Shown here: piece after piece, positions 1 to 64,000 of the stretch | How positions within the stretch are numbered: position 1 is the first letter of the stretch | How the letters are laid out: every line of letters starts with the position of its first letter | Source: Candidatus Jorgensenbacteria bacterium | GTDB lineage: Bacteria > Patescibacteriota > Minisyncoccia > UBA6257 > GWB1-50-10 | Direction: 5' to 3' | Length of the DNA: 64,000 bases | Assembly (NCBI GenBank): GCA_011050075.1 | Contig: DRGK01000012.1 | Coordinates: 771-64,770, forward strand | Notes under the pieces: model-generated | The model's input: only the letters and a program-made list of their open reading frames with translations | Told to the model about the DNA's origin: nothing | The model's database searches: none | Translations under genes and position numbers: made by a program

Positions 1-424
1 TCCTTCCGGCAGAGGATGTAACGCCAGCATTGTCGCTGATAAATTCCTTCCTGCACAGCGAAAAACTTCACCTGAATTCCAATGCTCTACCGAAACGTTC
101 CGGAGAATGAGATACGGGCACCAGTGTTTTTCGAGAACAATCTGCGTAACAGCAGCCGGGGACGTCTATCCCTGTATTATGGAACGAGATGCACCACTCG
201 GGAACGTGTCTGAAAAGAGCCTACATAATATTCTACGAAACAATAAAGCAAAGGAAATCCGTTTTCTTAACAAGGACAATATAGAGGTATGTCGGGACTG
301 TGAATACAGGTACGCATGCTTTGACTGTAGACCAAAGGCACAAGGCAGCTCGCCCGACAACAATCTGTATGCCAAACCGAATGACTGTCAATACAATCCT
401 TACACCGGCGTGTGGGGATTATAA
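1..424 (+). CDS. Radical SAM enzyme, C-terminal SPASM/twitch domain (5'-truncated at window edge); putative peptide-modifying maturase
   Basis: The frame is open from nt 2 with no stop before the listed M. Cys clusters CVTAAGDVYPC and CRDCEYRYACFDC (Cx2Cx5Cx2C) are typical of SPASM auxiliary Fe-S domains. A Cys-rich peptide gene follows directly. Confidence 0.6.
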   Translation, partial: PSGRGCNASIVADKFLPAQRKTSPEFQCSTETFRRMRYGHQCFSRTICVTAAGDVYPCIMERDAPLGNVSEKSLHNILRNNKAKEIRFLNKDNIEVCRDCEYRYACFDCRPKAQGSSPDNNLYAKPNDCQYNPYTGVWGL

Positions 425-445
425 CTCAACCGAAAGGAAGTGATT

Positions 446-670
446 ATGGAACTCATCAAAGTAACGTCTCAGGAACAGGAAGGTCGCCACACCAATGCAG
501 CTGTTATAAAGGTCAATACAGCCGAGAATGGTGCGGCGAGGGCATGCCATCCTGCCAACGACCCATGTCCACCTACACAGCCATGTCTTCCTCTAAACCC
601 ACACAGTCCGTGTAATCCTGACATTGTTCCCTGTAACCCAGAAGTATGCGGCCCATATACGTTCCCATAA
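446..670 (+). CDS. Candidate RiPP precursor peptide (74 aa from the ATG; the ORF track starts at GTG 440). The leader is followed by a core with six Cys-x-Pro motifs
   Basis: AAGGAAG lies 5-6 nt upstream of ATG 446. The C-terminal 45 residues, ACHPANDPCPPTQPCLPLNPHSPCNPDIVPCNPEVCGPYTFP, hold six Cys, each followed by Pro or Asn-Pro. The gene sits immediately downstream of the SPASM radical SAM gene, and a strong terminator follows. Confidence 0.5.
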   Translation: MELIKVTSQEQEGRHTNAAVIKVNTAENGAARACHPANDPCPPTQPCLPLNPHSPCNPDIVPCNPEVCGPYTFP

Positions 671-694
671 TAGGAAATGTAGTCCGCACAAACC

Positions 695-731
695 AAAACC
701 CGCTCGAGCTTCGAGCGGGTTTTTATTTTTT
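695..731. terminator. Rho-independent terminator (bidirectional). A 9-bp GC-rich stem cccgctcga/tcgagcggg is flanked by an A-tract and a T-tract
   Basis: The perfect palindrome at 699-719 is followed by TTTTTATTTTTT. It lies between the convergent peptide gene (+) and the HExxH gene (-). Confidence 0.8.
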
Positions 732-1520
732 AAGTAAGTGTTTCACCACCTTTTCAAATTCAAAAATATCCTTTTTATCATCTTTCAAATATTTCCGCCA
801 ATGCAGCAATATCTTCTTCTCAATTTTCAATAACTCAGAGTGACCCACTTGCTTGCCGCCTTCATTAAAGTACTCCCCCATACCATTCAAACGAATCCTC
901 AGCTCGTTGTCACAAGCAAGTTCAATAATTGCGTGCATCACTTCACTGTCTCGCTGTTTAATCGTCAGTATATGCAGTAATTCATGGCATAAATACACCG
1001 TTGTATAATTTTTCCAATCCTCAGGATGCCCCCAGCAAATGGCATTTAATCGCAACAGTGCAACGCCGTTACGTAAGGCAGGGTGCGTTATGTACACCGT
1101 GATATCCTCACTCGGCAACGTGAGACCGGTAATCGCAGGGAGTTCACGAAGAACCAGGTCTTTATTCTGCTTCCATTGACGTTCAACAAAAGCGCAGTAT
1201 TTCTCTGTTTCACGGTATAATTGCTCAAATGCTTTATGACTAAGTCCTCTTTTGATTAATTGTTCTACATCCCCGCCAAATTCTTCAACTAATTTATCTG
1301 CATTGAGGTATAGAAACAGAACCTCATACAATCGGTGGTCCGCAAGGTACTTCACAAGCTCTGGGTATTCCTTCTTAATCCCCTGTTTAAATATTTTCCA
1401 CTCCGGAAATGGAGTTGGTTGGCGTACATTTAATGCATGTACTAAGAGGTATGGTTTATTAATAACGAAAGAAAAATCCATTATTTTTCCCATTATTACT
1501 CCTCTGTCTTCAATAAGCAA
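723..1520 (-). CDS. Hypothetical protein with an HExxH zinc-metallopeptidase-like motif (CHELLHIL, with a downstream Glu)
   Basis: A 265-aa ORF. The HELLH motif and a later IIELACDNE are gluzincin-like. No further family assignment is possible by eye. Confidence 0.4.
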   Translation of the reverse strand: MLIEDRGVIMGKIMDFSFVINKPYLLVHALNVRQPTPFPEWKIFKQGIKKEYPELVKYLADHRLYEVLFLYLNADKLVEEFGGDVEQLIKRGLSHKAFEQLYRETEKYCAFVERQWKQNKDLVLRELPAITGLTLPSEDITVYITHPALRNGVALLRLNAICWGHPEDWKNYTTVYLCHELLHILTIKQRDSEVMHAIIELACDNELRIRLNGMGEYFNEGGKQVGHSELLKIEKKILLHWRKYLKDDKKDIFEFEKVVKHLLKK

Positions 1521-1531
1521 CCAAAATTATA

Positions 1532-1560
1532 TTGACCCTTAGTGTTTTTTACGCTTTAAT
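1532..1560 (+). promoter_or_regulatory. Sigma70-like promoter of clpP. The -35 is TTGACC, the spacer is 17 nt and the -10 is TTTAAT. The mRNA is apparently near-leaderless
   Basis: TTGACC at 1532-1537 and TTTAAT at 1555-1560. The ATG at 1570 lies about 2-3 nt past the expected transcription start. The inverted repeat AGTGTTT...AAACACT spans the -10. Confidence 0.45.
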
Positions 1561-1569
1561 AGAAACACT

Positions 1570-2151
1570 ATGTTAATCCCGACCGTTATCGAAAAATCGC
1601 CGGACGGCGAACGGGTCTATGATATCTATTCCCGCCTCCTCAAAGAGCGGATCATATTCCTAGGCGGACCAATATCCGACTCACTCGCAAACAGTATTAT
1701 TGCGCAGCTTTTATTCCTTGACCATCAGGATTCAAAAAAAGATATTTTACTCTATATCAACACGCCCGGTGGCTCGGTAACTGCCGGTATGGCAATCTAT
1801 GACACGATGCAACATGTAAAAGCACCTGTCTCTACTATCTGCGTCGGCATCGCGGCGTCCATGGGTGCGGTACTTCTGGCAGCCGGACAAAAGGGCAAGC
1901 GGCTCGCACTTCCAAACTCGGAAATCATGTTACATCAGGTAATGGGTGGCGTTGAGGGACAGGCAATAGAGATCGAGATCACCGCAAAGCACATCATTAA
2001 GATCAAGGATAAGCTCAACCGCATCCTCGCCAAACACACCGGCCAGTTACTCAAGAGACTTGAGAAGGATACCGACCGTGACTTCCACCTGGATCCAAAA
2101 GAAGCGAGGGAGTACGGCATTATTGATGAAATTGTTAAGACGAAGAAATAA
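1570..2151 (+). CDS. clpP: ATP-dependent Clp protease proteolytic subunit ClpP
   Basis: [15 protein letters not shown], the catalytic Ser context GIAASMGA and the His context MLHQ match. Length is 193 aa. Confidence 0.9.
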
Positions 2152-2182
2152 CCAATTGGTTGTCTCAAAGCAACGGCTCGGT

Positions 2183-2210
2183 ATGAGCCGTTTTTTGTTT
2201 CCGTGATACA
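2183..2210 (+). terminator. Rho-independent terminator after clpP
   Basis: A hairpin acggctc/gagccgt is followed by TTTTTTGTTT. Confidence 0.6.
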
Positions 2211-2218
2211 ATGGGAAT

Positions 2219-3412
2219 ATGCCAGAGACGGACAAGCAAAAAATAAATGAGGCGCTCTCACGAGGCGTGGACACCATATACCCGTCCCGAGAAGCACTGG
2301 AGCAAGTGTTGCGGAGCGGAAAAAAGCTGCGTATTTACCACGGCGTTGACCCGACGGGGCAGCACCTCCATATCGGGCACGCAACCAATCTCCTAACACT
2401 CAGACGTCTCCAGAGGCTCGGACACGAAATTATCTTTCTCATCGGTGATTTCACCGCTCGTATCGGCGACCCAAGTGAAAAGTCAGCGACACGCACACAG
2501 CTGAACTATAAAGAGGTGAAAGAGAACTCCAAAACATTTAAAAAACAAGCGAGTAAGATAATCGCATTCTCGGGCAGCAATGCTGCGAAAGTAAAGTTCA
2601 ATTCCACGTGGCTCAAAAAACTCTCCTTCGCAGACGTTTTAGAGCTCGCGTCGCACGTAACGGTCCAGCAAATGGTCAAGCGCGGAATGTTTCAAAAACG
2701 GATTGAGGAAAATAAGGATGTGTGGTTACATGAGTTCCTCTATCCTCTTATGCAAGGATATGACTCAGTCGCCATGAATGTAGATATGGAAATCGGCGGC
2801 ACCGATCAGATGTTCAATATGATGCTGGGGCGAACACTGCTCAAAAAAATGAAAGGGAAAGAAAAATTCGTACTCACCACCAAGCTCTTAGAGAACCCGA
2901 AAACTGGAAAGAAGTTAATGAATAAGAGTGAGGGGGGGCTCATTAACTTAGATGACGAGCCAAATGATATGTTCGGTAAGGTAATGGCTCTGGATGACGA
3001 GGTAATGTTCAGCGTTGCGGAGCTATCCTCTACCATGCCGCTCGCGGATATTAAAAAACTAAAAAAACTAAAACCGCGTGACGCAAAGCTTGCTATCGCA
3101 CGTGAAATCGTAACAACGTACCACTCAGAAAATGCTACAGAGCGCGCAGAGAACGAATTCATTGAAGTGTTTTCCAAAAACGCAACACCACACGATGCAC
3201 CAATACTATTTGTCTCAAAAGAAATTGAGATTGTGGACCTTCTTATTAAAGCGGGTATTTCCAGTAAGAGCGAAGCGCGACGCCTCATCAAACAGAAAGC
3301 GGTGAAAATCAACAGCGAAGCGCGTACCGACATAAACAAAATGCTTTCACTCAAAGACAACGACATCCTCAAAGTCGGCAAGCATCGGTTCTTCAAGATC
3401 AAAATAAAATAA
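2219..3412 (+). CDS. tyrS: Tyrosyl-tRNA synthetase (class I), with a C-terminal S4-like RNA-binding domain
   Basis: The HIGH motif is GQHLHIGH. GDFTARIGDPS is typical of TyrRS. A KMSKS-like KLMNKS is present. The C-terminus SEARRLIKQKAVKIN is an S4 fold. Confidence 0.8.
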   Translation: MPETDKQKINEALSRGVDTIYPSREALEQVLRSGKKLRIYHGVDPTGQHLHIGHATNLLTLRRLQRLGHEIIFLIGDFTARIGDPSEKSATRTQLNYKEVKENSKTFKKQASKIIAFSGSNAAKVKFNSTWLKKLSFADVLELASHVTVQQMVKRGMFQKRIEENKDVWLHEFLYPLMQGYDSVAMNVDMEIGGTDQMFNMMLGRTLLKKMKGKEKFVLTTKLLENPKTGKKLMNKSEGGLINLDDEPNDMFGKVMALDDEVMFSVAELSSTMPLADIKKLKKLKPRDAKLAIAREIVTTYHSENATERAENEFIEVFSKNATPHDAPILFVSKEIEIVDLLIKAGISSKSEARRLIKQKAVKINSEARTDINKMLSLKDNDILKVGKHRFFKIKIK

Positions 3413-3435
3413 GCATCCCTATAGCAATCCCCTTC

Positions 3436-3470
3436 AACCCAACCGAAGGAAGTTCAACTTCCTTCGGTTG
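3436..3470. terminator. Strong hairpin downstream of tyrS with no clear U-tract; possible terminator or stabiliser
   Basis: The stem is caaccgaaggaag / cttccttcggttg, 13 bp. Confidence 0.4.
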
Positions 3471-3499
3471 GTCATCGTAATGTAACACCCTTACAGTTG

Positions 3500-3571
3500 T
3501 GCCCTCAGCAGGAATCGAACCCACATCTTGAGCTCCGGAAGCTCACGTTCTATCCGTTGAACTATGAGGGC
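3500..3571 (-). tRNA. tRNA-Arg (anticodon CCG)
   Basis: The reverse complement GCCCTCATAGTTCAACGGATAGAACGTGAGCTTCCGGAGCTCAAGATGTGGGTTCGATTCCTGCTGAGGGCA folds as a cloverleaf. It has a 7-bp acceptor stem, a GTTC/GAAC D-stem, the anticodon loop TTCCGGA and a TTCGATT T-loop. CCA is not encoded. Confidence 0.85.
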
Positions 3572-4668
3572 TAAAACACGAACCGAACTACTTCATACGC
3601 TGCACCAACGGCAAATATAATATACAACGGCACAGTGGCAAGAACAACATATCGGCGCGGCTCTGCCTTCGCCCACATCATCATAACAAAAGAAGCTTCC
3701 AGCGCTAAAAAGATGCCTCCGGTAATGCTCACCGCCACAAGAAAGTTCTGTATACCAAGTGCATATAATGTAAGCGGCGCGAAGACAGCCACAATCCCGC
3801 TTGCCCACCGGGACTTGAATACGTCAGTACGCAGGATATCAAATACATTGCTCCCGATCATAATGTATGATGTCCAGAGTGTGAGTAGTCCCATTACACC
3901 AATCAATAACATAACGGTCGGTGAAAGAAATCCCAGACTTGAGATGGTGTCCGGCGCAACATCCGGCACGAGCCGCAAAACCCCCACTACAAAAAATAAA
4001 TACACCACAATTGGAATCATTGTTCCCCAAAATATCGCTCGCTTAAGCGAGAATTTCTCACGTGCAGACCGATACACTTCATACACCTTCGGTATCGCGG
4101 AGCGTGCCGCAAACGCAAATAACAATGGTCCAAACGGCAACAATAATAGAGGTATACTAACAGGCTGTATGACTGGTACATCAACCGTACCCACGCCGCC
4201 CGTAAACAAAATCACAAGGACAATAAGCGCAATACCTCCAATACCGACAATCTCGGCGACGCCCAAAACCCATGTCCTCACAAATATGAACACCGAGCCC
4301 AGCAACCAAAACATAATGACCGCTGTCGAACTGAATCCATTAAACGCAATGTTCGCAAAACTCGCCGAAAGAATAAGATATACCGTTAGAGTGAATAGTA
4401 AGCCGCCGAGAACGGTGAATGAAGCGAGGCGTGCAGCCCACTGAGGCAGATACTTTTTTGCGAAATAAAAAAAGTGGTGTCCGGCTTGGTTTGCATGGAG
4501 CACCTGTGCATATCGCCAGTGAATCACAAAGTATATGAGTGCAAACGCAACGAGATATACGGTACCGAGACCGGTACCAACCTGCCGGAATACGTATGGG
4601 AGCGAAAAAATACCCGCTCCCATAATCGTACCGGCAAGCAATCCAACCGCCAGCAAAAACTGTCTCAT
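3571..4668 (-). CDS. Polytopic membrane transporter, amino-acid permease-like (aromatic amino acid/HAAAP-like N-terminus GAGIFSLP)
   Basis: 365 aa with about 10 hydrophobic segments. The N-terminal GTIMGAGIFSLPY resembles Tyr/Trp-specific permeases. It is convergent with tyrS. Confidence 0.5.
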   Translation of the reverse strand: MRQFLLAVGLLAGTIMGAGIFSLPYVFRQVGTGLGTVYLVAFALIYFVIHWRYAQVLHANQAGHHFFYFAKKYLPQWAARLASFTVLGGLLFTLTVYLILSASFANIAFNGFSSTAVIMFWLLGSVFIFVRTWVLGVAEIVGIGGIALIVLVILFTGGVGTVDVPVIQPVSIPLLLLPFGPLLFAFAARSAIPKVYEVYRSAREKFSLKRAIFWGTMIPIVVYLFFVVGVLRLVPDVAPDTISSLGFLSPTVMLLIGVMGLLTLWTSYIMIGSNVFDILRTDVFKSRWASGIVAVFAPLTLYALGIQNFLVAVSITGGIFLALEASFVMMMWAKAEPRRYVVLATVPLYIIFAVGAAYEVVRFVF

Positions 4669-4672
4669 ATAC

Positions 4673-5257
4673 CTACACGATCCCGTTGTGTTTATCTTCT
4701 TCCTCTATCAGCTTTATCAAACCATCCAAAAGCTTTATCGGATCATCTGAAAATATTGTCTTTCCCATGCCGCGGTGTGATTTCTTCAAAATATCCTCAA
4801 TCATATCCGCTGTACCGCCAGTTTTTTGTAAAACACCCATTGGCTTTTTGTCTTCAAACCCAATAGTGAATTCATTGAGTGTTCCCATTCGACCGCAAAT
4901 GGTGATAATTGCATCTGAAGAGCGTGTCAAAATGAGGTTCCTACCGGAGTAATTAAAGCCGGTATAAACAACAACGTCGTGGTAATCAAGCGGCAGTTTA
5001 TAGGACTTCACGTGTGCCAACTTTGATGCGGCGGGCGAAAATCCAATAACAATACCTCCCTCCATCTTTGCTCCTTTTGCTGACCAGTACGGAATACCGG
5101 TGGTGGCACCGGTTACGAGCACGATCCCCCGCCGTGCCATTTCACGACCCAGCAATTCTGCTTTCTCGTGTGCATCAGGCGCACAATGCCCCGTTTCGGC
5201 CGCACCTGATACGCAGATTTTAATCGTCGGTTTAAAAATTTGTGGAACACGTGCCAT
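4673..5257 (-). CDS. LOG/SLOG-family Rossmann-fold protein (TIGR00725-like)
   Basis: ICGRMGTLNEF matches the GGxGTxxE motif of LOG-family proteins. Length is 194 aa. Confidence 0.55.
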   Translation of the reverse strand: MARVPQIFKPTIKICVSGAAETGHCAPDAHEKAELLGREMARRGIVLVTGATTGIPYWSAKGAKMEGGIVIGFSPAASKLAHVKSYKLPLDYHDVVVYTGFNYSGRNLILTRSSDAIITICGRMGTLNEFTIGFEDKKPMGVLQKTGGTADMIEDILKKSHRGMGKTIFSDDPIKLLDGLIKLIEEEDKHNGIV

Positions 5258-5276
5258 TTCTTTTATTCATTATACG

Positions 5277-6641
5277 TTATAACAATTCAACCGTCTCACC
5301 ATACGAAGGTATCACCACATCAACAGCGAGTTCGTCTTGTACCGCACGAGCGAATGGTTCAGACTGTTCTATTTCACCTTGTACCACGAACACTCTCTTA
5401 AGTGAGAACCGAGCCGGAGTTAACCACTCAAGAAGTTGGCGTTTGTCTGCGTGCGCCGAGTAACCGGATATCTCTTTTACGCGCGCGCGAACCGGTACTG
5501 TTTTTTTCATAATGCGCACCTCTTCAGCACCATCAAGGATTCTACGGCCGAGCGATCCTCTAATCTGATATCCAACAAATAGAATATGGCTATTCGGGTC
5601 CGGCAAATAGAGTTTCTCATGATGAATAATACGCCCTCCCTGCGACATGCCCGCTCCTGCAATAATTACCTTCGGCGGCTTTACGCTCGCAATGCTACGT
5701 GATTCTTTGGTAGTCAACGTCTTTTTCAAGGCAGGGAACTCAAAAAGTTTTCCATCATTTCCAATATATTCAGGTTTTATATCAAGCTCGTCGACAAATT
5801 GCTCATACACATTGGTCAGACGAATTGCCAGCGGACTGTCCAAAAATATAGGGATTTTAGGAATACGCCCTTCCTCAATAAGTGAATTTATATGGTATAG
5901 GAGAATCTGGGTTCTCTCCATGGAAAACGCGGGTATCATAAGTGTCCCGCCGGACCGTGCTGCGTCCTCAATCATGTCTTCAAGTTCATCGCGAATTTTT
6001 GCCCGCGCCTTATGTTCCCGATTTCCGTATGTGGACTCAATGAGGCAGTAGTCGGCACGCTCTAACGGCTCGCGCGGCGTGATTAGCGGTACCGGTGAAT
6101 TTCCCAGATCACCTGAAAACACAACCGTAATGTCTCCCGCCCGTATTTCAATGAAGCTTGAACCGAGAATGTGCCCTGCATTATAAAATGTAATTGTGAA
6201 CGGACCATGTTCAAACGATTCATGGTACGGCACACCTTTCCACTGCTGCATGAGCTTCTCAATATTCTCCGGAAGACAAAACCCAGTCTCTTTACACCGC
6301 TTTGACTCTCGCGACATGATACTAATAGAATCCTTGAGCAGATGTTGTGAAAACTCACGCGTCGGTTCGGTAGAATACAGCGTCCCGGAAAATCCATCTC
6401 TGATGAGTTTTGGCAAACGTCCTGTGTGGTCAATGTGCGCATGCGTAATAAACGCCGCACTTATCTCTTTGGGGTCAAAAGGAAACGGCTTAAAGTTCTG
6501 CCGCTCTACATAGTTGCTCCCCTGAAACACGCCGCAGTCAATAATAATCTTTTTACCGTCGTGCTCGAGCAGATAGTTCGAACCGGTAACCGTTTTTGTT
6601 CCACCATAAAAAGTGAGTCGCATAGTGCTACCATTATACAC
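5277..6641 (-). CDS. MBL-fold metallo-hydrolase with beta-CASP domain (RNA-metabolising, RNase J/CPSF-like)
   Basis: The HAHIDHTG metal-binding motif is near the N-terminus. At 454 aa, the size and architecture fit beta-CASP ribonucleases. Confidence 0.7.
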   Translation of the reverse strand: MYNGSTMRLTFYGGTKTVTGSNYLLEHDGKKIIIDCGVFQGSNYVERQNFKPFPFDPKEISAAFITHAHIDHTGRLPKLIRDGFSGTLYSTEPTREFSQHLLKDSISIMSRESKRCKETGFCLPENIEKLMQQWKGVPYHESFEHGPFTITFYNAGHILGSSFIEIRAGDITVVFSGDLGNSPVPLITPREPLERADYCLIESTYGNREHKARAKIRDELEDMIEDAARSGGTLMIPAFSMERTQILLYHINSLIEEGRIPKIPIFLDSPLAIRLTNVYEQFVDELDIKPEYIGNDGKLFEFPALKKTLTTKESRSIASVKPPKVIIAGAGMSQGGRIIHHEKLYLPDPNSHILFVGYQIRGSLGRRILDGAEEVRIMKKTVPVRARVKEISGYSAHADKRQLLEWLTPARFSLKRVFVVQGEIEQSEPFARAVQDELAVDVVIPSYGETVELL

Positions 6642-7942
6642 TACCGCATGATGCCTTCTATTAATTTCTCTCCTATCTCGTAGATATCCCCGGCACCCAT
6701 AATAACTACGACAGTGTCTATGTCGGTATTTGAGAGTAAATAATCATTAACCACCGCATCCTCCATCATACAGGCATCTGTACCGACCTTTTTAATCTCC
6801 GAAGCAAGCATCTCTGAGTTGATGGAAGTGTCATTTTGTTCTCTCGCAGCATAGATAGGCACAACGATAACTTCATCAGCTTCTTTAAAGCTTTTTGCAA
6901 ACTCTTTCAGGAACAGCTTTGTTCTACTGAACAAATGCGGCTGAAACACAACAATAAGTTCGTTTTTAGGAAAACGCTCGCGCAGTCCCTGAAGCGTGGC
7001 TCGTATCTCCGTAGGATGATGAGCATAGTCATCATAGAGGAGAGCGCCGGTTGTCATCTTCCCTTTATACTCACACCTCCGCCACGTACCCTTAAACGCC
7101 TCAAGCGCTCTCACGGCTATGTCCATAGTAATGTTTGCAGTTATTGCGACCGAGAGCGCCGCTTGCGCGTTTGCAATGTTATGTCGTCCCAGAACAGTGA
7201 GTGAAAAATTGTTTTTGACGGTGGTGTAATCAATTATCCGCGCTTTTACATCACCAATAACAGGTGCAACCGTAGGGTCGTTTGGGTTGCATACAATATA
7301 CCCATCTTCCAACACCTTCCCGGCAAGTTCATGAAACGCACCTTGAATATCCTCAAGGTCTTTATAGTAGTCCAAATGATCGCTGTCTATGTTCGTAATA
7401 ATAAGAATATGAGGATTAAGACTAAGAAATGATCGCCGATACTCACACGCCTCAATAATAAGGTCACTGCCTTTTCCTGCAATAAAGTTTGAGTGATGTT
7501 CCTTAAGCAGACTACCAACAATAACCGTCGGGTCGCGATTTGCATCTATAAAGATTTTTGCGAGCATGGCAGTCGTCGTTGTTTTCCCGTGCGTACCGGA
7601 AACCGCAATGGTTCGGTATTTTTGTGAGAGCGCTCCGAGTATCTGAGGATACGTATATGTCTGAATTTTAAGCATCCGTGCCTGAATGAACTCAGAATTA
7701 TCTTCCGGCACAGCGGTGGTATATATCACCATATCAATGTCTTCATTAATATTTTTTTCCTGATGACCAATAACTATGTGCGCACCAAGCTTCTCTAACT
7801 CATCGGTAATTACCGACCGGGAAACATCGGAACCGCTCACTTCTTTACCACCCAAGAGCATCATTCGAGCAATCGCAGAAATACCTATTCCGCCAATACC
7901 AATGAAGTGGGCGTGTTTAATAGAATCAAAATCTATACTCAT
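6641..7942 (-). CDS. murC: UDP-N-acetylmuramate--L-alanine ligase
   Basis: The N-terminal HFIGIGGIGISAIARMM and the Mur ligase P-loop GTHGKTTTTAM match. Confidence 0.85.
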   Translation of the reverse strand: MSIDFDSIKHAHFIGIGGIGISAIARMMLLGGKEVSGSDVSRSVITDELEKLGAHIVIGHQEKNINEDIDMVIYTTAVPEDNSEFIQARMLKIQTYTYPQILGALSQKYRTIAVSGTHGKTTTTAMLAKIFIDANRDPTVIVGSLLKEHHSNFIAGKGSDLIIEACEYRRSFLSLNPHILIITNIDSDHLDYYKDLEDIQGAFHELAGKVLEDGYIVCNPNDPTVAPVIGDVKARIIDYTTVKNNFSLTVLGRHNIANAQAALSVAITANITMDIAVRALEAFKGTWRRCEYKGKMTTGALLYDDYAHHPTEIRATLQGLRERFPKNELIVVFQPHLFSRTKLFLKEFAKSFKEADEVIVVPIYAAREQNDTSINSEMLASEIKKVGTDACMMEDAVVNDYLLSNTDIDTVVVIMGAGDIYEIGEKLIEGIMR

Positions 7943-9288
7943 ATTTTTTTCACATATTCAATAAACTGATCTCCGCGATCATACTCATTCTTAAATAATC
8001 CGAAGGAAGCGAATGCAGGGCTTAAAAGCACAATATCGCCATCACTCGCAACAGTCATCGCCATACTGAGCGCCGTTCTAAGGCCGTCCACCTCTTCCAC
8101 ATGTAATTCTGAAATCCGCCTCAGCTTTTTTTTAATGCGCTCGCTCCCGCTACCGGGAAGAAGAATAATCTTTTTGCAGTACTCCACAAGTTTATGAAGG
8201 AGTGGAGTCATGTCCAGTTCCTTCTCAGACCCTCCCATGATAAGTACAATATTTTTATTTTTAGAGAGCGCTTGCAGTCCGGCAAGTGTTGCGTCCGGCG
8301 TGGTGGCGGTCGTGTCATTAAATATCTGAATACCACGCACTGTTCTCACATACTCCAGTCTGCCGGGAATACCGTTAAAATGCTCAACAGTAATTTTAAT
8401 TACCTGCTCTGCAACACCAAGTATTCTTGCAGTTCTAACGGCAAGCGCGATGTTCTTCTTATTGTGTAATCCGGGTATGTGGATGTTCCAGTCGTTCGAT
8501 ATCTCAGTGGTTGATGCAATAATCACAGTGCTCCGTATCAGTTTTTTATAACGCTCCTTAATAACAACATCCGCCTCCTTACTAACCACTAAATAATCGC
8601 CTGCGCCTTGGTGCCGAAAAATATTTGCCTTGTCATTAAAGTACCGTTCCACGTCGCCTTTATAGTAATTCATGTGGTCAAAAAGAAAATTGGTAAAAAC
8701 TGCAATATGAGGACTCGCGCCCGCCTCTCCAAAACCCTGCAGCTGCCATGAATCAAGTTCAAGCACCACAAGATCACTCTTGCCCGCTACCTCAAGAAGT
8801 GGGAGTGTTGCAACTCCCCGTACATTTCCTCCAAGAAATACGTTATGAGTATTATTCATTGCGTCTTTTTTTAAAATCTCGTAGAGCAATTGTGTGGTTG
8901 TTGATTTTCCTCTCGTGCCGGTAACACCAATTAAAGTGGCGTCGGTAAGTTTTGCAAAGAGAGACGCATCCATTTCCACCGGAATACTATGCTTTCGTGC
9001 CTCTTCTATGTATGGAGAATTAAGCGGCACTCCCGCCGCTTTAATAATTATGTCTACGTTACGAAAATCTCTGAGTCTATGCTCACCTAAAACGTATGTA
9101 ATATTTTGATAAACTCTTAGTACTTCTAAGCTCGGTCCAAGCTCTGATTCTGATTTCAAATCAGTCACCGTCAGCTGAGCACCGTGTTTTGCCAAAAACT
9201 TTACAATATTTATCCCGCGCCCTAAAAGCCCGAGTCCCATCACGGTTATCTTCTTGTTTTTAAAATATTCCTGAAGCAGTACCTGCAT
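7939..9288 (-). CDS. murD: UDP-N-acetylmuramoylalanine--D-glutamate ligase
   Basis: The N-terminus is VMGLGLLGRGINIVKFL and the Mur ligase P-loop is GTRGKSTTT. It overlaps murC by 4 nt. Confidence 0.85.
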   Translation of the reverse strand: MQVLLQEYFKNKKITVMGLGLLGRGINIVKFLAKHGAQLTVTDLKSESELGPSLEVLRVYQNITYVLGEHRLRDFRNVDIIIKAAGVPLNSPYIEEARKHSIPVEMDASLFAKLTDATLIGVTGTRGKSTTTQLLYEILKKDAMNNTHNVFLGGNVRGVATLPLLEVAGKSDLVVLELDSWQLQGFGEAGASPHIAVFTNFLFDHMNYYKGDVERYFNDKANIFRHQGAGDYLVVSKEADVVIKERYKKLIRSTVIIASTTEISNDWNIHIPGLHNKKNIALAVRTARILGVAEQVIKITVEHFNGIPGRLEYVRTVRGIQIFNDTTATTPDATLAGLQALSKNKNIVLIMGGSEKELDMTPLLHKLVEYCKKIILLPGSGSERIKKKLRRISELHVEEVDGLRTALSMAMTVASDGDIVLLSPAFASFGLFKNEYDRGDQFIEYVKKI

Positions 9289-9359
9289 ACTCCTATATTT
9301 CCACTTTATTCCAATAAAAACAAAGTATCACAGGATAGCAACACGATAACGAAGTTTTA

Positions 9360-9773
9360 TTACTTTAATAGATAGGCCTTGAAGGCACGTTCGGTTTCCT
9401 CTGTAATGTTGTGTTGCTTATACTCTTCCGGTTCAATCCACTTATACGCATCATGAGCGCTGCTTAGCTTCACTTCACTATCACCGCTGAGTGAACACTC
9501 AAAAAATATCCCAATAATTTGAATGCGCTCACCGTTAATCTCCGGACGCCATTCTCCAACGTGGAAAGGTTTGCCAACTTTTACGCGTAATCCAGTCTCC
9601 TCAAACACCTCTCTTTTAACAGCGTCATCGTATTGTTCTCCCGGCTCAATTTTACCGCCGGGGAAATCATACTTTCCTTTCTGAGTACCTCCCGCATACC
9701 TCATTGATTCCCGAATAATGAGTATTTTATCCCTGTGAAAAATAACCGAGCGAACAGCTGTAAATTGCTTCAT
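9360..9773 (-). CDS. NUDIX hydrolase
   Basis: The Nudix box is GGKIEPGEQYDDAVKREVFEETGL. Confidence 0.8.
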   Translation of the reverse strand: MKQFTAVRSVIFHRDKILIIRESMRYAGGTQKGKYDFPGGKIEPGEQYDDAVKREVFEETGLRVKVGKPFHVGEWRPEINGERIQIIGIFFECSLSGDSEVKLSSAHDAYKWIEPEEYKQHNITEETERAFKAYLLK

Positions 9774-9779
9774 GGTCTT

Positions 9780-10526
9780 TTATTTACTTGGTCGCCGTAT
9801 GATTAATTCCTCTTTAGGTTCTCGTTGCTGTAGGTTTTGCACGATCCTTTCTACAACAAAAGATGGTTGCATGTATTTGTCTATATCTTCCGGTTTCTCT
9901 TCGTCAAAGAGATTCGTCTGCATACCACCCGGGTAAATCGATATGACGGTAATCCCCGAGTCCTTAGTTTCCTTACGAAGCGATTTCGTAAATCCAACCG
10001 CTGCATACTTACTTGCGCAGTACCCGGATGAACCGGACCGTCCTTCCAATGCGCTCGTAGAGAGAATATTAATAATCATACCGCCGTTCTGTTTTCGCAT
10101 TTGAATCAGTGCTACTCGTGAACCATACATGGTGCCAAATAGGTTTACCTCCATCATGTCGTGCACCCGTTTCATGTCCAGTTCCTCTATTGGCCCATGC
10201 GGGATCCATGCACCTGCATTATTGATCCAGATATCAATACGGCCGTACTCGCGAACTACATCACGAGCAAGACTTTCTACATCATTCTCTTTTGTAACGT
10301 CTGCTGCAATTGCAAGTGCGCCAAGCTCCTCAGCTACTTCCTGTAGCTCCTTCTCCGAGCGTGCGCTTATTACCACTTTCGCCCCCTCTTTTGTAAATGT
10401 CTGCGCAAGTTCTCTGCCGAGTCCCTTACTCGCTCCCGTAATTACAACTACTTTATCTTTTAGTTCCATATCAAAAAAGATAGCGCCGTACGGCAATACT
10501 GTAAAGTTACTTTTTTTATGCACCAC
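9780..10526 (-). CDS. SDR-family short-chain dehydrogenase/reductase
   Basis: TGASKGLGRELA matches the cofactor-binding motif, and YCASKYA is the catalytic YxxxK. Confidence 0.8.
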   Translation of the reverse strand: MVHKKSNFTVLPYGAIFFDMELKDKVVVITGASKGLGRELAQTFTKEGAKVVISARSEKELQEVAEELGALAIAADVTKENDVESLARDVVREYGRIDIWINNAGAWIPHGPIEELDMKRVHDMMEVNLFGTMYGSRVALIQMRKQNGGMIINILSTSALEGRSGSSGYCASKYAAVGFTKSLRKETKDSGITVISIYPGGMQTNLFDEEKPEDIDKYMQPSFVVERIVQNLQQREPKEELIIRRPSK

Positions 10527-10530
10527 TTAA

Positions 10531-10562
10531 ATAAAAAGCCCGAGTGTTTCAACTCGGGCTTT
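10531..10562 (-). terminator. Rho-independent terminator downstream of the PurA-like gene (minus strand)
   Basis: A hairpin agcccgagt/actcgggct is followed, on the minus strand, by TTTTATTT. Confidence 0.6.
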
Positions 10563-10565
10563 GGG

Positions 10566-11657
10566 TTACCGCCGAAGCCGGCGTAACATATTTAAACGAT
10601 AGGGTTCGAAATCAACCGTGGTACGCGGTCCAGTTTTCACAAGCATCACCTGTACCTGCGTTAGCTGCTCCAATCTATCAATGAAGTCCTCGACTGGTTT
10701 AGTGAGAATGTCTGATTCGTGCATTCCCCAATCGAGATAGTCGGCAAAGGTAACCGCGAGTTCCGTCGGTCGATTTATTCGCGTTGCCCTCACAATACCC
10801 TCATTACTGAATGTAGCCACGCGCCTAACGCGATTGGTAACCGACGTCCTCTCAGTGAGTAGATGAGGCGCGTCTGCTTGGGCAGTCACATCCTCCCACG
10901 TCAATTCCTGAGAGTCGGGGCCAAAAGGACCGCTCTGCCCAGCCACACGAATTGGGTACGTTCGCACTACACCGATGGCGCGTACCGGAAACTCATGCAA
11001 ACCAACCCCTATACCCGCAGCAAGTGCCGCGACGGTTGTGTCACGACTCGTAACGTATGGGAAGTATCCGTGGTCAAGACTCAAGCCAAACCCCTGTGTC
11101 CCCTCTACGAGCACTATGCAATCATCTTCCAGTAAGGTATTTATCACATCTGTTGTATCGCAAAGATATGGTTGCAGCTCAGCAACGTCACGCGCCAATA
11201 CGCATGACTCCTTGCGCAGAACTTTATCAGCTGCCGCCCGGCCAATTCCTTCTCCCGACTGTGCAGAGGTACTGCTGATGCGTACAGCTAGATCACTGTC
11301 TTGTTCGACTCGTTTCTGTTCCTCAGTAATCACGTGCGCCCTATAATCAATACGCAGGCGATGTACAACCGGCAGAAATTTCTCAATAGCAGTTACTTCC
11401 TGGAATAGGAGACTTACATCCAGTAAGGCGTTAATGCCAATAATCAACTGTGCGTGCGGATTAATCCACACCGATGGCAGTTGGCGCATTATGAAACGCT
11501 CATCGTGATAGTAAATCGTATGTCCCGCATTAGCAGCACCAATGCGCACGCCCGCACTCACTGCAGGAGAGAGGTACTCGGTAATTGCGCCTTTCCCCTC
11601 AGAGCCGAATTGCATACCGAACACAATCCATATTTCTCCGAAACGCTCTTTGTTCAT
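10566..11657 (-). CDS. Adenylosuccinate synthetase-family protein, short form (363 aa); divergent P-loop
   Basis: PurA family motifs are present: GMQFGSEGKG (P-loop), ANAGHTI and EGTQGFGLSLDHGYFPYVTSRDT. The canonical GDEGKG is GSEGKG here. The TTGRxRR block is divergent (TSVTNRVRR). Confidence 0.6.
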   Translation of the reverse strand: MNKERFGEIWIVFGMQFGSEGKGAITEYLSPAVSAGVRIGAANAGHTIYYHDERFIMRQLPSVWINPHAQLIIGINALLDVSLLFQEVTAIEKFLPVVHRLRIDYRAHVITEEQKRVEQDSDLAVRISSTSAQSGEGIGRAAADKVLRKESCVLARDVAELQPYLCDTTDVINTLLEDDCIVLVEGTQGFGLSLDHGYFPYVTSRDTTVAALAAGIGVGLHEFPVRAIGVVRTYPIRVAGQSGPFGPDSQELTWEDVTAQADAPHLLTERTSVTNRVRRVATFSNEGIVRATRINRPTELAVTFADYLDWGMHESDILTKPVEDFIDRLEQLTQVQVMLVKTGPRTTVDFEPYRLNMLRRLRR

Positions 11658-11760
11658 TAATAAACTCCTTCAGTCTATTTACTGGTAATGTTCTACTAAT
11701 CTTATACTACAACACCAGTATATGTGTCAATAATACGCTCTTGCTGTTATATGCTTTTCA

Positions 11761-13002
11761 CTATCCCTTATTTATATTTTGCAGCAATTCTTTCACCGTC
11801 TGCACCTCATCCCACGGTTGTTTTTTGCCGTTCGGACCGTAAAACCACTTCTGGCTGCCAATGCCGGTAATTATTACAATATCTTTTTCGCGTGCGATGC
11901 TTAGCGCTTTTTTAATAGCTTCCGTGCGGTCAATAATCTCATACACCTTCTGCGGTTTTTCTGGCGACTCGGCAATACCGCGCTTCATATCTTCAATGAT
12001 CGCACGCGGGTCTTCGTCATACGGGTCTTCACTTGTTAGAATTACCACATCACCGTAGCTCGCAGCAATTTTACCATGCTCAGGACGCTTCCACGTATCC
12101 CGACCGCCTCCAGCAGCTCCCAAAACACAAATGAGGTGTGAGGAGTCAGTAAAGTCGTAGTTCGTACGGAGGTTTCGATAAACGGCAGTCAGCGACTCAG
12201 GTGTATGAGCATAATCAACGACAACCGAAAACGGCTTCTTTTGCACAAACTCCATCCTCCCCGGCACACCGGGGAACTCGGCGAGCGCTCGCTGTATCGT
12301 GCCGCGATTAACACCACGCAGGCGTGCTAAAGCAACTGCTGCTGCAACATTTTCAACATTAAAATCGGCACGCAGCCACTCCTGATGATATGTTGCCCGT
12401 AGTCCTTCTACCATCTTGAACACGTCATTCTTGCTAAACCATATCACCTCACCACTCCGTACGCGTTTCGCAACTTCATAAAACAACATTGAATCCTGGT
12501 CGTCTCTGTTAATGAGAAAATACTGCCGTGATTTTTTTGAGTGTTTCAGCGAACGAAAAAAATTGAGTTTTGCTTCCCGATATTTTTCAAATGAACCATG
12601 CGCTTCAATGTGTTCTGGATGAAGGTTCAAAAAAACAGCAACATCCCAGTCAATAAATCGATGACGGTGCTGTGTGGTTCCTTGGGAGGTTACCTCAACA
12701 AACGCATACGTACATCTTTCAGTGGCGGCTCTGTGCAAAAACCGCTGCAAACGCCACCGTCCAGGCATAGTGTTCGACCATTCATTGGGTTCTGTTTCGG
12801 TACCGATCTTCTGACGCACAGTGGACAGAAGCGCTGTCCGTTCGCCCGCCGCTTCAAAAATAACATTCATGAGTTCTATGACTGTTGATTTTCCTTTTGT
12901 TCCGGTCACCCCGACCACAAATAATCTCCTACTCGGGCGACGATATCGGATACTTCCCGTCCAGGCGAGTACGGTGTGATAAAAAGAACGGAGCATATTC
13001 AT
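11761..13002 (-). CDS. Mur ligase family protein, MurE-like (UDP-MurNAc-tripeptide synthetase), short N-terminus
   Basis: The P-loop is GVTGTKGKST. The C-terminal ILTSEDPYDEDPRAI resembles the MurE DNPR/DDPR region. Length is 413 aa. Confidence 0.55.
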   Translation of the reverse strand: MNMLRSFYHTVLAWTGSIRYRRPSRRLFVVGVTGTKGKSTVIELMNVIFEAAGERTALLSTVRQKIGTETEPNEWSNTMPGRWRLQRFLHRAATERCTYAFVEVTSQGTTQHRHRFIDWDVAVFLNLHPEHIEAHGSFEKYREAKLNFFRSLKHSKKSRQYFLINRDDQDSMLFYEVAKRVRSGEVIWFSKNDVFKMVEGLRATYHQEWLRADFNVENVAAAVALARLRGVNRGTIQRALAEFPGVPGRMEFVQKKPFSVVVDYAHTPESLTAVYRNLRTNYDFTDSSHLICVLGAAGGGRDTWKRPEHGKIAASYGDVVILTSEDPYDEDPRAIIEDMKRGIAESPEKPQKVYEIIDRTEAIKKALSIAREKDIVIITGIGSQKWFYGPNGKKQPWDEVQTVKELLQNINKG

Positions 13003-13571
13003 GAAAGTCTCTGCAGTGCAGCTCGTAAACGCTCTTCCAGTTTCTTCGGCTCACTGCCAAGTTGTGCTATTGCTTCTTTCACTTCGCGACGTGCATACCC
13101 CAGTTTTACCAACGCCTCTTCAATGTCTACATCAACATCCATAGTCTCCGTAATCTCATCAGTCTTCGGCAAGTGAAGCTTGTTTTGCAGCTCTAAAATA
13201 ACTCGTGCGGCGGTCTTCTTTCCAATGCCGGATGTACGCGTGAGAAAATCGGTGCGACGCTCAATAATTGCCGCCACAATCCGGTCTACCGTATCCACGT
13301 CCAGAATAGCGAGCGCAGTCTTTGGTCCAATACCCGACACCTTAGTAAACATCTCAAACAACTTGAGTGCCTGCGAGTCGGTAAACCCATACAATTCCAT
13401 ATGGTTATCACGAATATAGAGGTGACAATACAATAACACCTCACCTCCTTTACGCTTATTACTGCTGAGAACAGCTTGGTGTGTAAAAACCTTTACGCTC
13501 ACCGCCCCGACACTGACAATAAGATAATTATCTCCCTTGCTCACAATAGTACCGCGAATTGAGTACAGCAT
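12999..13571 (-). CDS. ruvA: Holliday junction branch-migration complex subunit RuvA
   Basis: The N-terminal OB fold is MLYSIRGTIV and the helix-hairpin-helix region is VSGIGPKTALAIL. Confidence 0.85.
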   Translation of the reverse strand: MLYSIRGTIVSKGDNYLIVSVGAVSVKVFTHQAVLSSNKRKGGEVLLYCHLYIRDNHMELYGFTDSQALKLFEMFTKVSGIGPKTALAILDVDTVDRIVAAIIERRTDFLTRTSGIGKKTAARVILELQNKLHLPKTDEITETMDVDVDIEEALVKLGYARREVKEAIAQLGSEPKKLEERLRAALQRLS

Positions 13572-13620
13572 TCCCCTTAGTATAGTCCATACCCGCTATC
13601 TATAAAATCTCTCATAGATT

Positions 13621-14556
13621 TTGTACTACAATGGAGGCATGGCATTGCGTATCAGACGAAATGTTTCCACCGCACCACTCTCTACCTTCAAGATTGGTGG
13701 CACCGCAGAGTATTATGTAACCGCGCAGGATTCTAATACCATCGTCGCGGCACTGCAGTGGGCAAAAGAGCGCTCCCTTACGCATCATATTATTGCGGGA
13801 GGAAGTAATGTCGTATTTCCTGACAGGCTGCTAAGAGGATTGCTCATCCACATAACAGGTGGCGGCATTCATAGAACAGGGCAGCATCACTTTATAGTAG
13901 ATGCTGGAACACCGCTCGAAAAACTTATTGCAGTCTCAATTGCAGACGGGTTGGCAGGACTGGAAACGCTCACTGATATTCCCGGCACCGTCGGCGGAGC
14001 AATTGTTGGTAATGCCGGTGCATACGGCCACTCAATATCGGAGTCAGTTGACCATGTCCTCATTTGGGACACAGGTCAGACGCGTGAGCTCACTAACGGG
14101 GCGTGCAACTTCAAATATCGCGAAAGTGTTTTCAAGAGCAGGCCGTATATCATACTGCGCACTACGTTCGTGCTCAAACCAGGCAATGCGAAACAATTAA
14201 AAAAGCGCAGTAGAGAAATCAGAGCTGTACGGCGCAAGAAATATGATCAGACACGCAACTGTCCCGGAAGTTTTTTTAAAAACATACTTATAAAGAATGT
14301 ATCAAAACGGGCGCTCGCACAGATTGATAGTGCACGCATCATTAATGGTAAGATCCCCACCGGATACCTTCTCGATTCGGTTGGGGCACGTAATCTAAGG
14401 CGCGGTGGTATACGGGTAACAGATTTCCACGCTAATATTATTGAAAACACCGGTACCGGAACCGCACACGACGTTCGAAAACTCACCGGCGAACTTAAGC
14501 GGCGAGTAAAAGATAAGTTTGGTATAGTACTTGAAGAGGAGGTGCGATTTCTCTAA
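13621..14556 (+). CDS. murB: UDP-N-acetylenolpyruvoylglucosamine reductase
   Basis: The FAD-binding N-terminus is STFKIGGTAEYYV ... IAGGSNVVF. It is divergent from ruvA. Confidence 0.8.
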   Translation: MYYNGGMALRIRRNVSTAPLSTFKIGGTAEYYVTAQDSNTIVAALQWAKERSLTHHIIAGGSNVVFPDRLLRGLLIHITGGGIHRTGQHHFIVDAGTPLEKLIAVSIADGLAGLETLTDIPGTVGGAIVGNAGAYGHSISESVDHVLIWDTGQTRELTNGACNFKYRESVFKSRPYIILRTTFVLKPGNAKQLKKRSREIRAVRRKKYDQTRNCPGSFFKNILIKNVSKRALAQIDSARIINGKIPTGYLLDSVGARNLRRGGIRVTDFHANIIENTGTGTAHDVRKLTGELKRRVKDKFGIVLEEEVRFL

Positions 14557-14924
14557 TCACGCTCACGCCGTATCAATGTCCAGTGATATACATACAAAGG
14601 AACACCTATAATAAGTGACGCAAACGCTCCTGCGGCATCACGTTGTCGACGAGACCGACGTTCTTTTTCATAGTATGCATCCAGCTCCTCTTTGGTTGGT
14701 TCTTCTCGTACAGCATCACTTTCTCCAGGTATAAGCTTTGGAGCTGGGCCCGGATACCGATAGGAAATATCAGCATCGGTGAAAATATAGACTTTAAGTC
14801 CCAAGTTCACCAATCGCACCATACCAACAATAATCAGGACAAGCCCCACGAGTGAAAAAAGATATAGGTATGCTGTTCGTATCGTAAGTCTTTTTCTCAT
14901 ACTCGGTATTATAACACCTAACAA
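14553..14924 (-). CDS. Small membrane protein, hypothetical
   Basis: 123 aa with two hydrophobic helices. Confidence 0.4.
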   Translation of the reverse strand: MLGVIIPSMRKRLTIRTAYLYLFSLVGLVLIIVGMVRLVNLGLKVYIFTDADISYRYPGPAPKLIPGESDAVREEPTKEELDAYYEKERRSRRQRDAAGAFASLIIGVPLYVYHWTLIRRERD

Positions 14925-14952
14925 GCACTAGAAATACAGCTATAATAAAATT

Positions 14953-15300
14953 ATGCAGCATACGGCGCTCATTTATCTTGGACAACGATTCATATACCGC
15001 GTCGTTGGGTTTCTTTATCATTGGTACGTCGCCGGCACTCGAGCATACTGGCACGGTGTTGTAGAGTTGTTTGAGCGCATGGACTACGCACTGGCGTGGA
15101 ATATTACGCGCAAGCACCTGTTTAAACCTCTTTACGGTGACTACTCAGTAGTTGGTTACATACTCGGTTTCATATTTCGCATCGGACGCTTATGCGGTGC
15201 GAGTATTGTTTATGTCGTGCTGTTTCTTATTCTGGCAGGTGCATATATTATATGGCTTCTTATACCATTCACACTTGTTGTTAAAATATTATTCGGTTGA
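14953..15300 (+). CDS. Small membrane protein, hypothetical; overlaps the start of the Clp ATPase gene (ATGA overlap)
   Basis: 115 aa with a C-terminal TM helix. A 4-nt overlap with the downstream gene suggests translational coupling. Confidence 0.4.
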   Translation: MQHTALIYLGQRFIYRVVGFLYHWYVAGTRAYWHGVVELFERMDYALAWNITRKHLFKPLYGDYSVVGYILGFIFRIGRLCGASIVYVVLFLILAGAYIIWLLIPFTLVVKILFG

Positions 15301-17807
15301 TGAGTATTTCTGTTAACATATTACGCCTACACCTCTCTGCTGCGAATGAGTTTGTAGTAAAACTTGTAAGCTACACTACGTATGCAATCCTGTTCGCATT
15401 AACGTTTATACTGTTGCTTAATGGCGGTTCACGCCTGCAATGGCTCGGAGCACTTTTCACGTTGTTTCTTATAGATAGAATACTGCACGTTTATAAAGGA
15501 ACATACACCGTACAGCAGCTTGCCGAGCGTGTCGCCGCAGGAAAAACGGTAAACCTCGCCGATGCACTGAATCCAACGACCACTCGTCTTATCAGCACAA
15601 GTTATCAAAAAGCGCTCGCACTCAACGAAAATGTATATCTCGTCCTCCTCAAAAACCTAACAGAGCGCAAAACAATCAAAGGAGCTTTTGAACGGCTTGA
15701 TATTGACCCCAAGCAGTTCATCACACAGGCAAAGGCGTACATTGGCGAGTCAGTCAAGCGCTCGCCGGAAGAGCTCCGCGCGGTACTATTCGACGTTGTT
15801 ACAACAGCATACAAAATCGCAGAACACACCAATGAGCAATACATACAACCGCGCAACCTCTTCGTAGCGCTCGCCGAAACACAAGGGCCTGCCGTAACAA
15901 AGCTCATGCAGTTGTTTAATGTGACCGTCCAAGACCTCCGTGAAGCAGTGCTTATGGGTCGCTTCCGTCCACTCTTCAGGGGTATACGGCGTACGCCATC
16001 AATGCTCGGTGGCTTTGCACACAGACCATTCATGATGCGAAAGCGGATTATGAATCGTTCGTGGACCGCACGCCCAACGGCATATCTTGATAGGTTCAGC
16101 ACAGACCTTACCGCACTCGCACGTCGCGAACAAATTGGACTGCTCATCGGACACAAGAAAGAATTCGCTAAGCTCCTCGCCGTCCTCGCACGTTCCGACA
16201 AGCCAAACACATTATTAGTTGGTGAGCCGGGTACCGGTAAGTCAACAATGATTGCGCACCTTGCGTTTCTCATTATTAAAGACAAGGTGCCTGAAATGCT
16301 GTTTGACAAACGATTGCTCTCACTGGATATCGGTTCGCTTATTGCAAACGCACAACCGGACGAACTCGCAGGGCGTCTTAAGCGCATCGCGGAAGAAATT
16401 ATTCAGGCGGGCAATATCGTGCTCTTCATTCCGAACATACACAACTTATTCAAGTCCATAGGCGGCGAAGATTCATTTAATGCAATGGATATCTTGCTTC
16501 CCATAATCCAAAGTAATGCGATACCGCTCATCGGTGAGACATACCCGCACGAGTATAAGAAGTATATTACGCAGCGCTCCGAGGTCCGCGAACAATTTGA
16601 AACCATACAAGTGGAAGAGGTTTCTCAAGAAGAAGCTCTCCGCATTCTCGTATACCAAGCACTGCTTCTGGAACGGCAATTTGGGGTATTCATTACCTAC
16701 CGCGCTATTAAGCAGGCGGTATATCTCGCGTATCGATACCTGCACAATAAACCGCTTCCCTCGGGTGCGGTAGATCTTCTTAAACAGGCTGTGGTACGCA
16801 CTAAACAAGCCGGTGAGAAACGCGTGAGTGCTGATGTGGTAATCGCCATCGCACAGGAACTGAGTAAAATTCCCATCCAACAAGTGAGTGAGCAAGAGAC
16901 GGAGAAACTTCTTAATCTTGAAGACATTATTCACGAACGTCTCATAAACCAGGACACGGCAGTTATTGCAGTTTCCCGAGCACTCCGCGAGTATCGAAGC
17001 GGTCTTTCAAGCGAAGGGCGTCCAATCGCCACATTCCTTTTTGTTGGTCCTACGGGTGTTGGGAAAACCGAGCTCGCGAAGATTCTTGCCGGCGTACAGT
17101 TCGGGTCACGTAAAACGCTTGAACGATTTGATATGTCTGAATACCAGGACAAACAAAGTACGTTCCGCCTCATCGGTACGCCTGATGGTAAAAAAACCGG
17201 CACACTCACCGATGCAATTCTGGAAAACCCGTACCGACTAATTCTTTTGGATGAATTTGAAAAAGCACATCCCGATGTACTGAATATCTTCCTGCAAGTA
17301 TTTGATGATGGGAGATTAACCGACAGCTTGGGACGCACTGTTAATTTTGAGAACACTATCATTATTGCTACGTCTAATGCTCATTCTAATTTTATTAAAG
17401 AGTCTATTGAAGCAGGCAAGTCGGTACCAGATATCAGCGGGGAGCTAAAAAGAAAGCTCACCACATACTTCAAGCCGGAGCTCTTGAACAGGTTCTCCGA
17501 CACCGTGGTGTTCCGCACCTTAAATAGAGAGGAGATAAAGAAGATCGCCAAGATCCTCATTCGGGAAACCGCTGAGACACTCACGGAAAAACATGGTATC
17601 GCACTTGAGATTGATGACTCGGCGCTCACTCAGATTGCCGAACTGGGATTCTCATCGGTATTCGGCGCCAGACCGCTTCGCAACACCATATCCGAACACA
17701 TACGGAGTGTTCTGGCAGATAAATTATTACGCAAAGAACTCGGACGCGGAAACACGGTCCGTGTCTCTTATGACGACAGTACGTTCCAGTTCTCTGTTAT
17801 TGAATAA
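15297..17807 (+). CDS. Class I Clp/Hsp100 AAA+ ATPase (ClpC/ClpA-like, two AAA modules), with a hydrophobic N-terminal extension
   Basis: The two Walker A motifs are GEPGTGKST and GPTGVGKTE. The sensor-2 region is FGARPLRNTISEH. The first ~60 residues (YTTYAILFALTFILLLNGG, LQWLGALFTLFLI) look like two TM helices. Confidence 0.75.
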   Translation: MMSISVNILRLHLSAANEFVVKLVSYTTYAILFALTFILLLNGGSRLQWLGALFTLFLIDRILHVYKGTYTVQQLAERVAAGKTVNLADALNPTTTRLISTSYQKALALNENVYLVLLKNLTERKTIKGAFERLDIDPKQFITQAKAYIGESVKRSPEELRAVLFDVVTTAYKIAEHTNEQYIQPRNLFVALAETQGPAVTKLMQLFNVTVQDLREAVLMGRFRPLFRGIRRTPSMLGGFAHRPFMMRKRIMNRSWTARPTAYLDRFSTDLTALARREQIGLLIGHKKEFAKLLAVLARSDKPNTLLVGEPGTGKSTMIAHLAFLIIKDKVPEMLFDKRLLSLDIGSLIANAQPDELAGRLKRIAEEIIQAGNIVLFIPNIHNLFKSIGGEDSFNAMDILLPIIQSNAIPLIGETYPHEYKKYITQRSEVREQFETIQVEEVSQEEALRILVYQALLLERQFGVFITYRAIKQAVYLAYRYLHNKPLPSGAVDLLKQAVVRTKQAGEKRVSADVVIAIAQELSKIPIQQVSEQETEKLLNLEDIIHERLINQDTAVIAVSRALREYRSGLSSEGRPIATFLFVGPTGVGKTELAKILAGVQFGSRKTLERFDMSEYQDKQSTFRLIGTPDGKKTGTLTDAILENPYRLILLDEFEKAHPDVLNIFLQVFDDGRLTDSLGRTVNFENTIIIATSNAHSNFIKESIEAGKSVPDISGELKRKLTTYFKPELLNRFSDTVVFRTLNREEIKKIAKILIRETAETLTEKHGIALEIDDSALTQIAELGFSSVFGARPLRNTISEHIRSVLADKLLRKELGRGNTVRVSYDDSTFQFSVIE

Positions 17808-17810
17808 AGT

Positions 17811-18365
17811 ATGCAGCCATCACAACACATAAAGCGCCAACGATCAGCAGGGTTTATTCTATACCGCACGGTACGTGAAGGTGTGCTGTTTCTTCTGTTG
17901 TTTCATAGTGGTAAGTACTGGAACTTTCCAAAGGGTAAAATAGAGAACGAAAAAGAAAATGTGTGGGACACGGCGATCAGAGAAATTGAAGAGGAAACAG
18001 GATTAACTAAACAGAGTCTTTATTTTAGGAGAGGATTTAAAACAACCGAGCAGTACACATTCACTGAACGCAAGCAAAAAATTACTAAACACGTTACGTA
18101 TTTCCTCGCGGAGTCAAAAAAGACAAATATCATCATCAGCCCGCGCGAACACCGCGGGTATGGCTGGTTCACGTATCGAGAGGCAATTGGTTTTTTAAAA
18201 CACAAGAATGCCCGCAGGAATCTAAAAGAAGCATATGACTTTATTCAAAAGACAGGTGTACGCCGTCGTCAAGACGGTTCCGCGCGGGAACGTCATCACG
18301 TACGCAAAAGTGGCGCAGCACATAAGCCATCCACACGCCCACCGAGCAGTCGGCAACGCGCTTAA
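17811..18365 (+). CDS. NUDIX hydrolase
   Basis: The Nudix box is GKIENEKENVWDTAIREIEEETGL. The basic C-terminal tail may be read-through of low significance. Confidence 0.7.
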   Translation: MQPSQHIKRQRSAGFILYRTVREGVLFLLLFHSGKYWNFPKGKIENEKENVWDTAIREIEEETGLTKQSLYFRRGFKTTEQYTFTERKQKITKHVTYFLAESKKTNIIISPREHRGYGWFTYREAIGFLKHKNARRNLKEAYDFIQKTGVRRRQDGSARERHHVRKSGAAHKPSTRPPSSRQRA

Positions 18366-18382
18366 ATGGGAGGGTTATATAA

Positions 18383-18730
18383 TTACTTTTTCGCTTCCTC
18401 TACTATCTTCGCAAACACTTCCGGCTCATCTTTCGCAAGACCCGCAAGCACCTTGCGGTCCAGTTCTATATTCCTCTCTTTAAGAATATGTATCAATTCC
18501 CCGTATGTTGTGTCGTTCTGACGCGCACCGGCGTTGATGCGTACGTTCCATAAGCGGCGAAAGTTGCGTTTCTTTTCTTTTCGTCCACGAAACGCATGCA
18601 CATGCGCATGCAGAAGCGCTTCTTTCGCAACACTTTTTTTGTTCTTCCTGCCCCACTTGAATCCTTTCGTTGCTTTCAGCAGCCGCTCCCGTTTTTTGTG
18701 TTTTGTTACTCCTCGTTTAACGCGTGTCAT
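18383..18730 (-). CDS. rplT: 50S ribosomal protein L20
   Basis: MTRVKRGVTKHKKRERLLKATKGF... is the typical L20. Confidence 0.9.
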   Translation of the reverse strand: MTRVKRGVTKHKKRERLLKATKGFKWGRKNKKSVAKEALLHAHVHAFRGRKEKKRNFRRLWNVRINAGARQNDTTYGELIHILKERNIELDRKVLAGLAKDEPEVFAKIVEEAKK

Positions 18731-18731
18731 A

Positions 18732-18905
18732 TTACATTAGTTTCTTTATATCACCCTGGCTCATTGCAAATGAACGTAAGCCTTTGCGGCGATGCCGCTG
18801 AGCTGTTCGTTTATTACTCTTTGTGTGACTGATACCTATCGCTCGGCGCTGCACTTTGCCCCGCTTGGTAAATTTAATACGCTTTGTAATGCTCTTTCTT
18901 GCCAT
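18732..18905 (-). CDS. rpmI: 50S ribosomal protein L35 (57 aa; below the ORF-track size cut-off)
   Basis: Manual translation of the minus strand gives MARKSITKRIKFTKRGKVQRRAIGISHTKSNKRTAQRHRRKGLRSFAMSQGDIKKLM. It sits between infC and rplT as in the canonical operon. Confidence 0.8.
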   Translation of the reverse strand: MARKSITKRIKFTKRGKVQRRAIGISHTKSNKRTAQRHRRKGLRSFAMSQGDIKKLM

Positions 18906-18946
18906 AGATATACACTTCGTAAAGTTCTCGTACTATACACGATTCA

Positions 18947-19450
18947 CTACTTTTTCACAATCTGTGCAGTATATCCCCTGCCACTGTACCGCGGTTGCAT
19001 AGTAATTTCATGCGGGGTCTCTAACATTTCCAAAAAATTGTGCAGCTTCTGCAGACCAAACTGCTTATTCGCCTTCTCACGGCCGCGCATAAAAAGATTT
19101 ATCTCCAACCGATGCCCGCTCTCTAAAAATTTTCGTGCCTGCTGTGCCTTCATCTCTAAATCGTTCTTTGCTGCGCGCGGTGTAATGCGCACATGCTTCA
19201 TGTCTTTTGTTCTCTGCTTCTGCTGCTTTTTCTTTGCTTCCTTTTCCTGCTGGTACCGAAATTTGTCAAAGCTGATGATACGCGCCACCGGCGGCTTCGC
19301 CTGCGGCGCAATCTCCACCAAGTCCAGCCCCTTCTCTTTCGCCAACGCGAGCGCATCTTCTTTTGAGAGAACTCCTATGTTCTCACCCCGCTCATCAATC
19401 ACGCGCAGCTCTGGTGCTGTTATACTGTTGTTTGTTTTGTGTTTAGGAAT
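18947..19450 (-). CDS. infC: Translation initiation factor IF-3. The true start is probably a non-AUG (AUU/AUA) codon upstream of the listed Met
   Basis: IDERGENIGVLSKEDALALAKEKGLDLVEI... is IF-3. The frame stays open upstream (…ITAPELRV) to a TGA at about 19466, with ATT/ATA candidates at 19421-19465. Confidence 0.8.
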   Translation of the reverse strand: MPKHKTNNSITAPELRVIDERGENIGVLSKEDALALAKEKGLDLVEIAPQAKPPVARIISFDKFRYQQEKEAKKKQQKQRTKDMKHVRITPRAAKNDLEMKAQQARKFLESGHRLEINLFMRGREKANKQFGLQKLHNFLEMLETPHEITMQPRYSGRGYTAQIVKK

Positions 19451-19502
19451 AGTGTTTGCAGTAATTCACCCATTAGCATACACAAGAAAGACTGGTTTCG
19501 TC

Positions 19503-19541
19503 AATACAAAAGCCCCTAATAGTTTTTCACCATAAGGGGCT
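19503..19541 (-). terminator. Hairpin terminator downstream of the membrane protein gene, upstream of infC
   Basis: The stem is agcccct / aggggct. A T-tract follows on the minus strand, and a T-run is also present on the plus side. Confidence 0.45.
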
Positions 19542-19562
19542 ATGTACGTTTTTTGTTTGAAG

Positions 19563-20174
19563 TTAGGCACTGAATAGAAGCACTTTGCGCTCGATTCTCA
19601 CAATCAAGTAGATGATCAAAGCAGTTGATGGAATTGCCCTGCCGAGGTATATCCACGAAAAAGTGTCATGTTTTACCCATGCGGGGTAGATAGCACACAT
19701 CATTGCGAAAAATGCCACCACCCAAAGGAATAGGGACTCAGAATTACGTTCTGCGTTCCATAGCCGTTCAGCCGTTGCAAGTATCGCAACAACCGCAACG
19801 AGTTGGACCAGCACGTAAGAAACGAGCGTGTTATTGGTAATCCACCAAAACGGCACGATAGCAACACCGCCAATGAGGCACCATTTCTGGGTCACATCAA
19901 ATGCGATTCGTAGCGTACCACGCCGAAGGTGAGTTACGGTTACTCCAAAGAGGATAGTTACAATATTCACCAATCCTGAAGTCAGCGCGATGTTTCCCGT
20001 CCATGATTTATATGGACTTTCCCAGTACATCCAAAACGACAGACCGAGCATAACCGTCATGAGAATCCACGTCGCAAGAACTGGGTCGGTTTTCCCAATC
20101 CATGCATAGTAAGCATAGAATATCCCGGAAACAATCAAAAGAGCGGCGGTTACAAAAACAGAAACTTCGTACAT
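19563..20174 (-). CDS. Polytopic membrane protein, hypothetical
   Basis: 203 aa with 5-6 hydrophobic helices. Confidence 0.45.
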   Translation of the reverse strand: MYEVSVFVTAALLIVSGIFYAYYAWIGKTDPVLATWILMTVMLGLSFWMYWESPYKSWTGNIALTSGLVNIVTILFGVTVTHLRRGTLRIAFDVTQKWCLIGGVAIVPFWWITNNTLVSYVLVQLVAVVAILATAERLWNAERNSESLFLWVVAFFAMMCAIYPAWVKHDTFSWIYLGRAIPSTALIIYLIVRIERKVLLFSA

Positions 20175-20260
20175 TACGTACTTCCTTCCAATTTTTACTT
20201 ATTTAAACGTAAATGATCTATCTGAAGAATGGCACGTTTTATCAAAATTGTCAATTTACC

Positions 20261-20289
20261 GTTGACGCAGAGACAAGGCTGATGTATTT
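20261..20289 (+). promoter_or_regulatory. Candidate promoter of the dUTPase gene (-35 TTGACG, 17 nt spacer, -10 TATTTT), with an overlapping short palindrome
   Basis: TTGACG at 20261-20266 and TATTTT at 20284-20289. The palindrome TTGTCAAtttaccgTTGACG overlaps the -35. The SD AAAAGGAG precedes the ATG at 20329. Confidence 0.35.
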
Positions 20290-20328
20290 TATATTCAGTA
20301 CACCACAAAATAAAAAAGGAGATGGATA

Positions 20329-20952
20329 ATGGGAGACAACTCTTCTGGTCCCTTCATTCAGATGCACATGCTTCCCGGCGGCATTAAACCCGTACGAAAG
20401 TCCGAGGGAGCGGTCGGGTACGATGTTGCAATCCGGGCAATTGTTTCACCAACAGATATGGATCCGGATAACTCTGTACTAAGAAAGGTGTTATTCGATT
20501 TCAATTCGGTTCCTGATGATCCTGCCGTCGCCGGTCATGTTCATAACCTCGGCAACGAACTAATATACCGGATGGGGCCGAGAGAAACGGTCCTTGTCGG
20601 AATTGGTTTCGTAACCGTCTTACCCATAGATATATTCTACTGGATCACGCCGAGAAGCGGTCTTGCGGGAAAGTACGGTATCACCGTCACGAATGCCCCC
20701 GGAACCGTTGACTCTGACTACCGCGGTGAAGCAGGGGTGCTCGTGATAAACTTGAGAAGTAATGACCACTTCGACCTGAAGTACAAGATGCGCATTGCGC
20801 AGATCATCTTCCAGCATGCGGTACATCCTCAGATTGAGGAAATCGAGAACTACGAAGATCTCGCTGAATCGGTCCGCGGTGCAGGTGGATTCGGATCAAC
20901 CGGTCTCCGCGATGAGGTCCAGCCCCATCAGGTTCTACAGAATAGAAACTAG
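20329..20952 (+). CDS. dut: dUTP diphosphatase / dCTP deaminase-family protein
   Basis: The motifs PRSGLAGKYG and GTVDSDYRGE (dUTPase motif III-like) are present. At 207 aa it is longer than the minimal dUTPase. Confidence 0.65.
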   Translation: MGDNSSGPFIQMHMLPGGIKPVRKSEGAVGYDVAIRAIVSPTDMDPDNSVLRKVLFDFNSVPDDPAVAGHVHNLGNELIYRMGPRETVLVGIGFVTVLPIDIFYWITPRSGLAGKYGITVTNAPGTVDSDYRGEAGVLVINLRSNDHFDLKYKMRIAQIIFQHAVHPQIEEIENYEDLAESVRGAGGFGSTGLRDEVQPHQVLQNRN

Positions 20953-20963
20953 TAAACAATCGC

Positions 20964-21001
20964 AAAGCCGACCGTAGTATATGGTCGGCTTTTTATTTTT
21001 T
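20964..21001. terminator. Bidirectional rho-independent terminator between dut (+) and pabB (-)
   Basis: The hairpin AAGCCGACC…GGTCGGCTT is flanked by AAA and TTTTATTTTTT. Confidence 0.75.
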
Positions 21002-21012
21002 CATAAATAGGA

Positions 21013-22278
21013 TTATATTATACCAAGAAATGATTTGACTTTATCAAGTGTCTCTTGGTACTCATCTTTTTCATTTGAATCATATACTATACCTCCTCCG
21101 ACTTGCAGAAATACTTTGTCTCCTTTCTTGATGAATGTCCGTATCGCGATGTTGAAGTCTAAAGAATCATCGGGGTCAATAAATCCGATACAACCCGTAT
21201 AAATGCCTCGCATGGTCGGTTCCAATTCGTCTATGATTTCCATTGCGCGTTTCTTCGGACAACCAGTAATCGATCCTCCGGGAAACATCGATAGTAGAGC
21301 ATCAACCGATTTCAAATTGCTCAAAACTTTCCCTTTAATATGCGAGTATGTATGCCAAACCGTTGCATAGGGATGAATAATCCTAGAACCAACAACTTGA
21401 ATTGATCCGATTTCTGATATTTTGCCGAGGTCATTTCGTAATAGATCAGTGATCATGTTTAGTTCTGCCGCTTCCTTTGAAGAATTCATCAGCTCATTTT
21501 TCAATATCTCATCTTCTTCAGGGTTTTTGCCGCGGGGGCGTGTACCTTTGATTGGAAATGTTTCAATTGTCCTATCTGAAGATATTTTAATGAATTGTTC
21601 TGGTGAAGCGCTCAGTATCTCAAAATCATCCGCCTCAATATAGGCAATATAGTCGACTTTATTTTTTTCACACATATCAAGGAAAAGTTGGTGCGAACCT
21701 TTCTTTGTTGTTCCTTCTAGACGATGGGTGAGGTTTATTTGATAGATATCACCTTCAATTATGTAATTCTTTATTTTCTTATAACTTTTTGAGTAAGTTT
21801 CCTTATCGATATCGGTTACCAATTCTGATTCTGTCTTAGACACCTTAGAATCATGAGTTACTTTTGATCGCATTAGTAAGTCATTAACTTGAGTAAGATA
21901 AAGCTCTAATGTTTTCTCATCAGCTGCAATTACTTCAATCCCATTCTCTATAAATTTTATATAGCTGCCAAATGAATAGAAAAATATTTCTGGTAACCCA
22001 AGATCATTTTTAGAGTGGGGCCTGATATTAAAAAGAGAATAGCCCAAATCATATGATAGATATCCAAATACACGGTTACCTTTTTCTTGCTCTCCATTAA
22101 CAAAACTGTTAAAACTATTTGTATCTTGACCTGTATATGTATTTATTGGATTCCAAGCTATGAATGGTTGCCAACCCTCAGGGCTGTAACTTCGAGTACA
22201 GCAGATATTTTTCTCTTGATTTGAGAGTCGTAGCCAAATATCTTCAAAAGTAACATTTTTAATAATTCCAGATTTCAT
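21013..22278 (-). CDS. pabB: Chorismate-binding enzyme, aminodeoxychorismate synthase component I / anthranilate synthase I family
   Basis: The C-terminal block is GGSITGCPKKRAMEIIDELEPTMRGIYTGCIGFI. The gene is AT-rich relative to its neighbours. Confidence 0.75.
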   Translation of the reverse strand: MKSGIIKNVTFEDIWLRLSNQEKNICCTRSYSPEGWQPFIAWNPINTYTGQDTNSFNSFVNGEQEKGNRVFGYLSYDLGYSLFNIRPHSKNDLGLPEIFFYSFGSYIKFIENGIEVIAADEKTLELYLTQVNDLLMRSKVTHDSKVSKTESELVTDIDKETYSKSYKKIKNYIIEGDIYQINLTHRLEGTTKKGSHQLFLDMCEKNKVDYIAYIEADDFEILSASPEQFIKISSDRTIETFPIKGTRPRGKNPEEDEILKNELMNSSKEAAELNMITDLLRNDLGKISEIGSIQVVGSRIIHPYATVWHTYSHIKGKVLSNLKSVDALLSMFPGGSITGCPKKRAMEIIDELEPTMRGIYTGCIGFIDPDDSLDFNIAIRTFIKKGDKVFLQVGGGIVYDSNEKDEYQETLDKVKSFLGII

Positions 22279-22838
22279 GATTTTATGGAAAGAAAATTAT
22301 TCATGAGCTTATCACCTCCGTCTGTCATAAATGACTCGGGATGAAACTGAATTCCGTAAAGAGAATATTTCTTATGCTGAATTGCCATTATTTCTTTATC
22401 ATTTGTCCATGCTCTTAGATTAAATTCTTCTGGCACTTTCTCAATCGCAAGAGAATGATAACGAGCAACAAGAAAGGGGTTCTTTATGCCTTCAAATATT
22501 CCTTTTCCACCATGGCTAACCTCAGAAGTTTTTCCATGAAGTACCTCTTTCGCATGGACAACTTTTGTTCCAAATAATTGGCCGATACATTGATGGCCAA
22601 GACATACCCCGAGAATTGGGATGGTTTTATAGAAATGGTTAATAACATCCATTGATACACCAGCGTCTTCTGGTCTCTTTGGACCTGGAGAAATAATTAT
22701 TCTTTCTGGTTTGAGTACCTCAATTTCTTCCAGTGTGATTTCATCATGTTTTTTTACCACTACATCAAATCCCAATCTGCCAATGAGTTGGCAGAGATTA
22801 TAGGTAAATGAGTCATAGTTATCGATAAGTAGAATCAT
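22275..22838 (-). CDS. pabA: Class I glutamine amidotransferase, aminodeoxychorismate/anthranilate synthase component II
   Basis: The N-terminus is MILLIDNYDSFTYNL, the catalytic Cys context is GVCLGHQ and the His-Glu dyad is HPE. There is a 4-nt overlap with pabB. Confidence 0.8.
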   Translation of the reverse strand: MILLIDNYDSFTYNLCQLIGRLGFDVVVKKHDEITLEEIEVLKPERIIISPGPKRPEDAGVSMDVINHFYKTIPILGVCLGHQCIGQLFGTKVVHAKEVLHGKTSEVSHGGKGIFEGIKNPFLVARYHSLAIEKVPEEFNLRAWTNDKEIMAIQHKKYSLYGIQFHPESFMTDGGDKLMNNFLSIKS

Positions 22839-23025
22839 AGAAAAATTTTTTTAGAAGCTCATCAATCAAAACATCGAGAGCTTTAGCTATTCTCTGTTGC
22901 AGATTTTCAGAGTAACCGATATATAAGTTGTTGTCCTTTCCGCTTTCAAGTATGTAAACGTAATACATGGTGTGACTCGTAAAGTAAAATTCTTATAAAT
23001 TTTACCACGAGCCTACCCCGTGATA

Positions 23026-23058
23026 AACAATACTCCTCAATTTTGAGGAGTATTGTTT
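23026..23058 (-). terminator. Hairpin terminator downstream of tmRNA (minus strand); a second hairpin lies at 23066-23090
   Basis: A 14-bp stem aacaatactcctca/tgaggagtattgtt is followed by a T-rich stretch on the minus strand. Confidence 0.5.
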
Positions 23059-23130
23059 GTTGTGGGGCCGAAATACTTTCATATTTCGGCATCCTACAAA
23101 AATATAGTCGCTTCGCTCCTTATTTTTGTG

Positions 23131-23450
23131 GAGGTGGAGGGAATCGAACCCTCGTCCGGAAACTGACTCAAAAACATTCTACGAGTGTGTCTCTTTTACA
23201 CAAAAGAGCAAAGAAATTTGTTTCGTGGTTTTTTCAACCCGGTTCAGCACGAAACGAACCGAACAAGGCGGGTCTCATTATGACGCCGCTACTTTCCTAT
23301 GAGACATCAGAAAACGGCGCGGTACTACGCGTATGCGAGTGCCGGAACTGCTGTTTTGTTGGCAGTTATAAAGTTTTGGTGCGTTTAACGAGTTCACCAG
23401 CTCGACCCGCAGTTTTCAAGACATTATCCCCGTCGAAGCCATGCACCCCC
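23131..23450 (-). ncRNA. ssrA: tmRNA (SsrA)
   Basis: The minus-strand 5' end is GGGGGTGCATGGCTTCGACGGGG and the 3' end is GGACGAGGGTTCGATTCCCTCCACCTCCA (tRNA-like domain). The internal tag reading frame is GCC AAC AAA ACA GCA GTT CCG GCA CTC GCA TAC GCG TAG, giving ANKTAVPALAYA*. smpB is immediately adjacent. Confidence 0.85.
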
Positions 23451-23454
23451 TAAT

Positions 23455-23901
23455 TCATTTTTTAAGATGCCGTCGTATCTCTCGTTCTGTTTCTCTTTTC
23501 TTAATCATTTCCCGCTTATCATACTTCTTTTTTGCCTTACCGAGTCCCAGAGCAATCTTAATCCGCCTGTTTTTACTATACAACTTAAGCGGTATTAACG
23601 TCAACCCGCGTTCTTTTATTTTGCCGGTCAAAACCTTTATCTCCTCCTTTTTTAACAGTAACCGGCGCGTGCGCGTTGAATCATAATCGGAGGGCATATT
23701 CGCCGGCTGATACGGCGGAATTTCCATGTTAAGCAGCCACACTTCTCCGCCACGCACGATAGCATACGCACCAGTCAGGTTCCCGTGCCCGCTTGTTACT
23801 GACTTCACTTCAAACCCCTTCAGCTCAATACCCGCTTCGTAGATATCTGCAATATCGTAGTCAAAACGAGCCCGGCGGTTCTCGCTAAGTGGTTTTGCCA
23901 T
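23455..23901 (-). CDS. smpB: SsrA-binding protein SmpB
   Basis: ARFDYDIADIYEAGIELKGFEVKS... is the typical SmpB, and the C-terminal basic tail is present. Confidence 0.9.
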   Translation of the reverse strand: MAKPLSENRRARFDYDIADIYEAGIELKGFEVKSVTSGHGNLTGAYAIVRGGEVWLLNMEIPPYQPANMPSDYDSTRTRRLLLKKEEIKVLTGKIKERGLTLIPLKLYSKNRRIKIALGLGKAKKKYDKREMIKKRETEREIRRHLKK

Positions 23902-23912
23902 AATGCCGAATA

Positions 23913-26900
23913 TTAACGCTTCTTGAGCGTTAGTTTGATCTCGTAGGGCCCAATGCGCATCTGCCTACTCAACGTATGTATGCGCAACGGCGTGTAGCGA
24001 ACCTCTGATGCGCTTATTTCTTCTTGAATTGTTTTCATATATCTCCGCATCGTGGCATCAAACAACTTTGGTGCATCAATGCCGAGTGCAATACTATCTC
24101 CCGGCTCAAGTTCCGCGTCCTGGCGCATTCGTTGTATGGTCCGTACAAGCTCACGAACCCACCCTTCTTCCTCAAGCTCATGTGTAAGTACGGAATCAAG
24201 CACTACATCCTCTTTCTGGCGGGCATTAAACAGAACCCGCTTCACATTCACCTCTTCACGCAGTATCTCTTGAAGTTCTTTATCCTTCCGTACCATGGGT
24301 GCGCGCTTGATTGAAAGCGATGCAAGCGGCTGACGCACCTTCATGCTGATTAGTTCGCGCTTTGCGAGTCCCGCACGCGCGAGCTCGCGCACCTCTTTCA
24401 TTGCTTTCAAAAGACTTGTATTGCTCAGGCCTTGTTCTTGTTTGGTCCAGTCCTCCAGATGCACCGATTCTTCAAACTCGTAGCCGGTTATTTCTGATGT
24501 AAGTGAACGATACAACGCCTCAGACAAGAACGGCGTAAATGGTGCAATTAATTTACTCACTCCCAGCAACACGTACCCAAGCGTGTAAGATGCGTCCGCA
24601 TGAGCACGCGTGCTTTCCGGTCGCTGAAAACGGCGACGGGAACGACGAATATACCAGCGTGAGAGGTCTTGCACCAGTTCTTCAATGAGACGCGCTGCCC
24701 CCATCACATCATACACATCCAGCTTGCGTGTTGATTCTTGCGTAACCTCTGCAAGCCGCGCAAGGATCCATGTATCCAGAACATGCCGCACCTCTCTTTT
24801 CTGCAGTGAAACACGCTTTGCGCGGTATGTGCGGAAAAATACAAAAGAATTATACAAAAGCATGACAAAGTTCGCAGACACTTTGCGCAGCTCTTTTTCA
24901 TCAAATCGTTTCGGTTCGCCCGGCGCGTTCACGGTATAGAAATACCAGCGCACTACATCAATCCCGAACTTGTCCGCAATCTCCCACGGATCAACCATAT
25001 TACCGCGCGACTTGGACATTTTGCGTCCGTATGAATCAAGCACCAAGCCATGCGAGATAACATTTCTATATGGGCTTTCCTGTTTTAAAAGAACCCCTAT
25101 GGCAAGTAATGAATAAAACCAGCCGCGTGTTTGATCAACACCTTCGGCAATAAAGTCGCCGGGAAAATCTATGCAGTTCTCAGGAGCGGGTATTTGTGCG
25201 CCGCTCTTCTTTATACAAGAGAATGGATAGTGTGCCTGAGCAAACGGCATCGCACCGGAATCAAACCACCCATCAATAACTTCCGGCACGCGCTTCATCT
25301 TCTTGTCGCACGCATTACACGGAAATATTACCGTATCCACATACGGCCTGTGAAAGTCCGCAAACCCCCATTTATTGCGCGGCGCCTGCATATATACAAC
25401 TTCGCGCGATTCACCGGTACCAAAGAAATCATATATTCCCGATTGTTCTTGTTCTTGTTTTACCAGAAGCGTCTGTTCTTCTCCCCAGCTGCGCATCACC
25501 GTCTCCAGCATCCATAGCGGATACTCATGAGAGATAATAAGTATGGTTTTGTTTTTATATTTCTTTTCAATCTCAGTAATTGCTTGGTACGTGCGCTTGG
25601 CTAAATCACGAAGATGTTCCCCTTTCGGAGGACGCTTGCTGAACTTCTCAGTGGGCTTTGCAAAAAACACATGATACTTTTCAGGGCCTCCTCCATGAAA
25701 TGTACCTACGTTAATTTCACGCAGGCGTATGTTAGTTGTAACCGGTATACCCAATGCCTTCCCTATAATCTCTGCTGTCTCCTTCGTTCGGCGAAAATCG
25801 GAAGAAATAATTACGTCAATCTTATCTTTCCGTTTTTTAAAAAGCTTTACTGCCTGTTCTACTTGCACGCGTCCTGCAAGCGTTAGCCCAAACTTATCTT
25901 TGTCTTTCGGGTTGCTGTTAACAATGTTCTTTGTATTGCTCTCCGCAAGCCCGTGCCGCATGAGCACGTACGTACTGCGCGCACCGCCAAGCCGATCACT
26001 GAGTTCGCGGTAGCTGCCTATTACCTCAACCGCATCACAACCAGAACACGTCCAGACAGGCAGTGGCGTTGCCCAGTATCGCTCGCGAGAGAGCGCCCAG
26101 TCTTTTACCTCACGCAGCCATTCGCCAAACCTGCCGTGTTTCGTGTGTTCCGGCACCCAACGCACCTGTTCATTCGCAACCAAAAGTTTTTTGCGCAGTG
26201 CGCTCATTTTAATGAACCATGAATGGCGGGCATAGTAGAGTATCGGCGTATCGCACCGCCAGCAAAACGGGTATTCATGCTCGTACTGTTCTGTTTGTAA
26301 AAGGTTGTTCTGTTTTTTAAGCGTGGCTATAATCTTCTTTTCCGTTTCCTTGTCTTTCACAAAAAGTCCGCGCAACTCCGGTACGTCTTTTGTAAAACGC
26401 CCCGTTTCATCAACGGTGTGGTGCTGCGGCAAACCAACATCAACACCGAGCCGGTAGTCGTCTTCACCATACATCACCGCCGTGTGAACTACGCCGGTGC
26501 CTTCATCAGTAGCAACAAAGTCCGCATGGTACACCCGATACGCCTTATGGTCATTTTGAAACTCTTTAATGATAAAGAGCGGTTCGTAGCGGAGACCCAG
26601 CAAGTCACGGCCGCGTATTTCACGGCCCACACGACCGAAGGTTTCCGCTAGCGGAGAGTTTTTTGCGTATATTAAACGCTCCCCGTTCTTCTCTATTTCT
26701 ATATATGCAATAGTTTCGCCAACAGCAAGCGCCACGTTACCTGGCAAGGTCCATGGAGTTGTGGTCCATGAGAGAATGTATGTATTATTGCCGGATGCTT
26801 TTTTTCCAATCTTCTGCCGCGGCTTCATTTTAAACTTTACATAAACAGAAGTATCGCGCACAGTATTGTATCCTTGTGTCAGTTCGTGTGATGAGAGCGC

Positions 26901-27464
26901 CGTTCCGCAACGCGGACACCATGGCAACACCTTGTATCCCTGATAGAGTTTCTTGTCTTCCCAAATGCGCTTCAGTATCCACCAGACGCTCTCCATAAAC
27001 GAGTTCTCATATGTAATGTACGGGTGCTCTAAATCAATCCAGAACCCCATACGCTCCGTCAATTTTTCCCATTCATCTTTATATTTCCAGACCGACTCTC
27101 TGCACTTCTGATTAAACTTCTCAATCCCATACGCCTCAATTTCTTTCTTGGAATTAATGCCGAGCGCTTTTTCAACTCCAAGCTCCACAGGCAGCCCATG
27201 CGTATCCCACCCGCCACGACGGGTAACAAAAAATCCGCGCATCGTTTTGTATCGCAGAATAATATCCTTAAACGAACGCGCAAGTACATGGTGGATGCCC
27301 GGACGGCCATTCGCCGTCGGCGGTCCTTCATAAAAAACAAATTTCTTCTTTTTTCTGCGCGCTTCTTGGGTTTTTTTGAAAATATGGTTCGTGCGCCAAA
27401 AATCAAGAACACGTTGCTCAATGTCAGGTAATAAAAATCGATCTTCTCTTTTAAATATCGGCAT
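23913..27464 (-). CDS. ileS: Isoleucyl-tRNA synthetase (type 2, eukaryote/archaeal-like) carrying a ~200-aa inserted histidine-phosphatase (PGAM-family) domain
   Basis: PPTANGRPGIHHV is the type-2 IleRS HIGH region and KMSKS is present. Residues ~495-700 (about nt 25365-25982) contain YVLMRHGLAESN, VIISSDFRRTKETAEII and ILIISHEYPL. These are the RHG, SPLxRAxxTA and SHG signatures of histidine phosphatases. They lie between LPVWTCSGC and HRPYVD...KMKRVPEVIDGWFDSG. Confidence 0.8.
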   Translation of the reverse strand: MPIFKREDRFLLPDIEQRVLDFWRTNHIFKKTQEARRKKKKFVFYEGPPTANGRPGIHHVLARSFKDIILRYKTMRGFFVTRRGGWDTHGLPVELGVEKALGINSKKEIEAYGIEKFNQKCRESVWKYKDEWEKLTERMGFWIDLEHPYITYENSFMESVWWILKRIWEDKKLYQGYKVLPWCPRCGTALSSHELTQGYNTVRDTSVYVKFKMKPRQKIGKKASGNNTYILSWTTTPWTLPGNVALAVGETIAYIEIEKNGERLIYAKNSPLAETFGRVGREIRGRDLLGLRYEPLFIIKEFQNDHKAYRVYHADFVATDEGTGVVHTAVMYGEDDYRLGVDVGLPQHHTVDETGRFTKDVPELRGLFVKDKETEKKIIATLKKQNNLLQTEQYEHEYPFCWRCDTPILYYARHSWFIKMSALRKKLLVANEQVRWVPEHTKHGRFGEWLREVKDWALSRERYWATPLPVWTCSGCDAVEVIGSYRELSDRLGGARSTYVLMRHGLAESNTKNIVNSNPKDKDKFGLTLAGRVQVEQAVKLFKKRKDKIDVIISSDFRRTKETAEIIGKALGIPVTTNIRLREINVGTFHGGGPEKYHVFFAKPTEKFSKRPPKGEHLRDLAKRTYQAITEIEKKYKNKTILIISHEYPLWMLETVMRSWGEEQTLLVKQEQEQSGIYDFFGTGESREVVYMQAPRNKWGFADFHRPYVDTVIFPCNACDKKMKRVPEVIDGWFDSGAMPFAQAHYPFSCIKKSGAQIPAPENCIDFPGDFIAEGVDQTRGWFYSLLAIGVLLKQESPYRNVISHGLVLDSYGRKMSKSRGNMVDPWEIADKFGIDVVRWYFYTVNAPGEPKRFDEKELRKVSANFVMLLYNSFVFFRTYRAKRVSLQKREVRHVLDTWILARLAEVTQESTRKLDVYDVMGAARLIEELVQDLSRWYIRRSRRRFQRPESTRAHADASYTLGYVLLGVSKLIAPFTPFLSEALYRSLTSEITGYEFEESVHLEDWTKQEQGLSNTSLLKAMKEVRELARAGLAKRELISMKVRQPLASLSIKRAPMVRKDKELQEILREEVNVKRVLFNARQKEDVVLDSVLTHELEEEGWVRELVRTIQRMRQDAELEPGDSIALGIDAPKLFDATMRRYMKTIQEEISASEVRYTPLRIHTLSRQMRIGPYEIKLTLKKR

Positions 27465-27505
27465 TGTCTTTATTCTACTGGAAAGCGTTCATCGATTAAA
27501 GAAAT

Positions 27506-27814
27506 GTGGGGTTGACCCTTTTTGCAGCATGCTACATACTGTCTACTGTGCCAAACACAACATCAGCAAAAAAAGCTCTGCGTAAGTCATTGAAACGGCG
27601 AACGCATAATATACAGCGAAAAGCGTTGCTTAAAGATTCGGTAAAGCGTCATCGCAAACTACTTGAGGGAGGTAAGATAAAAGATGCGCGGGCACTTCTG
27701 CCGCAAGCATATAAAATCATTGATAAGCTTGCGAAGGTGCATACGATAACCAAAAATAAAGCGCGCCGGCTGAAGTCTCAATTAGCGAAGCGCTCCAATA
27801 GTAAAGGCGAGTAA
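27506..27814 (+). CDS. rpsT: 30S ribosomal protein S20; the true start is probably the in-frame GTG at 27548
   Basis: …PNTTSAKKALRKSLKRRTHNIQRKALLKD matches S20. The listed N-terminal 14 aa contain a promoter-like TTGACC (27512-27517) with a -10-like element about 16-17 nt downstream, consistent with a leaderless start. Confidence 0.7.
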   Translation: MGLTLFAACYILSTVPNTTSAKKALRKSLKRRTHNIQRKALLKDSVKRHRKLLEGGKIKDARALLPQAYKIIDKLAKVHTITKNKARRLKSQLAKRSNSKGE

Positions 27815-28600
27815 CGCTTCACTGTCCTCAAGTTTCCCTGATTTTTTCAAAACATCATATGCCGCAATACGTGCGGCGTTTTTTCCGTGCGCCTGATACG
27901 CAAGTAGATTGAATACATGAGCCAACGACTCGCCGTGTATATACAGTTTCTCGAGCACTGCTAGTCGCTCGGAAAGGTTTTGTGTGTTCAATAGGCGACG
28001 CACGGCAGTAAAAAGCTCCTCCGAAACGTCCCAGTGGACAATTGATTGCATATCACGCAGCGAAACCGGTTGTGTAAAGCCCGCAAGACCGGTAATCGCC
28101 ACTACCTGTACTATTCTCCAGCTCCGATCATTGTGTGCCTCCAAGTACGACATAAAAAAACGCAATGCCTCCGGAGAAAGTTTTACACGAAGCTCCTCCA
28201 ACTCTCGCGCAATAAATTGCTGTAGTGATGCGCCGCTCAGTTCTGCAAATTCCTGTGACTTAGCTGGGTCAGTATACAAAAAAGAGAATGCGCGCGACGG
28301 CTTTTTATGATTGGTTGCAAGTACGACAATCCGACTATTGCTTTTCACTACTGATTTTAACGTGCGTATCCACTCTTTCTCAGTTACAGACGCTACCTCC
28401 CGCACCACCGCTACCTTTGCGTCTACAAATAATGCCGGTTGCTTCAAAAAATCACGTACTTCCTGCCACGCATCGGGATGTTCACTAATATCGATGTCGC
28501 AGATGTCTGTCTGTACATGCTTGCTTCGGTACGAATCGAGGAGCTGATTAAGTTTACGGTTCAGACGATACGAGTCCGGACCATATAAAGTCACTATCAT
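27782..28600 (-). CDS. holA: DNA polymerase III delta subunit-like (HolA); start taken at the internal Met MIVTLYGPDSY
   Basis: The N-terminus IVTLYGPDSYRLNRKLNQLL resembles delta-subunit N-termini, and the size (~270 aa) fits. The assignment is tentative. Confidence 0.5.
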   Translation of the reverse strand: MIVTLYGPDSYRLNRKLNQLLDSYRSKHVQTDICDIDISEHPDAWQEVRDFLKQPALFVDAKVAVVREVASVTEKEWIRTLKSVVKSNSRIVVLATNHKKPSRAFSFLYTDPAKSQEFAELSGASLQQFIARELEELRVKLSPEALRFFMSYLEAHNDRSWRIVQVVAITGLAGFTQPVSLRDMQSIVHWDVSEELFTAVRRLLNTQNLSERLAVLEKLYIHGESLAHVFNLLAYQAHGKNAARIAAYDVLKKSGKLEDSEALLAFTIGALR

Positions 28601-28653
28601 ACTCGCATTGTACCACAAGAAAATGCCCCACAGTGTTGTGTGGGGCATCTTTT

Positions 28654-29073
28654 TTAGCGTAGTCTCAAATCGCTCTTTCCTACATCCCAGTACGTGACGC
28701 GCGAATCCCATCCCGAGTTGTTAAAACTAAATCTCCGGCTCCGCGAGCCAAGGTAAACTCTTTCACTATTCACAATGGAATAGGCGGAGATCACAATAAC
28801 AAGCGTCTGTGACTGGATGAGCGGGTCGGCTGGGATGCGAAAGGATTCTCCTTCAGGCAGGTCTCTTACCACAATAGAGGTGCCAAAATACCCTTCTTTT
28901 TTTATGGTAAGTAAGATATCCGGTATCGTGTTCAACACAACCACCCCCTGACGTGACAGCGGAAGATTGGTTTGCACCTCAACCTTCGGCCAGTTAATAA
29001 TAAGAGGGCGGATGCCAGCACACGCAGAAAGGATAAGAGAGACACCGATGAACAGCAAGGAAAAGTTTTTCAT
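28654..29073 (-). CDS. Putative lipoprotein, hypothetical
   Basis: The signal peptide carries the lipobox LILSAC. Confidence 0.45.
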   Translation of the reverse strand: MKNFSLLFIGVSLILSACAGIRPLIINWPKVEVQTNLPLSRQGVVVLNTIPDILLTIKKEGYFGTSIVVRDLPEGESFRIPADPLIQSQTLVIVISAYSIVNSERVYLGSRSRRFSFNNSGWDSRVTYWDVGKSDLRLR

Positions 29074-29225
29074 TTCCTTTCTCCTTCTTTATTTTTATTT
29101 CTTGATGAACTGTGTATATTATATGATATAAGATTCTATTTGTCAATCCCTCACTCTTATTTAAGAAGGGGGAGGAAGAGACCATTCCTTGCCAATAGCA
29201 CACAATCAGAATACTCTAAAAGAAG

Positions 29226-30914
29226 ATGGTACAGTCAGAACTAGACGAATTCCTTCAAGAACAACGTAAAGCAGCTGAAGAGCGTGCGGCAAGAAAACGT
29301 GCGGAGAAGCTCAGTCTGGACTACCTCGACCTTATTTCGGTTAGCGCGCCAACCGAGATAAAAGCAATGGAACTTATAAAAGAAGAGGACGCTCGCCGCG
29401 GCAAATTGGTGCCGGTTCAGCTCATTAGAAAAAAGCTTATTGTAGCTGTTTTCAACCCATCTTTACCGGAAGCGGTAAAACTCATTAAACAACTTGAAAA
29501 AAACTACACCGTAACAGTCGTTATTGCCACCGAGTCAGGATTACGACACGCATGGAGCTACTACCAATACGTTAAAGAAACACCAAAACACGTCTCCGGA
29601 GCGGTAACTATTGACCCCGAGCGTATACAGCAGATTCAACAAGACATTCAGACACTCAAAAACTTTACCTCGGCTCTGGAAACGTTTAAAAATCCACAAA
29701 TTTCACGAGTACTTGAACTTGTTCTCGGAGGTGCCGTTGCGCTTGGAGCATCGGACATTCACCTTGAACCGGGGAAAGAAGCTAACTTTGTCCGTATCCG
29801 TATTGACGGCATGCTTCACATCGTGTCCGTTAATATGAGCGAGAAGCTTTATCATGCACTCGTCAGCAGAATCAAGCTTCTTTCAAATCTAAAACTCAAT
29901 ATTAAAGATGAAGCACAGGACGGACGATTCACGATCAATCTGCCCAAACGTGATATTGAAATTCGGTCCTCAGTTATTCCTTCCGAGTATGGAGAAACTG
30001 TGGTTATGCGCCTGCTCGATCCAGGCGCACTGGATGTTAGTCTCGAAAAACTCGGGTGGCGCAAAGATGATTTAGAAATAATCAAACAAGAAACAAGCAA
30101 GCCAAATGGGCTCATTTTAAACACCGGTCCCACCGGTTCCGGTAAAACTACCACGCTCTACGCATTTCTTAAACAAGCCAATAAGCCGGAGATAAAAATC
30201 ATTACCGTAGAAGACCCTGTTGAGTACCACCTTGACGGCGTTTCCCAAACACAAGTCGATCCCGACGCCGGGTATACCTTTGCAAGTGGGTTGCGCTCTA
30301 TTTTACGCCAGGACCCTGATATTATTCTCATTGGTGAGATACGAGACAAAGAAACTGCCGGGATTGCTCTCAATGCTTCTCTTACCGGGCACTTGGTATT
30401 TTCAACGCTCCACACGAACGATGCTGTTGGCGCCGTGCCACGCCTCATAGACTTGGGAGCAAAACCGAATATTCTCGGTCCTGCGCTCTCGGTAGTTATC
30501 GCACAGCGTCTTGTGCGCAAGCTCTGTCCCGCTTGTAAAGAAGCAGTTGGTGCAGATACAATAAAAAGAGAGGTGATTGATGCGTTTTTAAATAGTTTAC
30601 CAAAACGTGTTGACCGTGCGCCGTATAAAAACCCGACCATCTACAAGTCTGTTGGGTGTACGGAATGTAACAATATCGGGTACAAGGGACGCACTTCCAT
30701 CTTTGAGCTCTTTGTTATTTCCGAACCAATCGAACAGGCGATTTATAAAAGCCCCACAGAACTGGAACTCAAAGAACTGGCACGTACACAGGGAATGGTA
30801 ACCATGCAAGAAGATGGAGTACTGAAGATATTTCAGGGTATCACCGACATTGCTGAAGTTGAGCGGCTTACCGGTTCCATTGTATGGACTCAAACAAAAA
30901 ACACCTCAATATAG
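29226..30914 (+). CDS. pilB: Type II/IV secretion-family ATPase (PilB/GspE-like; type IV pilus assembly ATPase)
   Basis: The Walker A motif is NTGPTGSGKTTT. The tetracysteine is CPACKE…CTECNNIGYKGR. At 562 aa it carries an N-terminal GSPII-like domain. Confidence 0.8.
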   Translation: MVQSELDEFLQEQRKAAEERAARKRAEKLSLDYLDLISVSAPTEIKAMELIKEEDARRGKLVPVQLIRKKLIVAVFNPSLPEAVKLIKQLEKNYTVTVVIATESGLRHAWSYYQYVKETPKHVSGAVTIDPERIQQIQQDIQTLKNFTSALETFKNPQISRVLELVLGGAVALGASDIHLEPGKEANFVRIRIDGMLHIVSVNMSEKLYHALVSRIKLLSNLKLNIKDEAQDGRFTINLPKRDIEIRSSVIPSEYGETVVMRLLDPGALDVSLEKLGWRKDDLEIIKQETSKPNGLILNTGPTGSGKTTTLYAFLKQANKPEIKIITVEDPVEYHLDGVSQTQVDPDAGYTFASGLRSILRQDPDIILIGEIRDKETAGIALNASLTGHLVFSTLHTNDAVGAVPRLIDLGAKPNILGPALSVVIAQRLVRKLCPACKEAVGADTIKREVIDAFLNSLPKRVDRAPYKNPTIYKSVGCTECNNIGYKGRTSIFELFVISEPIEQAIYKSPTELELKELARTQGMVTMQEDGVLKIFQGITDIAEVERLTGSIVWTQTKNTSI

Positions 30915-31034
30915 GCCTGTGGGCGAAAGGGAAACTTTTTGGGATACAAAAAGGTAGGAATTCTCCCGAGGTGTTGCTCAGCCAGAGCCAAACAATCCTA
31001 GGTCTGAGAAGAGTTCCTGTTCGCCCACAGGCCT
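30913..31034. repeat. 122-nt element bounded by perfect 15-bp inverted repeats (AGGCCTGTGGGCGAA … TTCGCCCACAGGCCT) with internal sub-hairpins
   Basis: The inverted repeats are at 30913-30927 and 31020-31034. Internal short stems include CTTTTT/AAAAAG and GCTC/GAGC. It is intergenic between pilB and ruvB. Confidence 0.5.
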
Positions 31035-31088
31035 CTACTGAGATGTTCAACGCTTAATTTAACATAAAAACATTCACTTGTCAATATA

Positions 31089-32072
31089 ATGGAAGACTCA
31101 ACTCTAGAACTTACTCTACGTCCAAACAACTGGGAAGAATACGTTGGGCAAGAACAGGTCAAGCGCAGTCTACGCCTGATTATTGATGCTGCAAAACAGC
31201 GCGGTGAGTCTTGTGACCACCTTCTCTTTCACGGACAGGCTGGGTTGGGCAAAACCACGATTGCATATATTGTCGCACGAACAATGGGCGCACATATTAA
31301 AACAACATCAGGTCCGGCTTTGGAAAAAACAGGTGATATTGCAGCAATTCTTACAAACATAGAACCCCACGAAATTCTCTTTATTGACGAGATTCACCGC
31401 CTCTCCAAGCCGGTTGAAGAGGTTCTCTATCCCGCGCTTGACAGTAGAAAACTACACCTCATCGTAGGCAAGGGGCCCTCAGCGCGAACACTCTCAATTG
31501 ACCTTCCTCCCTTCACCGTCATCGGAGCTACCACACGCGCAAGTTTACTGTCCTCACCCTTACGTTCCAGGTTTGGTGGAATTTTTAAGTTGGACTATTA
31601 TAAAAAAGAGGATATTGAGAAAATCATCAAACGCTCTGCTAAGTTGCTCACTATTGATATCACTCAGGGTGCCGTTTCCAGAATTGCAGAAGCGTCTCGT
31701 TTTACTCCTCGCGTTGCCAACCGATTACTCAAGCGGTGCCGTGATTGGGCACAGGTATATAAAAAACCGCGCATAGATGAGAACGTAGCTGCCGAGACAC
31801 TTACTGTGCTCACTATTGATAATTTAGGACTCGAAGAAACTGACAGACATCTTCTGGAGACGGTTATTACCAAATTTGGTGGAGGTCCGGTTGGTATTAG
31901 GTCTCTTGCCGCGGCACTCAACGAAGAGGTAGGTACGATTGAAGAAGTATATGAGCCCTACCTTCTCCGCACCGGACTTCTTCAACGTACGCCGGGTGGA
32001 CGCGTTGCCACATCACTTACGTACAAACATCTACAACATAAGGAGCCGCGTAATCGTAGCTCATTTCTATAA
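31089..32072 (+). CDS. ruvB: Holliday junction branch-migration helicase RuvB
   Basis: The Walker A motif is GQAGLGKTT and the Walker B is LFIDEIHRL. Confidence 0.9.
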   Translation: MEDSTLELTLRPNNWEEYVGQEQVKRSLRLIIDAAKQRGESCDHLLFHGQAGLGKTTIAYIVARTMGAHIKTTSGPALEKTGDIAAILTNIEPHEILFIDEIHRLSKPVEEVLYPALDSRKLHLIVGKGPSARTLSIDLPPFTVIGATTRASLLSSPLRSRFGGIFKLDYYKKEDIEKIIKRSAKLLTIDITQGAVSRIAEASRFTPRVANRLLKRCRDWAQVYKKPRIDENVAAETLTVLTIDNLGLEETDRHLLETVITKFGGGPVGIRSLAAALNEEVGTIEEVYEPYLLRTGLLQRTPGGRVATSLTYKHLQHKEPRNRSSFL

Positions 32073-32077
32073 CGCGG

Positions 32078-32545
32078 TTGAGTGTTACGATGAAACTCAC
32101 TACACACTCAGAAAAAGAAACGCGCGATGCTGCACACAAGCTTGCAGCAGTCATTATACAAGCAAAACCACGCAAACATGCATTGGTTTTTGGTCTTACC
32201 GGAGAACTTGGCGCCGGTAAGACTTTATTTATAAAAGCGCTCGCCAAATCACTTGGTGTGTCAGAGCGTGTTTCAAGTCCTTCGTTTTTGATATTTCGTA
32301 CATACAAAATCAACCTTCCACAGTTCCAAAAACTACACCACGTAGACGCCTACCGACTTAAAGACCCTAAAGATATTGTTTCTCTTGGGTTCGATACAAT
32401 GATCGGTGATTCACACAGTATTATGGTAATTGAGTGGGCAGAAAAAATAAAAACACTCCTCACGAAAAATACGCACTGGATAATCTTCCACCACAGCGAC
32501 AAACCAACCGAACGCACTATAGAGGGTTTACCAATAACGTTATAG
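32078..32545 (+). CDS. tsaE: tRNA threonylcarbamoyladenosine biosynthesis ATPase TsaE (YjeE)
   Basis: The P-loop is GLTGELGAGKTLFIKALAKSLG and the SPSF motif follows. Confidence 0.8.
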   Translation: MSVTMKLTTHSEKETRDAAHKLAAVIIQAKPRKHALVFGLTGELGAGKTLFIKALAKSLGVSERVSSPSFLIFRTYKINLPQFQKLHHVDAYRLKDPKDIVSLGFDTMIGDSHSIMVIEWAEKIKTLLTKNTHWIIFHHSDKPTERTIEGLPITL

Positions 32546-32546
32546 T

Positions 32547-34964
32547 ATGACAACACGAACAAAAAAATTGCTCATCATAGATGCAAACGCGCTCGTACAC
32601 AGAACTTTTCATGCACTGCCACCACTCTCCACACAGGACGGAAGACCGGTAGGCGCCCTCTATGGCTTAGCAAATGTTCTCATAAAAGTTCTTAAACAAG
32701 AACACCCTGATTATGTGATTGCGGCATTTGATACTCCAGAACCAACGTTCCGTAAGAAGATGTTTACAGATTACAAAGCGCACCGACCAAAAGCTCCCGA
32801 TGAGCTCGTTTCACAACTCATTGAATCACGTGTCCTGTTCAAAAAAATTGGCATTATCACCATAGAACAGCCTGGTTTTGAAGCAGATGACCTTATTGGT
32901 TCGCTTGTGGAACGTTTTGGTTCAACAAAAAACCTACAAATTACTATTCTAACCGGTGACTTAGACGCGCTGCAGTTGGTAAGCGGAGACGACATCACCG
33001 TGCTCACTTTCAAAAAAGGCGTGTCACAAACCATCACATACGACGAACGACAGGTTGTAGAACGGTACGGCATTAAACCGGAGCAATTAGTGGACTACAA
33101 GGGTCTTGTGGGCGATCCATCAGATAATATTCCCGGTGTTCCGGGCATCGGCCCTAAAACGGCTACACAACTACTTAAAGAATATCATTCTATTGAAAAA
33201 ACTTACGCAAACATAAAAAAAATTAAAAGCGCGGCAACCGTAAAAAAACTTACGGAGCACAAGGAGCAGGCCCTCCTCTCAAAGCAACTTGCTATTATTC
33301 GCCGAGACATTCCGTGTAACGTATCTCTCATTGACATCTCATACACACCTTCTTACCGCGCGCTCATTCCATACCTTAAGAAGTTGGAATTCTTTTCGCT
33401 TATTGGGCGCCTCACGAGCACAAACTACAAAAATTTTAAACCAAAGAAAGCCGTTATGGTGGTAGGTAAAACTGTTACCAAAAAAATATTGCGGTCGGCG
33501 GAAATAAAGGTGGCTTTTCAGTGGAAGCCGATTTTAAAACAACTCAAGCAGATACATGATATTGCAACCGACTCCCTGTTTGATACTGCTATTGCTGGGT
33601 GGCTTCTGGACCCTGATAAAAAAATAACTGAACCTGAGTTGTTTGCACGACGGTGGCTCGGTAGGGTTCCAAAGAAAAAAGTGGAATTTCTCAGTGAATT
33701 ATATAACATTCTCACGTATGCCTTGCATAAAGAGCGGCTCGAAAATATATTTTGGAACATTGAAATGCCTATTATTCCCGTGCTCGCAGACATGGAGCAG
33801 TATGGAATTACTATAAACACTCCCGCTTTAAAAAAGTTGCGGCTTCAGGCTACAAAAAAGTTGGAGTCAGTTGCTAAAAAAATACACTCCCTAACTAACG
33901 TATCATTCAATATAAGCTCGCCAAAACAGGTAGGTGAGGTTCTTTTTGAAACACTTGGAGTTCCATACACACACTCAAAAACACCATCAGGTCAGTACCG
34001 CACATCAGAGGAGATTCTTGCCGATGTTGCTACCACACACCCCGTAGTACCCCTCATCACAGAGCACCGTGAGCTTTCTAAGCTTTTATCAACATATATA
34101 GAACCTGTTTTAGAAAAGACAGACACGACGGGACGCGTCCACACATCTTTCTTACAAACCTCAACAGCAACCGGGCGATTGTCTTCAGAAAATCCTAATC
34201 TTCAGAATATTCCCAAAACGTCCAAGTGGGCAAAACCACTTCGGGCCTGTTTTATTGCAATGCGCGGCTATCACTTCGTGTCATTTGATTATTCACAAAT
34301 AGAACTTCGTATTCTTGCGCACGTGACGAAAGATCCAAATCTCACACAGATCTTTCATGAAAACAAGGATATTCACACATTAACCGCTGCCCGCGTACTC
34401 GGCATACCTTTGCGTAATGTTGGTGAAAAAGAGCGGGCGCTCGCTAAAACACTTAATTTCGGTGTTATATACGGCATGGGAGCCCGTGCCTTCAGTAAAA
34501 CAAGCGGGCTAACTCTTGATAAATCAAAGCAGTTTATAGAAAAATACTTTGACGACTTCCCTTCTGTGCACGAATGGCAAGAACACACCATACAGGAAGC
34601 TCTTTCAAGCGGATACGTTACCAACATCAACGGAAGAAAGCGGTGGTTTACGCGCATGCCGCCTCATATGATAAAACGTGCAGCTATTAATATGCCTATT
34701 CAAAGTCTGGGAGCTGATATTATGAAACTCAGCATGCGAGGAGTATATGACCTACTCCATGCTCAGAACTGGCACAACACCGTACATATGGTTCTAACTA
34801 TTCACGACGAATTGCTCCTAGAAGTGGCCGATGATATGCTAAACATAGTTGTCCCCCAAATACAAAACACTATGGAAAATATATATCAACTATCTGCTCC
34901 GCTTCGGGTAGAAGTTACGCATGGAGCAACCTGGAGCACTATGCAGCCTTTTTCTCATTTATGA
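32547..34964 (+). CDS. polA: DNA polymerase I (5'-3' exonuclease + polymerase domains)
   Basis: The N-terminus LLIIDANALVHRTFHAL is the FEN domain. The C-terminal polymerase motifs are RRAAKTLNFGVIYG-like (ALAKTLNFGVIYGMG) and HDEL. Confidence 0.9.
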   Translation: MTTRTKKLLIIDANALVHRTFHALPPLSTQDGRPVGALYGLANVLIKVLKQEHPDYVIAAFDTPEPTFRKKMFTDYKAHRPKAPDELVSQLIESRVLFKKIGIITIEQPGFEADDLIGSLVERFGSTKNLQITILTGDLDALQLVSGDDITVLTFKKGVSQTITYDERQVVERYGIKPEQLVDYKGLVGDPSDNIPGVPGIGPKTATQLLKEYHSIEKTYANIKKIKSAATVKKLTEHKEQALLSKQLAIIRRDIPCNVSLIDISYTPSYRALIPYLKKLEFFSLIGRLTSTNYKNFKPKKAVMVVGKTVTKKILRSAEIKVAFQWKPILKQLKQIHDIATDSLFDTAIAGWLLDPDKKITEPELFARRWLGRVPKKKVEFLSELYNILTYALHKERLENIFWNIEMPIIPVLADMEQYGITINTPALKKLRLQATKKLESVAKKIHSLTNVSFNISSPKQVGEVLFETLGVPYTHSKTPSGQYRTSEEILADVATTHPVVPLITEHRELSKLLSTYIEPVLEKTDTTGRVHTSFLQTSTATGRLSSENPNLQNIPKTSKWAKPLRACFIAMRGYHFVSFDYSQIELRILAHVTKDPNLTQIFHENKDIHTLTAARVLGIPLRNVGEKERALAKTLNFGVIYGMGARAFSKTSGLTLDKSKQFIEKYFDDFPSVHEWQEHTIQEALSSGYVTNINGRKRWFTRMPPHMIKRAAINMPIQSLGADIMKLSMRGVYDLLHAQNWHNTVHMVLTIHDELLLEVADDMLNIVVPQIQNTMENIYQLSAPLRVEVTHGATWSTMQPFSHL

Positions 34965-36301
34965 TCACCATTCAATCACTTTTTGCTTCAATCCAGGAAC
35001 TACGACACACTCCGTATGCGCTTCCCTTGGTTGTTTTATTTACTACTACCATATTGCTCATCATTGCGGCTTTTCTGTTTGCTCCCCTATATTTTGCTCT
35101 CATATTCACCGTCGTATTTGTTGGTATGGGCGTGGGCGCTATACAAGCATATGCACGGCTCGCGAAAATCGAAATAGAAACACGGCTCGGAGCACAACAG
35201 CTAAAAGCAGTAACTCAAGACATGTATGAAGGGGTAGTTGTGTACACACCCCAGTTTAAAATAATAAATATAAACCCTGCGGCAGAAAAAATACTTAATA
35301 TTACAAAGAAAGATGTTTTAGGAAAAACCATCACCCCACAGTCTGCACAACAAGAAAAATTGAGCCTTTTTACACAAGTCATTTATCCTTCGCTCACGCC
35401 AACTATAAACAATATTTCCGAGAGCGGGTGGCCACAAGTAATAGAAATTGGCACACAAGCGCCTGAACGACGGTTGCGCCTCACACTCAACCAACTCCTT
35501 GATGGTAAGCGAGTTACGGGTTTTGTAAAAATAATTCAAGACAAGACGTACGAACAACAACTTGAAGAGTCTAAAACTGAATTTATTACTAATTCCGCAC
35601 ACCAGCTTCGCACACCTCTCACGGGCATTAATTGGGCATTCGAGTCCCTGCGCTCTGCTCTAAAAGAAAATAAAGAGTTATCCGACACAGCAGAGCAGGG
35701 CTACATGCTTGCACAGCGAGGGTTAAGAATTATTAATGAAATGTTGGACGTCGCACAGATAGAGGGGGGAACTATCACATACAGCGCGGACCGCATTGAT
35801 ATTAACGAGTTGGTTTCTGAGGTGCTACAAGAGGCCCGTCCAGTTGCTCAAAGTTATAACATAACCATACACTCCTCTCTATCAACCGAGCATATGTATA
35901 TGAATGGAGACAAGGAACGTTTACGAGCAGCTCTCATCACGCTTATTGATAATGCCATAAAATACAACAACGAAGATGGGTCTGTAACTATTACTACATC
36001 AAAACAAGAAAGTTTGGGGAATATTATAATACAGGACACGGGCGTTGGTATTCCTAAAACAGAACAGAAACACTTATTTGAAAAATTTTATAGAGGAAAA
36101 CACGCAAAGCAAATTGATCCTAATGGAAGCGGATTGGGTTTGTTCATTGTTAAAAATATTATTGAACGACACAAAGGAAAGGTTTGGGCAGAATCAACTC
36201 TCGGGCGTGGGAGCACCTTCTATTTGTCGCTTCCCCTCGCTGCATCCAGTAATCCGCCCTTAAAATCTTCTCGTCCCACTGGAACGAGGCAAGAGGTCTA
36301 A
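34961..36301 (+). CDS. Sensor histidine kinase (2 TM, PAS-like, HisKA, HATPase_c)
   Basis: The H-box is HQLRTPLTGI. The N-box is IDNAIKY and the G-boxes are DTGVGI and GSGLGL. No response regulator is adjacent. Confidence 0.8.
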   Translation: MITIQSLFASIQELRHTPYALPLVVLFTTTILLIIAAFLFAPLYFALIFTVVFVGMGVGAIQAYARLAKIEIETRLGAQQLKAVTQDMYEGVVVYTPQFKIININPAAEKILNITKKDVLGKTITPQSAQQEKLSLFTQVIYPSLTPTINNISESGWPQVIEIGTQAPERRLRLTLNQLLDGKRVTGFVKIIQDKTYEQQLEESKTEFITNSAHQLRTPLTGINWAFESLRSALKENKELSDTAEQGYMLAQRGLRIINEMLDVAQIEGGTITYSADRIDINELVSEVLQEARPVAQSYNITIHSSLSTEHMYMNGDKERLRAALITLIDNAIKYNNEDGSVTITTSKQESLGNIIIQDTGVGIPKTEQKHLFEKFYRGKHAKQIDPNGSGLGLFIVKNIIERHKGKVWAESTLGRGSTFYLSLPLAASSNPPLKSSRPTGTRQEV

Positions 36302-36307
36302 AGTTAT

Positions 36308-36838
36308 ATGTCAGGGCATTCTAAGTGGAAGCAGATAAAACACAAAAAAGGCTTAGTTGATAAAAAGCGTAGTCAACTATTCTCAAAACTACTCAGCGCA
36401 GTTAGTACAGCCGCGCAAAAAGAACAAAATCCTAAGCTCAACCCCGAGCTTAAAACGGCTATTGAGCGGGCGCGTGAAGCAAATGTTCCGTTAGAGAATA
36501 TCAAGCGAGCGCTCAGTCGAGCAAGTTCGTCCGGCGATCTTGAGGAGTTTGTTGCAGAAGCGTACGGTCCTGGCGGCATAGCAATTCTCATCATTGCAGA
36601 AACGAGCAGTAAAAACAGGACGGCACAAGAAATTAAACTGCTCTTAAAAAATTTGGGCGGTAAGTGGGCTGATCCAGGTAGTGTTCGCTGGACTTTTGAA
36701 CAAAAAGGAGGTGCTTGGGAACCAAAGTTCCCACAAGAATTTCCCCTGGACGACCTTATTAAGCTCAATATATTAATTACCGCACTTGAGAAACTCTCTG
36801 CTGTCGTGGTCGTGTACACAAACATTATTCATACATAA
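36308..36838 (+). CDS. YebC/PmpR-family protein (short, 176 aa)
   Basis: The N-terminus MSGHSKWKQIKHKKG…NPKLNPELKTAIERAREANVPLENIKRAL is the YebC signature. Confidence 0.7.
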   Translation: MSGHSKWKQIKHKKGLVDKKRSQLFSKLLSAVSTAAQKEQNPKLNPELKTAIERAREANVPLENIKRALSRASSSGDLEEFVAEAYGPGGIAILIIAETSSKNRTAQEIKLLLKNLGGKWADPGSVRWTFEQKGGAWEPKFPQEFPLDDLIKLNILITALEKLSAVVVVYTNIIHT

Positions 36839-36852
36839 CTACAGATTACTAT

Positions 36853-37326
36853 ATGGTTATCCTCGGCATTGATCCTGGTACCACACGCATCGGGTACGGG
36901 GTTATTATTAAAAAAAATTCCCAATTATTCTATCAAACCAACGGTGTTATTGAAACGCGCGGAACTCATTTGGAGAAACTTATATCACTCTCAAGTCAGT
37001 TATCAGACCTCATTACTAAAGTAAAACCTGAACTTGTTGGGATAGAAACCATACTTTTCTCTGTTAATAAAAAAACAGCGATCTCTGTAGCACAGGCACG
37101 GGGGGTTATTTTACATACAGTAGCAGTGCGCGGTATCCCTATTACCGAACCATCTCCTTCAGAAGTGAAGCTTGCGGTAACAGGAAATGGAAACGCAACA
37201 AAAGAAGCGGTGGCAAAAATGGTACATCACTTTCTTAACGACTCAAGCCCCCTTCTTAGTACTATTGATGATGCTATGGACGCGCTCGCAATTGCTATTA
37301 CTATAAGCAATAAGAAACCCTCATAA
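36853..37326 (+). CDS. ruvC: Crossover junction endodeoxyribonuclease RuvC
   Basis: The N-terminus ILGIDPGTTRIGYGVI is the RuvC fold. Confidence 0.85.
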   Translation: MVILGIDPGTTRIGYGVIIKKNSQLFYQTNGVIETRGTHLEKLISLSSQLSDLITKVKPELVGIETILFSVNKKTAISVAQARGVILHTVAVRGIPITEPSPSEVKLAVTGNGNATKEAVAKMVHHFLNDSSPLLSTIDDAMDALAIAITISNKKPS

Positions 37327-37330
37327 AGTC

Positions 37331-37358
37331 TTGACTTTGTTGTGCTTTTACCTATACT
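37331..37358 (+). promoter_or_regulatory. Strong sigma70-like promoter (-35 TTGACT, 16 nt spacer, -10 TATACT)
   Basis: TTGACT at 37331-37336 and TATACT at 37353-37358. It lies upstream of the small acidic ORF and the PBP gene. Confidence 0.55.
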
Positions 37359-37417
37359 ACCCTCACCCTACTCAACATGAGGGCTAAAGGTCGCCCGATT
37401 AAGATTATTTGTTACTT

Positions 37418-37585
37418 ATGACAACCAATCTAAAAGAGGTGGTTTTACTCACCGAAGAAGAGGATGTAGACACAAACGAAGAGACAGAGGATGAGGCGGA
37501 GGCTACAGAAAATGAAGAAGAGGACAGCGATGATAAGACAGGAGACAGCTCTGACACAGAGGGTGGTGAAAGCGAAGAAATATAA
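37418..37585 (+). CDS. Small poly-acidic protein (55 aa; not in the ORF track)
   Basis: Manual translation gives MTTNLKEVVLLTEEEDVDTNEETEDEAEATENEEEDSDDKTGDSSDTEGGESEEI. A strong promoter is upstream and a strong hairpin is directly downstream. Coding status is uncertain (low complexity). Confidence 0.35.
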   Translation: MTTNLKEVVLLTEEEDVDTNEETEDEAEATENEEEDSDDKTGDSSDTEGGESEEI

Positions 37586-37639
37586 CCTAAAAACCACAAA
37601 ACCTCACCAAAATACTGGAGAGGTTTTGTGGTTTTTAGG
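37586..37639 (+). terminator. Perfect 20-bp stem hairpin (CCTAAAAACCACAAAACCTC / GAGGTTTTGTGGTTTTTAGG) with a weak U-tract; terminator or attenuator ahead of the PBP gene
   Basis: The hairpin has a 14-nt loop and is followed by TTAATATATAT. The PBP ATG is at 37655. Confidence 0.55.
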
Positions 37640-37654
37640 TTAATATATATAACA

Positions 37655-40156
37655 ATGAGGAAATCTTCCCATAAGCCTCGTAAAACTACCTTGCGCCGGC
37701 AAACATATATTACCGCAGCTGCTGCAGTATTATTTTTTTCCGCCCTCACCGCAAGCGGCATCGTGTATGCCGCTCTCATCATACAACAGCTTCCCCCCCT
37801 TGAACACTTTAGTTCACGAAAAGTAAACGAATCAACGAAAATTTATGACCGCACCGGGGAAGTGTTGTTGTATGAGATTTTTGATGAAGAAAAAAGAACT
37901 GTTATTCCCTTTGACGCCATTCCCAGTTCCATGAAACGCGCAACACTTGCCGCAGAAGATGATGATTTTTACAATCAACCTGCGTTTGATTGGAAAGCAA
38001 TTATACGAGCCTTCATCGCTAATATAAAGGAAGGTCGTATTACTCAGGGGGGTTCTACTATCACACAGCAGCTGGTTAAGAATGTTTTTCTTACATCAGA
38101 AAAAACCATTACTAGGAAGCTTAAGGAACTAATACTGGCTATAGAACTTGAATCGCGACACTCAAAAGATGAGATTTTTTCTGCATACCTAAACCAGATT
38201 CCCTATGGCTCAAACGCATATGGTGTTGAGGCCGCAAGCCAAACATTTTTCGGCAAACCGGCTAACGAATTATCTCTTGCAGAGTCGTCCTTGTTGGCGG
38301 CCTTGCCAAAAGCGCCGAGTTATTTTTCCCCTTGGGGAGAGCATACTCAGGACCTTTTTCAACGACAAGAATATATCCTCGGCCGCATGTATGAGCTCAA
38401 ACTTATTACTAAGCAGCAACTGGAGTCCGTAGAAAACGAAGTTCTCCTCTTTAAGTCTCCTTCTCTCGGAAGCATAAAAGCACCCCACTTCTCTATTGCG
38501 GTACGGCAATATCTTATAAAGAAATATGGGGAGGAAGTGGTGCGTAGTGGCGGCCTACAGGTTATTACGTCTCTTGATTGGGAACTGCAACAAGCCGCCG
38601 AAGAAGTGATTGCGAAAGGGGTAGTACGCAACGAAGAATTGTACGGAGGCACCAACGCAGCCCTTATTGCCCAAGACGCCTCTACCGGAGAGATTCTTGC
38701 AATGGTGGGTTCCCGAAACTATTTTGATACTGAAATTGATGGCAATTTTAATGTTGCAACACAAGGCTTGCGCCAGCCAGGGTCGGCACTCAAACCATTC
38801 GTATATCTTGTGGCTTTTGAAAAAGGTTTTCAGCCGCAGAGCAAGGTATTTGACGTTCCCACTGAATTTGTGTCTGGTGATCCTGATTGTCCTGTAATAC
38901 TCACGCCCTTATCAAAAAATAACGCCGACTGTTTCAGTCCAGAAAACTTTGATGGCGTTTTCCGCGGTCCCGTTTCCCTCGCCGAAGGCCTCGCTCAGTC
39001 TATTAATGTTCCCTCTGTAAAAACGCTGTATCTTGCCGGGTTCGATGAGGTTTTAAAGACGCTATCCTTATTCGGCGTCTCTACGCTCAATGAGCGGTGG
39101 CGGTATGGTCTCTCTTTGGTGTTGGGCGGTGGAGAAGTGAAGCTTTCAGAATTGGTAAACGCATATGCAACACTCGCGCAAGACGGAATACATCGTCGTC
39201 AAACACTCATTAAAAAAATAGAAACAAGTAGTGGTGATGTTCTAGAAAAAAATGCAGACAATGCTTCAAGGGTGTTCGCAGAAGAGCCTGTTAGGTTAGT
39301 CAATAGCATTCTCTCAAACATAGACCTGCGCTCAGGGCTCTTTCAGAGCAGTCTAGGGCTTACTGTGTTTCTAGGGAGAGACGTTGCATTAAAAACGGGT
39401 ACTACAAATGACTACCGCGACGCGTGGGCAATAGGATATACTCCTTCGCTTGTTGTTGGTGTATGGGCAGGAAACAACGACAACACACCCATGCATCGCC
39501 AAGGGTCCAGCATTCTTGCGGCTGTTCCTATGTGGAGTGATTTCATGAGTCGCGCATTTAATATCTTAAACCCGCCCGCAGAGCCTTTTGTCCGCTATCA
39601 ACCTATCCTTCAGAGCACCAAACCAATGCTCGGTGGAGATGTTCTTTTCACACCTACAATAAACTCTGTCGCCTACCCACAAATGCACTCTATTTTATAC
39701 TGGGTAGACAAAAGTAACCCAATGGGTCCCCCACCGGAAAACCCGAGCAAGGATAGTCAGTTTCTCAATTGGGAGGCTGGGTTAATCATGTGGGCAACGA
39801 AAAACATACCTGGATTTGAAACGTACAACAAGCCTTTCCCTTATACCGCTTCTTTTTCTCAGTCAGACCCATTAACGCAAGAGAGTGTCTCTATACAATT
39901 CTTAAAACCCTCAAGCGGGTCGTTCGTTGTTCGTCCTTTGTTTATACAAGCAACTATCCGTGCACGCAAAGGGTTACGCAGGGTAGAGTTTTATTTTAAC
40001 AACACCCTCTTACAAAAATTGAATGTTGTAGGAAACACATATTCGTTCTTCTACTACGTCATAAAACCTCTTAAGCCTCAAAACTTAATAGAGTTGCGAG
40101 CTTTCGATATACAAGGAAATGAGGTAACGGCTTCGCGCATTGTGTTTTCCCAATAA
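37655..40156 (+). CDS. Class A penicillin-binding protein (glycosyltransferase + transpeptidase), with a C-terminal extension
   Basis: The GT51 motifs are EDDDFYNQPAFD and RITQGGSTITQQLVKN. The transpeptidase motifs are SALKPF and KTGTT. The start is taken at 37655 (MRKSS…), because the listed GTG 37628 lies within the upstream hairpin. Confidence 0.85.
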   Translation: MRKSSHKPRKTTLRRQTYITAAAAVLFFSALTASGIVYAALIIQQLPPLEHFSSRKVNESTKIYDRTGEVLLYEIFDEEKRTVIPFDAIPSSMKRATLAAEDDDFYNQPAFDWKAIIRAFIANIKEGRITQGGSTITQQLVKNVFLTSEKTITRKLKELILAIELESRHSKDEIFSAYLNQIPYGSNAYGVEAASQTFFGKPANELSLAESSLLAALPKAPSYFSPWGEHTQDLFQRQEYILGRMYELKLITKQQLESVENEVLLFKSPSLGSIKAPHFSIAVRQYLIKKYGEEVVRSGGLQVITSLDWELQQAAEEVIAKGVVRNEELYGGTNAALIAQDASTGEILAMVGSRNYFDTEIDGNFNVATQGLRQPGSALKPFVYLVAFEKGFQPQSKVFDVPTEFVSGDPDCPVILTPLSKNNADCFSPENFDGVFRGPVSLAEGLAQSINVPSVKTLYLAGFDEVLKTLSLFGVSTLNERWRYGLSLVLGGGEVKLSELVNAYATLAQDGIHRRQTLIKKIETSSGDVLEKNADNASRVFAEEPVRLVNSILSNIDLRSGLFQSSLGLTVFLGRDVALKTGTTNDYRDAWAIGYTPSLVVGVWAGNNDNTPMHRQGSSILAAVPMWSDFMSRAFNILNPPAEPFVRYQPILQSTKPMLGGDVLFTPTINSVAYPQMHSILYWVDKSNPMGPPPENPSKDSQFLNWEAGLIMWATKNIPGFETYNKPFPYTASFSQSDPLTQESVSIQFLKPSSGSFVVRPLFIQATIRARKGLRRVEFYFNNTLLQKLNVVGNTYSFFYYVIKPLKPQNLIELRAFDIQGNEVTASRIVFSQ

Positions 40157-40163
40157 CCCCTCA

Positions 40164-41276
40164 CTAAACCCTAATGGGCATTACTACGTAAATAAGTTGT
40201 TGTTCCTCTTGATTTTTTATCATAACAGGCTTCTCAGCACCACTTAAACCGAGAATTATCTCGTCTCCTTTGTACATACGCAACCCATCTAAAAGATAGT
40301 GCCAGTTAAACGAAATTTCGATTTTTTGCTGTTTTCCTTTTGTTCTAATAGGGATGCGATATGTATTTTCTCCTAATGTAGATTCCGCTGAGCGCACTTC
40401 TAAAACTTTTTTTTCTATTTGTAACACCACGTCGTGTGCTCTACCAGAAAATGTCTTTACGGTCCGCACTGCATTTATAAACTCGGATCGCTCCAAAAAT
40501 ATTTCTGTTTCGTTTTCTTTTGGAATTATCAGTTTATAATCAGGAAACGCACCATCAACCAGGCGTGTAATAAGTTGTTTGTTCTCTGTTCTAAACAGCG
40601 CCTGATTAGAGTCGATTAAAATTTCTACCTCTCCATCCTTAATAATTTTTAGTACGGTTTCCATGGTTTGTAATGGAACAATAAAACTTGTTCCATTTTC
40701 AAGCGCCGACCGGGTTTTATTCTGCTCTATTGTTTTTTCAACCAAACGAAAACTATCTGTGCCAACAAGCGTCAATTGTTGATTATCGTATAAGAAGAAT
40801 ATTCCATTTATTTCCGGTCGTATTTCAGAATACTGCGTTGCAGTGAGCGCTTGGCTTATAGACTCTAATAAGTCTTCTGTTTTTATTTTAAGCGCCACCT
40901 GTGTGTTGCTAATGGTGGGAATAATAGGAAACTCCTCCAATTCTCCAATATTGATAGTCGCTTCATAATTATCGGCAGTTATTGTTATTGTTTTATTTTT
41001 TTGTTCGATCTGAATTTTTTCAGCAACTAAACTATTGATGATACTGTAGAGAATACTAAAAGGAATAATAATATTCCCTTCTTCTAATACTTTTCCTTGT
41101 ATTGTGTGCTGTATCGCTATTTCAAGGTTTGTTGCAGTAAAAACTATCTTACTGTTCTTTTTGGCAGCAGCGCAGTGAATGCTCTGTAGTACAGGCAGAC
41201 GAGACCCGTTACCAACAGCTCTTTCCACAGACTTGAGAGCGTTTAGTAGGTTGCTCTTTAATAATATTAATTTCAT
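40164..41276 (-). CDS. dnaN: DNA polymerase III beta sliding clamp
   Basis: 370 aa. The N-terminus is MKLILLKSNLLNALKSVERAV. It lies directly downstream of dnaA. Confidence 0.85.
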   Translation of the reverse strand: MKLILLKSNLLNALKSVERAVGNGSRLPVLQSIHCAAAKKNSKIVFTATNLEIAIQHTIQGKVLEEGNIIIPFSILYSIINSLVAEKIQIEQKNKTITITADNYEATINIGELEEFPIIPTISNTQVALKIKTEDLLESISQALTATQYSEIRPEINGIFFLYDNQQLTLVGTDSFRLVEKTIEQNKTRSALENGTSFIVPLQTMETVLKIIKDGEVEILIDSNQALFRTENKQLITRLVDGAFPDYKLIIPKENETEIFLERSEFINAVRTVKTFSGRAHDVVLQIEKKVLEVRSAESTLGENTYRIPIRTKGKQQKIEISFNWHYLLDGLRMYKGDEIILGLSGAEKPVMIKNQEEQQLIYVVMPIRV

Positions 41277-41403
41277 TTTAGTTATTAGTTATAGTAGTAG
41301 GGGGTGTGTATATGTGGAAAAGAGGAATAAAACTACCAAACAAGAGGAAAACTACGAGGTGTTGTGGGGATAGTGATGGAATAACGAAACAAAAAACCAA
41401 AGA
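41277..41403. promoter_or_regulatory. Candidate oriC segment (dnaA-dnaN intergenic) with degenerate DnaA-box-like motifs
   Basis: TGTGGAAAA (one mismatch to TGTGGATAA), TGTGGGGATA and GATGGAATAA. The region is AT-rich. Confidence 0.3.
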
Positions 41404-42771
41404 CTATTTGTAAAGTCTTTCTTTTATCAACATGACTTTCTGATTTAATCCAGAGTCATTGTTGATAGCTTTTGTTATTTTTTCACACGCGTGTATAGCG
41501 GTTGTGTGATCGCGTTTCCCGAGCTGCTCACCAATGTGTGGATATGAAAGTTTTAACGTATCGCGGAGTATGTACATACAAATCTGGCGAGGCTCCACTA
41601 TTTCTCTTTTCCTACTTCTTTTAGTAAGGTCGGCGACAGAAAGCTCAAAAAACTCAGCGACAGTATTGATAACAAAATCAGCTGATATTTTCTTTGATGA
41701 CGGTAGTGTTGTTTCTCCAATAATCTTTTCTAGCCTTTTGTCATTTATTTTTTCATTTTTAAACTCTTGATAGAACATAACTCTATTAATTACACCCTCA
41801 AGCTCCCGAATATTGTTTTGCACCTTTGTGGCAATAGTCTCAAGAATTTTTTCTTCAACATTCCACGCATTAGCCACAACTTTGTTTTTTAGGATAGCTA
41901 AACGAGTTTCGTAGTCGGGGTAGCTAATATCAGCAACCATCCCACCCTCAAAACGAGAACGCAGCCGCTCTTCAAGGGTTGGAATTGCTGCAGGAGGCCT
42001 GTCAGACGAGAGAATAATTTGTTTGTTTTGTTCATATAGAGCGTTGAACGTATGAAAAAATTCTTGCTCGGTAGCTGTTTTTCCTCCAATAAACTGAATG
42101 TCGTCAATAATAAGTACATCTATATTCCGATACTTCTTTTTTGTGTCTTCCATTCGCCTGTTGCGAATAGCCCACACAACATCATTGATAAATTTTTCTG
42201 AGGTAACATACAGCACGTGTACATTATTGTTGTATGTTTTGGTAATTTCATTTCCTATGGCTTGAATAAGGTGTGTTTTTCCTAATCCTACTTTTCCATA
42301 AATAAAGAGGGGGTTATACCGCTTTCCCACATGTTTAATAACCGCATGTGCGGCTGCGTGGGCGAGTTCATTTGATTGTCCTACAACATATGAATCTAAT
42401 TTATATCGTGGATTAAGATTCGTTTTAGGATCGGTTTGTGTGTCTATTAGAGAAGAAGACGGCTTGAAGACGTTTTTTTGTTTTTTTAGGGAAACGGGCT
42501 GAGAAGAGCTTACGACTACGTAATTAATTTTTTTAATAGAACCATCAAGATTACGAAGCGAACCTAAAATAAGTTTGTGATATCTGTTCTTTACCCACTC
42601 GCGTGCAAAGTTATTAGGAAGACTGACAGTTGCGACACCGCTTTTGTCGTCTGTCTTTAATAACTCGCTCTGCTTTAACCATGTAAGGAAATTTGGACGG
42701 GAAATCTGCGTCTCTATTTCTCCGAGTACTGCGCTCCAGGCGTCTTTGGTGTTTAGATTAGTTTTTTGCAT
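41404..42771 (-). CDS. dnaA: Chromosomal replication initiator DnaA
   Basis: The Walker A motif is GKVGLGKTHL. The C-terminal DNA-binding domain reads …SYPHIGEQLGKRDHTTAIHACEKI. Confidence 0.9.
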   Translation of the reverse strand: MQKTNLNTKDAWSAVLGEIETQISRPNFLTWLKQSELLKTDDKSGVATVSLPNNFAREWVKNRYHKLILGSLRNLDGSIKKINYVVVSSSQPVSLKKQKNVFKPSSSLIDTQTDPKTNLNPRYKLDSYVVGQSNELAHAAAHAVIKHVGKRYNPLFIYGKVGLGKTHLIQAIGNEITKTYNNNVHVLYVTSEKFINDVVWAIRNRRMEDTKKKYRNIDVLIIDDIQFIGGKTATEQEFFHTFNALYEQNKQIILSSDRPPAAIPTLEERLRSRFEGGMVADISYPDYETRLAILKNKVVANAWNVEEKILETIATKVQNNIRELEGVINRVMFYQEFKNEKINDKRLEKIIGETTLPSSKKISADFVINTVAEFFELSVADLTKRSRKREIVEPRQICMYILRDTLKLSYPHIGEQLGKRDHTTAIHACEKITKAINNDSGLNQKVMLIKERLYK

Positions 42772-42892
42772 ATGGATAGAGAGGGACGTAAAAGAGGTGT
42801 TACCCTTAATATACAGACAAAGAGATGATTTTCAATATTGCGGGAAAGAGAAGTTTGTGATTTAATTGTTTATATTGTGTTAATAAAACATC

Positions 42893-43033
42893 ATGAGCAC
42901 AAAGGGAACATATCAACCAAAAAAGACAAAAAGGAAGCGCAAGCATGGCCTTTTAAAAAGAAAGAGCACAAAAGCTGGTCGCGCAACATTGCTTCGTAGA
43001 AGGAGGAAGGGTCGCGCGAAGTTAACCGTATAA
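42893..43033 (+). CDS. rpmH: 50S ribosomal protein L34 (46 aa; not in the ORF track)
   Basis: Manual translation gives MSTKGTYQPKKTKRKRKHGLLKRKSTKAGRATLLRRRRKGRAKLTV. It is divergent from dnaA as in the classical origin region. Confidence 0.8.
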   Translation: MSTKGTYQPKKTKRKRKHGLLKRKSTKAGRATLLRRRRKGRAKLTV

Positions 43034-43040
43034 AAAACCA

Positions 43041-43748
43041 ATGTTTGACGCGCTATTTTTTGAACCTATTTTAGCATTACTAAAGAGCATCTACAGTAAT
43101 GTTGCGTTTAGTGATTTAGGAATTGCAATAGTATTTCTTACACTACTCATTAGAGTAGTGTTGTTTCCGTTTTTTTATAGGAGCGCGAAAGATCAAGCGC
43201 TCATGAGAAAGATTCAACCTCATGTAGAAAAAATAAAACAAAAACATAAGAATAACCGGGAAGAACAAGGACGCGCCCTCATGGAGCTGTATCGCGAACA
43301 CAAACTCAACCCCTTTTCCAGTTTTTTAATTATTCTCGTACAGCTTCCTATTTTCTTTGCGTTGTTTAAACTATTCCGAGACAGTGAGTTCTTGGCGGAG
43401 ACATTTATTAATACAACCTTTCTTGGTGTGCTCCAGCTGAGCACTCCAAGTATTATGCTTGCGGTTGTAGCAGGAGCCCTCCAGTATATTCAAGGAAAAC
43501 TATCTCTTGGTAAACAGAAAAATCAAACAAAAGGAGGAACACAGAAATTTGTTGTTATGATGATATACTTTGCACCTATTCTTTCGTTTGTTGTGCTTAT
43601 AAGGCTCCCTGCGGCGCTAGGAATCTACTGGGTAATCTCAACCTTGTTTTCTATTGGACAGCAGTTTATGATTAACAAGAAATTAGAATCTAAAAATGAA
43701 GAATACGAGCGAAAAAATACTAAAAATGGTGGAGTTAATGGGGTTTGA
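43041..43748 (+). CDS. yidC: Membrane protein insertase YidC/Oxa1 family (short form)
   Basis: 235 aa with five hydrophobic helices. Its position after rpmH fits. No rnpA or yidD lies between them. Confidence 0.7.
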   Translation: MFDALFFEPILALLKSIYSNVAFSDLGIAIVFLTLLIRVVLFPFFYRSAKDQALMRKIQPHVEKIKQKHKNNREEQGRALMELYREHKLNPFSSFLIILVQLPIFFALFKLFRDSEFLAETFINTTFLGVLQLSTPSIMLAVVAGALQYIQGKLSLGKQKNQTKGGTQKFVVMMIYFAPILSFVVLIRLPAALGIYWVISTLFSIGQQFMINKKLESKNEEYERKNTKNGGVNGV

Positions 43749-44142
43749 TAGTGCCTGTATTACGGTACATGTCGATGAAGAATACAGAAAAATTTCACTT
43801 GTCATTGATGATGATATAGTGCGTGGAAATATAACACCCTCTGTACTTGCCGCGTTCAACCACTTATTTAACCAAGTTCTAAAAAAGGAAGGGAAGCCGT
43901 ATTATATAGTTGATCTTAATTACTATCGCAAAGAGCGCGAACGTCTCATAATAGAGCTTACCCGCGCAGCAGCGCGGAAGGCGGTTATTACCAAGCAGGA
44001 AGTAGAGCTACCGCCAATGAATGCATATGAGAGGCGGCTTATACACACCGAAATAGCAACTCACCCTGAACTTATTACACAGAGCACCGGAGAAGGAAAA
44101 GACAGAAGGGTGGTTATTAAACGTTTTATTGAAGGGGGTTGA
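43726..44142 (+). CDS. jag: Jag/KhpB-like RNA-binding protein (R3H domain)
   Basis: NAYERRLIHTEIATHPELITQSTGEGKDRRVVIKR is an R3H domain. The start is taken at an internal Met to avoid overlap with yidC. Confidence 0.7.
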   Translation: MVELMGFDSACITVHVDEEYRKISLVIDDDIVRGNITPSVLAAFNHLFNQVLKKEGKPYYIVDLNYYRKERERLIIELTRAAARKAVITKQEVELPPMNAYERRLIHTEIATHPELITQSTGEGKDRRVVIKRFIEGG

Positions 44143-44146
44143 AGAA

Positions 44147-45298
44147 TTAAGGGACAGGATTTAGGATTATTCTGTACAACCCTTGATCATACCGGTTTAT
44201 AAAATAAATCTTTCCGCCGAAGACCTTAACAGCCTCAGCGTCTATCGCTGAGATGCTGCTGGTATTACTATTGAGAATTAAGCTGATTTTGTTTGAGGCC
44301 CTATCAATGGTGTAAAAACTATCAATGGTGTAAAAACGTTTTTGAAAATAATCATCTGGCATTTGTGTGTTAGGAAGTTCTGGTGGAAACTCTTGTGGTG
44401 AAAAACAGTATATGTATGAATCTCCAACACCGCATTTTGAGGGAAGTGAAGCAAAGAATACAGGAATAATATTAGCAAGGTCTCGGTTAAGAATAAAAAA
44501 CTGAGATGGTAGGCTGAACTTAAATACTATATTGGCGTCCTGCACCCACTTTGTGATAATGCCTCGTTCGGGCGCCATCAATAATTTAAGATCCAGCGTG
44601 TCTAAAGTAAGTTGCCAGACGCGACTTGCATAGAACGACGCCGGTTTTTCTTTAATAATAAGTATATTAGGAGACAGGTATGTAAAAACAACATCATAAA
44701 GCTGGAAATTATTCACAAGCGTTTCGTAAGCGCCCACTGTTTCGCCTGATAATATTTTTGAAAGGTCAATGCGGGACAGGTAAAGGCTGTCGCTGTCCTG
44801 TACAATGCCGATAAGTTTGTTGCTATTCTCTCCCCACATTGCGTATGTTGCCGGGAGTGCAAGAGGGCGCCAGACTTTATCAAGTACATCAAATATGCTC
44901 CAGTCGGGGTTTTTAGGATCGCCGAATGCAACAAGTATCTTTTTGCCGTCTGGGCTTATATCAATAAAATTTAGTGCGGTAATGGTTCGAGTTGATACGT
45001 CTGGATCAGGGCCCTTTTTAGCGTTCAAAACTTTCCCATCAAGCGTCAGATAGTAAACTTCACCGTCTCGCGGACTACTCCAGTAATCAAATACTAATAA
45101 CCCATCATCCGACAACTTAGTGAGCTGAAATGCAGGCGCAGACGGAGCTTCTTCCTCGCTGTCTTCAGGAGCAATAGGAAATTCTATGACAGGTCTTTCA
45201 GGGCGCTCAGGCGAAATCTTTTTCCATGCAAGAAAAAGCGCCAATATAACTACAAGAATTAAGCTGCCTATAAGAGCTATTTTATATATGGGTTTCAT
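44147..45298 (-). CDS. Membrane-anchored/secreted hypothetical protein (last gene of the secretion-like cluster)
   Basis: An N-terminal TM helix (IALIGSLILVVILALFLAW) precedes a large extracytoplasmic domain with repeat-like beta-rich segments. Confidence 0.4.
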   Translation of the reverse strand: MKPIYKIALIGSLILVVILALFLAWKKISPERPERPVIEFPIAPEDSEEEAPSAPAFQLTKLSDDGLLVFDYWSSPRDGEVYYLTLDGKVLNAKKGPDPDVSTRTITALNFIDISPDGKKILVAFGDPKNPDWSIFDVLDKVWRPLALPATYAMWGENSNKLIGIVQDSDSLYLSRIDLSKILSGETVGAYETLVNNFQLYDVVFTYLSPNILIIKEKPASFYASRVWQLTLDTLDLKLLMAPERGIITKWVQDANIVFKFSLPSQFFILNRDLANIIPVFFASLPSKCGVGDSYIYCFSPQEFPPELPNTQMPDDYFQKRFYTIDSFYTIDRASNKISLILNSNTSSISAIDAEAVKVFGGKIYFINRYDQGLYRIILNPVP

Positions 45299-45301
45299 TA
45301 T

Positions 45302-46114
45302 TTATAAACATTTTTTTAGACCTTGAAGACCAGGTTTTTTAAATTTTTCGTCCTCAACACTTATTTTATAAGCGTAAACAATACATTTTAGTTCCTCGAT
45401 CTGAGGAGTGCTTGTTGCGCCCGGGACCGTATTTTTTGGGTAATAAACCCATTGGTAGTAAATACCAGCTCCAACCGTAGGTTTTACAGCTGTATTCCAG
45501 TCCCCCCACTGGGTAGGACAGGGACTACTAATTTCGCTCCGATAACACTTCGGTATTTTCATATCACTGGACCACGTGACCGGCGAAGCACAATCACTCA
45601 TTATATCTTTAGGACAACCTGCTGTTAGACCATACCCAAGACCGGGAACACAACATTGCGGGGTCGCTTCAGGGTCATCGGGATCTTTTATGGGCCGTTT
45701 CCCCTCCCCACATTCGTTTTTGACAGGATTTTTTTCTCCGCAGGAATATATAGTAATCCCCTCTCCACCCGGTGGACTGAGATCTACCAGCTCGGGATTT
45801 ATAGTGTTTAGAATTGTGTAAGCGCCGAGGAGCAGTACCAAGCCCCACACAGCTGAGGTTATAATATCTTTTCCCTCACGCTGCTTATCTTGACTCCCTC
45901 CCGAGACCACGTAGTAAATAGCCCCAATAACTATCATTACTACGGCAGCAAGACCGGCAATAGCGACCGCTGACATATAGAAACTGTTAATATACTCAAC
46001 AATGTTTGTTGAACCCGCTTCAGGAAGCTCAAAAACTACGGGTTCTTGCGCCCACACGACAGTTAACGGGACAAGAAGAATAAACAGGAAAAAGAGAAAA
46101 ATTAGTTTTTTCAT
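45302..46114 (-). CDS. Pilin-like protein: a signal peptide, two adjacent hydrophobic helices, then a ~150-aa domain with 10 Cys
   Basis: The signal peptide is MKKLIFLFFLFILLVPLTVVWA. The TM pair is MSAVAIAGLAAVVMIVIGAIYYVV / IITSAVWGLVLLLGAYTIL (a VirB2/TrbC-type arrangement). The Cys-rich C-terminus follows. Confidence 0.4.
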   Translation of the reverse strand: MKKLIFLFFLFILLVPLTVVWAQEPVVFELPEAGSTNIVEYINSFYMSAVAIAGLAAVVMIVIGAIYYVVSGGSQDKQREGKDIITSAVWGLVLLLGAYTILNTINPELVDLSPPGGEGITIYSCGEKNPVKNECGEGKRPIKDPDDPEATPQCCVPGLGYGLTAGCPKDIMSDCASPVTWSSDMKIPKCYRSEISSPCPTQWGDWNTAVKPTVGAGIYYQWVYYPKNTVPGATSTPQIEELKCIVYAYKISVEDEKFKKPGLQGLKKCL

Positions 46115-46120
46115 AGATTT

Positions 46121-46813
46121 CTACCGTATCGTTAATCTAACATTTGACCTTGTTGTTTCAATCGAATTAAGGGAGTTTGACGTTATATTAGATATTAGAA
46201 CTTCCTCTCCTGATAAATAGGGGGAATCACCTATATCTAAAACAAGGCGATTACTTCTCTGCTTTGGCTGATTCTGATTATCAATGCTCCAGAAGAACTC
46301 GAAATTATCAAAAGAGACAACGTTGAAAAAATAAGGCACCGCATGGAAAACTATCTGCCTCTTTCTAAACACTATATTGTTAGGACTGGGCATTTCAATT
46401 ACCGTGCGCTGGCCTGAAACGGGAACCGTGAAAGAACCCTCGATTCTTTCTCCGTCTAAGTCAATGCTCATTCGTACAAAATACTCATCGCCGCGCAGCT
46501 TGTTGATTTTAAGTACTATTTCACTTAGTCCGCTGCCGCGACTGAAAAACCTTCCGTCTATATACCATATAAAATTTGCCTTAGAAGTATCTACAAACCT
46601 GTTGTTTCGTATAACGGTTGCTGAGATGACAATAGAGGTATTAATAGTGGCGGCTGCTTTGCCTGAGTAGTTTGACGGATAAAAATTATGGGCCTGCCAC
46701 GTGAAAATAACTTGTGGTGAGGGCGCCTGAGCGAACGCCATTGGTAGAAGGTAGCCAGCAACGAGAAGCCCGCAACAGACAGTAAATATTAATGTTTTAT
46801 GAAGTGTACTCAT
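46121..46813 (-). CDS. Secreted hypothetical protein
   Basis: An N-terminal signal/TM is present. Length is 230 aa. Confidence 0.4.
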   Translation of the reverse strand: MSTLHKTLIFTVCCGLLVAGYLLPMAFAQAPSPQVIFTWQAHNFYPSNYSGKAAATINTSIVISATVIRNNRFVDTSKANFIWYIDGRFFSRGSGLSEIVLKINKLRGDEYFVRMSIDLDGERIEGSFTVPVSGQRTVIEMPSPNNIVFRKRQIVFHAVPYFFNVVSFDNFEFFWSIDNQNQPKQRSNRLVLDIGDSPYLSGEEVLISNITSNSLNSIETTRSNVRLTIR

Positions 46814-47151
46814 TTTGCTGGTTTGACTACCGACCTTACCATTTTTTGCGCTAATTTAGGGTTATTGTGAAGTCTTGTTTCAATTATAAATGCGGCAAAC
46901 GTAGTAGGAACGAAAGGAAGTACATTTGAAAACTGTTTTATTAATTGCCGCTCCAGACCCATCGCTTTTTTACCTCCCTTGAACATCAACCATAATGTGG
47001 TGCTGAAGCTTGTTGCCGCCTGAAGTAGCGTAGCAATAAACCACCCTATGGCCGGGATAATGTCCAGCAATGCTGAGACAATATCTATTGAGAGCGTAAA
47101 CATTCCTCCGATAACCACCTCCGCTGTTGAAAATTTACTATGTTCGCCCAT
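46810..47151 (-). CDS. Small integral membrane protein, hypothetical
   Basis: 113 aa with 2-3 TM helices. It overlaps its neighbours by 4 nt. Confidence 0.4.
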   Translation of the reverse strand: MGEHSKFSTAEVVIGGMFTLSIDIVSALLDIIPAIGWFIATLLQAATSFSTTLWLMFKGGKKAMGLERQLIKQFSNVLPFVPTTFAAFIIETRLHNNPKLAQKMVRSVVKPAK

Positions 47152-47154
47152 AAT

Positions 47155-48912
47155 TTATTTTTGTTGTGATTTTTTCAACTCAAGTACCTGCTCGGGGTCC
47201 GTGGTAATTATCCGGTCTTCAGTATAAGAAGCTACTATTTTCATTGCAACGTGTTTAAGCCCTACAAAAAACAATCCCTCTCCTACACGCGCTTCTAATA
47301 AGAATGACTTCTCACTGTCAGTGAGACCGAAAGCGTCTCCGACTGCATTTATACTTGCAGGAGACTGTTTCATAAGCAATTGAAGTGAAGAATTGGTAAT
47401 AATAGGTTTTCCGTACTCCGAGTTAAAGAAATCCTCCACGTTTTGAGTGATAGTGGTAAGTCCAAGGTAGTATTTTCTAGCCCGTTTTGCCAGTCCGAAA
47501 AGAAATGCAGCGCTATATTTGTACTGCATCATCCACCACGCTTCATCTATAATGAGCAACCGGCGCTTGAGCTCAGAACGCACAAGCGTCCATACAAAAT
47601 TAAGCACAATATACATTGCGATAGGCCGCAACTCTTCTTCAAGGTCACGAATTGAAAACACGATGAAGCGATTGGATATATCAACATCCGTAGCATTATT
47701 TGTGAATCCGGCATACGAACCACGCACATATTTTTCCAAGCGCTGGGCAATTCCTTCCGCCCCTTCGGTATTCTGGAGAATGGTTTGCAAGTCTTCCAAG
47801 AGGGGCGGGTCAAGCTCCTTATTTGTACCAAAAGTTTCTGCAGTAATATCGCGTGCGGCGTATGTTTCAATGATTGCACGGTCGAGCAACGAATCTGCCT
47901 CCGGAGAAAGCTCTCCAACCATAAGTTTAATAAGTCCGGTGAGGTTTAAAACGTGCGATTTGAATACGTTCGCCGGATCCTCGTCTTCCGGGATAAGCGG
48001 TATGTCAAACGGGTTAATGTTATGCGGCGAAGTGAGTGATATCTTGAAAAAACTGCCACCAACGGCATTCGCGAGATTTTGATACTCATTTTCCGGGTCA
48101 ATAACAATAACGTCGGTGCCCATCATGAGCGTTCGCAGTATTTCTAGTTTTGTTGCGTACGACTTTCCGGCGCCTGACTTGGCGAACACAACTTGATTTG
48201 CATTTGGTAGCGCAAAGCGATCGAAAATAATCAGCGAATTATTGTGCATATTGACTCCGTACAACACCCCCTCATCAGAGGTAAGGTTAGGGGACACAAA
48301 AGGAAAAAGAGAGGAAACGGGACCGGTATTGAGAGACGTATGTATGCTTAATTTATCTTGACCAACGGGGAGTACGGTAGTGAAGCCGTCCATTTGCCGA
48401 AAGAGCGCAGGTTTGATATACACTAGTTTTGCCTCAAGCGTGGAAATAATAACCTGCTCAAGCTTGTTGAGTTGTTCAATACTTGAGCCGTACACAGTCA
48501 TATATACTCCAACCTTAAAGAGCCGTTCAGTTCCTTGTTGGAGATCGTCGCGAAGTTTCTCCACGTCGCGATACGCGGTCTCAAGTCGAGGACTGCGCAC
48601 CAACCCCTTGTCTTGGCGTTCGGAGAGCTCTGCTTCTATGTGCGCCACTTTCTTTTGAAAGCCGCGTAGCGCGAGAGGAGTATCCATAGGATGTACGTGA
48701 ATACTGACGTCCATCATTTCGGCGAGGTTGATAATGGGAGAAAACCAACCGCTTGAGATATATCGCGGGTAGGTAAAAATAAAGAATGTTTTCGCAAAAT
48801 AATTACCCAACTTGATATGATTTGATGTTTCCTCAATTCCCGCTGGCGCAACGACATTAACAATATCCTCTTCTAAAGGCTTATTTGGCTGAGGTACTTT
48901 AATATCAGGCAT
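47155..48912 (-). CDS. VirB4/TrbE/CagE-like secretion ATPase (ATPase portion)
   Basis: The Walker A motif is FAKSGAGKSYATK. The Walker B motif LLIIDEAWWMM is the DEAW signature of VirB4-family ATPases. Length is 585 aa. Confidence 0.55.
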   Translation of the reverse strand: MPDIKVPQPNKPLEEDIVNVVAPAGIEETSNHIKLGNYFAKTFFIFTYPRYISSGWFSPIINLAEMMDVSIHVHPMDTPLALRGFQKKVAHIEAELSERQDKGLVRSPRLETAYRDVEKLRDDLQQGTERLFKVGVYMTVYGSSIEQLNKLEQVIISTLEAKLVYIKPALFRQMDGFTTVLPVGQDKLSIHTSLNTGPVSSLFPFVSPNLTSDEGVLYGVNMHNNSLIIFDRFALPNANQVVFAKSGAGKSYATKLEILRTLMMGTDVIVIDPENEYQNLANAVGGSFFKISLTSPHNINPFDIPLIPEDEDPANVFKSHVLNLTGLIKLMVGELSPEADSLLDRAIIETYAARDITAETFGTNKELDPPLLEDLQTILQNTEGAEGIAQRLEKYVRGSYAGFTNNATDVDISNRFIVFSIRDLEEELRPIAMYIVLNFVWTLVRSELKRRLLIIDEAWWMMQYKYSAAFLFGLAKRARKYYLGLTTITQNVEDFFNSEYGKPIITNSSLQLLMKQSPASINAVGDAFGLTDSEKSFLLEARVGEGLFFVGLKHVAMKIVASYTEDRIITTDPEQVLELKKSQQK

Positions 48913-48939
48913 ATGATTTGTGACGAGTAAAGAGAACTA

Positions 48940-49593
48940 TCATTCTTTTGTTTGTGATTCAGCTCTGCGACGCTCGATAAGTTGAGGATTGTAGAGATTG
49001 TAGTAGAGCTCTGTCAACTCATCATCATTAAGGGGGGTTGTGTGTAAGCCAATCTGCTCAAGTCCGGCGGTAACCTCGTCAACGCGATAGTTAAGCTGCT
49101 CAACATGTTTAGGGGCACCGTCTGTTACTTGCTTGTCTTTGTTTTGTTTTTTTGATTTTGAGAATAGCCCGAGAATATTCTTTTTTGCTTGCTCAACAAC
49201 CACAATGGGATCATATGGAATCACGACAAAGAAGTCTTTTGAGATGATAGGGTTTTTTTCGACGAATGAACTGATAAATTCACCATACTCTTCTATTTGC
49301 AGCTGAAGTAGTTCGTTTGGTTCTTCCACTTTCCGCGCTTCAATTTTTTCAAGGTATGCGCTGATATTTATCTTGCGTGAATGAACAAAGAACTGTATAG
49401 AGAAATCTAAAGCGTTCAGAAAGCTTTGAAAACTATTCAGTGTGAGTTGCTGCTCTTCTTGGGATTTGAGGTCAAAATTAATGCCATTTACCATTAATAC
49501 CTTACGCAAGCCACCTTGCTTGAGGTATAAAACACCGTTTTTAATTTCTTTTATAACAACAAATTGTTGCGATGCCGCTATCTGTTCAGCCAT
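48940..49593 (-). CDS. Hypothetical protein; possibly the separated N-terminal domain of the VirB4-like ATPase
   Basis: 217 aa, ending 24 nt upstream of the ATPase ORF. The combined length (~800 aa) equals a full-length VirB4. Confidence 0.3.
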   Translation of the reverse strand: MAEQIAASQQFVVIKEIKNGVLYLKQGGLRKVLMVNGINFDLKSQEEQQLTLNSFQSFLNALDFSIQFFVHSRKINISAYLEKIEARKVEEPNELLQLQIEEYGEFISSFVEKNPIISKDFFVVIPYDPIVVVEQAKKNILGLFSKSKKQNKDKQVTDGAPKHVEQLNYRVDEVTAGLEQIGLHTTPLNDDELTELYYNLYNPQLIERRRAESQTKE

Positions 49594-49636
49594 GGTTATT
49601 TCTATTGTACTTGTTTACCTGAATACTTTATAGGGT

Positions 49637-50152
49637 TTATGTATTTTCTTTATAGTCAACTCGTTTTGCAAGTCGCCTTTCGCCGGTGAGATAAGAAACA
49701 ACCTGATACTCATTTCTTTGCCCTCTTTGCTTATCTTTTTTCCTGAAAAGTGGAATGGCGCCAGTGGTAACGTTCAGTGCTGCGGTTTTTATCTTTTCCT
49801 GCAGGCTCATGTTTTGTCGCATGACGTGGATTCTTTCAGCGCTTGAGGCGTCTATAGTTACAGTTGGCAACTCTCGTTTCCATGCGTAGCGTTTAGGTTT
49901 CTGCCAGTACGTGAGTGCGGCGCCAATGAGTGATGGTAGGGGCAAGCCATTTATTTTTACGAACGCTAAACTTAAACCTACCGCACCGACAATTGCGGCA
50001 ATAAGAAAGGATAAAAAAGGAATATTTATAGTGTAGAACGCGAGAATACCTATAGCGGCCGCGCCGCCTATGTAGAAAAACTGAGTGAGCGTAAGCGGCC
50101 CAACAATTTTAGGTTTTTCTTCAATAAATTGTGGAACTTGAAACTGGGGCAT
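49637..50152 (-). CDS. Small 2-TM membrane protein in the VirB3/PrgI-like position upstream of VirB4
   Basis: 171 aa. The hydrophobic hairpin is IGGAAAIGILAFYTINIPFLSFLIAAIVGAVGLSLAF. Confidence 0.35.
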   Translation of the reverse strand: MPQFQVPQFIEEKPKIVGPLTLTQFFYIGGAAAIGILAFYTINIPFLSFLIAAIVGAVGLSLAFVKINGLPLPSLIGAALTYWQKPKRYAWKRELPTVTIDASSAERIHVMRQNMSLQEKIKTAALNVTTGAIPLFRKKDKQRGQRNEYQVVSYLTGERRLAKRVDYKENT

Positions 50153-50176
50153 GAAATAAGTTATAGGTGTTGGGTT

Positions 50177-51055
50177 TTAGGTATTAGTGTTACGAAGGTC
50201 AACGGTGTTTCCATCAAGTTTCGGTCCTCGTTCCTTTTTCTGCTTCGCAACCCCACCGCTTTTTAGTGAGGGCGACCGTTGCGTCCCTTGCTCACTTTTT
50301 TGTGGTGGGATGTTTTGATACGGTATAGCCCCTTTGCTCGCAGGACCGAGTTTAGTGAGGTCTATGAATCCTTCTCCCATCATACCACCCGGCACGGGCG
50401 TACGCAGTTCACTATAGTGAACCGTGTGACTACCTCCTTTCTTTTTTGGTGTAGTAATACGAGCGACAGGCGTCTCGCTTTTTATTACTCCTTTTTGTTT
50501 GAATATGCCGGGGGAAAGAATAAAACTTCTCCGCGGAGTTTTTGTTTTTGAAACAGAAACCCGCTCTTCTTGGTGGATGATCTTTGGTTCCTGCGACGTA
50601 ATTGGTGCCAGCGGAACAATTTCCTCCTCTTTTATTTTTGACACTCGTTCTTTGGTGACACCTTCCTTCTGGTAAGTCGTGGCTTTAGTTTTTTTAAGTG
50701 CGATACCTCCTTCTACGTCAATGAGGTCAATGTTAATATCCCAGTCGGAGAGGGACGCTTCTATTGGCTTCAGTATATTTTCTTTGAGCTCTATAGCAAT
50801 GGATTTTGCTTTTTCCGGTCCAATGGTGAGTTCTTGAGATATTGCATCAACGAATTCTGCCGCGTGAAGGTCTTTAACTTCTAATCGGAGAAGAAGCCGC
50901 GGAATAATACGAACCCGTTCTTCTCGAAGCCCCAGTTTTTCATTAAGCTCCATCATAAAGTAGGTGGTTTTCTCTGAACTAATCCAACTGCGGATATCCT
51001 CAGGGACTTCTTGGAGAGTATTCTGGAGAGAACTTTGTGCGAGTGTAATAGCCAT
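50177..51055 (-). CDS. Hypothetical cytoplasmic protein of the cluster
   Basis: 292 aa with no TM helices and a Lys/Pro-rich C-terminal half. Confidence 0.35.
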   Translation of the reverse strand: MAITLAQSSLQNTLQEVPEDIRSWISSEKTTYFMMELNEKLGLREERVRIIPRLLLRLEVKDLHAAEFVDAISQELTIGPEKAKSIAIELKENILKPIEASLSDWDINIDLIDVEGGIALKKTKATTYQKEGVTKERVSKIKEEEIVPLAPITSQEPKIIHQEERVSVSKTKTPRRSFILSPGIFKQKGVIKSETPVARITTPKKKGGSHTVHYSELRTPVPGGMMGEGFIDLTKLGPASKGAIPYQNIPPQKSEQGTQRSPSLKSGGVAKQKKERGPKLDGNTVDLRNTNT

Positions 51056-51057
51056 AG

Positions 51058-52890
51058 TTATGCTTGCAAATTAGGATTAGCTTGGATGAATTTCCTGTTC
51101 GCTCTAAGTTGTTTGCGTTCCTCGGCGGACAACTCTTTCTTGTTCATCTTTTTCTCTCCTTCTTCCCATCCTTTCTCCAGGGCTTCTTTTTGTTCTGGAG
51201 AGCCGTGTGAACTAATGCGCTTGAGTTGAGGATGTGAAAGACTAGTGAAGACCTCAGGATTTTTGAGTGCACCCTTGTCTATGTCTGCTGCCTTGTCTGC
51301 CCTAATACCGCTTACAGTTTCCTGAATAGTTGAGCCAAGTTGCTCTGCATAGTCGGGTCTGGTCGATAAGATGTTTTTTGATGTCCCGGTGTCACGTACG
51401 CCTTTGAATAACCTGTCTCGGCTTTCCGGGCTTATTTTATCCATCCGTCCGCGTTCAGCAAGCTCTGCCGCGGTTGCTGCAGCATTAATTGGATTAGCCA
51501 TAGGCCCTGCAAACCCTGCTCTATTGTCAAGATCTGCGTTCGTAATATTTCCAAGCCCTTTCTGACGTTCCTTAACAATATCAGCCAAGCCCGCCTTTGC
51601 TTTACCGATACGTTCAGCAGTTCCCCTGAACGCTCTTCCTACACCAGGAATTCGAGCAAGTCCGCCCGCCGCTCGCTCTGCAAAAGAGGTTGTTTCACCC
51701 CTTTCGTTGGTCTTGGTTCCTGCAGTGAGGGCTCTTCGGCCGAGCGCTCCACCAAGTGCTCCGGCGGCTCCAAGGGGAACTTTTGCTGCCCCAATCGCCT
51801 GTTTCTGAGCCCACTTCCGGCTCGTTTTACCTGCTCCTTGCGCCATCTTTATTGCCGCCCCAGCACCCGCAATACCCATTTTATTAGCCGCAATAAGCCC
51901 TCCCATAAGCAGTGCAGCAATGACCAACATTTGGGACCCCTGTCCCAGAACACCCCCAAGTTCGGGCTGTATATTGGGAATGCTTGACCTATCTGCAAGA
52001 GCCTCCGCGCTCGTAAGTGTAAGAAAGATGAAAAAAGATATTGCGGGCGCAAAGAATACCCATTTAAAGAAACTGCTCCACCAGTCATTAAAATATTTTG
52101 ATAGACCTGGAAGTATCCAGAATAACCACGTTATGGGAGCTAAAATAATAAGAAGTGATAGTATAATAAAACGAGCAAGGAGCATAAATGCGAGAGCAAA
52201 AAAGACAAATGCGGTGAGACCGGTAAAAATAACCGTAAAAACAGTTTTTGTAATATCCGTAATTGCTGCTTCACTGAAGAAAATACTTCCCCCCGCTTTT
52301 GCGCTGGAAGGATCAGGCGGAAGAGGGTCCTCACCCGCACCTGCGACACCCTCAAGATTAAGACGTTGCGGCTGAAACGCGCCGGTAATGACCGTAGAAA
52401 TGCTTGAGGTTTCCGCGCCGATTCTTTCTTTAAGAAAAAAATTTGTAAATACGTTGGAGAAATTGATGATAGTAATTGCTATAACGAAGCTGAAATTTAC
52501 GATGATAGCCGCGGCAATGAGCTTTGGGAGTAATTTCTTAGCTTCATACTCTTTGAAGCGAATAATCGTTGTGAAAGCAATAATGATTATTACTAAGACA
52601 AAACCAAGATTAGCAATATCTCGCACAATACCCCACCCAATCGTAATAAGAGTATTCTCATCGCTAAGGAAATCCATATTAAGACCGAAGGCTATATCAA
52701 CAAGTCCTCCCGCAAAAGAGAGGAGGATGCCGATAATGAAACCTGCGATCGCGCCGAGTATCTTAATAACAAAAGCAACGGTGTCACCGCCTATCTTGAA
52801 GAGCTGACCGTGTACCGGTTGCGGTAAGAGAAGAAGTAGTGCCAAGAGACCGAAGCCTATAGATGTCTTATTTTTTAGAAAACGGTTCAT
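51058..52890 (-). CDS. Polytopic membrane protein, VirB6/TrbL-like
   Basis: 610 aa with an N-terminal signal, at least 6 TM helices and a long Ala/Gly/Lys-rich cytoplasmic C-terminal tail. This architecture is typical of VirB6-family channel subunits. Confidence 0.4.
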   Translation of the reverse strand: MNRFLKNKTSIGFGLLALLLLLPQPVHGQLFKIGGDTVAFVIKILGAIAGFIIGILLSFAGGLVDIAFGLNMDFLSDENTLITIGWGIVRDIANLGFVLVIIIIAFTTIIRFKEYEAKKLLPKLIAAAIIVNFSFVIAITIINFSNVFTNFFLKERIGAETSSISTVITGAFQPQRLNLEGVAGAGEDPLPPDPSSAKAGGSIFFSEAAITDITKTVFTVIFTGLTAFVFFALAFMLLARFIILSLLIILAPITWLFWILPGLSKYFNDWWSSFFKWVFFAPAISFFIFLTLTSAEALADRSSIPNIQPELGGVLGQGSQMLVIAALLMGGLIAANKMGIAGAGAAIKMAQGAGKTSRKWAQKQAIGAAKVPLGAAGALGGALGRRALTAGTKTNERGETTSFAERAAGGLARIPGVGRAFRGTAERIGKAKAGLADIVKERQKGLGNITNADLDNRAGFAGPMANPINAAATAAELAERGRMDKISPESRDRLFKGVRDTGTSKNILSTRPDYAEQLGSTIQETVSGIRADKAADIDKGALKNPEVFTSLSHPQLKRISSHGSPEQKEALEKGWEEGEKKMNKKELSAEERKQLRANRKFIQANPNLQA

Positions 52891-52897
52891 TTATTTA

Positions 52898-54697
52898 CTA
52901 TTCGCTTTCTTCACACTGGGCTAAAGCAGTTCTTGCTTTTCTAAAAAGAAGATCTATTTCTTCTTGGAACACGGCTGTTATACCAAGAGGTGGCTCAAGC
53001 GATGCCTCGGCCCACTCCTTAAGAGAAGTTCGGCGTTCAAAGTTTGTTCCTCTTGTTACCCATTTTGCCTTGTCATTTATTTTTCTATTCAACGAGTTAA
53101 AGGTAAGCTCAACATCTTTCATTGAACTCCCAACCGAGACTGTTCCGACGAGCACTTTTTCCACCACCTTTCGCACTAACAACTCAAGTTTTGACATATC
53201 CAAAGAAGAAACACCGATAAACGAACCTCGTTTTTCGGCTTCTGCGATTGTGCTTGAGACATTGGTTGCGCTTATTTCAAGCCCTTGTAAGCCTTCAATA
53301 GAATTAAAGAACTGTTCAAAGTTGAGCGTTGAGGATGTTATCTGAACGCGGAGGTCGGCGTTTCTGCTTAATGTATCTATTGTTACATTATCGAGCAGCT
53401 TGACCGCTTCCGTATATTGATTAAATGCAGTCGCGAGTTCAGTATCAATATCAGAAAACTGATTCTCACCGATGGCAATTGTTTCTCCCTTGTTTTCAAA
53501 GCACGTTCTCAACTCACCGAGCTTCTCCATCAACTCGTCATTAAGAACTTGAGTGTCTCTAATTGTTTCTACGCCTTCCTCTATCTGTTCTTTTGCGTCT
53601 GTCGCTATGTGTCTACTTAGTTTCTTACTGAAGAATTTCTGTAGACTTTCCCTTATTTTTAAAATAGGTCCAACAGCCTTACATGCTACTTTCACACCAC
53701 CCTCCAAATCATCACAGTTTTTTTGTTGGGTATAATTGCGTTCTGTCGTCGCATATGCAAGCCCTTGCACGGTTTCTTTGGTCAAACGATTAATTCCTGC
53801 ATTAATTGCCGCAGCAAGAATTTGTTGAAGACTTTCCGAGTTTTGCAAATATGCTATATCAGCAAAGAGAGCCTGTGTGATGGCTTCGGATGCGACCTTA
53901 CCCGGTGTAATGGTTTCTGGTTGTGTGCACCCCCAATTTGAACCAATTGGTCGGTCGGTCTTCCCTGTGTATGGAATTCCATCTGGAGTATTATCGTAAA
54001 CTCCCGATCCGGAAGCCGTCATACCAATAGTCCACTCATTCCCCCCTTCGTCCGTATAAGCGGTGATAACCTTCCATTGATTACACCGCTTCTGTCCAAG
54101 AAAACCTGCGCCAATTGTTGCTTCGTAGCGAGCTGTTTCGGTCCTACTATTTGTTCTTCTTAGAAGCTCGTCTTGGGTGAGCAGGGATATCCCTGAGGGA
54201 GTATTTTGTAGCTTAAGCGACTCTTGATATGCAATCCAGCCCCCCGTTTTAAAGTCGTTTTTGAAAGCTCCAATATTTTTCACGATATCGTCTAGCGTAC
54301 AACTCACCCGTTGTGAAAAAATGGGCTGCATAAGTTCGACTCTCAGCTTAAATCTGGATGGTTGATAACAAAGATTTGCCATATCAAGCTCTAAGACAGT
54401 GTCGCCGACAGCGGCCTGGAATGCGTCGCCTATGACACCTTCAAAGTTTTGAATAAATCGAGGATCTTCCTCCCCTTTAATGTATGTTACGATGCTGTCG
54501 GTAATCATATCAAGAAGCCGCTTCTTGAACGTTTCTATAACAGTCTTTATCAAGGTATCCGTTAACCACTCTCCAACTTTCGGTAAATCAATACCTATAT
54601 CAATGACTCCGAGAACGGCATTTGCACGCAAGGGATATGCAACTCCCGTGAGCAGCATAATTAATAGCAAGAAGCTGGCAAGTGCTTGTTTTCCCAT
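52898..54697 (-). CDS. Large secreted hypothetical protein of the cluster
   Basis: 599 aa with a signal peptide (MGKQALASFLLLIMLLTGVAYPLRANA). Confidence 0.4.
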   Translation of the reverse strand: MGKQALASFLLLIMLLTGVAYPLRANAVLGVIDIGIDLPKVGEWLTDTLIKTVIETFKKRLLDMITDSIVTYIKGEEDPRFIQNFEGVIGDAFQAAVGDTVLELDMANLCYQPSRFKLRVELMQPIFSQRVSCTLDDIVKNIGAFKNDFKTGGWIAYQESLKLQNTPSGISLLTQDELLRRTNSRTETARYEATIGAGFLGQKRCNQWKVITAYTDEGGNEWTIGMTASGSGVYDNTPDGIPYTGKTDRPIGSNWGCTQPETITPGKVASEAITQALFADIAYLQNSESLQQILAAAINAGINRLTKETVQGLAYATTERNYTQQKNCDDLEGGVKVACKAVGPILKIRESLQKFFSKKLSRHIATDAKEQIEEGVETIRDTQVLNDELMEKLGELRTCFENKGETIAIGENQFSDIDTELATAFNQYTEAVKLLDNVTIDTLSRNADLRVQITSSTLNFEQFFNSIEGLQGLEISATNVSSTIAEAEKRGSFIGVSSLDMSKLELLVRKVVEKVLVGTVSVGSSMKDVELTFNSLNRKINDKAKWVTRGTNFERRTSLKEWAEASLEPPLGITAVFQEEIDLLFRKARTALAQCEESE

Positions 54698-54703
54698 AAA
54701 TTA

Positions 54704-55519
54704 TTATAATTCAGCTAACAGTTCTTCATAGAACTGATTCATTATTGACTGGATATCTTGCTCTTTCTGAATAGCGATTGGAAGCAGCTGCAAAGAAACG
54801 TATGTTTTAGCCGGGTCAGACTTGAAACTGAGAACCCCTTGGTAAATAGCGAGCTTTTCCTGCCACAGATTCAACACCTGAACATGAAGCTCTTTCCATA
54901 TACCCGGCGTTTCAAGTTCCAGAAGATCATCAAGGTAGGCAGGTATGGTATTAATTAGGCTGTCCAACAGTCGCGAGTCACCCTCTTGAAAGAAAGCGTC
55001 AAGAGCGGTAACCGTGTTCTCACCCTCAAATTCACTAAAATGTTCCCACAAAAGTGTATCCAATGACTTTATATAAGCGATTTGATTTTCTATAGAATCA
55101 TCTAATGAAACGACAACGTCCTTTGTGGTGAATTGGGGATAATCGAGAGGGCGCGCTGTTGCCTCCTGAAGTGCCTGTGTCACCCCCTCTTCAGAGAGTA
55201 TAACTTCTCCACCACTTTCAAGTAGGCTATTGGTGAATGACAGCGTTAGAAGCTCGGTGAGATTATCAGAACTTTCTTCGTTTAGTTCTGGCGTAATTGA
55301 AACTTTGGCGGTTTTAGGTCTTAAATCGCCTGATTCAAACTGGAAACTTGGATTATCATTTGCACGAGCAGCAACCACAGAAGCATTACGCTCGTCCACT
55401 TTACTCTTTTGAGGAGTGATTATAAACACACTTGCCGCTAACCCTGCAAGGAGAATAACAAAAGCCGCAATTTTCCTTTTATTTCGCATGGAATACAGCA
55501 TGTTATGATAATTATACAC
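54704..55519 (-). CDS. Membrane-anchored hypothetical protein (first gene of the cluster)
   Basis: 271 aa with an N-terminal TM helix (IAAFVILLAGLAASVFII) and an acidic extracytoplasmic domain. Confidence 0.4.
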   Translation of the reverse strand: MYNYHNMLYSMRNKRKIAAFVILLAGLAASVFIITPQKSKVDERNASVVAARANDNPSFQFESGDLRPKTAKVSITPELNEESSDNLTELLTLSFTNSLLESGGEVILSEEGVTQALQEATARPLDYPQFTTKDVVVSLDDSIENQIAYIKSLDTLLWEHFSEFEGENTVTALDAFFQEGDSRLLDSLINTIPAYLDDLLELETPGIWKELHVQVLNLWQEKLAIYQGVLSFKSDPAKTYVSLQLLPIAIQKEQDIQSIMNQFYEELLAEL

Positions 55520-55548
55520 GATTTATGTAACGTTCCTAACTGCGTATT

Positions 55549-56190
55549 ATGTCAATGTTTACGAAGCTTTTAAAACTGCCAGGAGGATTAGTTCTTCTTA
55601 CGATTGTTTTGGTTTTTCTTGCCAATATTAATCCTTTTCAACTACACGAAGGTCCATATTATGAGATTTTTGCCGTATTTGGAGCCATGGTGTGGATGTT
55701 GATGGTCTCGCTTATAGTAATCTGGTTCGTTTTCAAAGAAAAAATTGAAGACTATGGATGGATATTACCAAAAAATAAGAGTAAAGCCGTCCTACTTACA
55801 TTTCTTTCAATAACTATTCTTACTCCTGTTATGGTTTTCTTTGGAACACAAGATTCATTCCGAGAATTTTATACTTTGCAAAGTGTTTCTATAGGGAACT
55901 TTTTATTAACGAGCGTGGTCCTGTCCTTTGTATATTATATAGCTGAAGAATTTCTATTCCGCGGATTTCTTTTCTGGGGACTGTTTCATAAAGTTGGATA
56001 CCACAGTTTTTGGATAACGAGTAGCGTGTTCGCTCTGTTTCATATTACGAAGCCCCTACTTGAGATTCCTTTCGCTTTTTTTGCAAGTTTACTATTCTGC
56101 TACCTTTCTTTTAAGACAAAGTCTTTTGTCCCGGCTTTTGTGGTTCATTTTACAATAGCACTTATACTAAATACATTAATTTTCATATGA
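55549..56190 (+). CDS. CPBP-family intramembrane metalloprotease (CAAX protease/Abi)
   Basis: The motifs are EEFLFRGFLF and FALFHI. Confidence 0.7.
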   Translation: MSMFTKLLKLPGGLVLLTIVLVFLANINPFQLHEGPYYEIFAVFGAMVWMLMVSLIVIWFVFKEKIEDYGWILPKNKSKAVLLTFLSITILTPVMVFFGTQDSFREFYTLQSVSIGNFLLTSVVLSFVYYIAEEFLFRGFLFWGLFHKVGYHSFWITSSVFALFHITKPLLEIPFAFFASLLFCYLSFKTKSFVPAFVVHFTIALILNTLIFI

Positions 56191-56970
56191 GAACGTGTGT
56201 ACAAGGTCCTTAACTACGCTCGCAGAGAGTTCTTGAGGACGCATACCAGGATCAAGTCCCGCTCGTTTCAGTTTTACCGAGACTTTTTCCTTAGTAGTTT
56301 CAGTAATTTCCGCGGATAAATTATTGAGAATAGTTTTTCGCGGCTGTTTAAAGAGGGTTTTAATAAATTTGTAGTAGTTTTCGGTCTCTCCGGTCGTTAT
56401 TTTTTGTTCCTTGGTTGTTAGTTTTATTACTGCGCCATCCACTTCCGGTTGTGGCTGATAGTCGGTGCGTGAAATGGTGGTTATGATCTGTGCGTCAGCC
56501 CAGAATTGTACGCTTGCGGCGAGTAGATTCATACGCGGTGGTTGAGCTGAAATGCGCTCCGCAACCTCTTTTTGGATACCGAGTATGGTAATTGTTGGTT
56601 TGTACTCCAATTCGCTTATTATGCGCAGGAGACGACCGGTGATGTAAAATGGAATATTCCCAACGAGTTTGTAGGTACCGGCGTCTAATGTTTTGGTAAT
56701 CTGCGGCAGTATTTTTAGAGCATCGTCGGTGACAATTTCTATGCGGCCATCGTCGCTAAATTTTTTCCTGAGCGCCGTTGCGAGTTTTTCGTCTCGCTCT
56801 ATAAGAACAAGTTTTTTGAAAGTGCCAGAGTGAATAATTTCTTTGGTTACCTCACCATGTCCGGGGCCGATTTCTATAACTATGTCGTGTTTTTCTAGAT
56901 CAAGCGCATCTACAAACTGCTTAATTTTCCGCTCATTTTTCAAGAAATGTTGGCCTAGTCGTCTACGCAT
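56176..56970 (-). CDS. rsmA: 16S rRNA (adenine1518/1519-N6)-dimethyltransferase RsmA/KsgA
   Basis: The N-terminus is GQHFLKNERKIKQFVDAL and the SAM motif is VIEIGPGHGEVT. Confidence 0.85.
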   Translation of the reverse strand: MRRRLGQHFLKNERKIKQFVDALDLEKHDIVIEIGPGHGEVTKEIIHSGTFKKLVLIERDEKLATALRKKFSDDGRIEIVTDDALKILPQITKTLDAGTYKLVGNIPFYITGRLLRIISELEYKPTITILGIQKEVAERISAQPPRMNLLAASVQFWADAQIITTISRTDYQPQPEVDGAVIKLTTKEQKITTGETENYYKFIKTLFKQPRKTILNNLSAEITETTKEKVSVKLKRAGLDPGMRPQELSASVVKDLVHTFSYEN

Positions 56971-57150
56971 AGGTTTGTCTTTTACCTTTTATACAATAAA
57001 ATAAAGGGTGAAGGGATTTACTCTTATTGTATCGTATTGTATAACAAAAGAGTCTTTCCTATTTACTCCTCATTTGCTCCTGTAAGCTATACTTGCAGGA
57101 GCGGCATTCGGAAAAGATAGAAACTTACATTTCAATCTTTCTCCTCATTT

Positions 57151-57222
57151 GCCCCTGTAGTTCAAGGGATAGAACAAGCCCCTCCTAAGGGCTAGATCTC
57201 CGTTCGATTCGGGGCAGGGGCA
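57151..57222 (+). tRNA. tRNA-Arg (anticodon CCT)
   Basis: GCCCCTGTAGTTCAAGGGATAGAACAAGCCCCTCCTAAGGGCTAGATCTCCGTTCGATTCGGGGCAGGGGCA folds as a cloverleaf. The anticodon loop is CTCCTAA. CCA is not encoded. Confidence 0.8.
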
Positions 57223-57228
57223 CAGGTA

Positions 57229-57320
57229 GGTGGGGTGGCTGAGTCCGGTCGAAGGCGCCGCACTCGAAATGCGGTATGCCCGAAAGGGTATCGTGGGTTC
57301 GAATCCCACCCCCACCGCCA
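57229..57320 (+). tRNA. tRNA-Ser (anticodon CGA), long variable arm, CCA encoded
   Basis: GGTGGGGTGGCTGAGTCCGGTCGAAGGCGCCGCACTCGAAATGCGG…GTGGGTTCGAATCCCACCCCCACCGCCA has the anticodon stem-loop CCGCA-CTCGAAA-TGCGG. Confidence 0.8.
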
Positions 57321-57326
57321 TGATTT

Positions 57327-59810
57327 TTATACAACAAAATTAATGAGCCTGTCTTTAACAAACACCACTTTCTTTAACTTCCTGTCGTTGAGGTGTTTCT
57401 GAATTGCTTCAGAGGCGAGCGCGGCTTTTTTCGCTTCTGTCTCCGTTATGCCGCGCGGCAACGTAATGGTGTCGCGCACCTTACCATTCACCTGAATCAC
57501 AAGCTCGAACATGTCTTCTTTGATAAATTTAGGACTATATTTTGGCCACGGCTCAGTATGAATTGAGGTTTTATTACCGAGCTCATACCACAATTCCTCG
57601 GTTATGTGTGGCGCAAAAGGAGCGAGGAGTTTTAAAAACAACTGACGATTTGCAACTGACAAATGGCTCCTGTGTTCTTCTATTGCACCAAGGAGCACCA
57701 TTAATGCACTAATAGCCGTGTTGTACTTCAATACTTCAATATCCTCAGACACCTTCTTGATGGTTTTATGGAGTATTCGCTGTAGCAGTACATCTTTCTT
57801 TTTTTCTGGCATCTGGTTCTCGGTATGTAACGACTGAAATAGTTTCCACACTCTGTCCAGGAAACGAACTATTCCCAGTATACCCGCATCATGGAAATCG
57901 CCCCCTTCTTCAAATGGTGCGAGGAACATCAGATACATGCGCAGCGTGTCTGCGCCGAAACGCTCTATGTACTCGTCTGGATTTACTACATTCCCTCGTG
58001 ACTTGGACATTTTTGCCCCATCTTTAATAATCAGGCCGTGCGCACGAAACTTCGGGAATGGTTCTTCCCCGCTTATTGCGGGAAAGGAGAGGAGTTTCAT
58101 GTCCTGCAGTGCGAGTGCAACGAACCGTACATACAGAAGATGGAGCACGGAGTGTTCTGCACCTCCGGTATACAGGTTAACGGGAAGCCATTTTCTAGTG
58201 GTTTTTGGATTCCATGCGTGTTGTTTGTCTGAAGCCGAAGGATAGCGGAGATAATACCATGCGGAGTCTAAAAAAGTATCGGAAACATCTGTTTCACGCC
58301 GTGCCACTTCGTTGCAACCAGGACACGTTGTTTCATAAAACTCGGGCACCGAAGCAAGTGGGGACTTTCCGGTTCCCTCTGGACGAAACTTTTCAATGTG
58401 CGGAAGTTCAACGGGGAGATCTTTCTCTGGTACTGTATACCAGCCGGGCATATCTTTTTGTTCCCCTTTCTTATCCGCAGCACACGCTTTGCAGAAAATC
58501 ATCGGAATAGGAACTCCCCAGTACCGCTGGCGGGAAATAAGCCAGTCGCGGATGCGATACTGCGTTTTATATTTGCCACCGACGTACTTTGTGATTTTCC
58601 GCATCGCTTCTTTTGACTTCATTCCATCAAATCTTCCTGAGTCAACGAGGTGACCATCACCCTCATACGCTTCTTCCAATACAGGACAGGTCGGTGCCGG
58701 ATAATGTGTGCAAATAACCATTTTAACGGGAAGATCAAACTTTTTTGCGAATTTCCAGTCCCGTGTATCATGTGCCGGTACTGCCATAATAGCACCGGTG
58801 CCGTATGATGGAAGTACATAATCCGCAATAAAAATAGGAATCAATTCTTTGTTTGCGGGATTGATCGCTTTTACTCCTACAAGTTCCACGCCGGTTTTGT
58901 CTTTATGCTCAATGCGTTCTTGCTCTGTTTTACTCTTAGTATGTTTTATATATTTTTTAACTTCCTCCTGATTTTTAATTGGCAATTTTGAGACAAGTTC
59001 ATGTTCTGGTGCGAGTACTACATACGTTGCACCAAAGAGTGTGTCAGGACGCGTTGTGAATACCTCTACATAGGTGTTAGATGTTAGTTTTTTGGTTTTA
59101 GATTGTATTTCAAATTTAATGAGAGCGCCTTCGCTTTTGCCAATCCAGTTGCGCTGTGCGATCTTCACGCGCTCGGACCAGTCAATATTCTCAAGATTAT
59201 TGAGCAGTCGTTCTGCATATTTCGTAATGCGGAAAAACCACTGCTCAAGTTCTCGGCTTTTTACGGTCGAATTACAACGCTCACAGTGTTCATTAATAAC
59301 CTGTTCATCGGCGAGTACTGTTTTACACGAAGGGCACCAGTTGACCGACTGCTCCTTACGGTATGCAAGACCGTGCTTCCACATCTGAGTGAATATCCAC
59401 TGCGTCCAGCGATAGTAGGTGGGATCATAGGTTTCGAGCCGCTCGTTCCACGCAAACCCATTCCCAATCGCCTCAAGCTGTTTATAGAAGCGTTTCTCAG
59501 AAATTTTCGCCTGCTCCATAGGATGCGTGCCGATCTTGAGTGCATAGTTCTCAGAATGAATACCGAATCCATCAAGGCCGATAGGCTCAAACACGTCATA
59601 TCCTTGCATACGCTTGAATCGGCCGTAGATGTCGGCACCGGTGAAAGCATATACATTTCCCACATGCAACCCCTCAGCAGAAGGGTATGGAAACATCATA
59701 AGATTATAAAATGGCTTTTTAGCGTTACCAATGTTTGGTTCGTACGTACCGTCCTCACGCCACTGCTTCTGCCACTTTTTCTCTATATTTCTAAATGCAT
59801 ACCGTTTCAT
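57327..59810 (-). CDS. leuS: Leucyl-tRNA synthetase
   Basis: The N-terminus is KKWQKQWREDGTYEP…FYNLMMFPYPSAEGLHVGN and KMSKS is present. Length is 827 aa. Confidence 0.9.
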   Translation of the reverse strand: MKRYAFRNIEKKWQKQWREDGTYEPNIGNAKKPFYNLMMFPYPSAEGLHVGNVYAFTGADIYGRFKRMQGYDVFEPIGLDGFGIHSENYALKIGTHPMEQAKISEKRFYKQLEAIGNGFAWNERLETYDPTYYRWTQWIFTQMWKHGLAYRKEQSVNWCPSCKTVLADEQVINEHCERCNSTVKSRELEQWFFRITKYAERLLNNLENIDWSERVKIAQRNWIGKSEGALIKFEIQSKTKKLTSNTYVEVFTTRPDTLFGATYVVLAPEHELVSKLPIKNQEEVKKYIKHTKSKTEQERIEHKDKTGVELVGVKAINPANKELIPIFIADYVLPSYGTGAIMAVPAHDTRDWKFAKKFDLPVKMVICTHYPAPTCPVLEEAYEGDGHLVDSGRFDGMKSKEAMRKITKYVGGKYKTQYRIRDWLISRQRYWGVPIPMIFCKACAADKKGEQKDMPGWYTVPEKDLPVELPHIEKFRPEGTGKSPLASVPEFYETTCPGCNEVARRETDVSDTFLDSAWYYLRYPSASDKQHAWNPKTTRKWLPVNLYTGGAEHSVLHLLYVRFVALALQDMKLLSFPAISGEEPFPKFRAHGLIIKDGAKMSKSRGNVVNPDEYIERFGADTLRMYLMFLAPFEEGGDFHDAGILGIVRFLDRVWKLFQSLHTENQMPEKKKDVLLQRILHKTIKKVSEDIEVLKYNTAISALMVLLGAIEEHRSHLSVANRQLFLKLLAPFAPHITEELWYELGNKTSIHTEPWPKYSPKFIKEDMFELVIQVNGKVRDTITLPRGITETEAKKAALASEAIQKHLNDRKLKKVVFVKDRLINFVV

Positions 59811-59837
59811 GGGCTGTGTACTGCATTGTAAAACGTA

Positions 59838-60716
59838 TTAAGTGAGCTGTATACCAAAGACCGTTTCGTTGTTTTTAAGAATATGTGTGGAAAGATCTTT
59901 GAGTGGAAGCTGTTTGAGTTCACTCATGCGCTTGGCGACATCAATGACGTATATTGGTTCATTGCGTTTACCGCGGTGTGGAGTTGGCGTAACGTACGGT
60001 GCGTCGGTTTCAATGAGTATGCGTTCCATAGGAATAGCCTTGATAACATTATCGTAGTCGTTGGTAAAGGTAATGACTCCACCGAATGTGAAATATGCAC
60101 CAAGTTGCATGAAACGTTCGGCGGTCTTTAGTGAGCCGACAAAAAAATGTATGACAATACCGGAAAGATCTGCGGCATGAGGCGTGAGTATTTCGAGCAG
60201 GTCTTCGTATGCATCCTGTGTTTTATTTGATGGGCGGCAGTGGCACATGAGCGGCTTGCTCACATCCTTCGCCAGCTCTATGTGTTGTACAAAAACATCT
60301 TTTTGCCTCTCCTTAATTTCAAGCTCTTGTTGTTCTTTATGCGCTGCATTCTCAGCGGAAGCGCTGATTCTGAAGTAATCCAGCCCGCACTCGCCAATAG
60401 CAACCGTTCGCTCGTTTTGAGCGAGTGCAGTGTAGTGTTCTGTGTTAAAAACTTCTTCGCGACTGGTAAATCCTTTTCCACCGCCGAGTTCTTGTGGATC
60501 GTGATATGAACGGTGTGTATGAACAGGATGCAGCCCAATGGCGGCATAAATGTGGTCGTATGTATTTGCAAGCTCAACGCCTAATTGAGAGGTATCTTTC
60601 TGAGTTCCGACCACGAGACAACCAACACCCTTTTTGAGGGTGCGAGCAATAACTTCTTCACGGTCTTTTTCAAACGCCGCAAACTGGATGTGCGTGTGCG
60701 AGTCGAAGAGCTTCAT
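59838..60716 (-). CDS. tatD: TatD-family metal-dependent hydrolase
   Basis: The N-terminus is FDSHTHI. GECGLDY and ETDAPY are TatD motifs. Confidence 0.8.
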   Translation of the reverse strand: MKLFDSHTHIQFAAFEKDREEVIARTLKKGVGCLVVGTQKDTSQLGVELANTYDHIYAAIGLHPVHTHRSYHDPQELGGGKGFTSREEVFNTEHYTALAQNERTVAIGECGLDYFRISASAENAAHKEQQELEIKERQKDVFVQHIELAKDVSKPLMCHCRPSNKTQDAYEDLLEILTPHAADLSGIVIHFFVGSLKTAERFMQLGAYFTFGGVITFTNDYDNVIKAIPMERILIETDAPYVTPTPHRGKRNEPIYVIDVAKRMSELKQLPLKDLSTHILKNNETVFGIQLT

Positions 60717-60719
60717 TCA

Positions 60720-61739
60720 CTATATTCCCAAGCCCGTATCTCGTGCCTTACGTTCAGCAATGTATGAAAACACCTCCTGTACGAGAATAGCAATCGGTAC
60801 CGCGAGAAGCATTCCGAAAAATCCTGCTGCTTGCCCACCAGCGAGCAGTGCAACTAGCACCATAATAGGGTGAACCCGAGCGAGCTTTCGATACACGAGC
60901 GGAACGAGGATATTGTTTTCCAGTTGCTGGACAAGAAAGAAGAATATAAGTACGTACAACGCGAGAGAAAAAGACTCAGAGAGACTAATAAGGAGCGCGA
61001 CGCTTCCCGCGATGATAGGTCCGATGACGGGTACGAGTTCGAAAACAGCCGCGAGCAATCCGAGCGTGAGTGCATATTCTACACCAAGGAGCCATAGTCC
61101 AACACTAACGATAATTCCAATAACCAAACTGAGGCCGAGTTGAGCCAGGAGCCAATGGCGCACCTTGTTTTTGAAGCGTTTGAATACTTCAAGTGCCGTT
61201 TTCTCGTAGATTTGAGGAAGAACCATACGTAGCAGGCGCTCAGGTCCATTTTTTTCAATTGAAAGATAGAACGAGATAACGATTGCCGATACGACAAGAA
61301 TTATGGTTTTGAACACGTTGGAGATTGCGCCACCCAGAGAAATATTTGAGGAGGTGATAAAACTAATTGCTCTATTTAAGCTCGTGTTAATGTCCTGGAT
61401 AGCTGCTTCGGGTATACCGATGCCAAAAAATTGAGAAAACGTATCGTTGAAATATACTATAAAATCACCCGCTTCTGTAATAGCAGTAGGAATAATGAAA
61501 AACATTGCGGTAGCAAAGAAAAGAAGCAAAATCAAAAACACTAAAATAGTTCCAATGATACGGTGCACTCCCCTTTTTTCCAGGAATGTAACAGCAGGAT
61601 CCAGACCAAGCGAAAAGATAACACCAACGAAAAGTATTCCTAACGCTTCCCGAGCAACATAAAGCAGAAGCAACATACCAACAAGAACGAGTATCTGCCA
61701 AATAGTGTTCCATCCAATCTCAATGCGTATCATCTTCAT
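60720..61739 (-). CDS. AI-2E family transporter (UPF0118 / PerM-like)
   Basis: 339 aa with about 8 TM helices. The architecture and conserved C-terminal region are typical of the family. Confidence 0.6.
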   Translation of the reverse strand: MKMIRIEIGWNTIWQILVLVGMLLLLYVAREALGILFVGVIFSLGLDPAVTFLEKRGVHRIIGTILVFLILLLFFATAMFFIIPTAITEAGDFIVYFNDTFSQFFGIGIPEAAIQDINTSLNRAISFITSSNISLGGAISNVFKTIILVVSAIVISFYLSIEKNGPERLLRMVLPQIYEKTALEVFKRFKNKVRHWLLAQLGLSLVIGIIVSVGLWLLGVEYALTLGLLAAVFELVPVIGPIIAGSVALLISLSESFSLALYVLIFFFLVQQLENNILVPLVYRKLARVHPIMVLVALLAGGQAAGFFGMLLAVPIAILVQEVFSYIAERKARDTGLGI

Positions 61740-63001
61740 GTATTCAGTATATCAATAAAGCTTTTGTCTTTAAATGGTCCAATGAGCGCGAAGTTGAGTC
61801 CCGCGTTGTGAAAAAAATCATTTGCAACGGCCCTGATATCCATTGCTGTTACTGTGTTAATGTGTTTTGTGAGTTCTTGCGGCTGTATAGGCTTCAGTCC
61901 CATACCAACCTGCATGCCGTAGAAATAACCAATTTCTTCAGCAGCCTCAAGTGAAAGCAGAAGCTTACCGGTAATATGCCGCTTTGCTCGATTGAGCTCT
62001 TCGTCTCCAATGCTTTCTTCACGAAATCGGACAAACTCTTCAAGAACAGCACGGATAACTACTTCAGTCTTAGCACCGTCTATACCGGCGCGTGCGCGAA
62101 GGTAACCATGGTTAGTATATAAGTCAGCGTCGGCACTCACATAATATGCAGCGCCAAGTTGTTCACGAATTCGCTGGAACAGACGTGAACTCATGCCACC
62201 ACCGAGAATGTCTGCGAGTACCTCAAGCGCGAATCGGCGCTGGTCATGAATATCACATGTCCGAAAGCCGAGCACAACGTGTGTTTGCTCTGAATCTTTA
62301 AACTGTACAAGTTCTGCAGGTTTTTTCTGTGATTCACTCACTGCGGGAAGAGGTGTTGGCGGTTGGGGAGGTAATTGTTCAAATAACCGGACTATATCCT
62401 TGGTAGTTTTGGGTGTGTAGTTGCCGGCAATGATAAGAATGGTATTTCCCGAAATGTAATGAGTGTTGCGATATGAGAGAAAATCATCACGACTGAGTGT
62501 GCGAATAACCTCTTTTCTCCCTGCAATATCCCACCCGGCCGGTTGATCACCATAGAGTACCTGTATAAATAATTCCTGTACGCGGCGTGCAGGCGTATCT
62601 TCATACATATTAATTTCTTCAATAATGACGCCTCGTTCTTTTTCAATTTCTTCCTTTGGAAGCGTTGGATTGAGATATAAGTCTGCAATTATGTGAGCTG
62701 CCTCAGAAAAAGATGTATGTTGCACCTTTGCATAATAGCTGGTGAATTCTTGGTTGGTAAACGCGTTATATTCCGCTCCGAGCCCATCAAGCGCGGAACT
62801 GATATCAATTGCCTTTGGGCGATTTTTAGTGCCCTTGAACATCATATGCTCAAGGAAGTGAGAGACGCCGTTTATATTCTTAGTTTCGTACTGGGAGCCA
62901 ACTCTTACGAGCACCATAATAGCACTGATAGGACTGCTTTTCTTTGGTACGAGAATAAGCTCTGTGCCGTTACTGAGAGTCTGACGTTCAAATGAGTACA
63001 T
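61736..63001 (-). CDS. M16-family zinc metallopeptidase (pitrilysin/insulinase-like)
   Basis: The inverted zinc motif is HFLEHMMFKGT (HxxEH). Confidence 0.8.
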   Translation of the reverse strand: MYSFERQTLSNGTELILVPKKSSPISAIMVLVRVGSQYETKNINGVSHFLEHMMFKGTKNRPKAIDISSALDGLGAEYNAFTNQEFTSYYAKVQHTSFSEAAHIIADLYLNPTLPKEEIEKERGVIIEEINMYEDTPARRVQELFIQVLYGDQPAGWDIAGRKEVIRTLSRDDFLSYRNTHYISGNTILIIAGNYTPKTTKDIVRLFEQLPPQPPTPLPAVSESQKKPAELVQFKDSEQTHVVLGFRTCDIHDQRRFALEVLADILGGGMSSRLFQRIREQLGAAYYVSADADLYTNHGYLRARAGIDGAKTEVVIRAVLEEFVRFREESIGDEELNRAKRHITGKLLLSLEAAEEIGYFYGMQVGMGLKPIQPQELTKHINTVTAMDIRAVANDFFHNAGLNFALIGPFKDKSFIDILNT

Positions 63002-64000
63002 TATTAGAAGTATTTAGTTTGTTGGTGAGATAATCAGGAAGCTCGGAAATTAATACACGTTCCTGCTTCATAGTGTCTCGATTTCGTACCGTAACATCAT
63101 TCTGGTTTAAACTATCAAAATCAACAGTAATGCAGTATGGCGTTCCTGCCTCATCTTGATACCGATATCGTTTGCCGATATTGCCTCGGTCGTCCCAATC
63201 AACCATCCACATAACTTTTAAGTCGTCGTAGACGGACCGCGCCAATGTAACTAACTCGGGTTTGTTGGAGAGTAGTGGAAATATCGCAACTTTGTACGGC
63301 GCAAGTTGCGGATGGAGTTTCAGTACGATGCGTATCTCTTTATCGGTTTTTTCTTCATTATACGCGCTGGCAAGGAAAAAGAGTGCTGCTCTGTCTACCC
63401 CACCGGACGTTTCAATGACCCATGGTATATACCTCTCCTTACTTTCCGGATCAAAGTATCGCATGTCTTCTCCCGAGTATTCTTGATGACGGCGCAGATC
63501 CCAGTCCCCGCGATTGTGAATTCCTTCCATTTCTTTCCACTCATTACCAAGCTTGAACTCAATATCACACGCACTCTGCGCGTAGTGTGCACGTTCATTG
63601 GGCTTATGTTCACGGAACCGAAGAAGCTTTTTAGAGAGTCCAAGTGATTGATACCAGCTCATACGCTCTTGTTTCCAGTAATCAAACCAGCGTGTGGCTT
63701 CTTTTTTATTCGGCTGTATATAGAATTGCAACTCCATTTGTTCAAACTCACGTGAGCGGAATGATAGTTGTCCGGGTGTGATTTCATTCCTAAATGCTTT
63801 GCCGATTTGAGCAACTCCAAAAGGAATAGTAACTCGGGAGGACTGCATAACTTGTTTGAAGTTGACGTGTACACCCTGTGTAATCTCTCCTCGCAAGTAC
63901 ACCTTCTGCTTGTCATTCTCCACAGCGCCGAGGGAGGTTTCCATAAGTAGATTAAACTGCCGCGTTTCTCCAAGTGGGGCATTACAGCTTGGACAGAGCC
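62988..64000 (-). CDS. glyQS: Glycyl-tRNA synthetase (class II, GlyQS type), N-terminus beyond the window edge
   Basis: The class II motifs are FRSREFEQMELQFY and the motif-3-like GGVDRAALFFL. The frame continues to the window end. Confidence 0.75.
   Translation of the reverse strand, partial: LCPSCNAPLGETRQFNLLMETSLGAVENDKQKVYLRGEITQGVHVNFKQVMQSSRVTIPFGVAQIGKAFRNEITPGQLSFRSREFEQMELQFYIQPNKKEATRWFDYWKQERMSWYQSLGLSKKLLRFREHKPNERAHYAQSACDIEFKLGNEWKEMEGIHNRGDWDLRRHQEYSGEDMRYFDPESKERYIPWVIETSGGVDRAALFFLASAYNEEKTDKEIRIVLKLHPQLAPYKVAIFPLLSNKPELVTLARSVYDDLKVMWMVDWDDRGNIGKRYRYQDEAGTPYCITVDFDSLNQNDVTVRNRDTMKQERVLISELPDYLTNKLNTSNNVLI

Follow-up and report, generated by a model that had tools for sequence, protein, structure and literature searches.

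The left edge of the window, a stretch of 64,000 nucleotides from Candidatus Jorgensenbacteria, holds a cassette of three genes: a radical-SAM enzyme, a small peptide with Cys-x-Pro (C-x-P) repeats and a convergent gene for an HExxH protein (Table 1). The window edge cuts the enzyme gene. The part beyond the edge comes from a public contig (L001) that matches the window with 100% identity along 1600 nt. The complete gene (L001:1876-3138) encodes a maturase of 420 amino acids, of which the N-terminal 280 lie outside the window.

Table 1. Features of the cassette at the left edge of the window.
Feature	Position	Strand	Basis
Maturase C-terminus, 140 aa, SPASM domain, stop at 422-424	2-424	+	Translation; Pfam SPASM match, 9e-13
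Shine-Dalgarno-like AAGGAAG, five nt 5' of the precursor ATG	434-440	+	Read from the sequence
Precursor leader region, residues 1-33, includes ELIKVT; putative leader/core boundary	446-544	+	Conservation in L004; family motif
Precursor core region, residues 34-74 plus stop, six C-x-P units	545-670	+	Translation; shuffling; comparison with L004; family-wide C-x-P pattern
Hairpin terminator between the convergent genes	695-723	.	13-bp stem, 3-nt loop, T-run on the + strand, preceding A-rich run
HExxH protein, 252 aa, cytoplasmic, zincin-like fold, family HExxH_A	723-1481	-	ATG of the gene callers; start of the homologue alignment

The initial annotation described the first frame as the C-terminus of a radical SAM enzyme with SPASM-type Cys clusters, and this description holds. 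The frame runs without internal stops to a TAA and contains both clusters, C-VTAA-G-DVYP-C (CX4GX4C) and C-RD-C-EYRYA-C-FD-C (CX2CX5CX2C); the SPASM model that it matches is PF13186. Upstream extension, which had been suggested as a check for the radical SAM core, yielded a complete enzyme with the CX3CX2C motif CNLRCLHC (residues 111-118, with Cys111, Cys115 and Cys118; outside the window) and a match to Pfam Radical_SAM (PF04055) of 3.2e-22, above cutoff. In the SPASM domain, the seven Cys expected to ligate two auxiliary Fe-S clusters (Cys322, Cys338, Cys377, Cys380, Cys386, Cys389 and Cys409) are invariant across 35 relatives. The maturase consists of a putative N-terminal RRE-like (peptide-binding) domain, a radical-SAM core and the SPASM domain. 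Its residues 24-221 align with residues 18-225 of the CteB chain, and the N-terminal ~100 amino acids fall on the N-terminal domain of CteB, which we take to be the CteB RRE. The PqqD Pfam model (PF05402) matches two relatives of the maturase; the maturase of the window itself does not match it directly. In an AlphaFold2 model (pLDDT 89.8), β-strands followed by three helices precede the core. The nearest structure to this model is the thioether synthase CteB (5e-15), followed by SuiB, SkfB and anSME.

Family models place the enzyme less precisely. Beyond the generic domains, the maturase belongs to no curated NCBIfam or Pfam family, and none of the 35 maturases scanned reached a curated NCBIfam family. 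NCBIfam scores near 1e-25 to 1e-30 are spread over WgkB, StsB, AhbD, NirJ2 and PqqE, whose chemistries differ. The nominal best match of the full maturase is WgkB (Lys-Trp link) with 7e-30.

The small ORF starts with the ATG at 446, ends with the stop at 668-670 and encodes 74 amino acids. The ribosome-binding site noted ahead of it is present; the homologous site in L004, a relative ~72% identical in DNA, reads AAAGGAG. All six Cys (residues 34, 41, 47, 56, 63 and 68) lie in C-x-P units, in the order CHP, CPP, CLP, CNP, CNP and CGP, in agreement with the six regularly spaced motifs originally reported. Three details of that report needed correction. The string quoted as a core of 45 residues has 42; the flanking Pro is located at -1 and in four of the six cases, not two residues ahead of most Cys; and the rule after Cys is Pro at +2, not 'Pro or Asn-Pro'. 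When the 42-residue core was shuffled, six C-x-P units were reached in 49 of 200,000 shuffles (p ~2e-4 given the composition), and shuffling of the whole peptide gave them in 4 of 200,000. Among the 732 small ORFs of the window, this peptide is the only one with at least three C-x-P units. The unit ends in the terminator described in the initial annotation, whose stem has 7 G-C pairs and is followed by a T-run. The hairpin is unchanged in L004.

Comparison with the L004 homologue locates the conserved part of the core in its last 22 residues, PCNPDIVPCNPEVCGPYTFP. Over the last 23 codons, 13 are identical, 7 differ synonymously and 3 non-synonymously, and the N-terminal 18 codons of the precursor are conserved as well. 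The precursor peptide is under purifying selection, with mostly synonymous DNA changes, which is evidence that the ORF is coding. The peptide has no NCBIfam or Pfam match at E up to 1. A search of 5.8 billion protein clusters returned, beyond the peptide itself, one homologue only.

Since the peptide search gave a single homologue, the family was traced through the maturase. The set comprised 93 full-length maturase relatives (33-50% identity) from Patescibacteria, Bacteroidota, Firmicutes and others. An adjacent small ORF on the same strand with at least three C-x-P units was present in 42 of these 93 loci, and ~15 more were recognized by inspection. Such ORFs made up 42 of 607 near the maturase and 3 of 2901 at a distance, and are thus ~70-fold commoner near it. 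The expected co-occurrence of the small ORF with a radical SAM gene is seen as Cys/Pro-rich ORFs beside maturase relatives in dozens of independent loci. In the family ORFs, 277 of 303 Cys belong to C-x-P units; position +2 is Pro in 91%, and every other position reaches at most 30% for any residue. The number of units per precursor varies from 1 to 21. Of 55 precursors, 39 carry a leader motif, phi-x-phi-V-[TS], ahead of their first C-x-P; its version in the window is ELIKVT. One clade carries C-W-P-R repeats. The closest sub-clade, which is linked to HExxH_A, has mostly short cores of the form CGPxxCPWIDC with C-x-P at the first Cys only, so C-x-P is not obligatory.

The family-wide conserved feature is the C-x-P unit and not six fixed Cys positions. 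The prediction that homologues would keep the Cys/Pro pattern thus holds for the unit across the family; it does not hold for the Cys positions, since in the only close homologue of the peptide the last three Cys alone are conserved. The family of maturase and C-x-P peptide is widespread and common in Patescibacteria, contrary to the initial remark that no comparable CPR-encoded RiPP was recognizable. It is undescribed: the literature searched, which mostly did not include subscription papers, holds no description of a C-x-P peptide/CPR/SPASM cassette of this kind. Neither the family peptides nor the HExxH protein fall into a curated NCBIfam or Pfam family, and ten diverse family precursors had no NCBIfam match.

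These data bear on whether the peptide is a substrate at all. With one close homologue among so many clusters, the small ORF could have arisen by chance, or could encode a metal-binding peptide that is rich in Cys and Pro and stays unmodified; the radical SAM enzyme would then have another role. Against this, C-x-P ORFs recur beside maturase relatives in many phyla and are enriched relative to elsewhere in the same loci, the changes relative to L004 are mostly synonymous, a ribosome-binding site is present, the terminator is shared and the leader motif is conserved. The co-occurrence, the leader motif and the substitution pattern largely refute such an explanation, which we consider extremely improbable. 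The locus is very probably a minimal three-gene RiPP cassette in which the maturase and the precursor are an enzyme-substrate pair.

Two neighbouring genes were considered as further members. An upstream 245-aa gene (L001:1036-1773) was dropped, as it has no homologue in any other locus; it gives weak TraB/Tiki and SfsA matches. A ClpP gene lies beside the cassette, and the genes tig-clpP-clpX adjoin the cassette in 10-12 other loci. Synteny within one clade plus coincidence is a more likely explanation for ClpP than a functional partnership, and L004, the closest relative, has dnaX at this place.

We propose that the 74-residue product is the precursor peptide and that its leader, including ELIKVT, would be bound by the RRE-like domain of the maturase. 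The enzyme would then work repeatedly along the core, taking the C-x-P units one by one as modules. Because no residue other than Pro at +2 is conserved relative to Cys, the modification probably stays within the unit, and it is likely to be centred on the Cys. In chemical terms, H-atom abstraction could be followed by formation of a short-range thioether, in which the sulfur of Cys bonds to a carbon in the adjacent residue or in the Pro. The outcome would be up to six small rings, with the turn fixed by Pro. The precursor would also be the target of the convergent HExxH protein, whose most likely task is leader removal. Taken as a whole, this reading, in which the locus is a RiPP cassette, the maturase alters every C-x-P unit (most likely through a short-range thioether) and the HExxH protein processes the peptide, has about an even chance of being correct. 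For thioether formation in the core, considered separately, the chance is slightly below even. To our knowledge, the characterised RRE-radical SAM-SPASM enzymes that act on Cys-rich RiPP precursors (AlbA, SkfB, CteB, PapB, NxxcB and others) all form thioethers, with the exception of SbtM. The architecture of the maturase and its nearest fold, CteB, lend a thioether indirect support. We know of no precedent for a Cys-x-Pro thioether. Two further observations count against this reading: the maturase is about equidistant from many SPASM families of differing chemistry, and C-x-P resembles the target of anSME.

The latter resemblance raises the possibility of an anSME-like reaction. C-x-P is the first half of the sulfatase motif that anSME recognises, C-x-P-x-R (quoted in PMC13638132). 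The C-β hydrogen of each C-x-P Cys would be abstracted to give a thioaldehyde and then, by hydrolysis, formylglycine, or, by trapping, a thio-oxazole as with SbtM, so that the product would contain several aldehydes or heterocycles and not thioether rings. The Pro at +2 as the only conserved residue relative to Cys would suit such a local modification, one clade has the C-W-P-R repeats, and anSME is among the closest solved relatives of the maturase (3e-19 by profile, 3e-13 by Foldseek). However, the anSME model (TIGR03942) gives 74.5 bits against a cutoff of 349. Asp277 of anSME, located just after YPC and presumably the catalytic base, aligns with Ile339 of the maturase, and the family consensus there is PCIMER; the analogy is weakened by this substitution. 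In addition, anSME lacks an RRE and its substrates are folded sulfatases; the C-x-P maturase has a putative RRE-like domain and, as its predicted substrate, a peptide with a leader. Arg at +4 is not conserved in the family cores and no sulfatase gene lies near the locus. We therefore regard an anSME-like reaction as quite unlikely.

The even NCBIfam similarity over families of diverse chemistry, with WgkB nominally best, would also accommodate other radical SAM chemistry, such as the formation of D-residues by epimerisation, C-C cross-linking, or sactipeptide-type bridges that reach over a long range to the α-carbons of variable acceptors. C-x-P would then serve only for structure or recognition. 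In sactionines the acceptor is bonded through C-α and requires no conserved side chain, which suits the variable positions around Cys. Such products nevertheless seem distinctly improbable, given that Cys with Pro at +2 is the sole conserved core feature and that closely spaced Cys continue to the extreme C-terminus, which differs from the hairpin arrangement in sactipeptides. As aromatic residues are not conserved, most members are unlikely to form C-C links of the streptide or triceptide type.

The HExxH gene is convergent with the other two, as annotated; its start is another matter. The ATG at 1481, chosen by gene callers and the point where homologue alignments begin, is the likely start, and not the TTG at 1520 originally given. 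The HELLH motif is encoded at 972-986. Residues invariant in HExxH_A are W103, G139, Y163, H166, E167, H170, H183, N192 and W228. A homologue of the HExxH protein adjoins the maturase in 23 further loci, and family HExxH_A was counted beside it in 20 of 95. A sequence-unrelated HExxH family (B; for example L162:5570-6445) fills the same slot after the precursor in 13 more loci; homology between the two was rejected, as hhalign gave a probability of 0.9% and aligned the motif alone. The association of the HExxH protein with the cassette is genuine. HExxH_A is often, but not always, linked to radical SAM genes, as judged from four distant members sampled.

In the HExxH protein, the motif sits on an active-site helix, with a β-sheet before it and a third-ligand helix after it, as in zincins. 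The linkage and the zincin-like fold make a leader peptidase a reasonable guess, and HExxH_A resembles bona fide peptidases more closely in structure than it does the α-ketoglutarate-dependent HExxH (α-KG-HExxH) oxygenases. A search of PDB sequences with the HExxH profile gave nothing relevant. Among the HExxH-linked precursors, no conserved cleavage-site motif was found. Counting against the overall reading are this lack of a cleavage motif, the instances of HExxH_A away from a radical SAM gene and the cores in which C-x-P is not obligatory. We predict a hydrolytic leader peptidase, a call that could go either way.

The main alternative for this protein, absent from the initial annotation, is a non-haem Fe/α-ketoglutarate oxygenase that would hydroxylate Pro, Asp or Asn of the core after the radical SAM step, while a housekeeping protease would cut the leader. 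HExxH proteins of RiPP clusters can be Fe/α-ketoglutarate hydroxylases, including a proline hydroxylase, PesO (PMC13060819, PMC12636437). Such enzymes are fused or paired with radical SAM RiPP maturases and hydroxylate Asp, His, Gln or, for PesO, Pro (PMC12636437, PMC13060819). The precursor core is very Pro-rich, and H183, the third invariant His, could complete a 3-His site. However, none of the 47 HExxH_A members examined matches TIGR04267 or another relevant model at E up to 1. TIGR04267 (mod_HExxH) is the NCBIfam model that we take to represent the α-KG-HExxH oxygenases. The rare fusions of HExxH_A are to Peptidase_M23 and β-lactamase-type hydrolases. The host, a fermentative marine-sediment CPR bacterium, and the oxygen-sensitive partner enzyme would also make a step that needs O2 and α-ketoglutarate less likely. 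Overall, an oxygenase is unlikely.

In Patescibacteria, whose genomes are tiny, the cassette is a concrete, testable candidate for a means of interacting with their hosts: a compact and conserved system for peptide modification. The precursor rule is simple (a phi-x-phi-V-T/S leader followed by n C-x-P units). Combined with the size of the maturase clade, at least several hundred sequences, it provides a handle for genome mining and heterologous expression. Whichever chemistry holds, thioether, formylglycine or other, the substrate logic of SPASM enzymes would be extended. Two unrelated HExxH proteins in one slot are a natural experiment on whether such proteins serve as peptidases or as oxygenases in RiPP pathways. 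More tentatively, the C-x-P peptides might be a new RiPP class with an unprecedented unit-local modification by a dedicated radical SAM/SPASM clade, for example a thioether ring of three residues that joins Cys to Pro or to x, a sulfur-based analogue of the triceptide cyclophanes. Such a class would be spread widely in Patescibacteria and other anaerobes, with new zincin-fold enzymes, brought in on at least two independent occasions, completing the product. We consider this broader proposal possible but doubtful.

Several known systems share parts of this arrangement. Makarova et al. (2022; PMC8939145) noted CPR graspetide loci in which SPASM maturases occur together with zincin-superfamily peptidases, and the best NCBIfam match of the window fragment is the grasp-with-spasm model TIGR04193 (2.8e-24). 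However, the maturase reaches 95.9 bits with this model against a cutoff of 175, and the alignment covers the SPASM part only (model positions 229-332 of 342). No ATP-grasp gene is present in the locus or among the recurrent neighbours, and the C-x-P cores are rich in Cys and Pro, not in Thr, Ser, Asp or Glu. The α-KG-HExxH oxygenases (ChlH, BpmH, PflC/PosC, PesO; IPR026337) likewise carry HExxH on a zincin-like fold and occur beside or fused with radical SAM RiPP maturases; they differ from HExxH_A at the sequence level, as described above. PapB, which acts on C-x3-D in freyrasin, and the triceptide maturases (aromatic-x-x) are iterative radical SAM/SPASM enzymes that act on a variable number of motifs and make one small ring at each. 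In contrast to their motifs, C-x-P has no conserved acidic or aromatic partner, and the PapB model gives the maturase 66.9 bits (cutoff 340). The anSME/AtsB enzymes (TIGR03942) share the radical SAM/SPASM architecture and a target Cys in C-x-P(-x-R), but their substrate is a sulfatase protein, whereas that of the C-x-P maturase would be a leader-bearing peptide.

The closest comparison is with the SCIFF ranthipeptide systems (CteB-CteA, Tte1186). Their enzymes are built from the same three parts, namely an RRE at the N-terminus (putatively RRE-like here), the radical SAM core and a SPASM domain that carries two auxiliary clusters, and CteB, the best structural match of the maturase, aligns over its whole length. 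The precursors are also alike: a leader precedes a C-terminal core in which ~40 residues include six Cys. Nevertheless, the SCIFF-like assignment of the initial annotation was not upheld. The curated models that it had proposed running, for the SCIFF maturase and anSME, both scored below cutoff. For the window fragment, TIGR03974 gives 18.5 bits (E 7e-4) against a cutoff of 425; for the full maturase it is not among the best 25 matches listed and thus scores at most ~64 bits. The window peptide matches no SCIFF model, among which TIGR03973 is the model of the SCIFF peptide. SCIFF cores are highly conserved and have no Pro at +2, whereas in the C-x-P family the unit alone is conserved and its copy number varies. 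The C-x-P family is further distinguished from SCIFF by another leader motif and by its HExxH partner.

The cassette at the left edge of the window probably encodes a cysteine-rich RiPP modified by a radical SAM/SPASM enzyme, and it has a precursor rule, a leader motif and partner enzymes of its own. The initial annotation had described a maturase, a small C-x-P peptide (Cys with Pro at +2) and a convergent HExxH gene past a terminator. This description was confirmed with small corrections, for instance to the HExxH start, and its RiPP interpretation is supported. Both cysteine motifs noted there, CX4GX4C and CX2CX5CX2C, are present in the maturase frame at the window edge. An exact-sequence look-up found the peptide in three public contigs. 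One of these (L001, a marine-sediment metagenome assembly) matches the window at 100% identity across the 1600 nt that were compared and extends 2.7 kb further upstream. Extension upstream, proposed in the annotation, gave a complete maturase with the sequence CNLRCLHC (CX3CX2C), a Radical_SAM match (3e-22) and a SPASM domain. The NCBI deposit 'Candidatus Jorgensenbacteria bacterium' holds a 397-aa partial copy, 100% identical; the host belongs to the Patescibacteria (CPR). The divergent gene upstream of the maturase in L001 has weak matches to TraB/PrgY/GumN (Tiki-like protease, E 0.04) and SfsA, and has no homologue in the other 160 loci. Tiki/TraB proteins have been reported from CPR graspetide loci (PMC8939145).

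Features of the cassette, with positions in the window unless a locus is named
Feature	Position	Strand	Remarks
Maturase C-terminus	2-424	+	140 codons to TAA stop; Pfam SPASM match 9e-13
Shine-Dalgarno-like AAGGAAG	434-440	+	five nt 5' of ATG 446
Precursor ORF	446-670	+	74 codons; ATG 446, ends 670
Precursor leader	446-544		ELIKVTS, residues 2-8; AVIKVNT, residues 19-25
Hairpin, 13-bp stem and T-run	695-723		between precursor ORF and convergent gene
HExxH gene	723-1481	convergent	252 aa; best start ATG 1481; product carries HELLH
clpP	1570-2151	+	directly beyond cassette
tmRNA (tag ANKTAVPALAYA), tRNA-Arg(CCG), tRNA-Arg(CCT), tRNA-Ser(CGA)	23126-23450; 3499-3571; 57151-57320	-; -; +	ordinary RNA genes
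Complete maturase	L001:1876-3138		420 aa
Divergent gene adjoining maturase	L001:1036-1773	-	245 aa; directly upstream of window
SPASM-only ORF adjoining a family A HExxH gene	L167:4752-5228	-	158 aa; CCDCEFRYACSDCRA...
Array	L172:666-3043		435-aa radical SAM gene, 42-aa peptide with C-x3-C-x2-C core, 295-aa HExxH protein
C-W-P-R precursors	L025:5244-5546; L115:5278-5544
Extreme precursors	L135:1699-2097; L134:3768-4001; L013:3334-3678; L118:5236-5580

The 74-aa peptide has the sequence MELIKVTSQEQEGRHTNAAVIKVNTAENGAARA-CHPANDPCPPTQPCLPLNPHSPCNPDIVPCNPEVCGPYTFP. All six Cys have Pro at +2; four of them also have Pro at -1, where the initial annotation had put it at -2. Six C-x-P units were reached in 49 of 200,000 shuffles of the 42-residue core, and among 732 small ORFs in the window none other than the precursor has at least three. 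A direct search with the peptide returned one homologue only, P0002 (62 aa), in whose genome the maturase and HExxH protein are ~80% identical to those of the window and the gene order and hairpin are shared. The two peptides agree at the leader N-terminus, MELIKVT.QEQE..HTN, and over the last 22 residues, PCNPD[IV]VPCNPEVCGPYTFP. The Cys conservation looked for in homologues holds in part: the last 22 residues are kept, but the middle, with three of the window's six Cys, is replaced. The last 23 codons differ by 7 synonymous and 3 non-synonymous changes, which indicates that the ORF is translated and under purifying selection. The window leader also contains a second, degenerate copy of the leader motif; the two copies suggest an internal duplication. 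Its leader-to-core spacer is 26 residues, compared with 6-17 typical of the family.

Relatives of the maturase are numerous and full-length, with 40-53% identity across all of the best 120 matches. Pattern scans of one-genome-per-species contigs and JGI metagenomes yielded 95 loci with full-length relatives. The co-occurrence of a small Cys/Pro ORF with the radical SAM gene, a test set out in the initial annotation, was found family-wide: among the 93 loci whose flanks were usable, 42 have an adjacent same-strand ORF of ≤140 aa with at least three C-x-P units, which follows the maturase in 36 cases and precedes it in 6. Of the ORFs near the maturase, 42 of 607 are of this type, versus 3 of 2901 lying >1.5 kb away. 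C-x-P units account for 277 of the 303 Cys in the 40 distinct peptides, and +2 is Pro in 91%, a figure somewhat inflated by the choice of the set for C-x-P; +1 is variable and other offsets are not conserved. Inspection added ~15 precursor loci, including two (L089 and L129) with peptides like the window's, M.LEIFKVTS...NCLPVCNPxICxPDTGxCGPTHxP, and a sub-clade with short cores CGPxxCP[WH]IDC. Precursors carry 1 to 21 units. A leader motif, phi-x-phi-V-[TS], lies a few residues before the core in 39 of 55 precursors (EIVLVT, TIELVT, LELKKVT; ELIKVT in the window). By depositors' names, the hosts include Patescibacteria lineages, Marinilabiliaceae, Sporomusa, Thermacetogeniaceae and Latescibacterota, among others.

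Some precursors are unusual. In one clade (L025, L115, L121, L122, L123) they consist of 9-10 tandem C-W-P-R-(Q)-Q/N units behind an acidic leader unlike the rest of the family, RPKWDRPEIEDWDD; the HExxH partner is absent and tig-clpP-clpX adjoins. Extreme precursors have 15-24 Cys, nearly all of them part of C-x-P units that often overlap (PCxPCxP); those of L013, L134 and L135 are encoded upstream of the maturase, not downstream. The tig-clpP-clpX block adjoins the maturase in 10-12 other loci, mostly of the C-W-P-R clade (loci listed with clpP: L008, L025, L110, L113, L115, L116, L118, L120-L123, L085). Since the close relative L004, the locus of P0002, has dnaX where the window has clpP, the position of clpP probably reflects synteny and coincidence, although the cassette may be linked to Clp proteolysis.

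At 23 loci outside the genome of the window, a homologue of the window HExxH protein (family A; 35-81% identity) adjoins the maturase and precursor, mostly convergently. When all neighbours were clustered, family A was present at 20 of the 95 loci, and at 13 others its place was taken by a second family (B; ~288 aa, HEFGH); no homology between the two was detectable by hhalign (probability 0.9%, the motif alone aligned). In several loci the cassettes are arranged in tandem, together with additional radical SAM genes and HExxH ORFs. The Patescibacteria loci L087, L091, L097-L101, L112 and L171/L172 carry tandem arrays that combine multiple radical SAM genes with small peptides and several differing HExxH proteins. 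Family A comprises 541 clusters at 50% identity (E up to 1e-3), annotated only as hypothetical proteins, with no Pfam or NCBIfam match; H166, E167, H170 and H183 are invariant. Its linkage to radical SAM genes is not obligate: a cyanobacterial member adjoins an RND pump, another has a SPASM-domain remnant beside it, and yet another lacks any neighbouring radical SAM gene. The L167 ORF, a maturase SPASM C-terminus only, looks like a decayed or split cassette. Rare fusions, P0302 (491 aa) and P0364 (603 aa), to a Peptidase_M23 domain and a beta-lactamase/transpeptidase-type domain could be gene-call artefacts or hint at a hydrolase link.

Recent work shows that an HExxH protein encoded in a RiPP cluster can act as an Fe/alpha-KG hydroxylase, with Asp, His, Gln and proline as targets, and that one such enzyme is also able to hydrolyse peptide bonds (PMC12636437, PMC13060819). 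The AlphaFold2 model for family A is confident (pLDDT 93), but the modelled fold by itself does not separate peptidase from oxygenase activity. Hydrolysis is the favoured prediction for family A, because peptidases give the stronger structural matches, the family model for alpha-KG-HExxH enzymes matches none of its members, and a step dependent on O2 and alpha-KG would suit a fermentative sediment CPR host and an oxygen-sensitive partner enzyme poorly.

The enzyme-peptide-HExxH architecture, the cofactor-binding motifs and the family-wide co-occurrence are directly established. Seven SPASM cysteines are invariant across an alignment of 35 relatives, and the eighth (C328) is present in 24. The ~100 residues ahead of the radical SAM core align with the N-terminal domain of the SCIFF maturase CteB, which from its structure we take to be its RiPP recognition element (RRE). 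Two relatives have PqqD matches, and the AlphaFold2 model of the maturase (pLDDT 89.8) has a strand-plus-three-helix domain before the core. The leader motif would dock on this RRE-like domain. Each C-x-P unit would be modified locally and independently of the others, as Pro at +2 is the sole residue conserved relative to Cys. PapB acts on C-x3-D repeats and triceptide maturases on three-residue units, the same unit-wise logic.

Among solved structures the model is nearest to CteB (5e-15), followed by SuiB, SkfB and anSME; profile comparison gave the order SkfB, anSME, CteB. To our knowledge, all characterised RRE-radical SAM-SPASM enzymes acting on Cys-rich precursors make thioethers, SbtM excepted. 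From this precedent and the CteB fold, we tentatively place thioether formation first, at a little under an even chance. A serious if unlikely rival is an anSME-like route, in which Cys becomes a thioaldehyde and from there either formylglycine or a heterocycle. C-x-P makes up half the sulfatase motif; however, Arg at +4 is not conserved in the precursors, anSME has no leader or RRE system, and its Asp277 (after YPC), presumably the catalytic base, is aligned with Ile in the maturase.

Compared with curated NCBIfam thresholds, the maturase reached none: it scored 104 bits against WgkB (cutoff 650), 95 against StsB (625) and 67 against PapB (340). The other 34 aligned relatives did no better, and ten diverse precursors matched no family model. 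Membership of the anSME family (74.5 bits, cutoff 349) was rejected, as was that of the grasp-with-spasm family (96 bits, cutoff 175, SPASM part only; ATP-grasp gene absent). The SCIFF assignment suggested initially was also rejected, as the SCIFF maturase model is absent among the 25 best matches. A full-text search of literature with few subscription journals, in which the ranthipeptide survey of 2019 is missing, found no account of radical SAM peptides of the C-x-P type. The closest system in print is that of CPR graspetide loci with ATP-grasp ligases, SPASM enzymes and zincin peptidases (PMC8939145). The cassette differs from these loci in having no ATP-grasp gene and in its cores, which are of another type.

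Follow-up and report, generated by a model that had tools for sequence, protein, structure and literature searches.

Among the closest described relatives of the protein considered here are phage enzymes that open the route to 2-aminoadenine, the "Z" base. PurZ is ATP/dATP-dependent and is represented by the proteins of Vibrio phage phiVC8, cyanophage S-2L and Acinetobacter phage SH-Ab 15497 (PDB 6FM1, 7ODX; NF038379), and PurZ0 is the GTP-dependent N6-succino-2-amino-2'-deoxyadenylate synthase of actinophages (Gordonia phages Ghobes and Archimedes, Arthrobacter phage Wayne; PDB 7VF6). [quoted passage not shown] Selectivity for the deoxy sugar has been linked to the loss of a PurA arginine contact with the ribose 2'-OH, together with an insertion past a conserved valine, which draws this valine toward C2' (PMC8342488). 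Cellular PurA keeps the catalytic Asp13 in 99% of cases, whereas Ser is found in 100% of 147 phage PurZ/PurZ0 sequences, and dutZ is present in every PurZ0 phage (PMC12884076). In the literature, phages are the one known source of natural dZ-DNA and the Z pathway has so far been reported from viruses only, and both the PurZ pathway and Z-DNA are regarded as a phage speciality. According to PMC12884076, the sole cellular PurZ-group sequences noted before are four poorly placed archaeal ones (from Tong et al. 2023), basal sequences whose catalytic position is Ser or Gly and which provide a cellular, non-Asp precedent outside phages. Set against these four poorly resolved sequences, the CPR (Patescibacteria) family described here is bacterial and comprises at least 120 clusters at 90% identity.

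The CPR gene, from a tiny, uncultured bacterium, was located at 10566..11657 on the minus strand of the window, the whole 64-kb stretch of DNA that was analysed, and encodes a Ser-type, PurZ0-like short PurA-family protein of 363 aa with an ATG start. A profile search matched it to PF00709 (Adenylsucc_synt, E 4e-52), and E. coli PurA, at 432 aa, exceeds it by 69 aa, in line with the difference of about 70 aa that the first-pass annotation of this DNA had given for bacterial PurA. The adenylosuccinate synthetase signatures named there were all found in place, namely the P-loop GMQFGSEGKG (residues 14-23; 11589..11618, minus strand), the ANAGHT motif (residues 42-47), and the EGTQGFGLSLDHGYFPYVTS motif (residues 185-204). 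The gene had further been described as a stand-alone unit with its own terminator, and this too held, as did all the sequence features first seen at 10566-11657: an intrinsic-terminator-like hairpin with an 11-bp GC-rich stem (6 GC pairs) and a following T-run lies directly 3' of the stop codon (10535..10562, minus strand), and a Shine-Dalgarno sequence AAGGAG (11665-11670, minus strand) stands 7 nt ahead of the ATG. The upstream intergenic region of 103 bp contains a promoter-like site, TTGACA-18 nt-TATAAG (11701..11730, minus strand), which is a consensus match only, taken straight from the sequence; a promoter scan passed over it since its -10 hexamer ends in G.

Phe17 and Ser19 (Ser19 codon at nt 11601-11603) occupy the places of PurA Trp11 and the catalytic Asp13, and this is the GSEGKG for GDEGKG replacement that had been reported at the outset. 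The aspartate loop (residues 269-279; 10821..10853, minus strand) reads ERTSVTNRVRR, which agrees with the reported exchange of the GTTGRxRR block for TSVTNRVRR: the PurA pattern G-x-T-T-G-R-R-R-R (G298, R303, R304, R305) has become T-S-V-T-N-R-V-R-R, with Thr271 at E. coli G298 and Val277 at E. coli R304. Across the CPR family R304 is replaced by V, I, or L, and the R303 position, where the query has an Arg as does S-2L PurZ (R244), is variable. A further loop, RTYPIRVAGQSGPFGPDSQELTW (10896..10964, minus strand), carries R232 (E. coli K267), I236 (E. coli T271), and a PurZ-type insertion, reading IRV-AG-QSG, past the conserved ribose-contacting Val (E. coli V273), and it is similar to the phiVC8 loop IRVGGTSGGHYPDQEELTWEQL. 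F17, S19, and T271 of the query match the guanine 2-amino pocket of phiVC8 (F12, S14, T262). At TFAD (10740..10751, minus strand), the guanine-specifying Asp306 (E. coli D333) is kept, and here the query agrees with Ghobes (SFAD) and Wayne (TMLD) as opposed to phiVC8 (NFCN) and S-2L (NFAQ).

When the positions that discriminate PurZ/PurZ0 from PurA were read in order, the query gave SESTNRVFD and Ghobes PurZ0 SESTNKVFD, a nine-position signature differing at one variable position, while the Asp-type enzymes gave DETGGRRKD (E. coli PurA) and DETGGRRMD (P. horikoshii PurA). The inspection of IMP- and dGMP-contacting residues that had been proposed for this protein thus uncovered PurZ0-type states beyond the serine alone. 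With PurZ0 the query shares a short scaffold of ~360 aa, Ser for Asp13, E14, S128, T298, a hydrophobic residue for R304, the PIRV-xG-xSG insertion, and the retained D333, although its post-V273 loop is longer and it has an additional insertion of four residues, typical of the CPR clade, in the nucleotide 5'-phosphate loop RISSTSAQSGEGIGR (11238..11282, minus strand). PurZ, in contrast, has T14 and N/Q at D333, where the query keeps E and D. The archaeal short AdSS enzymes (P. horikoshii PH0438, PDB 2D7U/5K7X; M. jannaschii PurA; NF003295) resemble the query in their compact scaffold without the bacterial insertions and in a TMLD/KTGP-like GTP pocket, but they have W11, D13, T128, K267, T271, G298, R303, and R304 and no post-V273 insertion, and of these features the query shares only R303. 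The PurA IMP-contact and catalytic residues N38, H41, T129, R143', Q224, T239, and V273 are all conserved in the query; they do not discriminate, because PurZ has them too.

The CPR family was sampled as 120 clusters at 90% identity, among the matches listed out of 2469 hits. Ser took the Asp13 position in 120 of the 120 CPR members listed, and hence cannot be put down to a sequencing error or to the peculiarity of one lineage; it was also found in all 80 viral relatives, whereas all Asp-type references had Asp, and Asp13 was missing from every one of the best 150 cluster representatives at 50% identity. The K267 to R and T271 to I replacements were each seen in all 120 CPR members listed and all 80 viral relatives (K and T in Asp-type references), and G298 was replaced by T in 119 of 120 and 80 of 80, respectively (G in Asp-type references). 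The D333-equivalent Asp was present in 119 of the 120 CPR members listed, and the pocket residues were Y/F in 110, S in 120, and T in 119. Ligand-contacting and catalytic residues are otherwise invariant, save those switched to PurZ-type states, and about a dozen fixed states are common to the CPR family and PurZ/PurZ0. Carriers of the Ser-type gene include the MAGs GCA_004196275.1, GCA_041743505.1, GCA_964517285.1, GCA_016853205.1, GCA_035583355.1, GCA_900206355.1, and GCA_964520445.1. A homologue search seeded with a Saccharimonadales member returned no cultivated Saccharibacteria carriers, a genome-collection scan with the single query protein gave one locus, and a literature search on adenylosuccinate in Patescibacteria, CPR, or Saccharibacteria found nothing relevant to the Ser-type CPR family.

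The same residues bear on a different explanation, in which the protein is an ordinary short archaeal-type AdSS that converts IMP, Asp, and GTP to adenylosuccinate, with Ser as a lineage-specific variant. The task of such a housekeeping AdSS would be salvage, from G to A or from hypoxanthine to A, in a cell that scavenges RNA or DNA. Public annotation of CPR family members as adenylosuccinate synthetase speaks for it, as do the conserved His41, Asn38, Gln224, Arg143, and Thr129, along with the GTP pocket and the Arg-Arg pair of the Asp loop, which are conserved too. Against it stand the absence, in every CPR member listed, of an Asp that cellular PurA almost always keeps, and the dozen or so fixed PurZ/PurZ0 states, which include the residues making room for the guanine 2-amino group.

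Phylogenetic comparison, another check that had been suggested, separated Ser-type from Asp-type proteins with 100% bootstrap support in trees of 184 and 228 sequences, these being neighbour-joining (distance) rather than maximum-likelihood trees with Asp-type sampling from Euryarchaeota and E. coli only. On the Ser-type side, phage PurZ/PurZ0 and the CPR clade were joined by Ser-type proteins from metagenomes, which numbered in the hundreds; the query family thus grouped with the phage enzymes and against the archaeal and E. coli Asp-type PurA. The split persisted at 82% bootstrap once all 27 diagnostic columns were masked, and convergence of the active site alone was therefore rejected as its cause; this persistence also counts against an ordinary AdSS. 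CPR proteins with the same substitutions do exist, but they neither cluster with archaeal PurA nor have a demonstrated function in the AMP pathway. Likewise, a viral Ser-type HMM gave the query 375 bits where an archaeal Asp-type HMM gave it 226 bits, and 115 of 115 CPR members preferred the viral profile.

Curated profiles and overall similarity were more favourable to the AdSS explanation, with archaeal PurA as both the best curated-family and the best fold match. The query reached 246.4 bits against archaeal PurA NF003295, its best NCBIfam match (cutoff 368), and 216.4 bits against PurZ NF038379, under the curated cutoff of 300. Pairwise identity was 38% to Pyrococcus PurA (E 1e-56) versus ~35% to PurZ0. 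An AF2 model of the query (pLDDT 94.4) fitted Pyrococcus PurA 5k7x with TM 0.86/0.92 and an rmsd of 1.7 Å, PurZ0 7vf6 with TM 0.85/0.85, and PurZ 6tnh/7odx with TM 0.80-0.81. The slightly higher identity and fold fit to Pyrococcus PurA, like the sub-cutoff PurZ score, are observations that run against a PurZ0-type protein; fold comparison was nevertheless discarded as a discriminator, since there was little to choose between the fits to archaeal PurA and to PurZ0.

Failure at both curated cutoffs would also suit an altered or non-canonical member of the family, acting on XMP, dIMP, or GMP (the last yielding a ribo-Z metabolite), using another amino donor, or serving as a nucleotide-binding regulator. 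The CPR clade's own four-residue insertion in the 5'-phosphate loop points the same way, and so does the variability of the R303 position, which in E. coli contacts Asp and the 2'-OH. I consider this very unlikely, as the other ligand-contacting and catalytic residues are invariant, the T-V-T and RR of the Asp loop are kept as in PurZ, and no evidence toward a different chemistry was seen.

The gene is flanked by murE/ruvA/murB on one side and by murD/murC on the other, on a 64-kb contig that also has dnaA/dnaN, polA, and tRNA synthetases. Seven other family members lie in differing housekeeping contexts without phage genes, so that eight different bacterial contexts now show the CPR gene as single, stand-alone, and chromosomal. 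The NUDIX gene said in the first-pass annotation to lie two genes downstream is there (9360-9773; PF00293, E 7e-20), with an SDR gene (9780-10526) between it and the PurZ0-like gene, but it is not a conserved neighbour. NUDIX and SDR were rejected as functional partners since they are not adjacent in the seven other bacterial contexts; a weakly similar NUDIX was seen in only one other lineage, at a distance of 2.4 kb, and the NUDIX at 9360-9773 is a generic MutT/NudG-like protein under all equivalog cutoffs.

In phages, PurZ/PurZ0 genes stand with enzymes of the dATP/dGTP pools (DatZ, MazZ/DUF550, DutZ/DmtZ) and often with a polymerase dedicated to Z. Genes of the Z cluster were searched for by tblastn with DatZ (S-2L, phiVC8), MazZ, the phiVC8 polymerase, the Ghobes Dut-like proteins and gp51/52, and PurB (E. 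coli and viral locus L022). Neither the 64-kb window nor the 165 kb of CPR-clade loci yielded DatZ, MazZ/DUF550, DutZ, DpoZ, or purB, and no DatZ, MazZ, Dut-like, PolA, or PurB gene adjoined any of 13 CPR-clade loci; the sole match near CPR copies was a dUTPase-like gene of the window itself, 9 kb off. A local Z cluster at the CPR copies was consequently rejected, and here the query on its bacterial chromosome departs from PurZ0, which comes with dutZ/dmtZ/DUF5664 partners, and from PurZ with its DatZ or MazZ neighbour. The lack of a Z-cluster partner or purB nearby is a further observation against a PurZ0-type protein. The inspected viral relatives, on the other hand, lie in phage Z-cluster contexts: locus L025 has a DatZ-family HD gene, L022 has PurA-like, DCD-like, dNK, and PurB genes together, and a Dut-like gene and PolA occur at 41 and 40 of 80 viral loci, respectively.

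A single stand-alone gene beside housekeeping genes, without Z-cluster partners, fits the housekeeping role of an AdSS. The purine background of these organisms does not: most Patescibacteria are without de novo purine synthesis, and with de novo nucleotide synthesis absent from 93% of Patescibacteriota genomes, an IMP-dependent AdSS would have no obvious substrate supply. Purine-pathway genes, including purB or an IMP supplier, were found neither in the 64-kb window nor in the CPR flanks, that is, near any copy examined. Taking both sides together, an ordinary AdSS appears unlikely, though it is the strongest of the alternatives.

A last possibility was that this is no true CPR gene, and instead prophage or mobile cargo, or a mis-assembled viral fragment, that serves a phage. 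Real phages (L025, L028) are among the nearest relatives outside CPR, and the CPR-type insertion in the 5'-phosphate loop was found outside CPR in the tailed-phage contig L028 only, among the matches listed, a sign of exchange between phages and CPR genomes. Still, the identical protein occurs on six independent contigs (from at least four samples, among the matches listed), GC content near the gene is unremarkable, and neither the mur-gene flanks with the replication and tRNA synthetase genes of the contig nor the seven other housekeeping contexts look viral. Prophage or contamination origin was rejected on gene context and recurrence across samples, and is exceedingly improbable.

The protein is accordingly placed as a CPR/Patescibacteria member of the Ser-type adenylosuccinate-synthetase branch, of which PurZ and PurZ0 are the characterised members. 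A neofunctionalised PurA-like enzyme, as first proposed, gains support from the full PurZ0-type residue signature and the grouping with phage PurZ/PurZ0, and the PurZ-like role, initially called speculative, is now the best-supported reading in view of signature, trees, and HMM scores. On balance, the product is probably a PurZ0-type enzyme, chromosomally encoded, that joins Asp to (d)GMP at the expense of GTP. The residue states suggest a guanine nucleotide rather than IMP as the substrate, the retained guanine-specifying Asp306 (D333) implies GTP as the donor, and the PurZ-type loop together with the non-conserved R303 position may point to a preference for the deoxy sugar. The most likely mechanism would be the two-step PurA/PurZ chemistry, in which GTP would phosphorylate the 6-oxo group of (d)GMP and aspartate would then displace the phosphate to give N6-succino-2-amino-(deoxy)adenylate. 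An adenylosuccinate lyase would turn this into (d)ZMP, and with no lyase the product of the CPR enzyme would be a dead end; all downstream steps and any physiological role are likewise inferred.

Judged by its sequences, the family is a large, conserved, chromosomal CPR clade with a complete PurZ0-type active site. This would mean systematic mis-annotation, as these CPR genes are counted as purine-biosynthesis markers in a phylum mostly without the pathway. The CPR gene offers a cheap and concrete test case for cellular Z-nucleotide synthesis, and should its enzyme use IMP, the Asp13-to-Ser switch alone would not define dGMP specificity. As to the origin of PurZ, the clade supplies slowly evolving cellular relatives between archaeal PurA and the phage enzymes, with evidence of exchange with tailed phages. 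A bolder idea, distinctly unlikely at present, is that some CPR bacteria make Z nucleotides with their own PurZ0-type enzyme and incorporate Z into their genomes, in part or throughout; the clade could then be either the cellular source of phage PurZ0/PurZ, instead of or beside archaeal PurA, or a domesticated phage gene. If true, these bacteria would be the first cells found to have Z in their genomes, and they may benefit from protection against host or phage nucleases, or from turning surplus scavenged guanine nucleotides into an adenine equivalent for AT-rich genomes.

The open reading frame at window positions 10566-11657 (- strand) is real and encodes a 363-aa protein, hereafter the query, that matches the adenylosuccinate synthetase family PF00709 (E 4e-52). 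The motifs listed in the first-pass annotation were all found (GMQFGSEGKG, ANAGHT and EGTQGFGLSLDHGYFPYVTS), as was the replacement of the PurA loop G-x-T-T-G-R-R-R-R by ERTSVTNRVRR, and the protein is indeed shorter than E. coli PurA, by 69 aa. Its description as a stand-alone unit with its own terminator also held: an 11-bp GC-rich hairpin with a T-run lies 3' of the stop codon, and the 103-bp upstream gap carries a promoter-like TTGACA-18-TATAAG site and an AAGGAG Shine-Dalgarno sequence. The NUDIX gene does lie two genes downstream, beyond an SDR gene, but this linkage is not conserved. Directly upstream, window 11761-13002 (-) encodes a short MurE-type ligase (413 aa) that matches the murE model from position 76 onward only, the usual N-terminal domain being missing.

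The query was compared in one alignment with two PurA proteins (E. coli and Pyrococcus horikoshii), three phage PurZ proteins (phiVC8, S-2L and one Acinetobacter phage) and two PurZ0 proteins (Ghobes and Wayne). Nine positions in it are diagnostic (D13, E14, T128, G298, G302, R303, R304, K331 and D333 in E. coli numbering), and there the query reads SESTNRVFD and Ghobes PurZ0 SESTNKVFD; E. coli and P. horikoshii PurA read DETGGRRKD and DETGGRRMD. A systematic screen found 27 columns that split proteins with Asp at position 13 (Asp-type) from those with Ser (Ser-type), and at every fixed one the query sides with the Ser-type proteins. D13->S, K267->R and T271->I each occur in 100% of the 120 CPR members listed and the 80 IMG/VR viral relatives, and G298->T in 119/120 and 80/80; the corresponding residues of the Asp-type references are D, K, T and G. 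Conservation of Asp13 reaches 99% in cellular PurA, and Ser occupies the position in 100% of 147 phage PurZ/PurZ0 proteins (PMC12884076). After the ribose-contacting Val, the CPR proteins, PurZ and PurZ0 all carry an insertion of two residues (IRV-xG-xSG) that Asp-type PurA lacks (TRV-GAGPF), and 2'-deoxy preference has been linked to this insertion and to withdrawal of the R303-equivalent residue (PMC8342488). The positions that distinguish the query are those tied to function in the literature (PMC12884076, PMC8342488).

The query scored 246 bits with the archaeal-type PurA model NF003295 (cutoff 368) and 216 bits with the PurZ model NF038379 (cutoff 300), under the cutoff in both cases. Its top sequence match among solved structures was P. 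horikoshii PurA (E 1e-56), followed by phage PurZ and PurZ0 structures. The fold had no discriminating power, as the confident AF2 model (pLDDT 94.4) gave a TM of 0.86 to 5k7x versus 0.85 to 7vf6.

An exhaustive homologue search of 1.84 billion cluster representatives returned 524 clusters at E <= 1e-30, and the best 150 all lack Asp13; Ser, rarely Gly, Gln or Arg, takes its place. Alignment and phylogeny, the check suggested at first pass, separated all Ser-type proteins (CPR clade, PurZ, PurZ0, metagenomic representatives, and IMG/VR viral proteins picked by similarity to the query) from a narrowly sampled Asp-type set (E. coli and eight archaeal short PurAs) with 100% bootstrap in distance-based NJ trees (200 and 100 bootstraps). 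The split kept 82% support with all 27 diagnostic columns removed, so active-site convergence alone was rejected as its source. The CPR clade itself has NJ support of about 0.75-0.85 and falls somewhere within the Ser-type radiation. Group-specific HMMs agreed with the trees: the viral Ser-type profile, built on a set picked by similarity to the query, gave it 375 bits and the archaeal Asp-type profile 226 bits, and the viral profile was likewise preferred by 115/115 CPR members.

The 64-kb window is a stretch of ordinary bacterial chromosome, with several tRNA synthetase genes alongside murC, murD, murE, murB, ruvA, ruvB, ruvC, clpB, polA, dnaA and dnaN. It also has a type IV secretion-like cluster (45302-54697, -), of a kind typical of CPR genomes, which resembles conjugation clusters and includes several ORFans, a TraG/VirB4-like P-loop ATPase (47155-48912), a TrbL-like protein (51058-52890), a T4SS pilin and a PrgI-like protein. 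An IleRS-like class I tRNA synthetase of 1183 aa (23913-27464, -; tRNA-synt_1, Anticodon_1, DUF5915) has a PF00300 His_Phos_1 match between two tRNA-synt_1 matches, which suggests an inserted histidine-phosphatase domain. Genes for a LOG/TIGR00725-family protein, a possible nucleotide N-glycosidase (4673-5257, -), a second NUDIX hydrolase (17811-18365, +) and a dUTPase/DCD-like protein (20329-20952, +) are scattered, none adjoining the PurZ0-like gene. A protein identical to the query occurs on six contigs, four of them from a marine-sediment metagenome, NCBI metagenome assembly GCA_004196275.1, another ENA metagenome and a Logan-assembled run. Among the matches listed, homologues at 50-96% identity carry Patescibacteria/CPR source names (Tagabacteria, Paceibacterota, Pacebacteria, Saccharimonadales).

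The Ser-type gene stands alone among unrelated housekeeping neighbours in 13 CPR-clade loci, which together span 165 kb, and in a further, more distant bacterial locus; none of the genes for DatZ, MazZ, Dut-like proteins, PolA or PurB lies close to it. This chromosomal stand-alone context and the lack of a Z-cluster partner near the CPR-clade genes favour the main rival reading, a housekeeping adenylosuccinate synthetase that tolerates Ser and would use IMP. I consider this rather unlikely. [quoted passage not shown] One chromosomal Ser-type gene is more divergent (P0125, 43% identity to the query; L185:1815-8070, GCA_964520445.1, CAZFNU010000005.1). It adjoins murB, as around the query, and 4-5 kb downstream of it lie genes for a Ham1p/RdgB-like non-canonical purine NTP pyrophosphatase and a NUDIX protein.

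The best-supported reading, which I favour on balance, is that the query is a chromosomal PurZ0-type enzyme; residues and relatives lend weight to a PurZ-like role that had first been called speculative. They also point to a guanine nucleotide as the probable substrate, whose 6-oxo group would be phosphorylated with GTP before aspartate displaces the phosphate, which would yield N6-succino-2-amino-(deoxy)adenylate. The guanine-specifying Asp (TFAD) is retained in the query and in the PurA and PurZ0 references; the PurZ references have N or Q at this position. Tong et al. in 2023 reportedly found that PurZ0 uses GTP and PurZ ATP, which, with the retained Asp, makes GTP the likely donor for the query; the wording of PMC12884076 pairs the two the opposite way round.

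The genes of viral relatives are embedded in nucleotide or replication modules: a dUTPase-like gene, the fold to which DutZ belongs, is present in 41/80 IMG/VR loci and a family-A polymerase in 40/80. In the viral relative closest by tblastn (L025, 43% identity), the PurZ-like gene shares its module with RusA, a PD-(D/E)XK nuclease, a YfbR/DatZ-family HD protein and a primase-helicase. A complete Z-pathway-like cluster occurs on a 454-kb contig (L022:10001-13828, JGI 3300080719, Ga0671537_0000003): directly after a Gly13-type PurA-like gene come genes for a DCD/dUTPase-like protein (306 aa), a dNK-like kinase and an adenylosuccinate lyase. Close to this cluster the contig encodes a Hachiman defence pair (HamA and DEAD helicase), a class II RNR and a RadA/Rad51-like ATPase; it could be a cellular, perhaps archaeal, genome or a jumbo virus. 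Many representatives carry an N-terminal NMP/dNMP-kinase-like P-loop domain (AAA_18/ADK/dNK-like) fused to the Ser-type domain (510-570 aa; P0151, P0168, P0176, P0193, P0257, P0262 and about 12 more; also the fusion at L023:4028-5740), which suggests channelling between synthase and nucleotide kinase; the P0193 contig is virus-like, with a protein-primed family-B polymerase and ParB. P0270 (644 aa) joins a Ser-type domain to a C-terminal dCTP-deaminase/dUTPase-like domain (PF22769), similar to the PurZ0-DutZ pairing within a single polypeptide. A further Ser-type gene (L028:7944-9014, IMGVR_UViG_3300044724_008842) lies on a tailed-phage contig (sheath initiator, baseplate J, tail collar, CHAP lysin), and the 5'-phosphate loop of its enzyme (IGSTSTIAREGIG) has the 4-residue insertion of the CPR clade. 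This suggests that genes have passed between phages and CPR genomes; the contig is a candidate CPR phage, or else evidence of such exchange.

PurZ, PurZ0 and four basal archaeal Ser/Gly sequences are already known, the last noted in PMC12884076. The literature searched contained no mention of a bacterial or CPR Ser-type clade, and natural dZ-DNA has been reported exclusively from phages (2026 paper). What appears new here is the bacterial (CPR) clade; it may mark cellular Z-nucleotide or Z-DNA biology, a prospect I regard as unlikely.

Follow-up and report, generated by a model that had tools for sequence, protein, structure and literature searches.

A chromosomal type IV secretion system beside dnaA in a Paceibacteria genome and its six conserved partner proteins

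The eleven-gene cluster at positions 44147–55519 of a 64-kb stretch of DNA (64,000 nucleotides, referred to here as the window) is a copy of the chromosomal type IV secretion system (T4SS) carried beside dnaA by most ultra-small Patescibacteria (CPR). The source organism belongs to the Paceibacteria and is related to Ca. Jorgensenbacteria. The genes were shown to encode a monoderm-type inner-membrane T4SS core, composed of a split VirB4 (a TrsD-like protein and the motor), VirB3/PrgI, VirB6/TrbL and a VirB2-like pilin. A chromosomal, non-conjugative Patescibacteria T4SS of monoderm type, serving contact-dependent exchange with a host cell, is with good confidence the best explanation of the cluster. 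The system was catalogued phylum-wide in 2025 (PMC12102498), which makes the present copy an ordinary addition to it. An earlier sequence-only reading of the window thus overstated its novelty: the system, the absence of relaxases and the near-origin position had already been described across the phylum in that study.

Results

Organization of the cluster and its surroundings

ORF calling and translation confirmed eleven co-directional ORFs, all on the minus strand and spanning exactly 44147–55519, with lengths from the 44147 end of 383, 270, 230, 113, 585, 217, 171, 292, 610, 599 and 271 aa. The packing is tight, as had been noticed before, with gaps of 2–43 nt, but only one pair of ORFs overlaps by 4 nt (46810–46813), and not several. 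The flanking genes are those originally named, jag/R3H (43696–44142) and an Rce1-like CPBP protease gene (55549–56190), both on the plus strand. The genes yidC, dnaA and dnaN lie on one flank and ksgA on the other; the distance to the cluster is 1.4 kb for dnaA and 0.7 kb for ksgA. Two tRNA genes (57151–57317) are found 1.6 kb past the cluster. The GC content resembles that of the surroundings, and the scans for promoters and terminators did not find clear operon boundaries. The claim that the cluster sits beside the replication origin stood as regards the adjacent dnaA and dnaN; the origin itself was not pinned, because the search for DnaA boxes gave 15 matches against 15.3 expected, and without enrichment origin proximity depends on the dnaA/dnaN adjacency.

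The T4SS core

The 585-aa ATPase (47155–48912, minus strand) comprises the middle and C-terminal P-loop domains of VirB4, and its translation contains both motifs that had suggested this assignment, GAGKS (Walker A) and DEAW (Walker B). With 379 bits it passed the cut-off of 325 bits set for NCBIfam NF045971 (“VirB4-like conjugal transfer ATPase, CD1110 family”); it also scored 93.6 bits against PF19044 and matched the VirB4 entry 4ag5 (1e-43) and TrwK (5e-6) in the PDB. It aligns with residues 205–757 of a Clostridium VirB4 (32% identity, E 2e-93), and its best plasmid matches were CD1110-family VirB4s of Bacillota and Actinomycetota, 29–35% identical with more than 90% of the length aligned. 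By these matches it is a genuine VirB4, of the CD1110 type known from Gram-positives, and not an ATPase of the FtsK/HerA group.

Upstream of virB4, the 217-aa ORF (48940–49593, minus strand) matched NF041427 TrsD/TraD at 1e-7, aligned to positions 8–105 of the CD1110 VirB4 profile and, by BLASTP, to residues 33–187 of a 797-aa full-length VirB4 (3e-7). Its orthologs carry the TraC-like domain PF26593. These similarities indicate that it is no orphan and corresponds to a TrsD-like protein, the detached N-terminal domain of VirB4, so that the split is collinear with full-length VirB4s (residues 33–187 in the 217-aa ORF and 205–757 in the 585-aa ORF). The stop of the 217-aa ORF is in frame with virB4. 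Recoding under genetic code 25 and a pseudogene split were both considered and rejected: the ORF ends in TGA TAG, all other genes read cleanly under table 11, and the split, conserved in every relative, is the arrangement normally reported in the literature. The 171-aa protein (49637–50152, minus strand), encoded two genes upstream of virB4 and with two TM helices, scored 37.4 bits against PF12666 PrgI (cut-off 27) and matched the PrgI of a Clostridium botulinum plasmid by BLASTP (2e-5), in line with the VirB3/PrgI role first proposed for it.

The 610-aa polytopic protein (51058–52890, minus strand) contains about six TM segments within residues 38–340, as detected by TM scan, followed by a cytoplasmic low-complexity tail of 270 residues rich in Ala, Gly and Lys. 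The protein itself reached the Pfam TrbL profile only below threshold (E 8.1, residues 98–330 against profile positions 2–210); two homologs with 46–47% identity to it (P0015 and P0016) scored 29–30 bits, above the gathering cut-off of 25.9 bits, and PF19590 TrbL_3 is precomputed on most of its homologs. When the full VirB6-family profile was run against PDB sequences, TrwI was recovered at E 0.36 only, amid low-complexity matches. An AF2 model of the protein (pLDDT 82.8) was also compared with the PDB using Foldseek, and the top seven matches were all R388 TrwI/VirB6 chains, with probabilities of 0.99–1.00 and modest scores (E 8e-3, TM 0.45–0.55). The TrbL scores of the homologs and this predicted fold place the protein in the TrbL/VirB6 family, and the similarity anticipated from its topology and tail was therefore found.

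The 270-aa protein (45302–46114, minus strand) has a signal peptide and a T4SS_pilin domain at residues 35–105 that holds two TM helices, as its pilin-like N-terminus had indicated; it scored 41.8 bits against PF18895 (cut-off 26.6) and matched NF045849 at 7e-5. The T4SS_pilin domain was detected in 11 of the 11 family members scanned, two of which also matched TrbC/VirB2. Beyond the domain, a C-terminal extension of 165 aa carries most of the ten cysteines of the protein, and the total length varies from 206 to 561 aa in the relatives, against approximately 140 aa in Saccharibacteria. An extracytoplasmic, Cys-rich extension of such variable length is adhesin-like, and VirB4 is the motor of pilus biogenesis in the systems studied (PMC12102498); both points would fit an organelle of adhesion in which VirB4 powers nothing but an extended VirB2-like fibre that tethers the host, with no passage of substrates. 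This is an unlikely reading, as type IV pili already serve attachment in Patescibacteria (PMC10633639), a PilB-type ATPase is encoded within the 64-kb window, and VirB6 has been kept with a long cytoplasmic tail that seems to exceed what a fibre needs.

The six orphan proteins

No Pfam, NCBIfam or PDB match was assigned to the remaining six proteins, named here by their length (g271, g599, g292, g113, g230 and g383). They had been described as six proteins with a signal peptide or TM anchor and no recognizable domain, which holds for five of the six; the 292-aa protein is soluble and largely disordered. HMM searches showed that the six families are kept in a fixed order across Paceibacteria-type loci and are undetectable in Saccharibacteria loci.

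The first gene of the cluster encodes g271 (54704–55519, minus strand), an acidic protein anchored by one N-terminal TM segment (residues 17–35), probably helical and extracytoplasmic; the HMM search found homologs at the syntenic position in 25 related loci. The alignment of its homologs starts at “KRKI”, and translation probably begins at the ATG at 55489. Pfam, NCBIfam and PDB searches gave no match for g271. The secreted g599 (52898–54697, minus strand), with a signal peptide, is always encoded directly upstream of the VirB6 gene across the related loci. It consists of a conserved N-domain of approximately 300 aa, in which C110, C133, C205 and C257 are invariant or nearly so, and a variable coiled-coil C-terminal half that is closed by two conserved cysteines, C399 and C595. 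The family of the N-domain comprises 2163 representatives at 50% identity (E ≤ 1e-3) and is without a Pfam model. A Pfam scan of 31 of its members gave no match, and the g599 profile retrieved only coiled-coil noise from PDB sequences. The AF2 prediction from a 10-sequence alignment was unusable because of its low scores (pLDDT 39, pTM 0.23). Searching the database again from an alignment of 31 sequences returned eight proteins, the same as before, probably because coiled-coil words dominate the word index.

The gene of g292 (50177–51055, minus strand) matched the HMM in 36 related loci and always lies between those of VirB6 and PrgI. No TM segment was detected in the TM scan of g292, and Pfam and NCBIfam gave no match. 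A helical N-domain of approximately 100 aa is followed by a disordered region with the short conserved motifs P-F/L-I-L-H-x-E, VVHYSE-x-RTP and a C-terminal GN-x-I/V-DLR, and the protein is a candidate cytoplasmic adaptor. The small membrane protein g113 (46810–47151, minus strand; two to three TM segments) has conserved residues E11, D23, D30, P79, P82 and N96 and was found by HMM in 36 loci, immediately after virB4; a low-power hhalign comparison with PrgF and PrgG of pCF10 and the small post-VirB4 ORF of pCDC3875 gave no match. The secreted, beta-rich g230 (46121–46813, minus strand), with the conserved tryptophans W39, W83 and W175, had HMM matches in 39 loci and none in the PDB or Pfam. 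The last gene encodes g383 (44147–45298, minus strand), anchored by one N-terminal TM segment (residues 7–25) and extracytoplasmic, with HMM matches in 35 loci; its signals of WD40/beta-propeller type are weak, consisting of sub-threshold WDR5 matches (E 0.04).

Profile searches of the PDB with g599, g383, g271 and g230 yielded nothing beyond coiled-coil noise or WD40 hints below threshold, and a Pfam scan of 90 members of the families other than g599 found solely the pilin domain. Alignments of the families were also compared by hhalign, at low power, with PrgF, PrgG, PrgH and PrgL of pCF10 and with the CD1112 VirB6, the small post-VirB4 ORF and the PrgI–VirB4 spacer ORF of pCDC3875, and nothing matched; such comparisons against single Gram-positive T4SS proteins have little power, since PrgH and the CD1112 VirB6 were missed as well. 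A VirB8-like bitopic protein (NTF2-like fold) was not matched by sequence or profile in any cluster protein. No SLT, CHAP, lysozyme or peptidase domain of a VirB1-like peptidoglycan hydrolase was detected in the 11 proteins or the 90 family members, and such a hydrolase is usually missing near virB4 in Patescibacteria (PMC12102498).

Several of these proteins carry Sec-dependent secretion signals, and the machine could be an exporter of effectors that injects proteins, some of the secreted orphans possibly among them, to manipulate or kill the host, as in the T4SSs of pathogens. Effector export has been speculated for Saccharibacteria (PMC10633639; PMC11665869), and Bordetella Ptl and Brucella VirB export without a coupling protein (T4CP) (PMC12102498). 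This alternative is possible but doubtful: there is no nearby T4CP to recruit cytoplasmic substrates, no candidate effector domain was found in the cluster proteins or family members scanned, and the secreted orphans are conserved in a fixed order like structural parts, whereas effectors would vary.

Inheritance of the locus and search for conjugation genes

The order ksgA, eleven-gene cluster, jag/yidC, dnaA, dnaN was found to recur in approximately 40 species-level genomes when synteny was mapped across relatives. Among the 19 loci covering the full interval, tblastn recovered 8–11 of the 11 cluster genes. The identities of VirB4 and DnaA were correlated across 50 loci (Spearman 0.88); VirB4 divergence thus tracks DnaA divergence, which argues for vertical inheritance of the cluster over a mobile element. 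All of the best 80 genome matches for VirB4 belonged to Patescibacteria, with 46–76% identity, and judged by best matches only the protein appears to group with Patescibacteria VirB4s, nested in the monoderm MPF_FATA class.

As previously reported for the window, no relaxase, VirD4-type T4CP, VirB11 or integrase was found, the search covering the 11 cluster genes, 8 flanking genes and another 20 large ORFs in the window. The relaxase (MOB) and coupling protein of a conjugative element are thus both missing from the ORFs scanned, and the integrase and variable location of an integrated one are replaced by housekeeping flanks and an identical locus in the same approximately 40 species. The cluster could still be an integrated conjugative element of Gram-positive type, or its remnant, gained recently by horizontal transfer, with the relaxase, T4CP and integrase lost or beyond the window. 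VirB4, PrgI, VirB6 and the gene order do resemble the plasmid conjugation systems of Bacillota, and tRNA genes lie near one end; moreover, VirD4 homologs occur in most Patescibacteria genomes, usually distant from virB4 (PMC12102498), and a coupling protein or relaxase could be encoded outside the 64-kb window. However, the CPBP and ksgA genes stand between the tRNAs and the cluster, no GC anomaly was seen, and the nearest VirB4s are all from Patescibacteria, against at most 35% identity for plasmids. The housekeeping slot shared between species, with a divergence that follows DnaA, largely refutes this origin, which is very improbable. The description of the cluster as a chromosomal, non-conjugative machine was borne out by the same results.

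Comparison with known systems

The cluster combines a VirB4 ATPase, a neighbouring VirB3-like protein and a VirB6/TrbL polytopic protein, by which a T4SS is defined, with the separate TrsD-like ORF, the VirB2-like pilin near virB4, the lack of an adjacent relaxase or T4CP and the proximity to dnaA, dnaN and ksgA that mark the Patescibacteria clade. Quiñonero-Coronel et al. (2025; PMC12102498) detected VirB4 in 2,417 of the 3,035 genomes of Patescibacteria. They described TrsD, VirB3, VirB6 and VirB2-like pilins, found relaxases to be rare and, in Paceibacteria, located the system near dnaA, dnaN and ksgA; the six accessory families are unannotated in that work. All 11 genes are orthologous and collinear with those of Ca. 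Jorgensenbacteria GW2011_GWA1_48_11 (LCPF01000001), a copy of the same clade. Both have TrsD, VirB3/PrgI, VirB4, VirB6 and the VirB2-like pilin, lack a nearby relaxase or T4CP, and adjoin ksgA, rnpA/yidC/jag, dnaA and dnaN. There is no substantive difference between them, the latter being the version of another species (VirB4 72–76% identical).

In Southlakia epibionticum ML1 (SEML1_0006–0019; PMC10633639) and other Saccharibacteria, the core order VirB6, PrgI, TrsD, VirB4 is the same, and VirB2-like pilins, dnaA/dnaN within approximately 10 kb and the lack of a relaxase or T4CP in the cluster are shared. By contrast, VirB4 is only 46–48% identical, VirB6 (900–1200 aa), PrgI (250–370 aa) and TrsD (250–350 aa) are much longer, the short pilins are arrayed whereas the pilin described here is extended, and no counterpart of any of the six orphans was detectable.

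The CD1110-family VirB4 and PrgI are shared with the MPF_FATA systems (pCF10 Prg/Pcf, pGO1/pIP501 Trs/Tra and the Clostridium CD1110 type), the core order VirB6, PrgI, VirB4 is identical in C. botulinum pCDC3875 and E. faecalis pCF10, and the pGO1 subclass also has a separate TrsD-like ORF. Unlike these mobile systems of plasmids and ICEs, the cluster is chromosomal and fixed, and is without a relaxase, VirD4, a VirB1-type hydrolase (PrgK/SLT), a recognizable VirB8-like protein (PrgL) or LPXTG adhesins; conversely, it has a VirB2-like pilin, which the Gram-positive MPF_FATA systems lack. With the MPF_T systems (R388 Trw and Agrobacterium VirB) it shares VirB4, VirB3, the VirB6 fold (TrwI being the best PDB match) and a VirB2-family pilin, but sequence similarity is marginal (TrwK 5e-6), and neither the outer-membrane core (VirB7/9/10) nor VirB5, VirB8, VirB11 or VirD4 was recognized in the cluster.

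Discussion

The absence of a relaxase and coupling protein, the conserved housekeeping locus by dnaA and the essential homolog in a Saccharibacterium make it most likely that the machine is not conjugative. In S. epibionticum, the T4SS and its pilins were essential by Tn-seq, while comEC was dispensable (Wang et al., 2023; PMC10633639). Both uptake and effector hypotheses have been put forward for the function of the Patescibacteria T4SS (PMC12857230; PMC11665869), and tubular structures at the parasite–host interface, together with uptake of host RNA, have been described in a cultivated relative (bioRxiv 10.64898/2026.06.21.733656). Contact-dependent exchange with the host cell is the more likely service of the machine, and the initial proposal of an envelope-spanning secretion or host-attachment machine that may mediate host interaction agrees with the literature (PMC12102498; PMC10633639; PMC12857230).

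By analogy with known systems, VirB4 hexamers would dock on VirB3 and VirB6 and pull the pilin from the membrane to assemble a tube of VirB2 type, with VirB6 as its base. The proteins g271, g599, g113, g230 and g383 may form the wall-spanning or surface part, and the disordered g292 may act as an adaptor at the cytoplasmic face. The resulting pilus or conduit would take up host-derived macromolecules, a direction that is preferred here over classical effector export. A bolder and tentative proposal, to which we would give only limited credence, is that the six orphans and the Cys-rich pilin constitute a new envelope and surface module of the T4SS, replacing VirB8, VirB1 and VirB5 and building a host-piercing import conduit.

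The Patescibacteria T4SS is one of a small number of machines with a demonstrated essential role in the epibiotic lifestyle of these abundant and mostly uncultured bacteria. The copy analyzed here establishes no new principle, and provides a clean and complete example of the Paceibacteria version. What it adds is the set of six accessory families, conserved across Paceibacteria-type loci and beyond detection in those of Saccharibacteria. With these six conserved, unannotated partner proteins delimited, structural and genetic work on the Paceibacteria system must account for them.

Organization and genomic context of the cluster

The eleven ORFs located at 44147–55519 were all found on the minus strand by ORF calling and translation, as claimed in the sequence-only reading, and encode, in order of transcription, proteins of 271, 599, 610, 292, 171, 217, 585, 113, 230, 270 and 383 aa. 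The genes are tightly packed (gaps of 2–43 nt), but only one 4-nt overlap was detected (46810–46813), instead of the several previously described. The GC content of the cluster (0.41–0.47) is similar to that of the remainder of the window. Housekeeping genes flank it on both sides: dnaN (40164–41276, minus strand), dnaA (41404–42771, minus), yidC (43041–43748, plus) and jag/R3H (43696–44142, plus) on one side, and the gene for an Rce1-like CPBP protease (55549–56190, plus), ksgA (56176–56970, minus), two tRNAs (57151–57317) and leuS on the other. No recognisable Shine-Dalgarno sequence was present within 25 nt upstream of any of the eleven genes (44147–55544), and these upstream regions are A/T-rich. 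The GTG start listed for g271, the 271-aa protein, is probably too far upstream (55489–55519), and the ATG at 55489 is favoured because the orthologs start at a KRKI motif.

Core components of the secretion system

The 585-aa protein carries the motifs GAGKS and DEAW and was confirmed as a VirB4-type ATPase by its matches to NCBIfam NF045971, "VirB4-like conjugal transfer ATPase, CD1110 family" (379 bits, cut-off 325), Pfam P-loop_TraG (93.6 bits) and, in the PDB, the VirB4 domain 4ag5 (1e-43) and R388 TrwK (5e-6). This protein spans just positions 188–732 of the 752-position VirB4 profile, and the 217-aa ORF upstream covers positions 8–105 and matches the TrsD/TraD family (1e-7). Aligned with a full-length 797-aa Clostridium VirB4, the two ORFs correspond to residues 33–187 (217 aa, E 3e-7) and 205–757 (585 aa, 32% identity, E 2e-93). 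Since they cover successive parts of one protein, these alignments indicate that VirB4 is divided into a TrsD-like N-domain protein and a motor. The reading frame is closed by TGA TAG at the split, which was found in every relative examined, thus ruling out a sequencing or decay artefact.

The small two-TM protein upstream of the ATPase (171 aa), previously placed at the VirB3/PrgI position, is indeed PrgI/VirB3 (PF12666, 37.4 bits, cut-off 27). The 610-aa protein combines some six TM segments with a low-complexity tail of 270 aa, and on its own gave only faint TrbL and CD3337/EF1877 signals. Its homologs (46–47% identity over 93% of the TM domain) exceed the Pfam TrbL gathering score over the whole profile (29–30 bits against 25.9), and a precomputed PF19590 TrbL_3 annotation is attached to the majority of the 78 homologs recovered. 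Additionally, in an AF2 model of residues 1–400 (72-sequence alignment, pLDDT 82.8), R388 TrwI/VirB6 chains were the top seven PDB matches by Foldseek (probability 0.99–1.00, E 8e-3 to 0.1, TM 0.43–0.55 on target). Homologs, annotation and predicted fold thus support the proposed assignment as VirB6. Since the ATPase matches VirB4 families and the polytopic protein TrbL/VirB6, neither of the contrary outcomes considered, a non-T4SS ATPase or a polytopic protein lacking such similarity, was found.

The 270-aa protein (45302–46114, minus), described earlier as pilin-like, is a VirB2-like pilin (PF18895, 41.8 bits, cut-off 26.6). It starts with a signal peptide, contains two TM helices, continues beyond the pilin domain as a 165-aa C-terminal extension and has 10 Cys over its full length. 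Ortholog lengths were 206–561 aa in related loci (L003–L044), compared with about 140 aa in Saccharibacteria. The extension suggests a variable surface-exposed, possibly adhesin-like appendage.

Accessory proteins

No Pfam or NCBIfam match was obtained for any of the six remaining proteins, named by length g271, g599, g292, g113, g230 and g383, and profiles of g599, g383, g271 and g230 found nothing significant among PDB sequences. Low-powered comparisons against the accessory proteins encoded by pCF10 and by a Clostridium plasmid yielded no match. g599 comprises a signal peptide, a conserved N-domain of ~300 aa with invariant or near-invariant cysteines, and a variable coiled-coil half bracketed by two further conserved cysteines; its structure prediction (10-sequence alignment, pLDDT 39) gave no usable model. 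The N-domain (53693–54616, minus) defines a large unannotated family without a Pfam model, with 2,163 representatives at 50% identity in a 1.84-billion-protein library at E≤1e-3 (936 at E≤1e-10), the best matches listed being mostly 450–700 aa. The soluble g292 (50177–51055, minus) is for the most part disordered, except for a small N-domain that is helical. The short motifs P-F/L-I-L-H-x-E, VVHYSE-x-RTP and C-terminal GN-x-I/V-DLR in its disordered region, kept across divergent orthologs, are as would be expected of docking motifs. Acidic and proline residues are conserved in the small membrane protein g113. Of the other two, g230 is a beta-rich secreted protein, whereas g383 is anchored in the membrane and gave weak propeller-like signals.

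Conservation, inheritance and absence of conjugation genes

All of the 80 best genome loci for VirB4 belonged to Patescibacteria. The nearest VirB4s (72–76% identity) were labelled Ca. Jorgensenbacteria, Paceibacterota or Minisyncoccia, followed by those of Saccharibacteria (46–48%); a marine-sediment metagenome fragment was 99% identical to g599. The order ksgA, g271, g599, VirB6, g292, PrgI, TrsD, VirB4, g113, g230, pilin, g383 was found in ~40 species-level genomes, followed by jag/yidC on the opposite strand and then dnaA and dnaN. In the 19 loci covering the entire interval, tblastn recovered 8–11 of the 11 genes; 13 were fully collinear and six were not. The pilin and g383 are exchanged in five of these six (L025, L026, L028, L031 and L033), and L032 also has its pilin farther downstream; otherwise the gene order of the cluster is retained. 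Profile HMMs recovered each accessory family in 25 to 39 related loci, and all but g113 (five of the six) in Paceibacteria-type loci that are less closely related, for example those of Campbellbacteria. None was found in 34 Saccharibacteria loci, which keep just VirB6, PrgI, TrsD, VirB4 and short pilins.

Scanning of the 11 cluster genes, the 8 flanking genes and another 20 large ORFs in the window revealed no relaxase, coupling protein, VirB11, integrase or VirB1-type hydrolase, nor a recognisable VirB8. The 20 ORFs encode Mur ligases, Clp ATPase, aminoacyl-tRNA synthetases, PolA, RuvB, PBP1 and similar proteins. The sole T2SSE-type ATPase among them (29226–30914, plus, 562 aa, T2SSE 8e-117) was rejected as VirB11: it is PilB-type with an MshEN N-domain, and therefore belongs to a type IV pilus, a second surface machine some 13 kb away from the T4SS genes. 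Elsewhere, a 1183-aa class I IleRS-like synthetase (23913–27464, minus; tRNA-synt_1, Anticodon_1, DUF5915) contains an internal histidine-phosphatase domain (His_Phos_1, residues 500–655, E 9e-29), an unusual insertion or fusion, and a tmRNA gene lies at 23126–23450 (minus; Rfam RF00023, 136 bits).

In a set of 50 loci, VirB4 and DnaA identities were correlated (Spearman 0.88, Pearson 0.98; Spearman 0.48 inside the close clade). This co-divergence and the fixed housekeeping locus between ksgA and dnaA argue for vertical inheritance rather than an integrated mobile element; together with the lack of relaxase, coupling protein and integrase among the ORFs scanned, they agree with the chromosomal, non-conjugative nature originally proposed. 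The best plasmid VirB4 matches, from Bacillota and Actinomycetota (29–35% identity), show a Gram-positive affinity, and pCDC3875 and pCF10 share the core order VirB6, PrgI, VirB4 with the cluster, but additionally carry VirD4, relaxase and cell-wall hydrolase. An ICE remnant is very unlikely.

Relation to known systems and proposed function

In every point, the cluster agrees with the Patescibacteria T4SS of Quiñonero-Coronel et al. (2025; PMC12102498), in which VirB4, present in 2,417 of 3,035 genomes and forming a clade nested within the monoderm MPF_FATA class, lies near TrsD, PrgI/VirB3, VirB6 and VirB2-like pilins, relaxases are rare, coupling proteins are mostly distant and, in Paceibacteria, the system is close to dnaA, dnaN, rnpA and ksgA. 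Tn-seq in Southlakia epibionticum showed that epibiotic growth requires the homologous cluster and also its pilins (Wang et al., 2023; PMC10633639). The proposal of a T4SS-like secretion or host-attachment machine was supported, but not its novelty: since the kind is already described, the cluster is a further member.

The analysis established which parts are present, their membrane topology and conservation, and that conjugation genes are lacking from the ORFs scanned; beyond this, a mechanism may be outlined from knowledge of T4SSs. VirB4, with TrsD, would dock on PrgI and VirB6 and power pilin extraction and assembly upon the VirB6 base; the secreted and anchored accessory proteins would form a wall-crossing or surface part, and g292 may serve as an adaptor in the cytoplasm. 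According to recent reviews the function is unknown, with effector delivery or host-molecule uptake under discussion (PMC11665869, PMC12857230), and a 2026 preprint describes tubular structures at the interface between a cultivated relative, which feeds on host RNA, and its host (bioRxiv 10.64898/2026.06.21.733656). A pilus or conduit for contact-dependent host exchange, probably uptake, is favoured because of the lack of an adjacent coupling protein and the dependence of these organisms on host nucleotides; effector export and an organelle serving adhesion only are live alternatives. The remaining interest of the cluster lies in its six conserved Paceibacteria-specific accessory proteins and its extended pilin.
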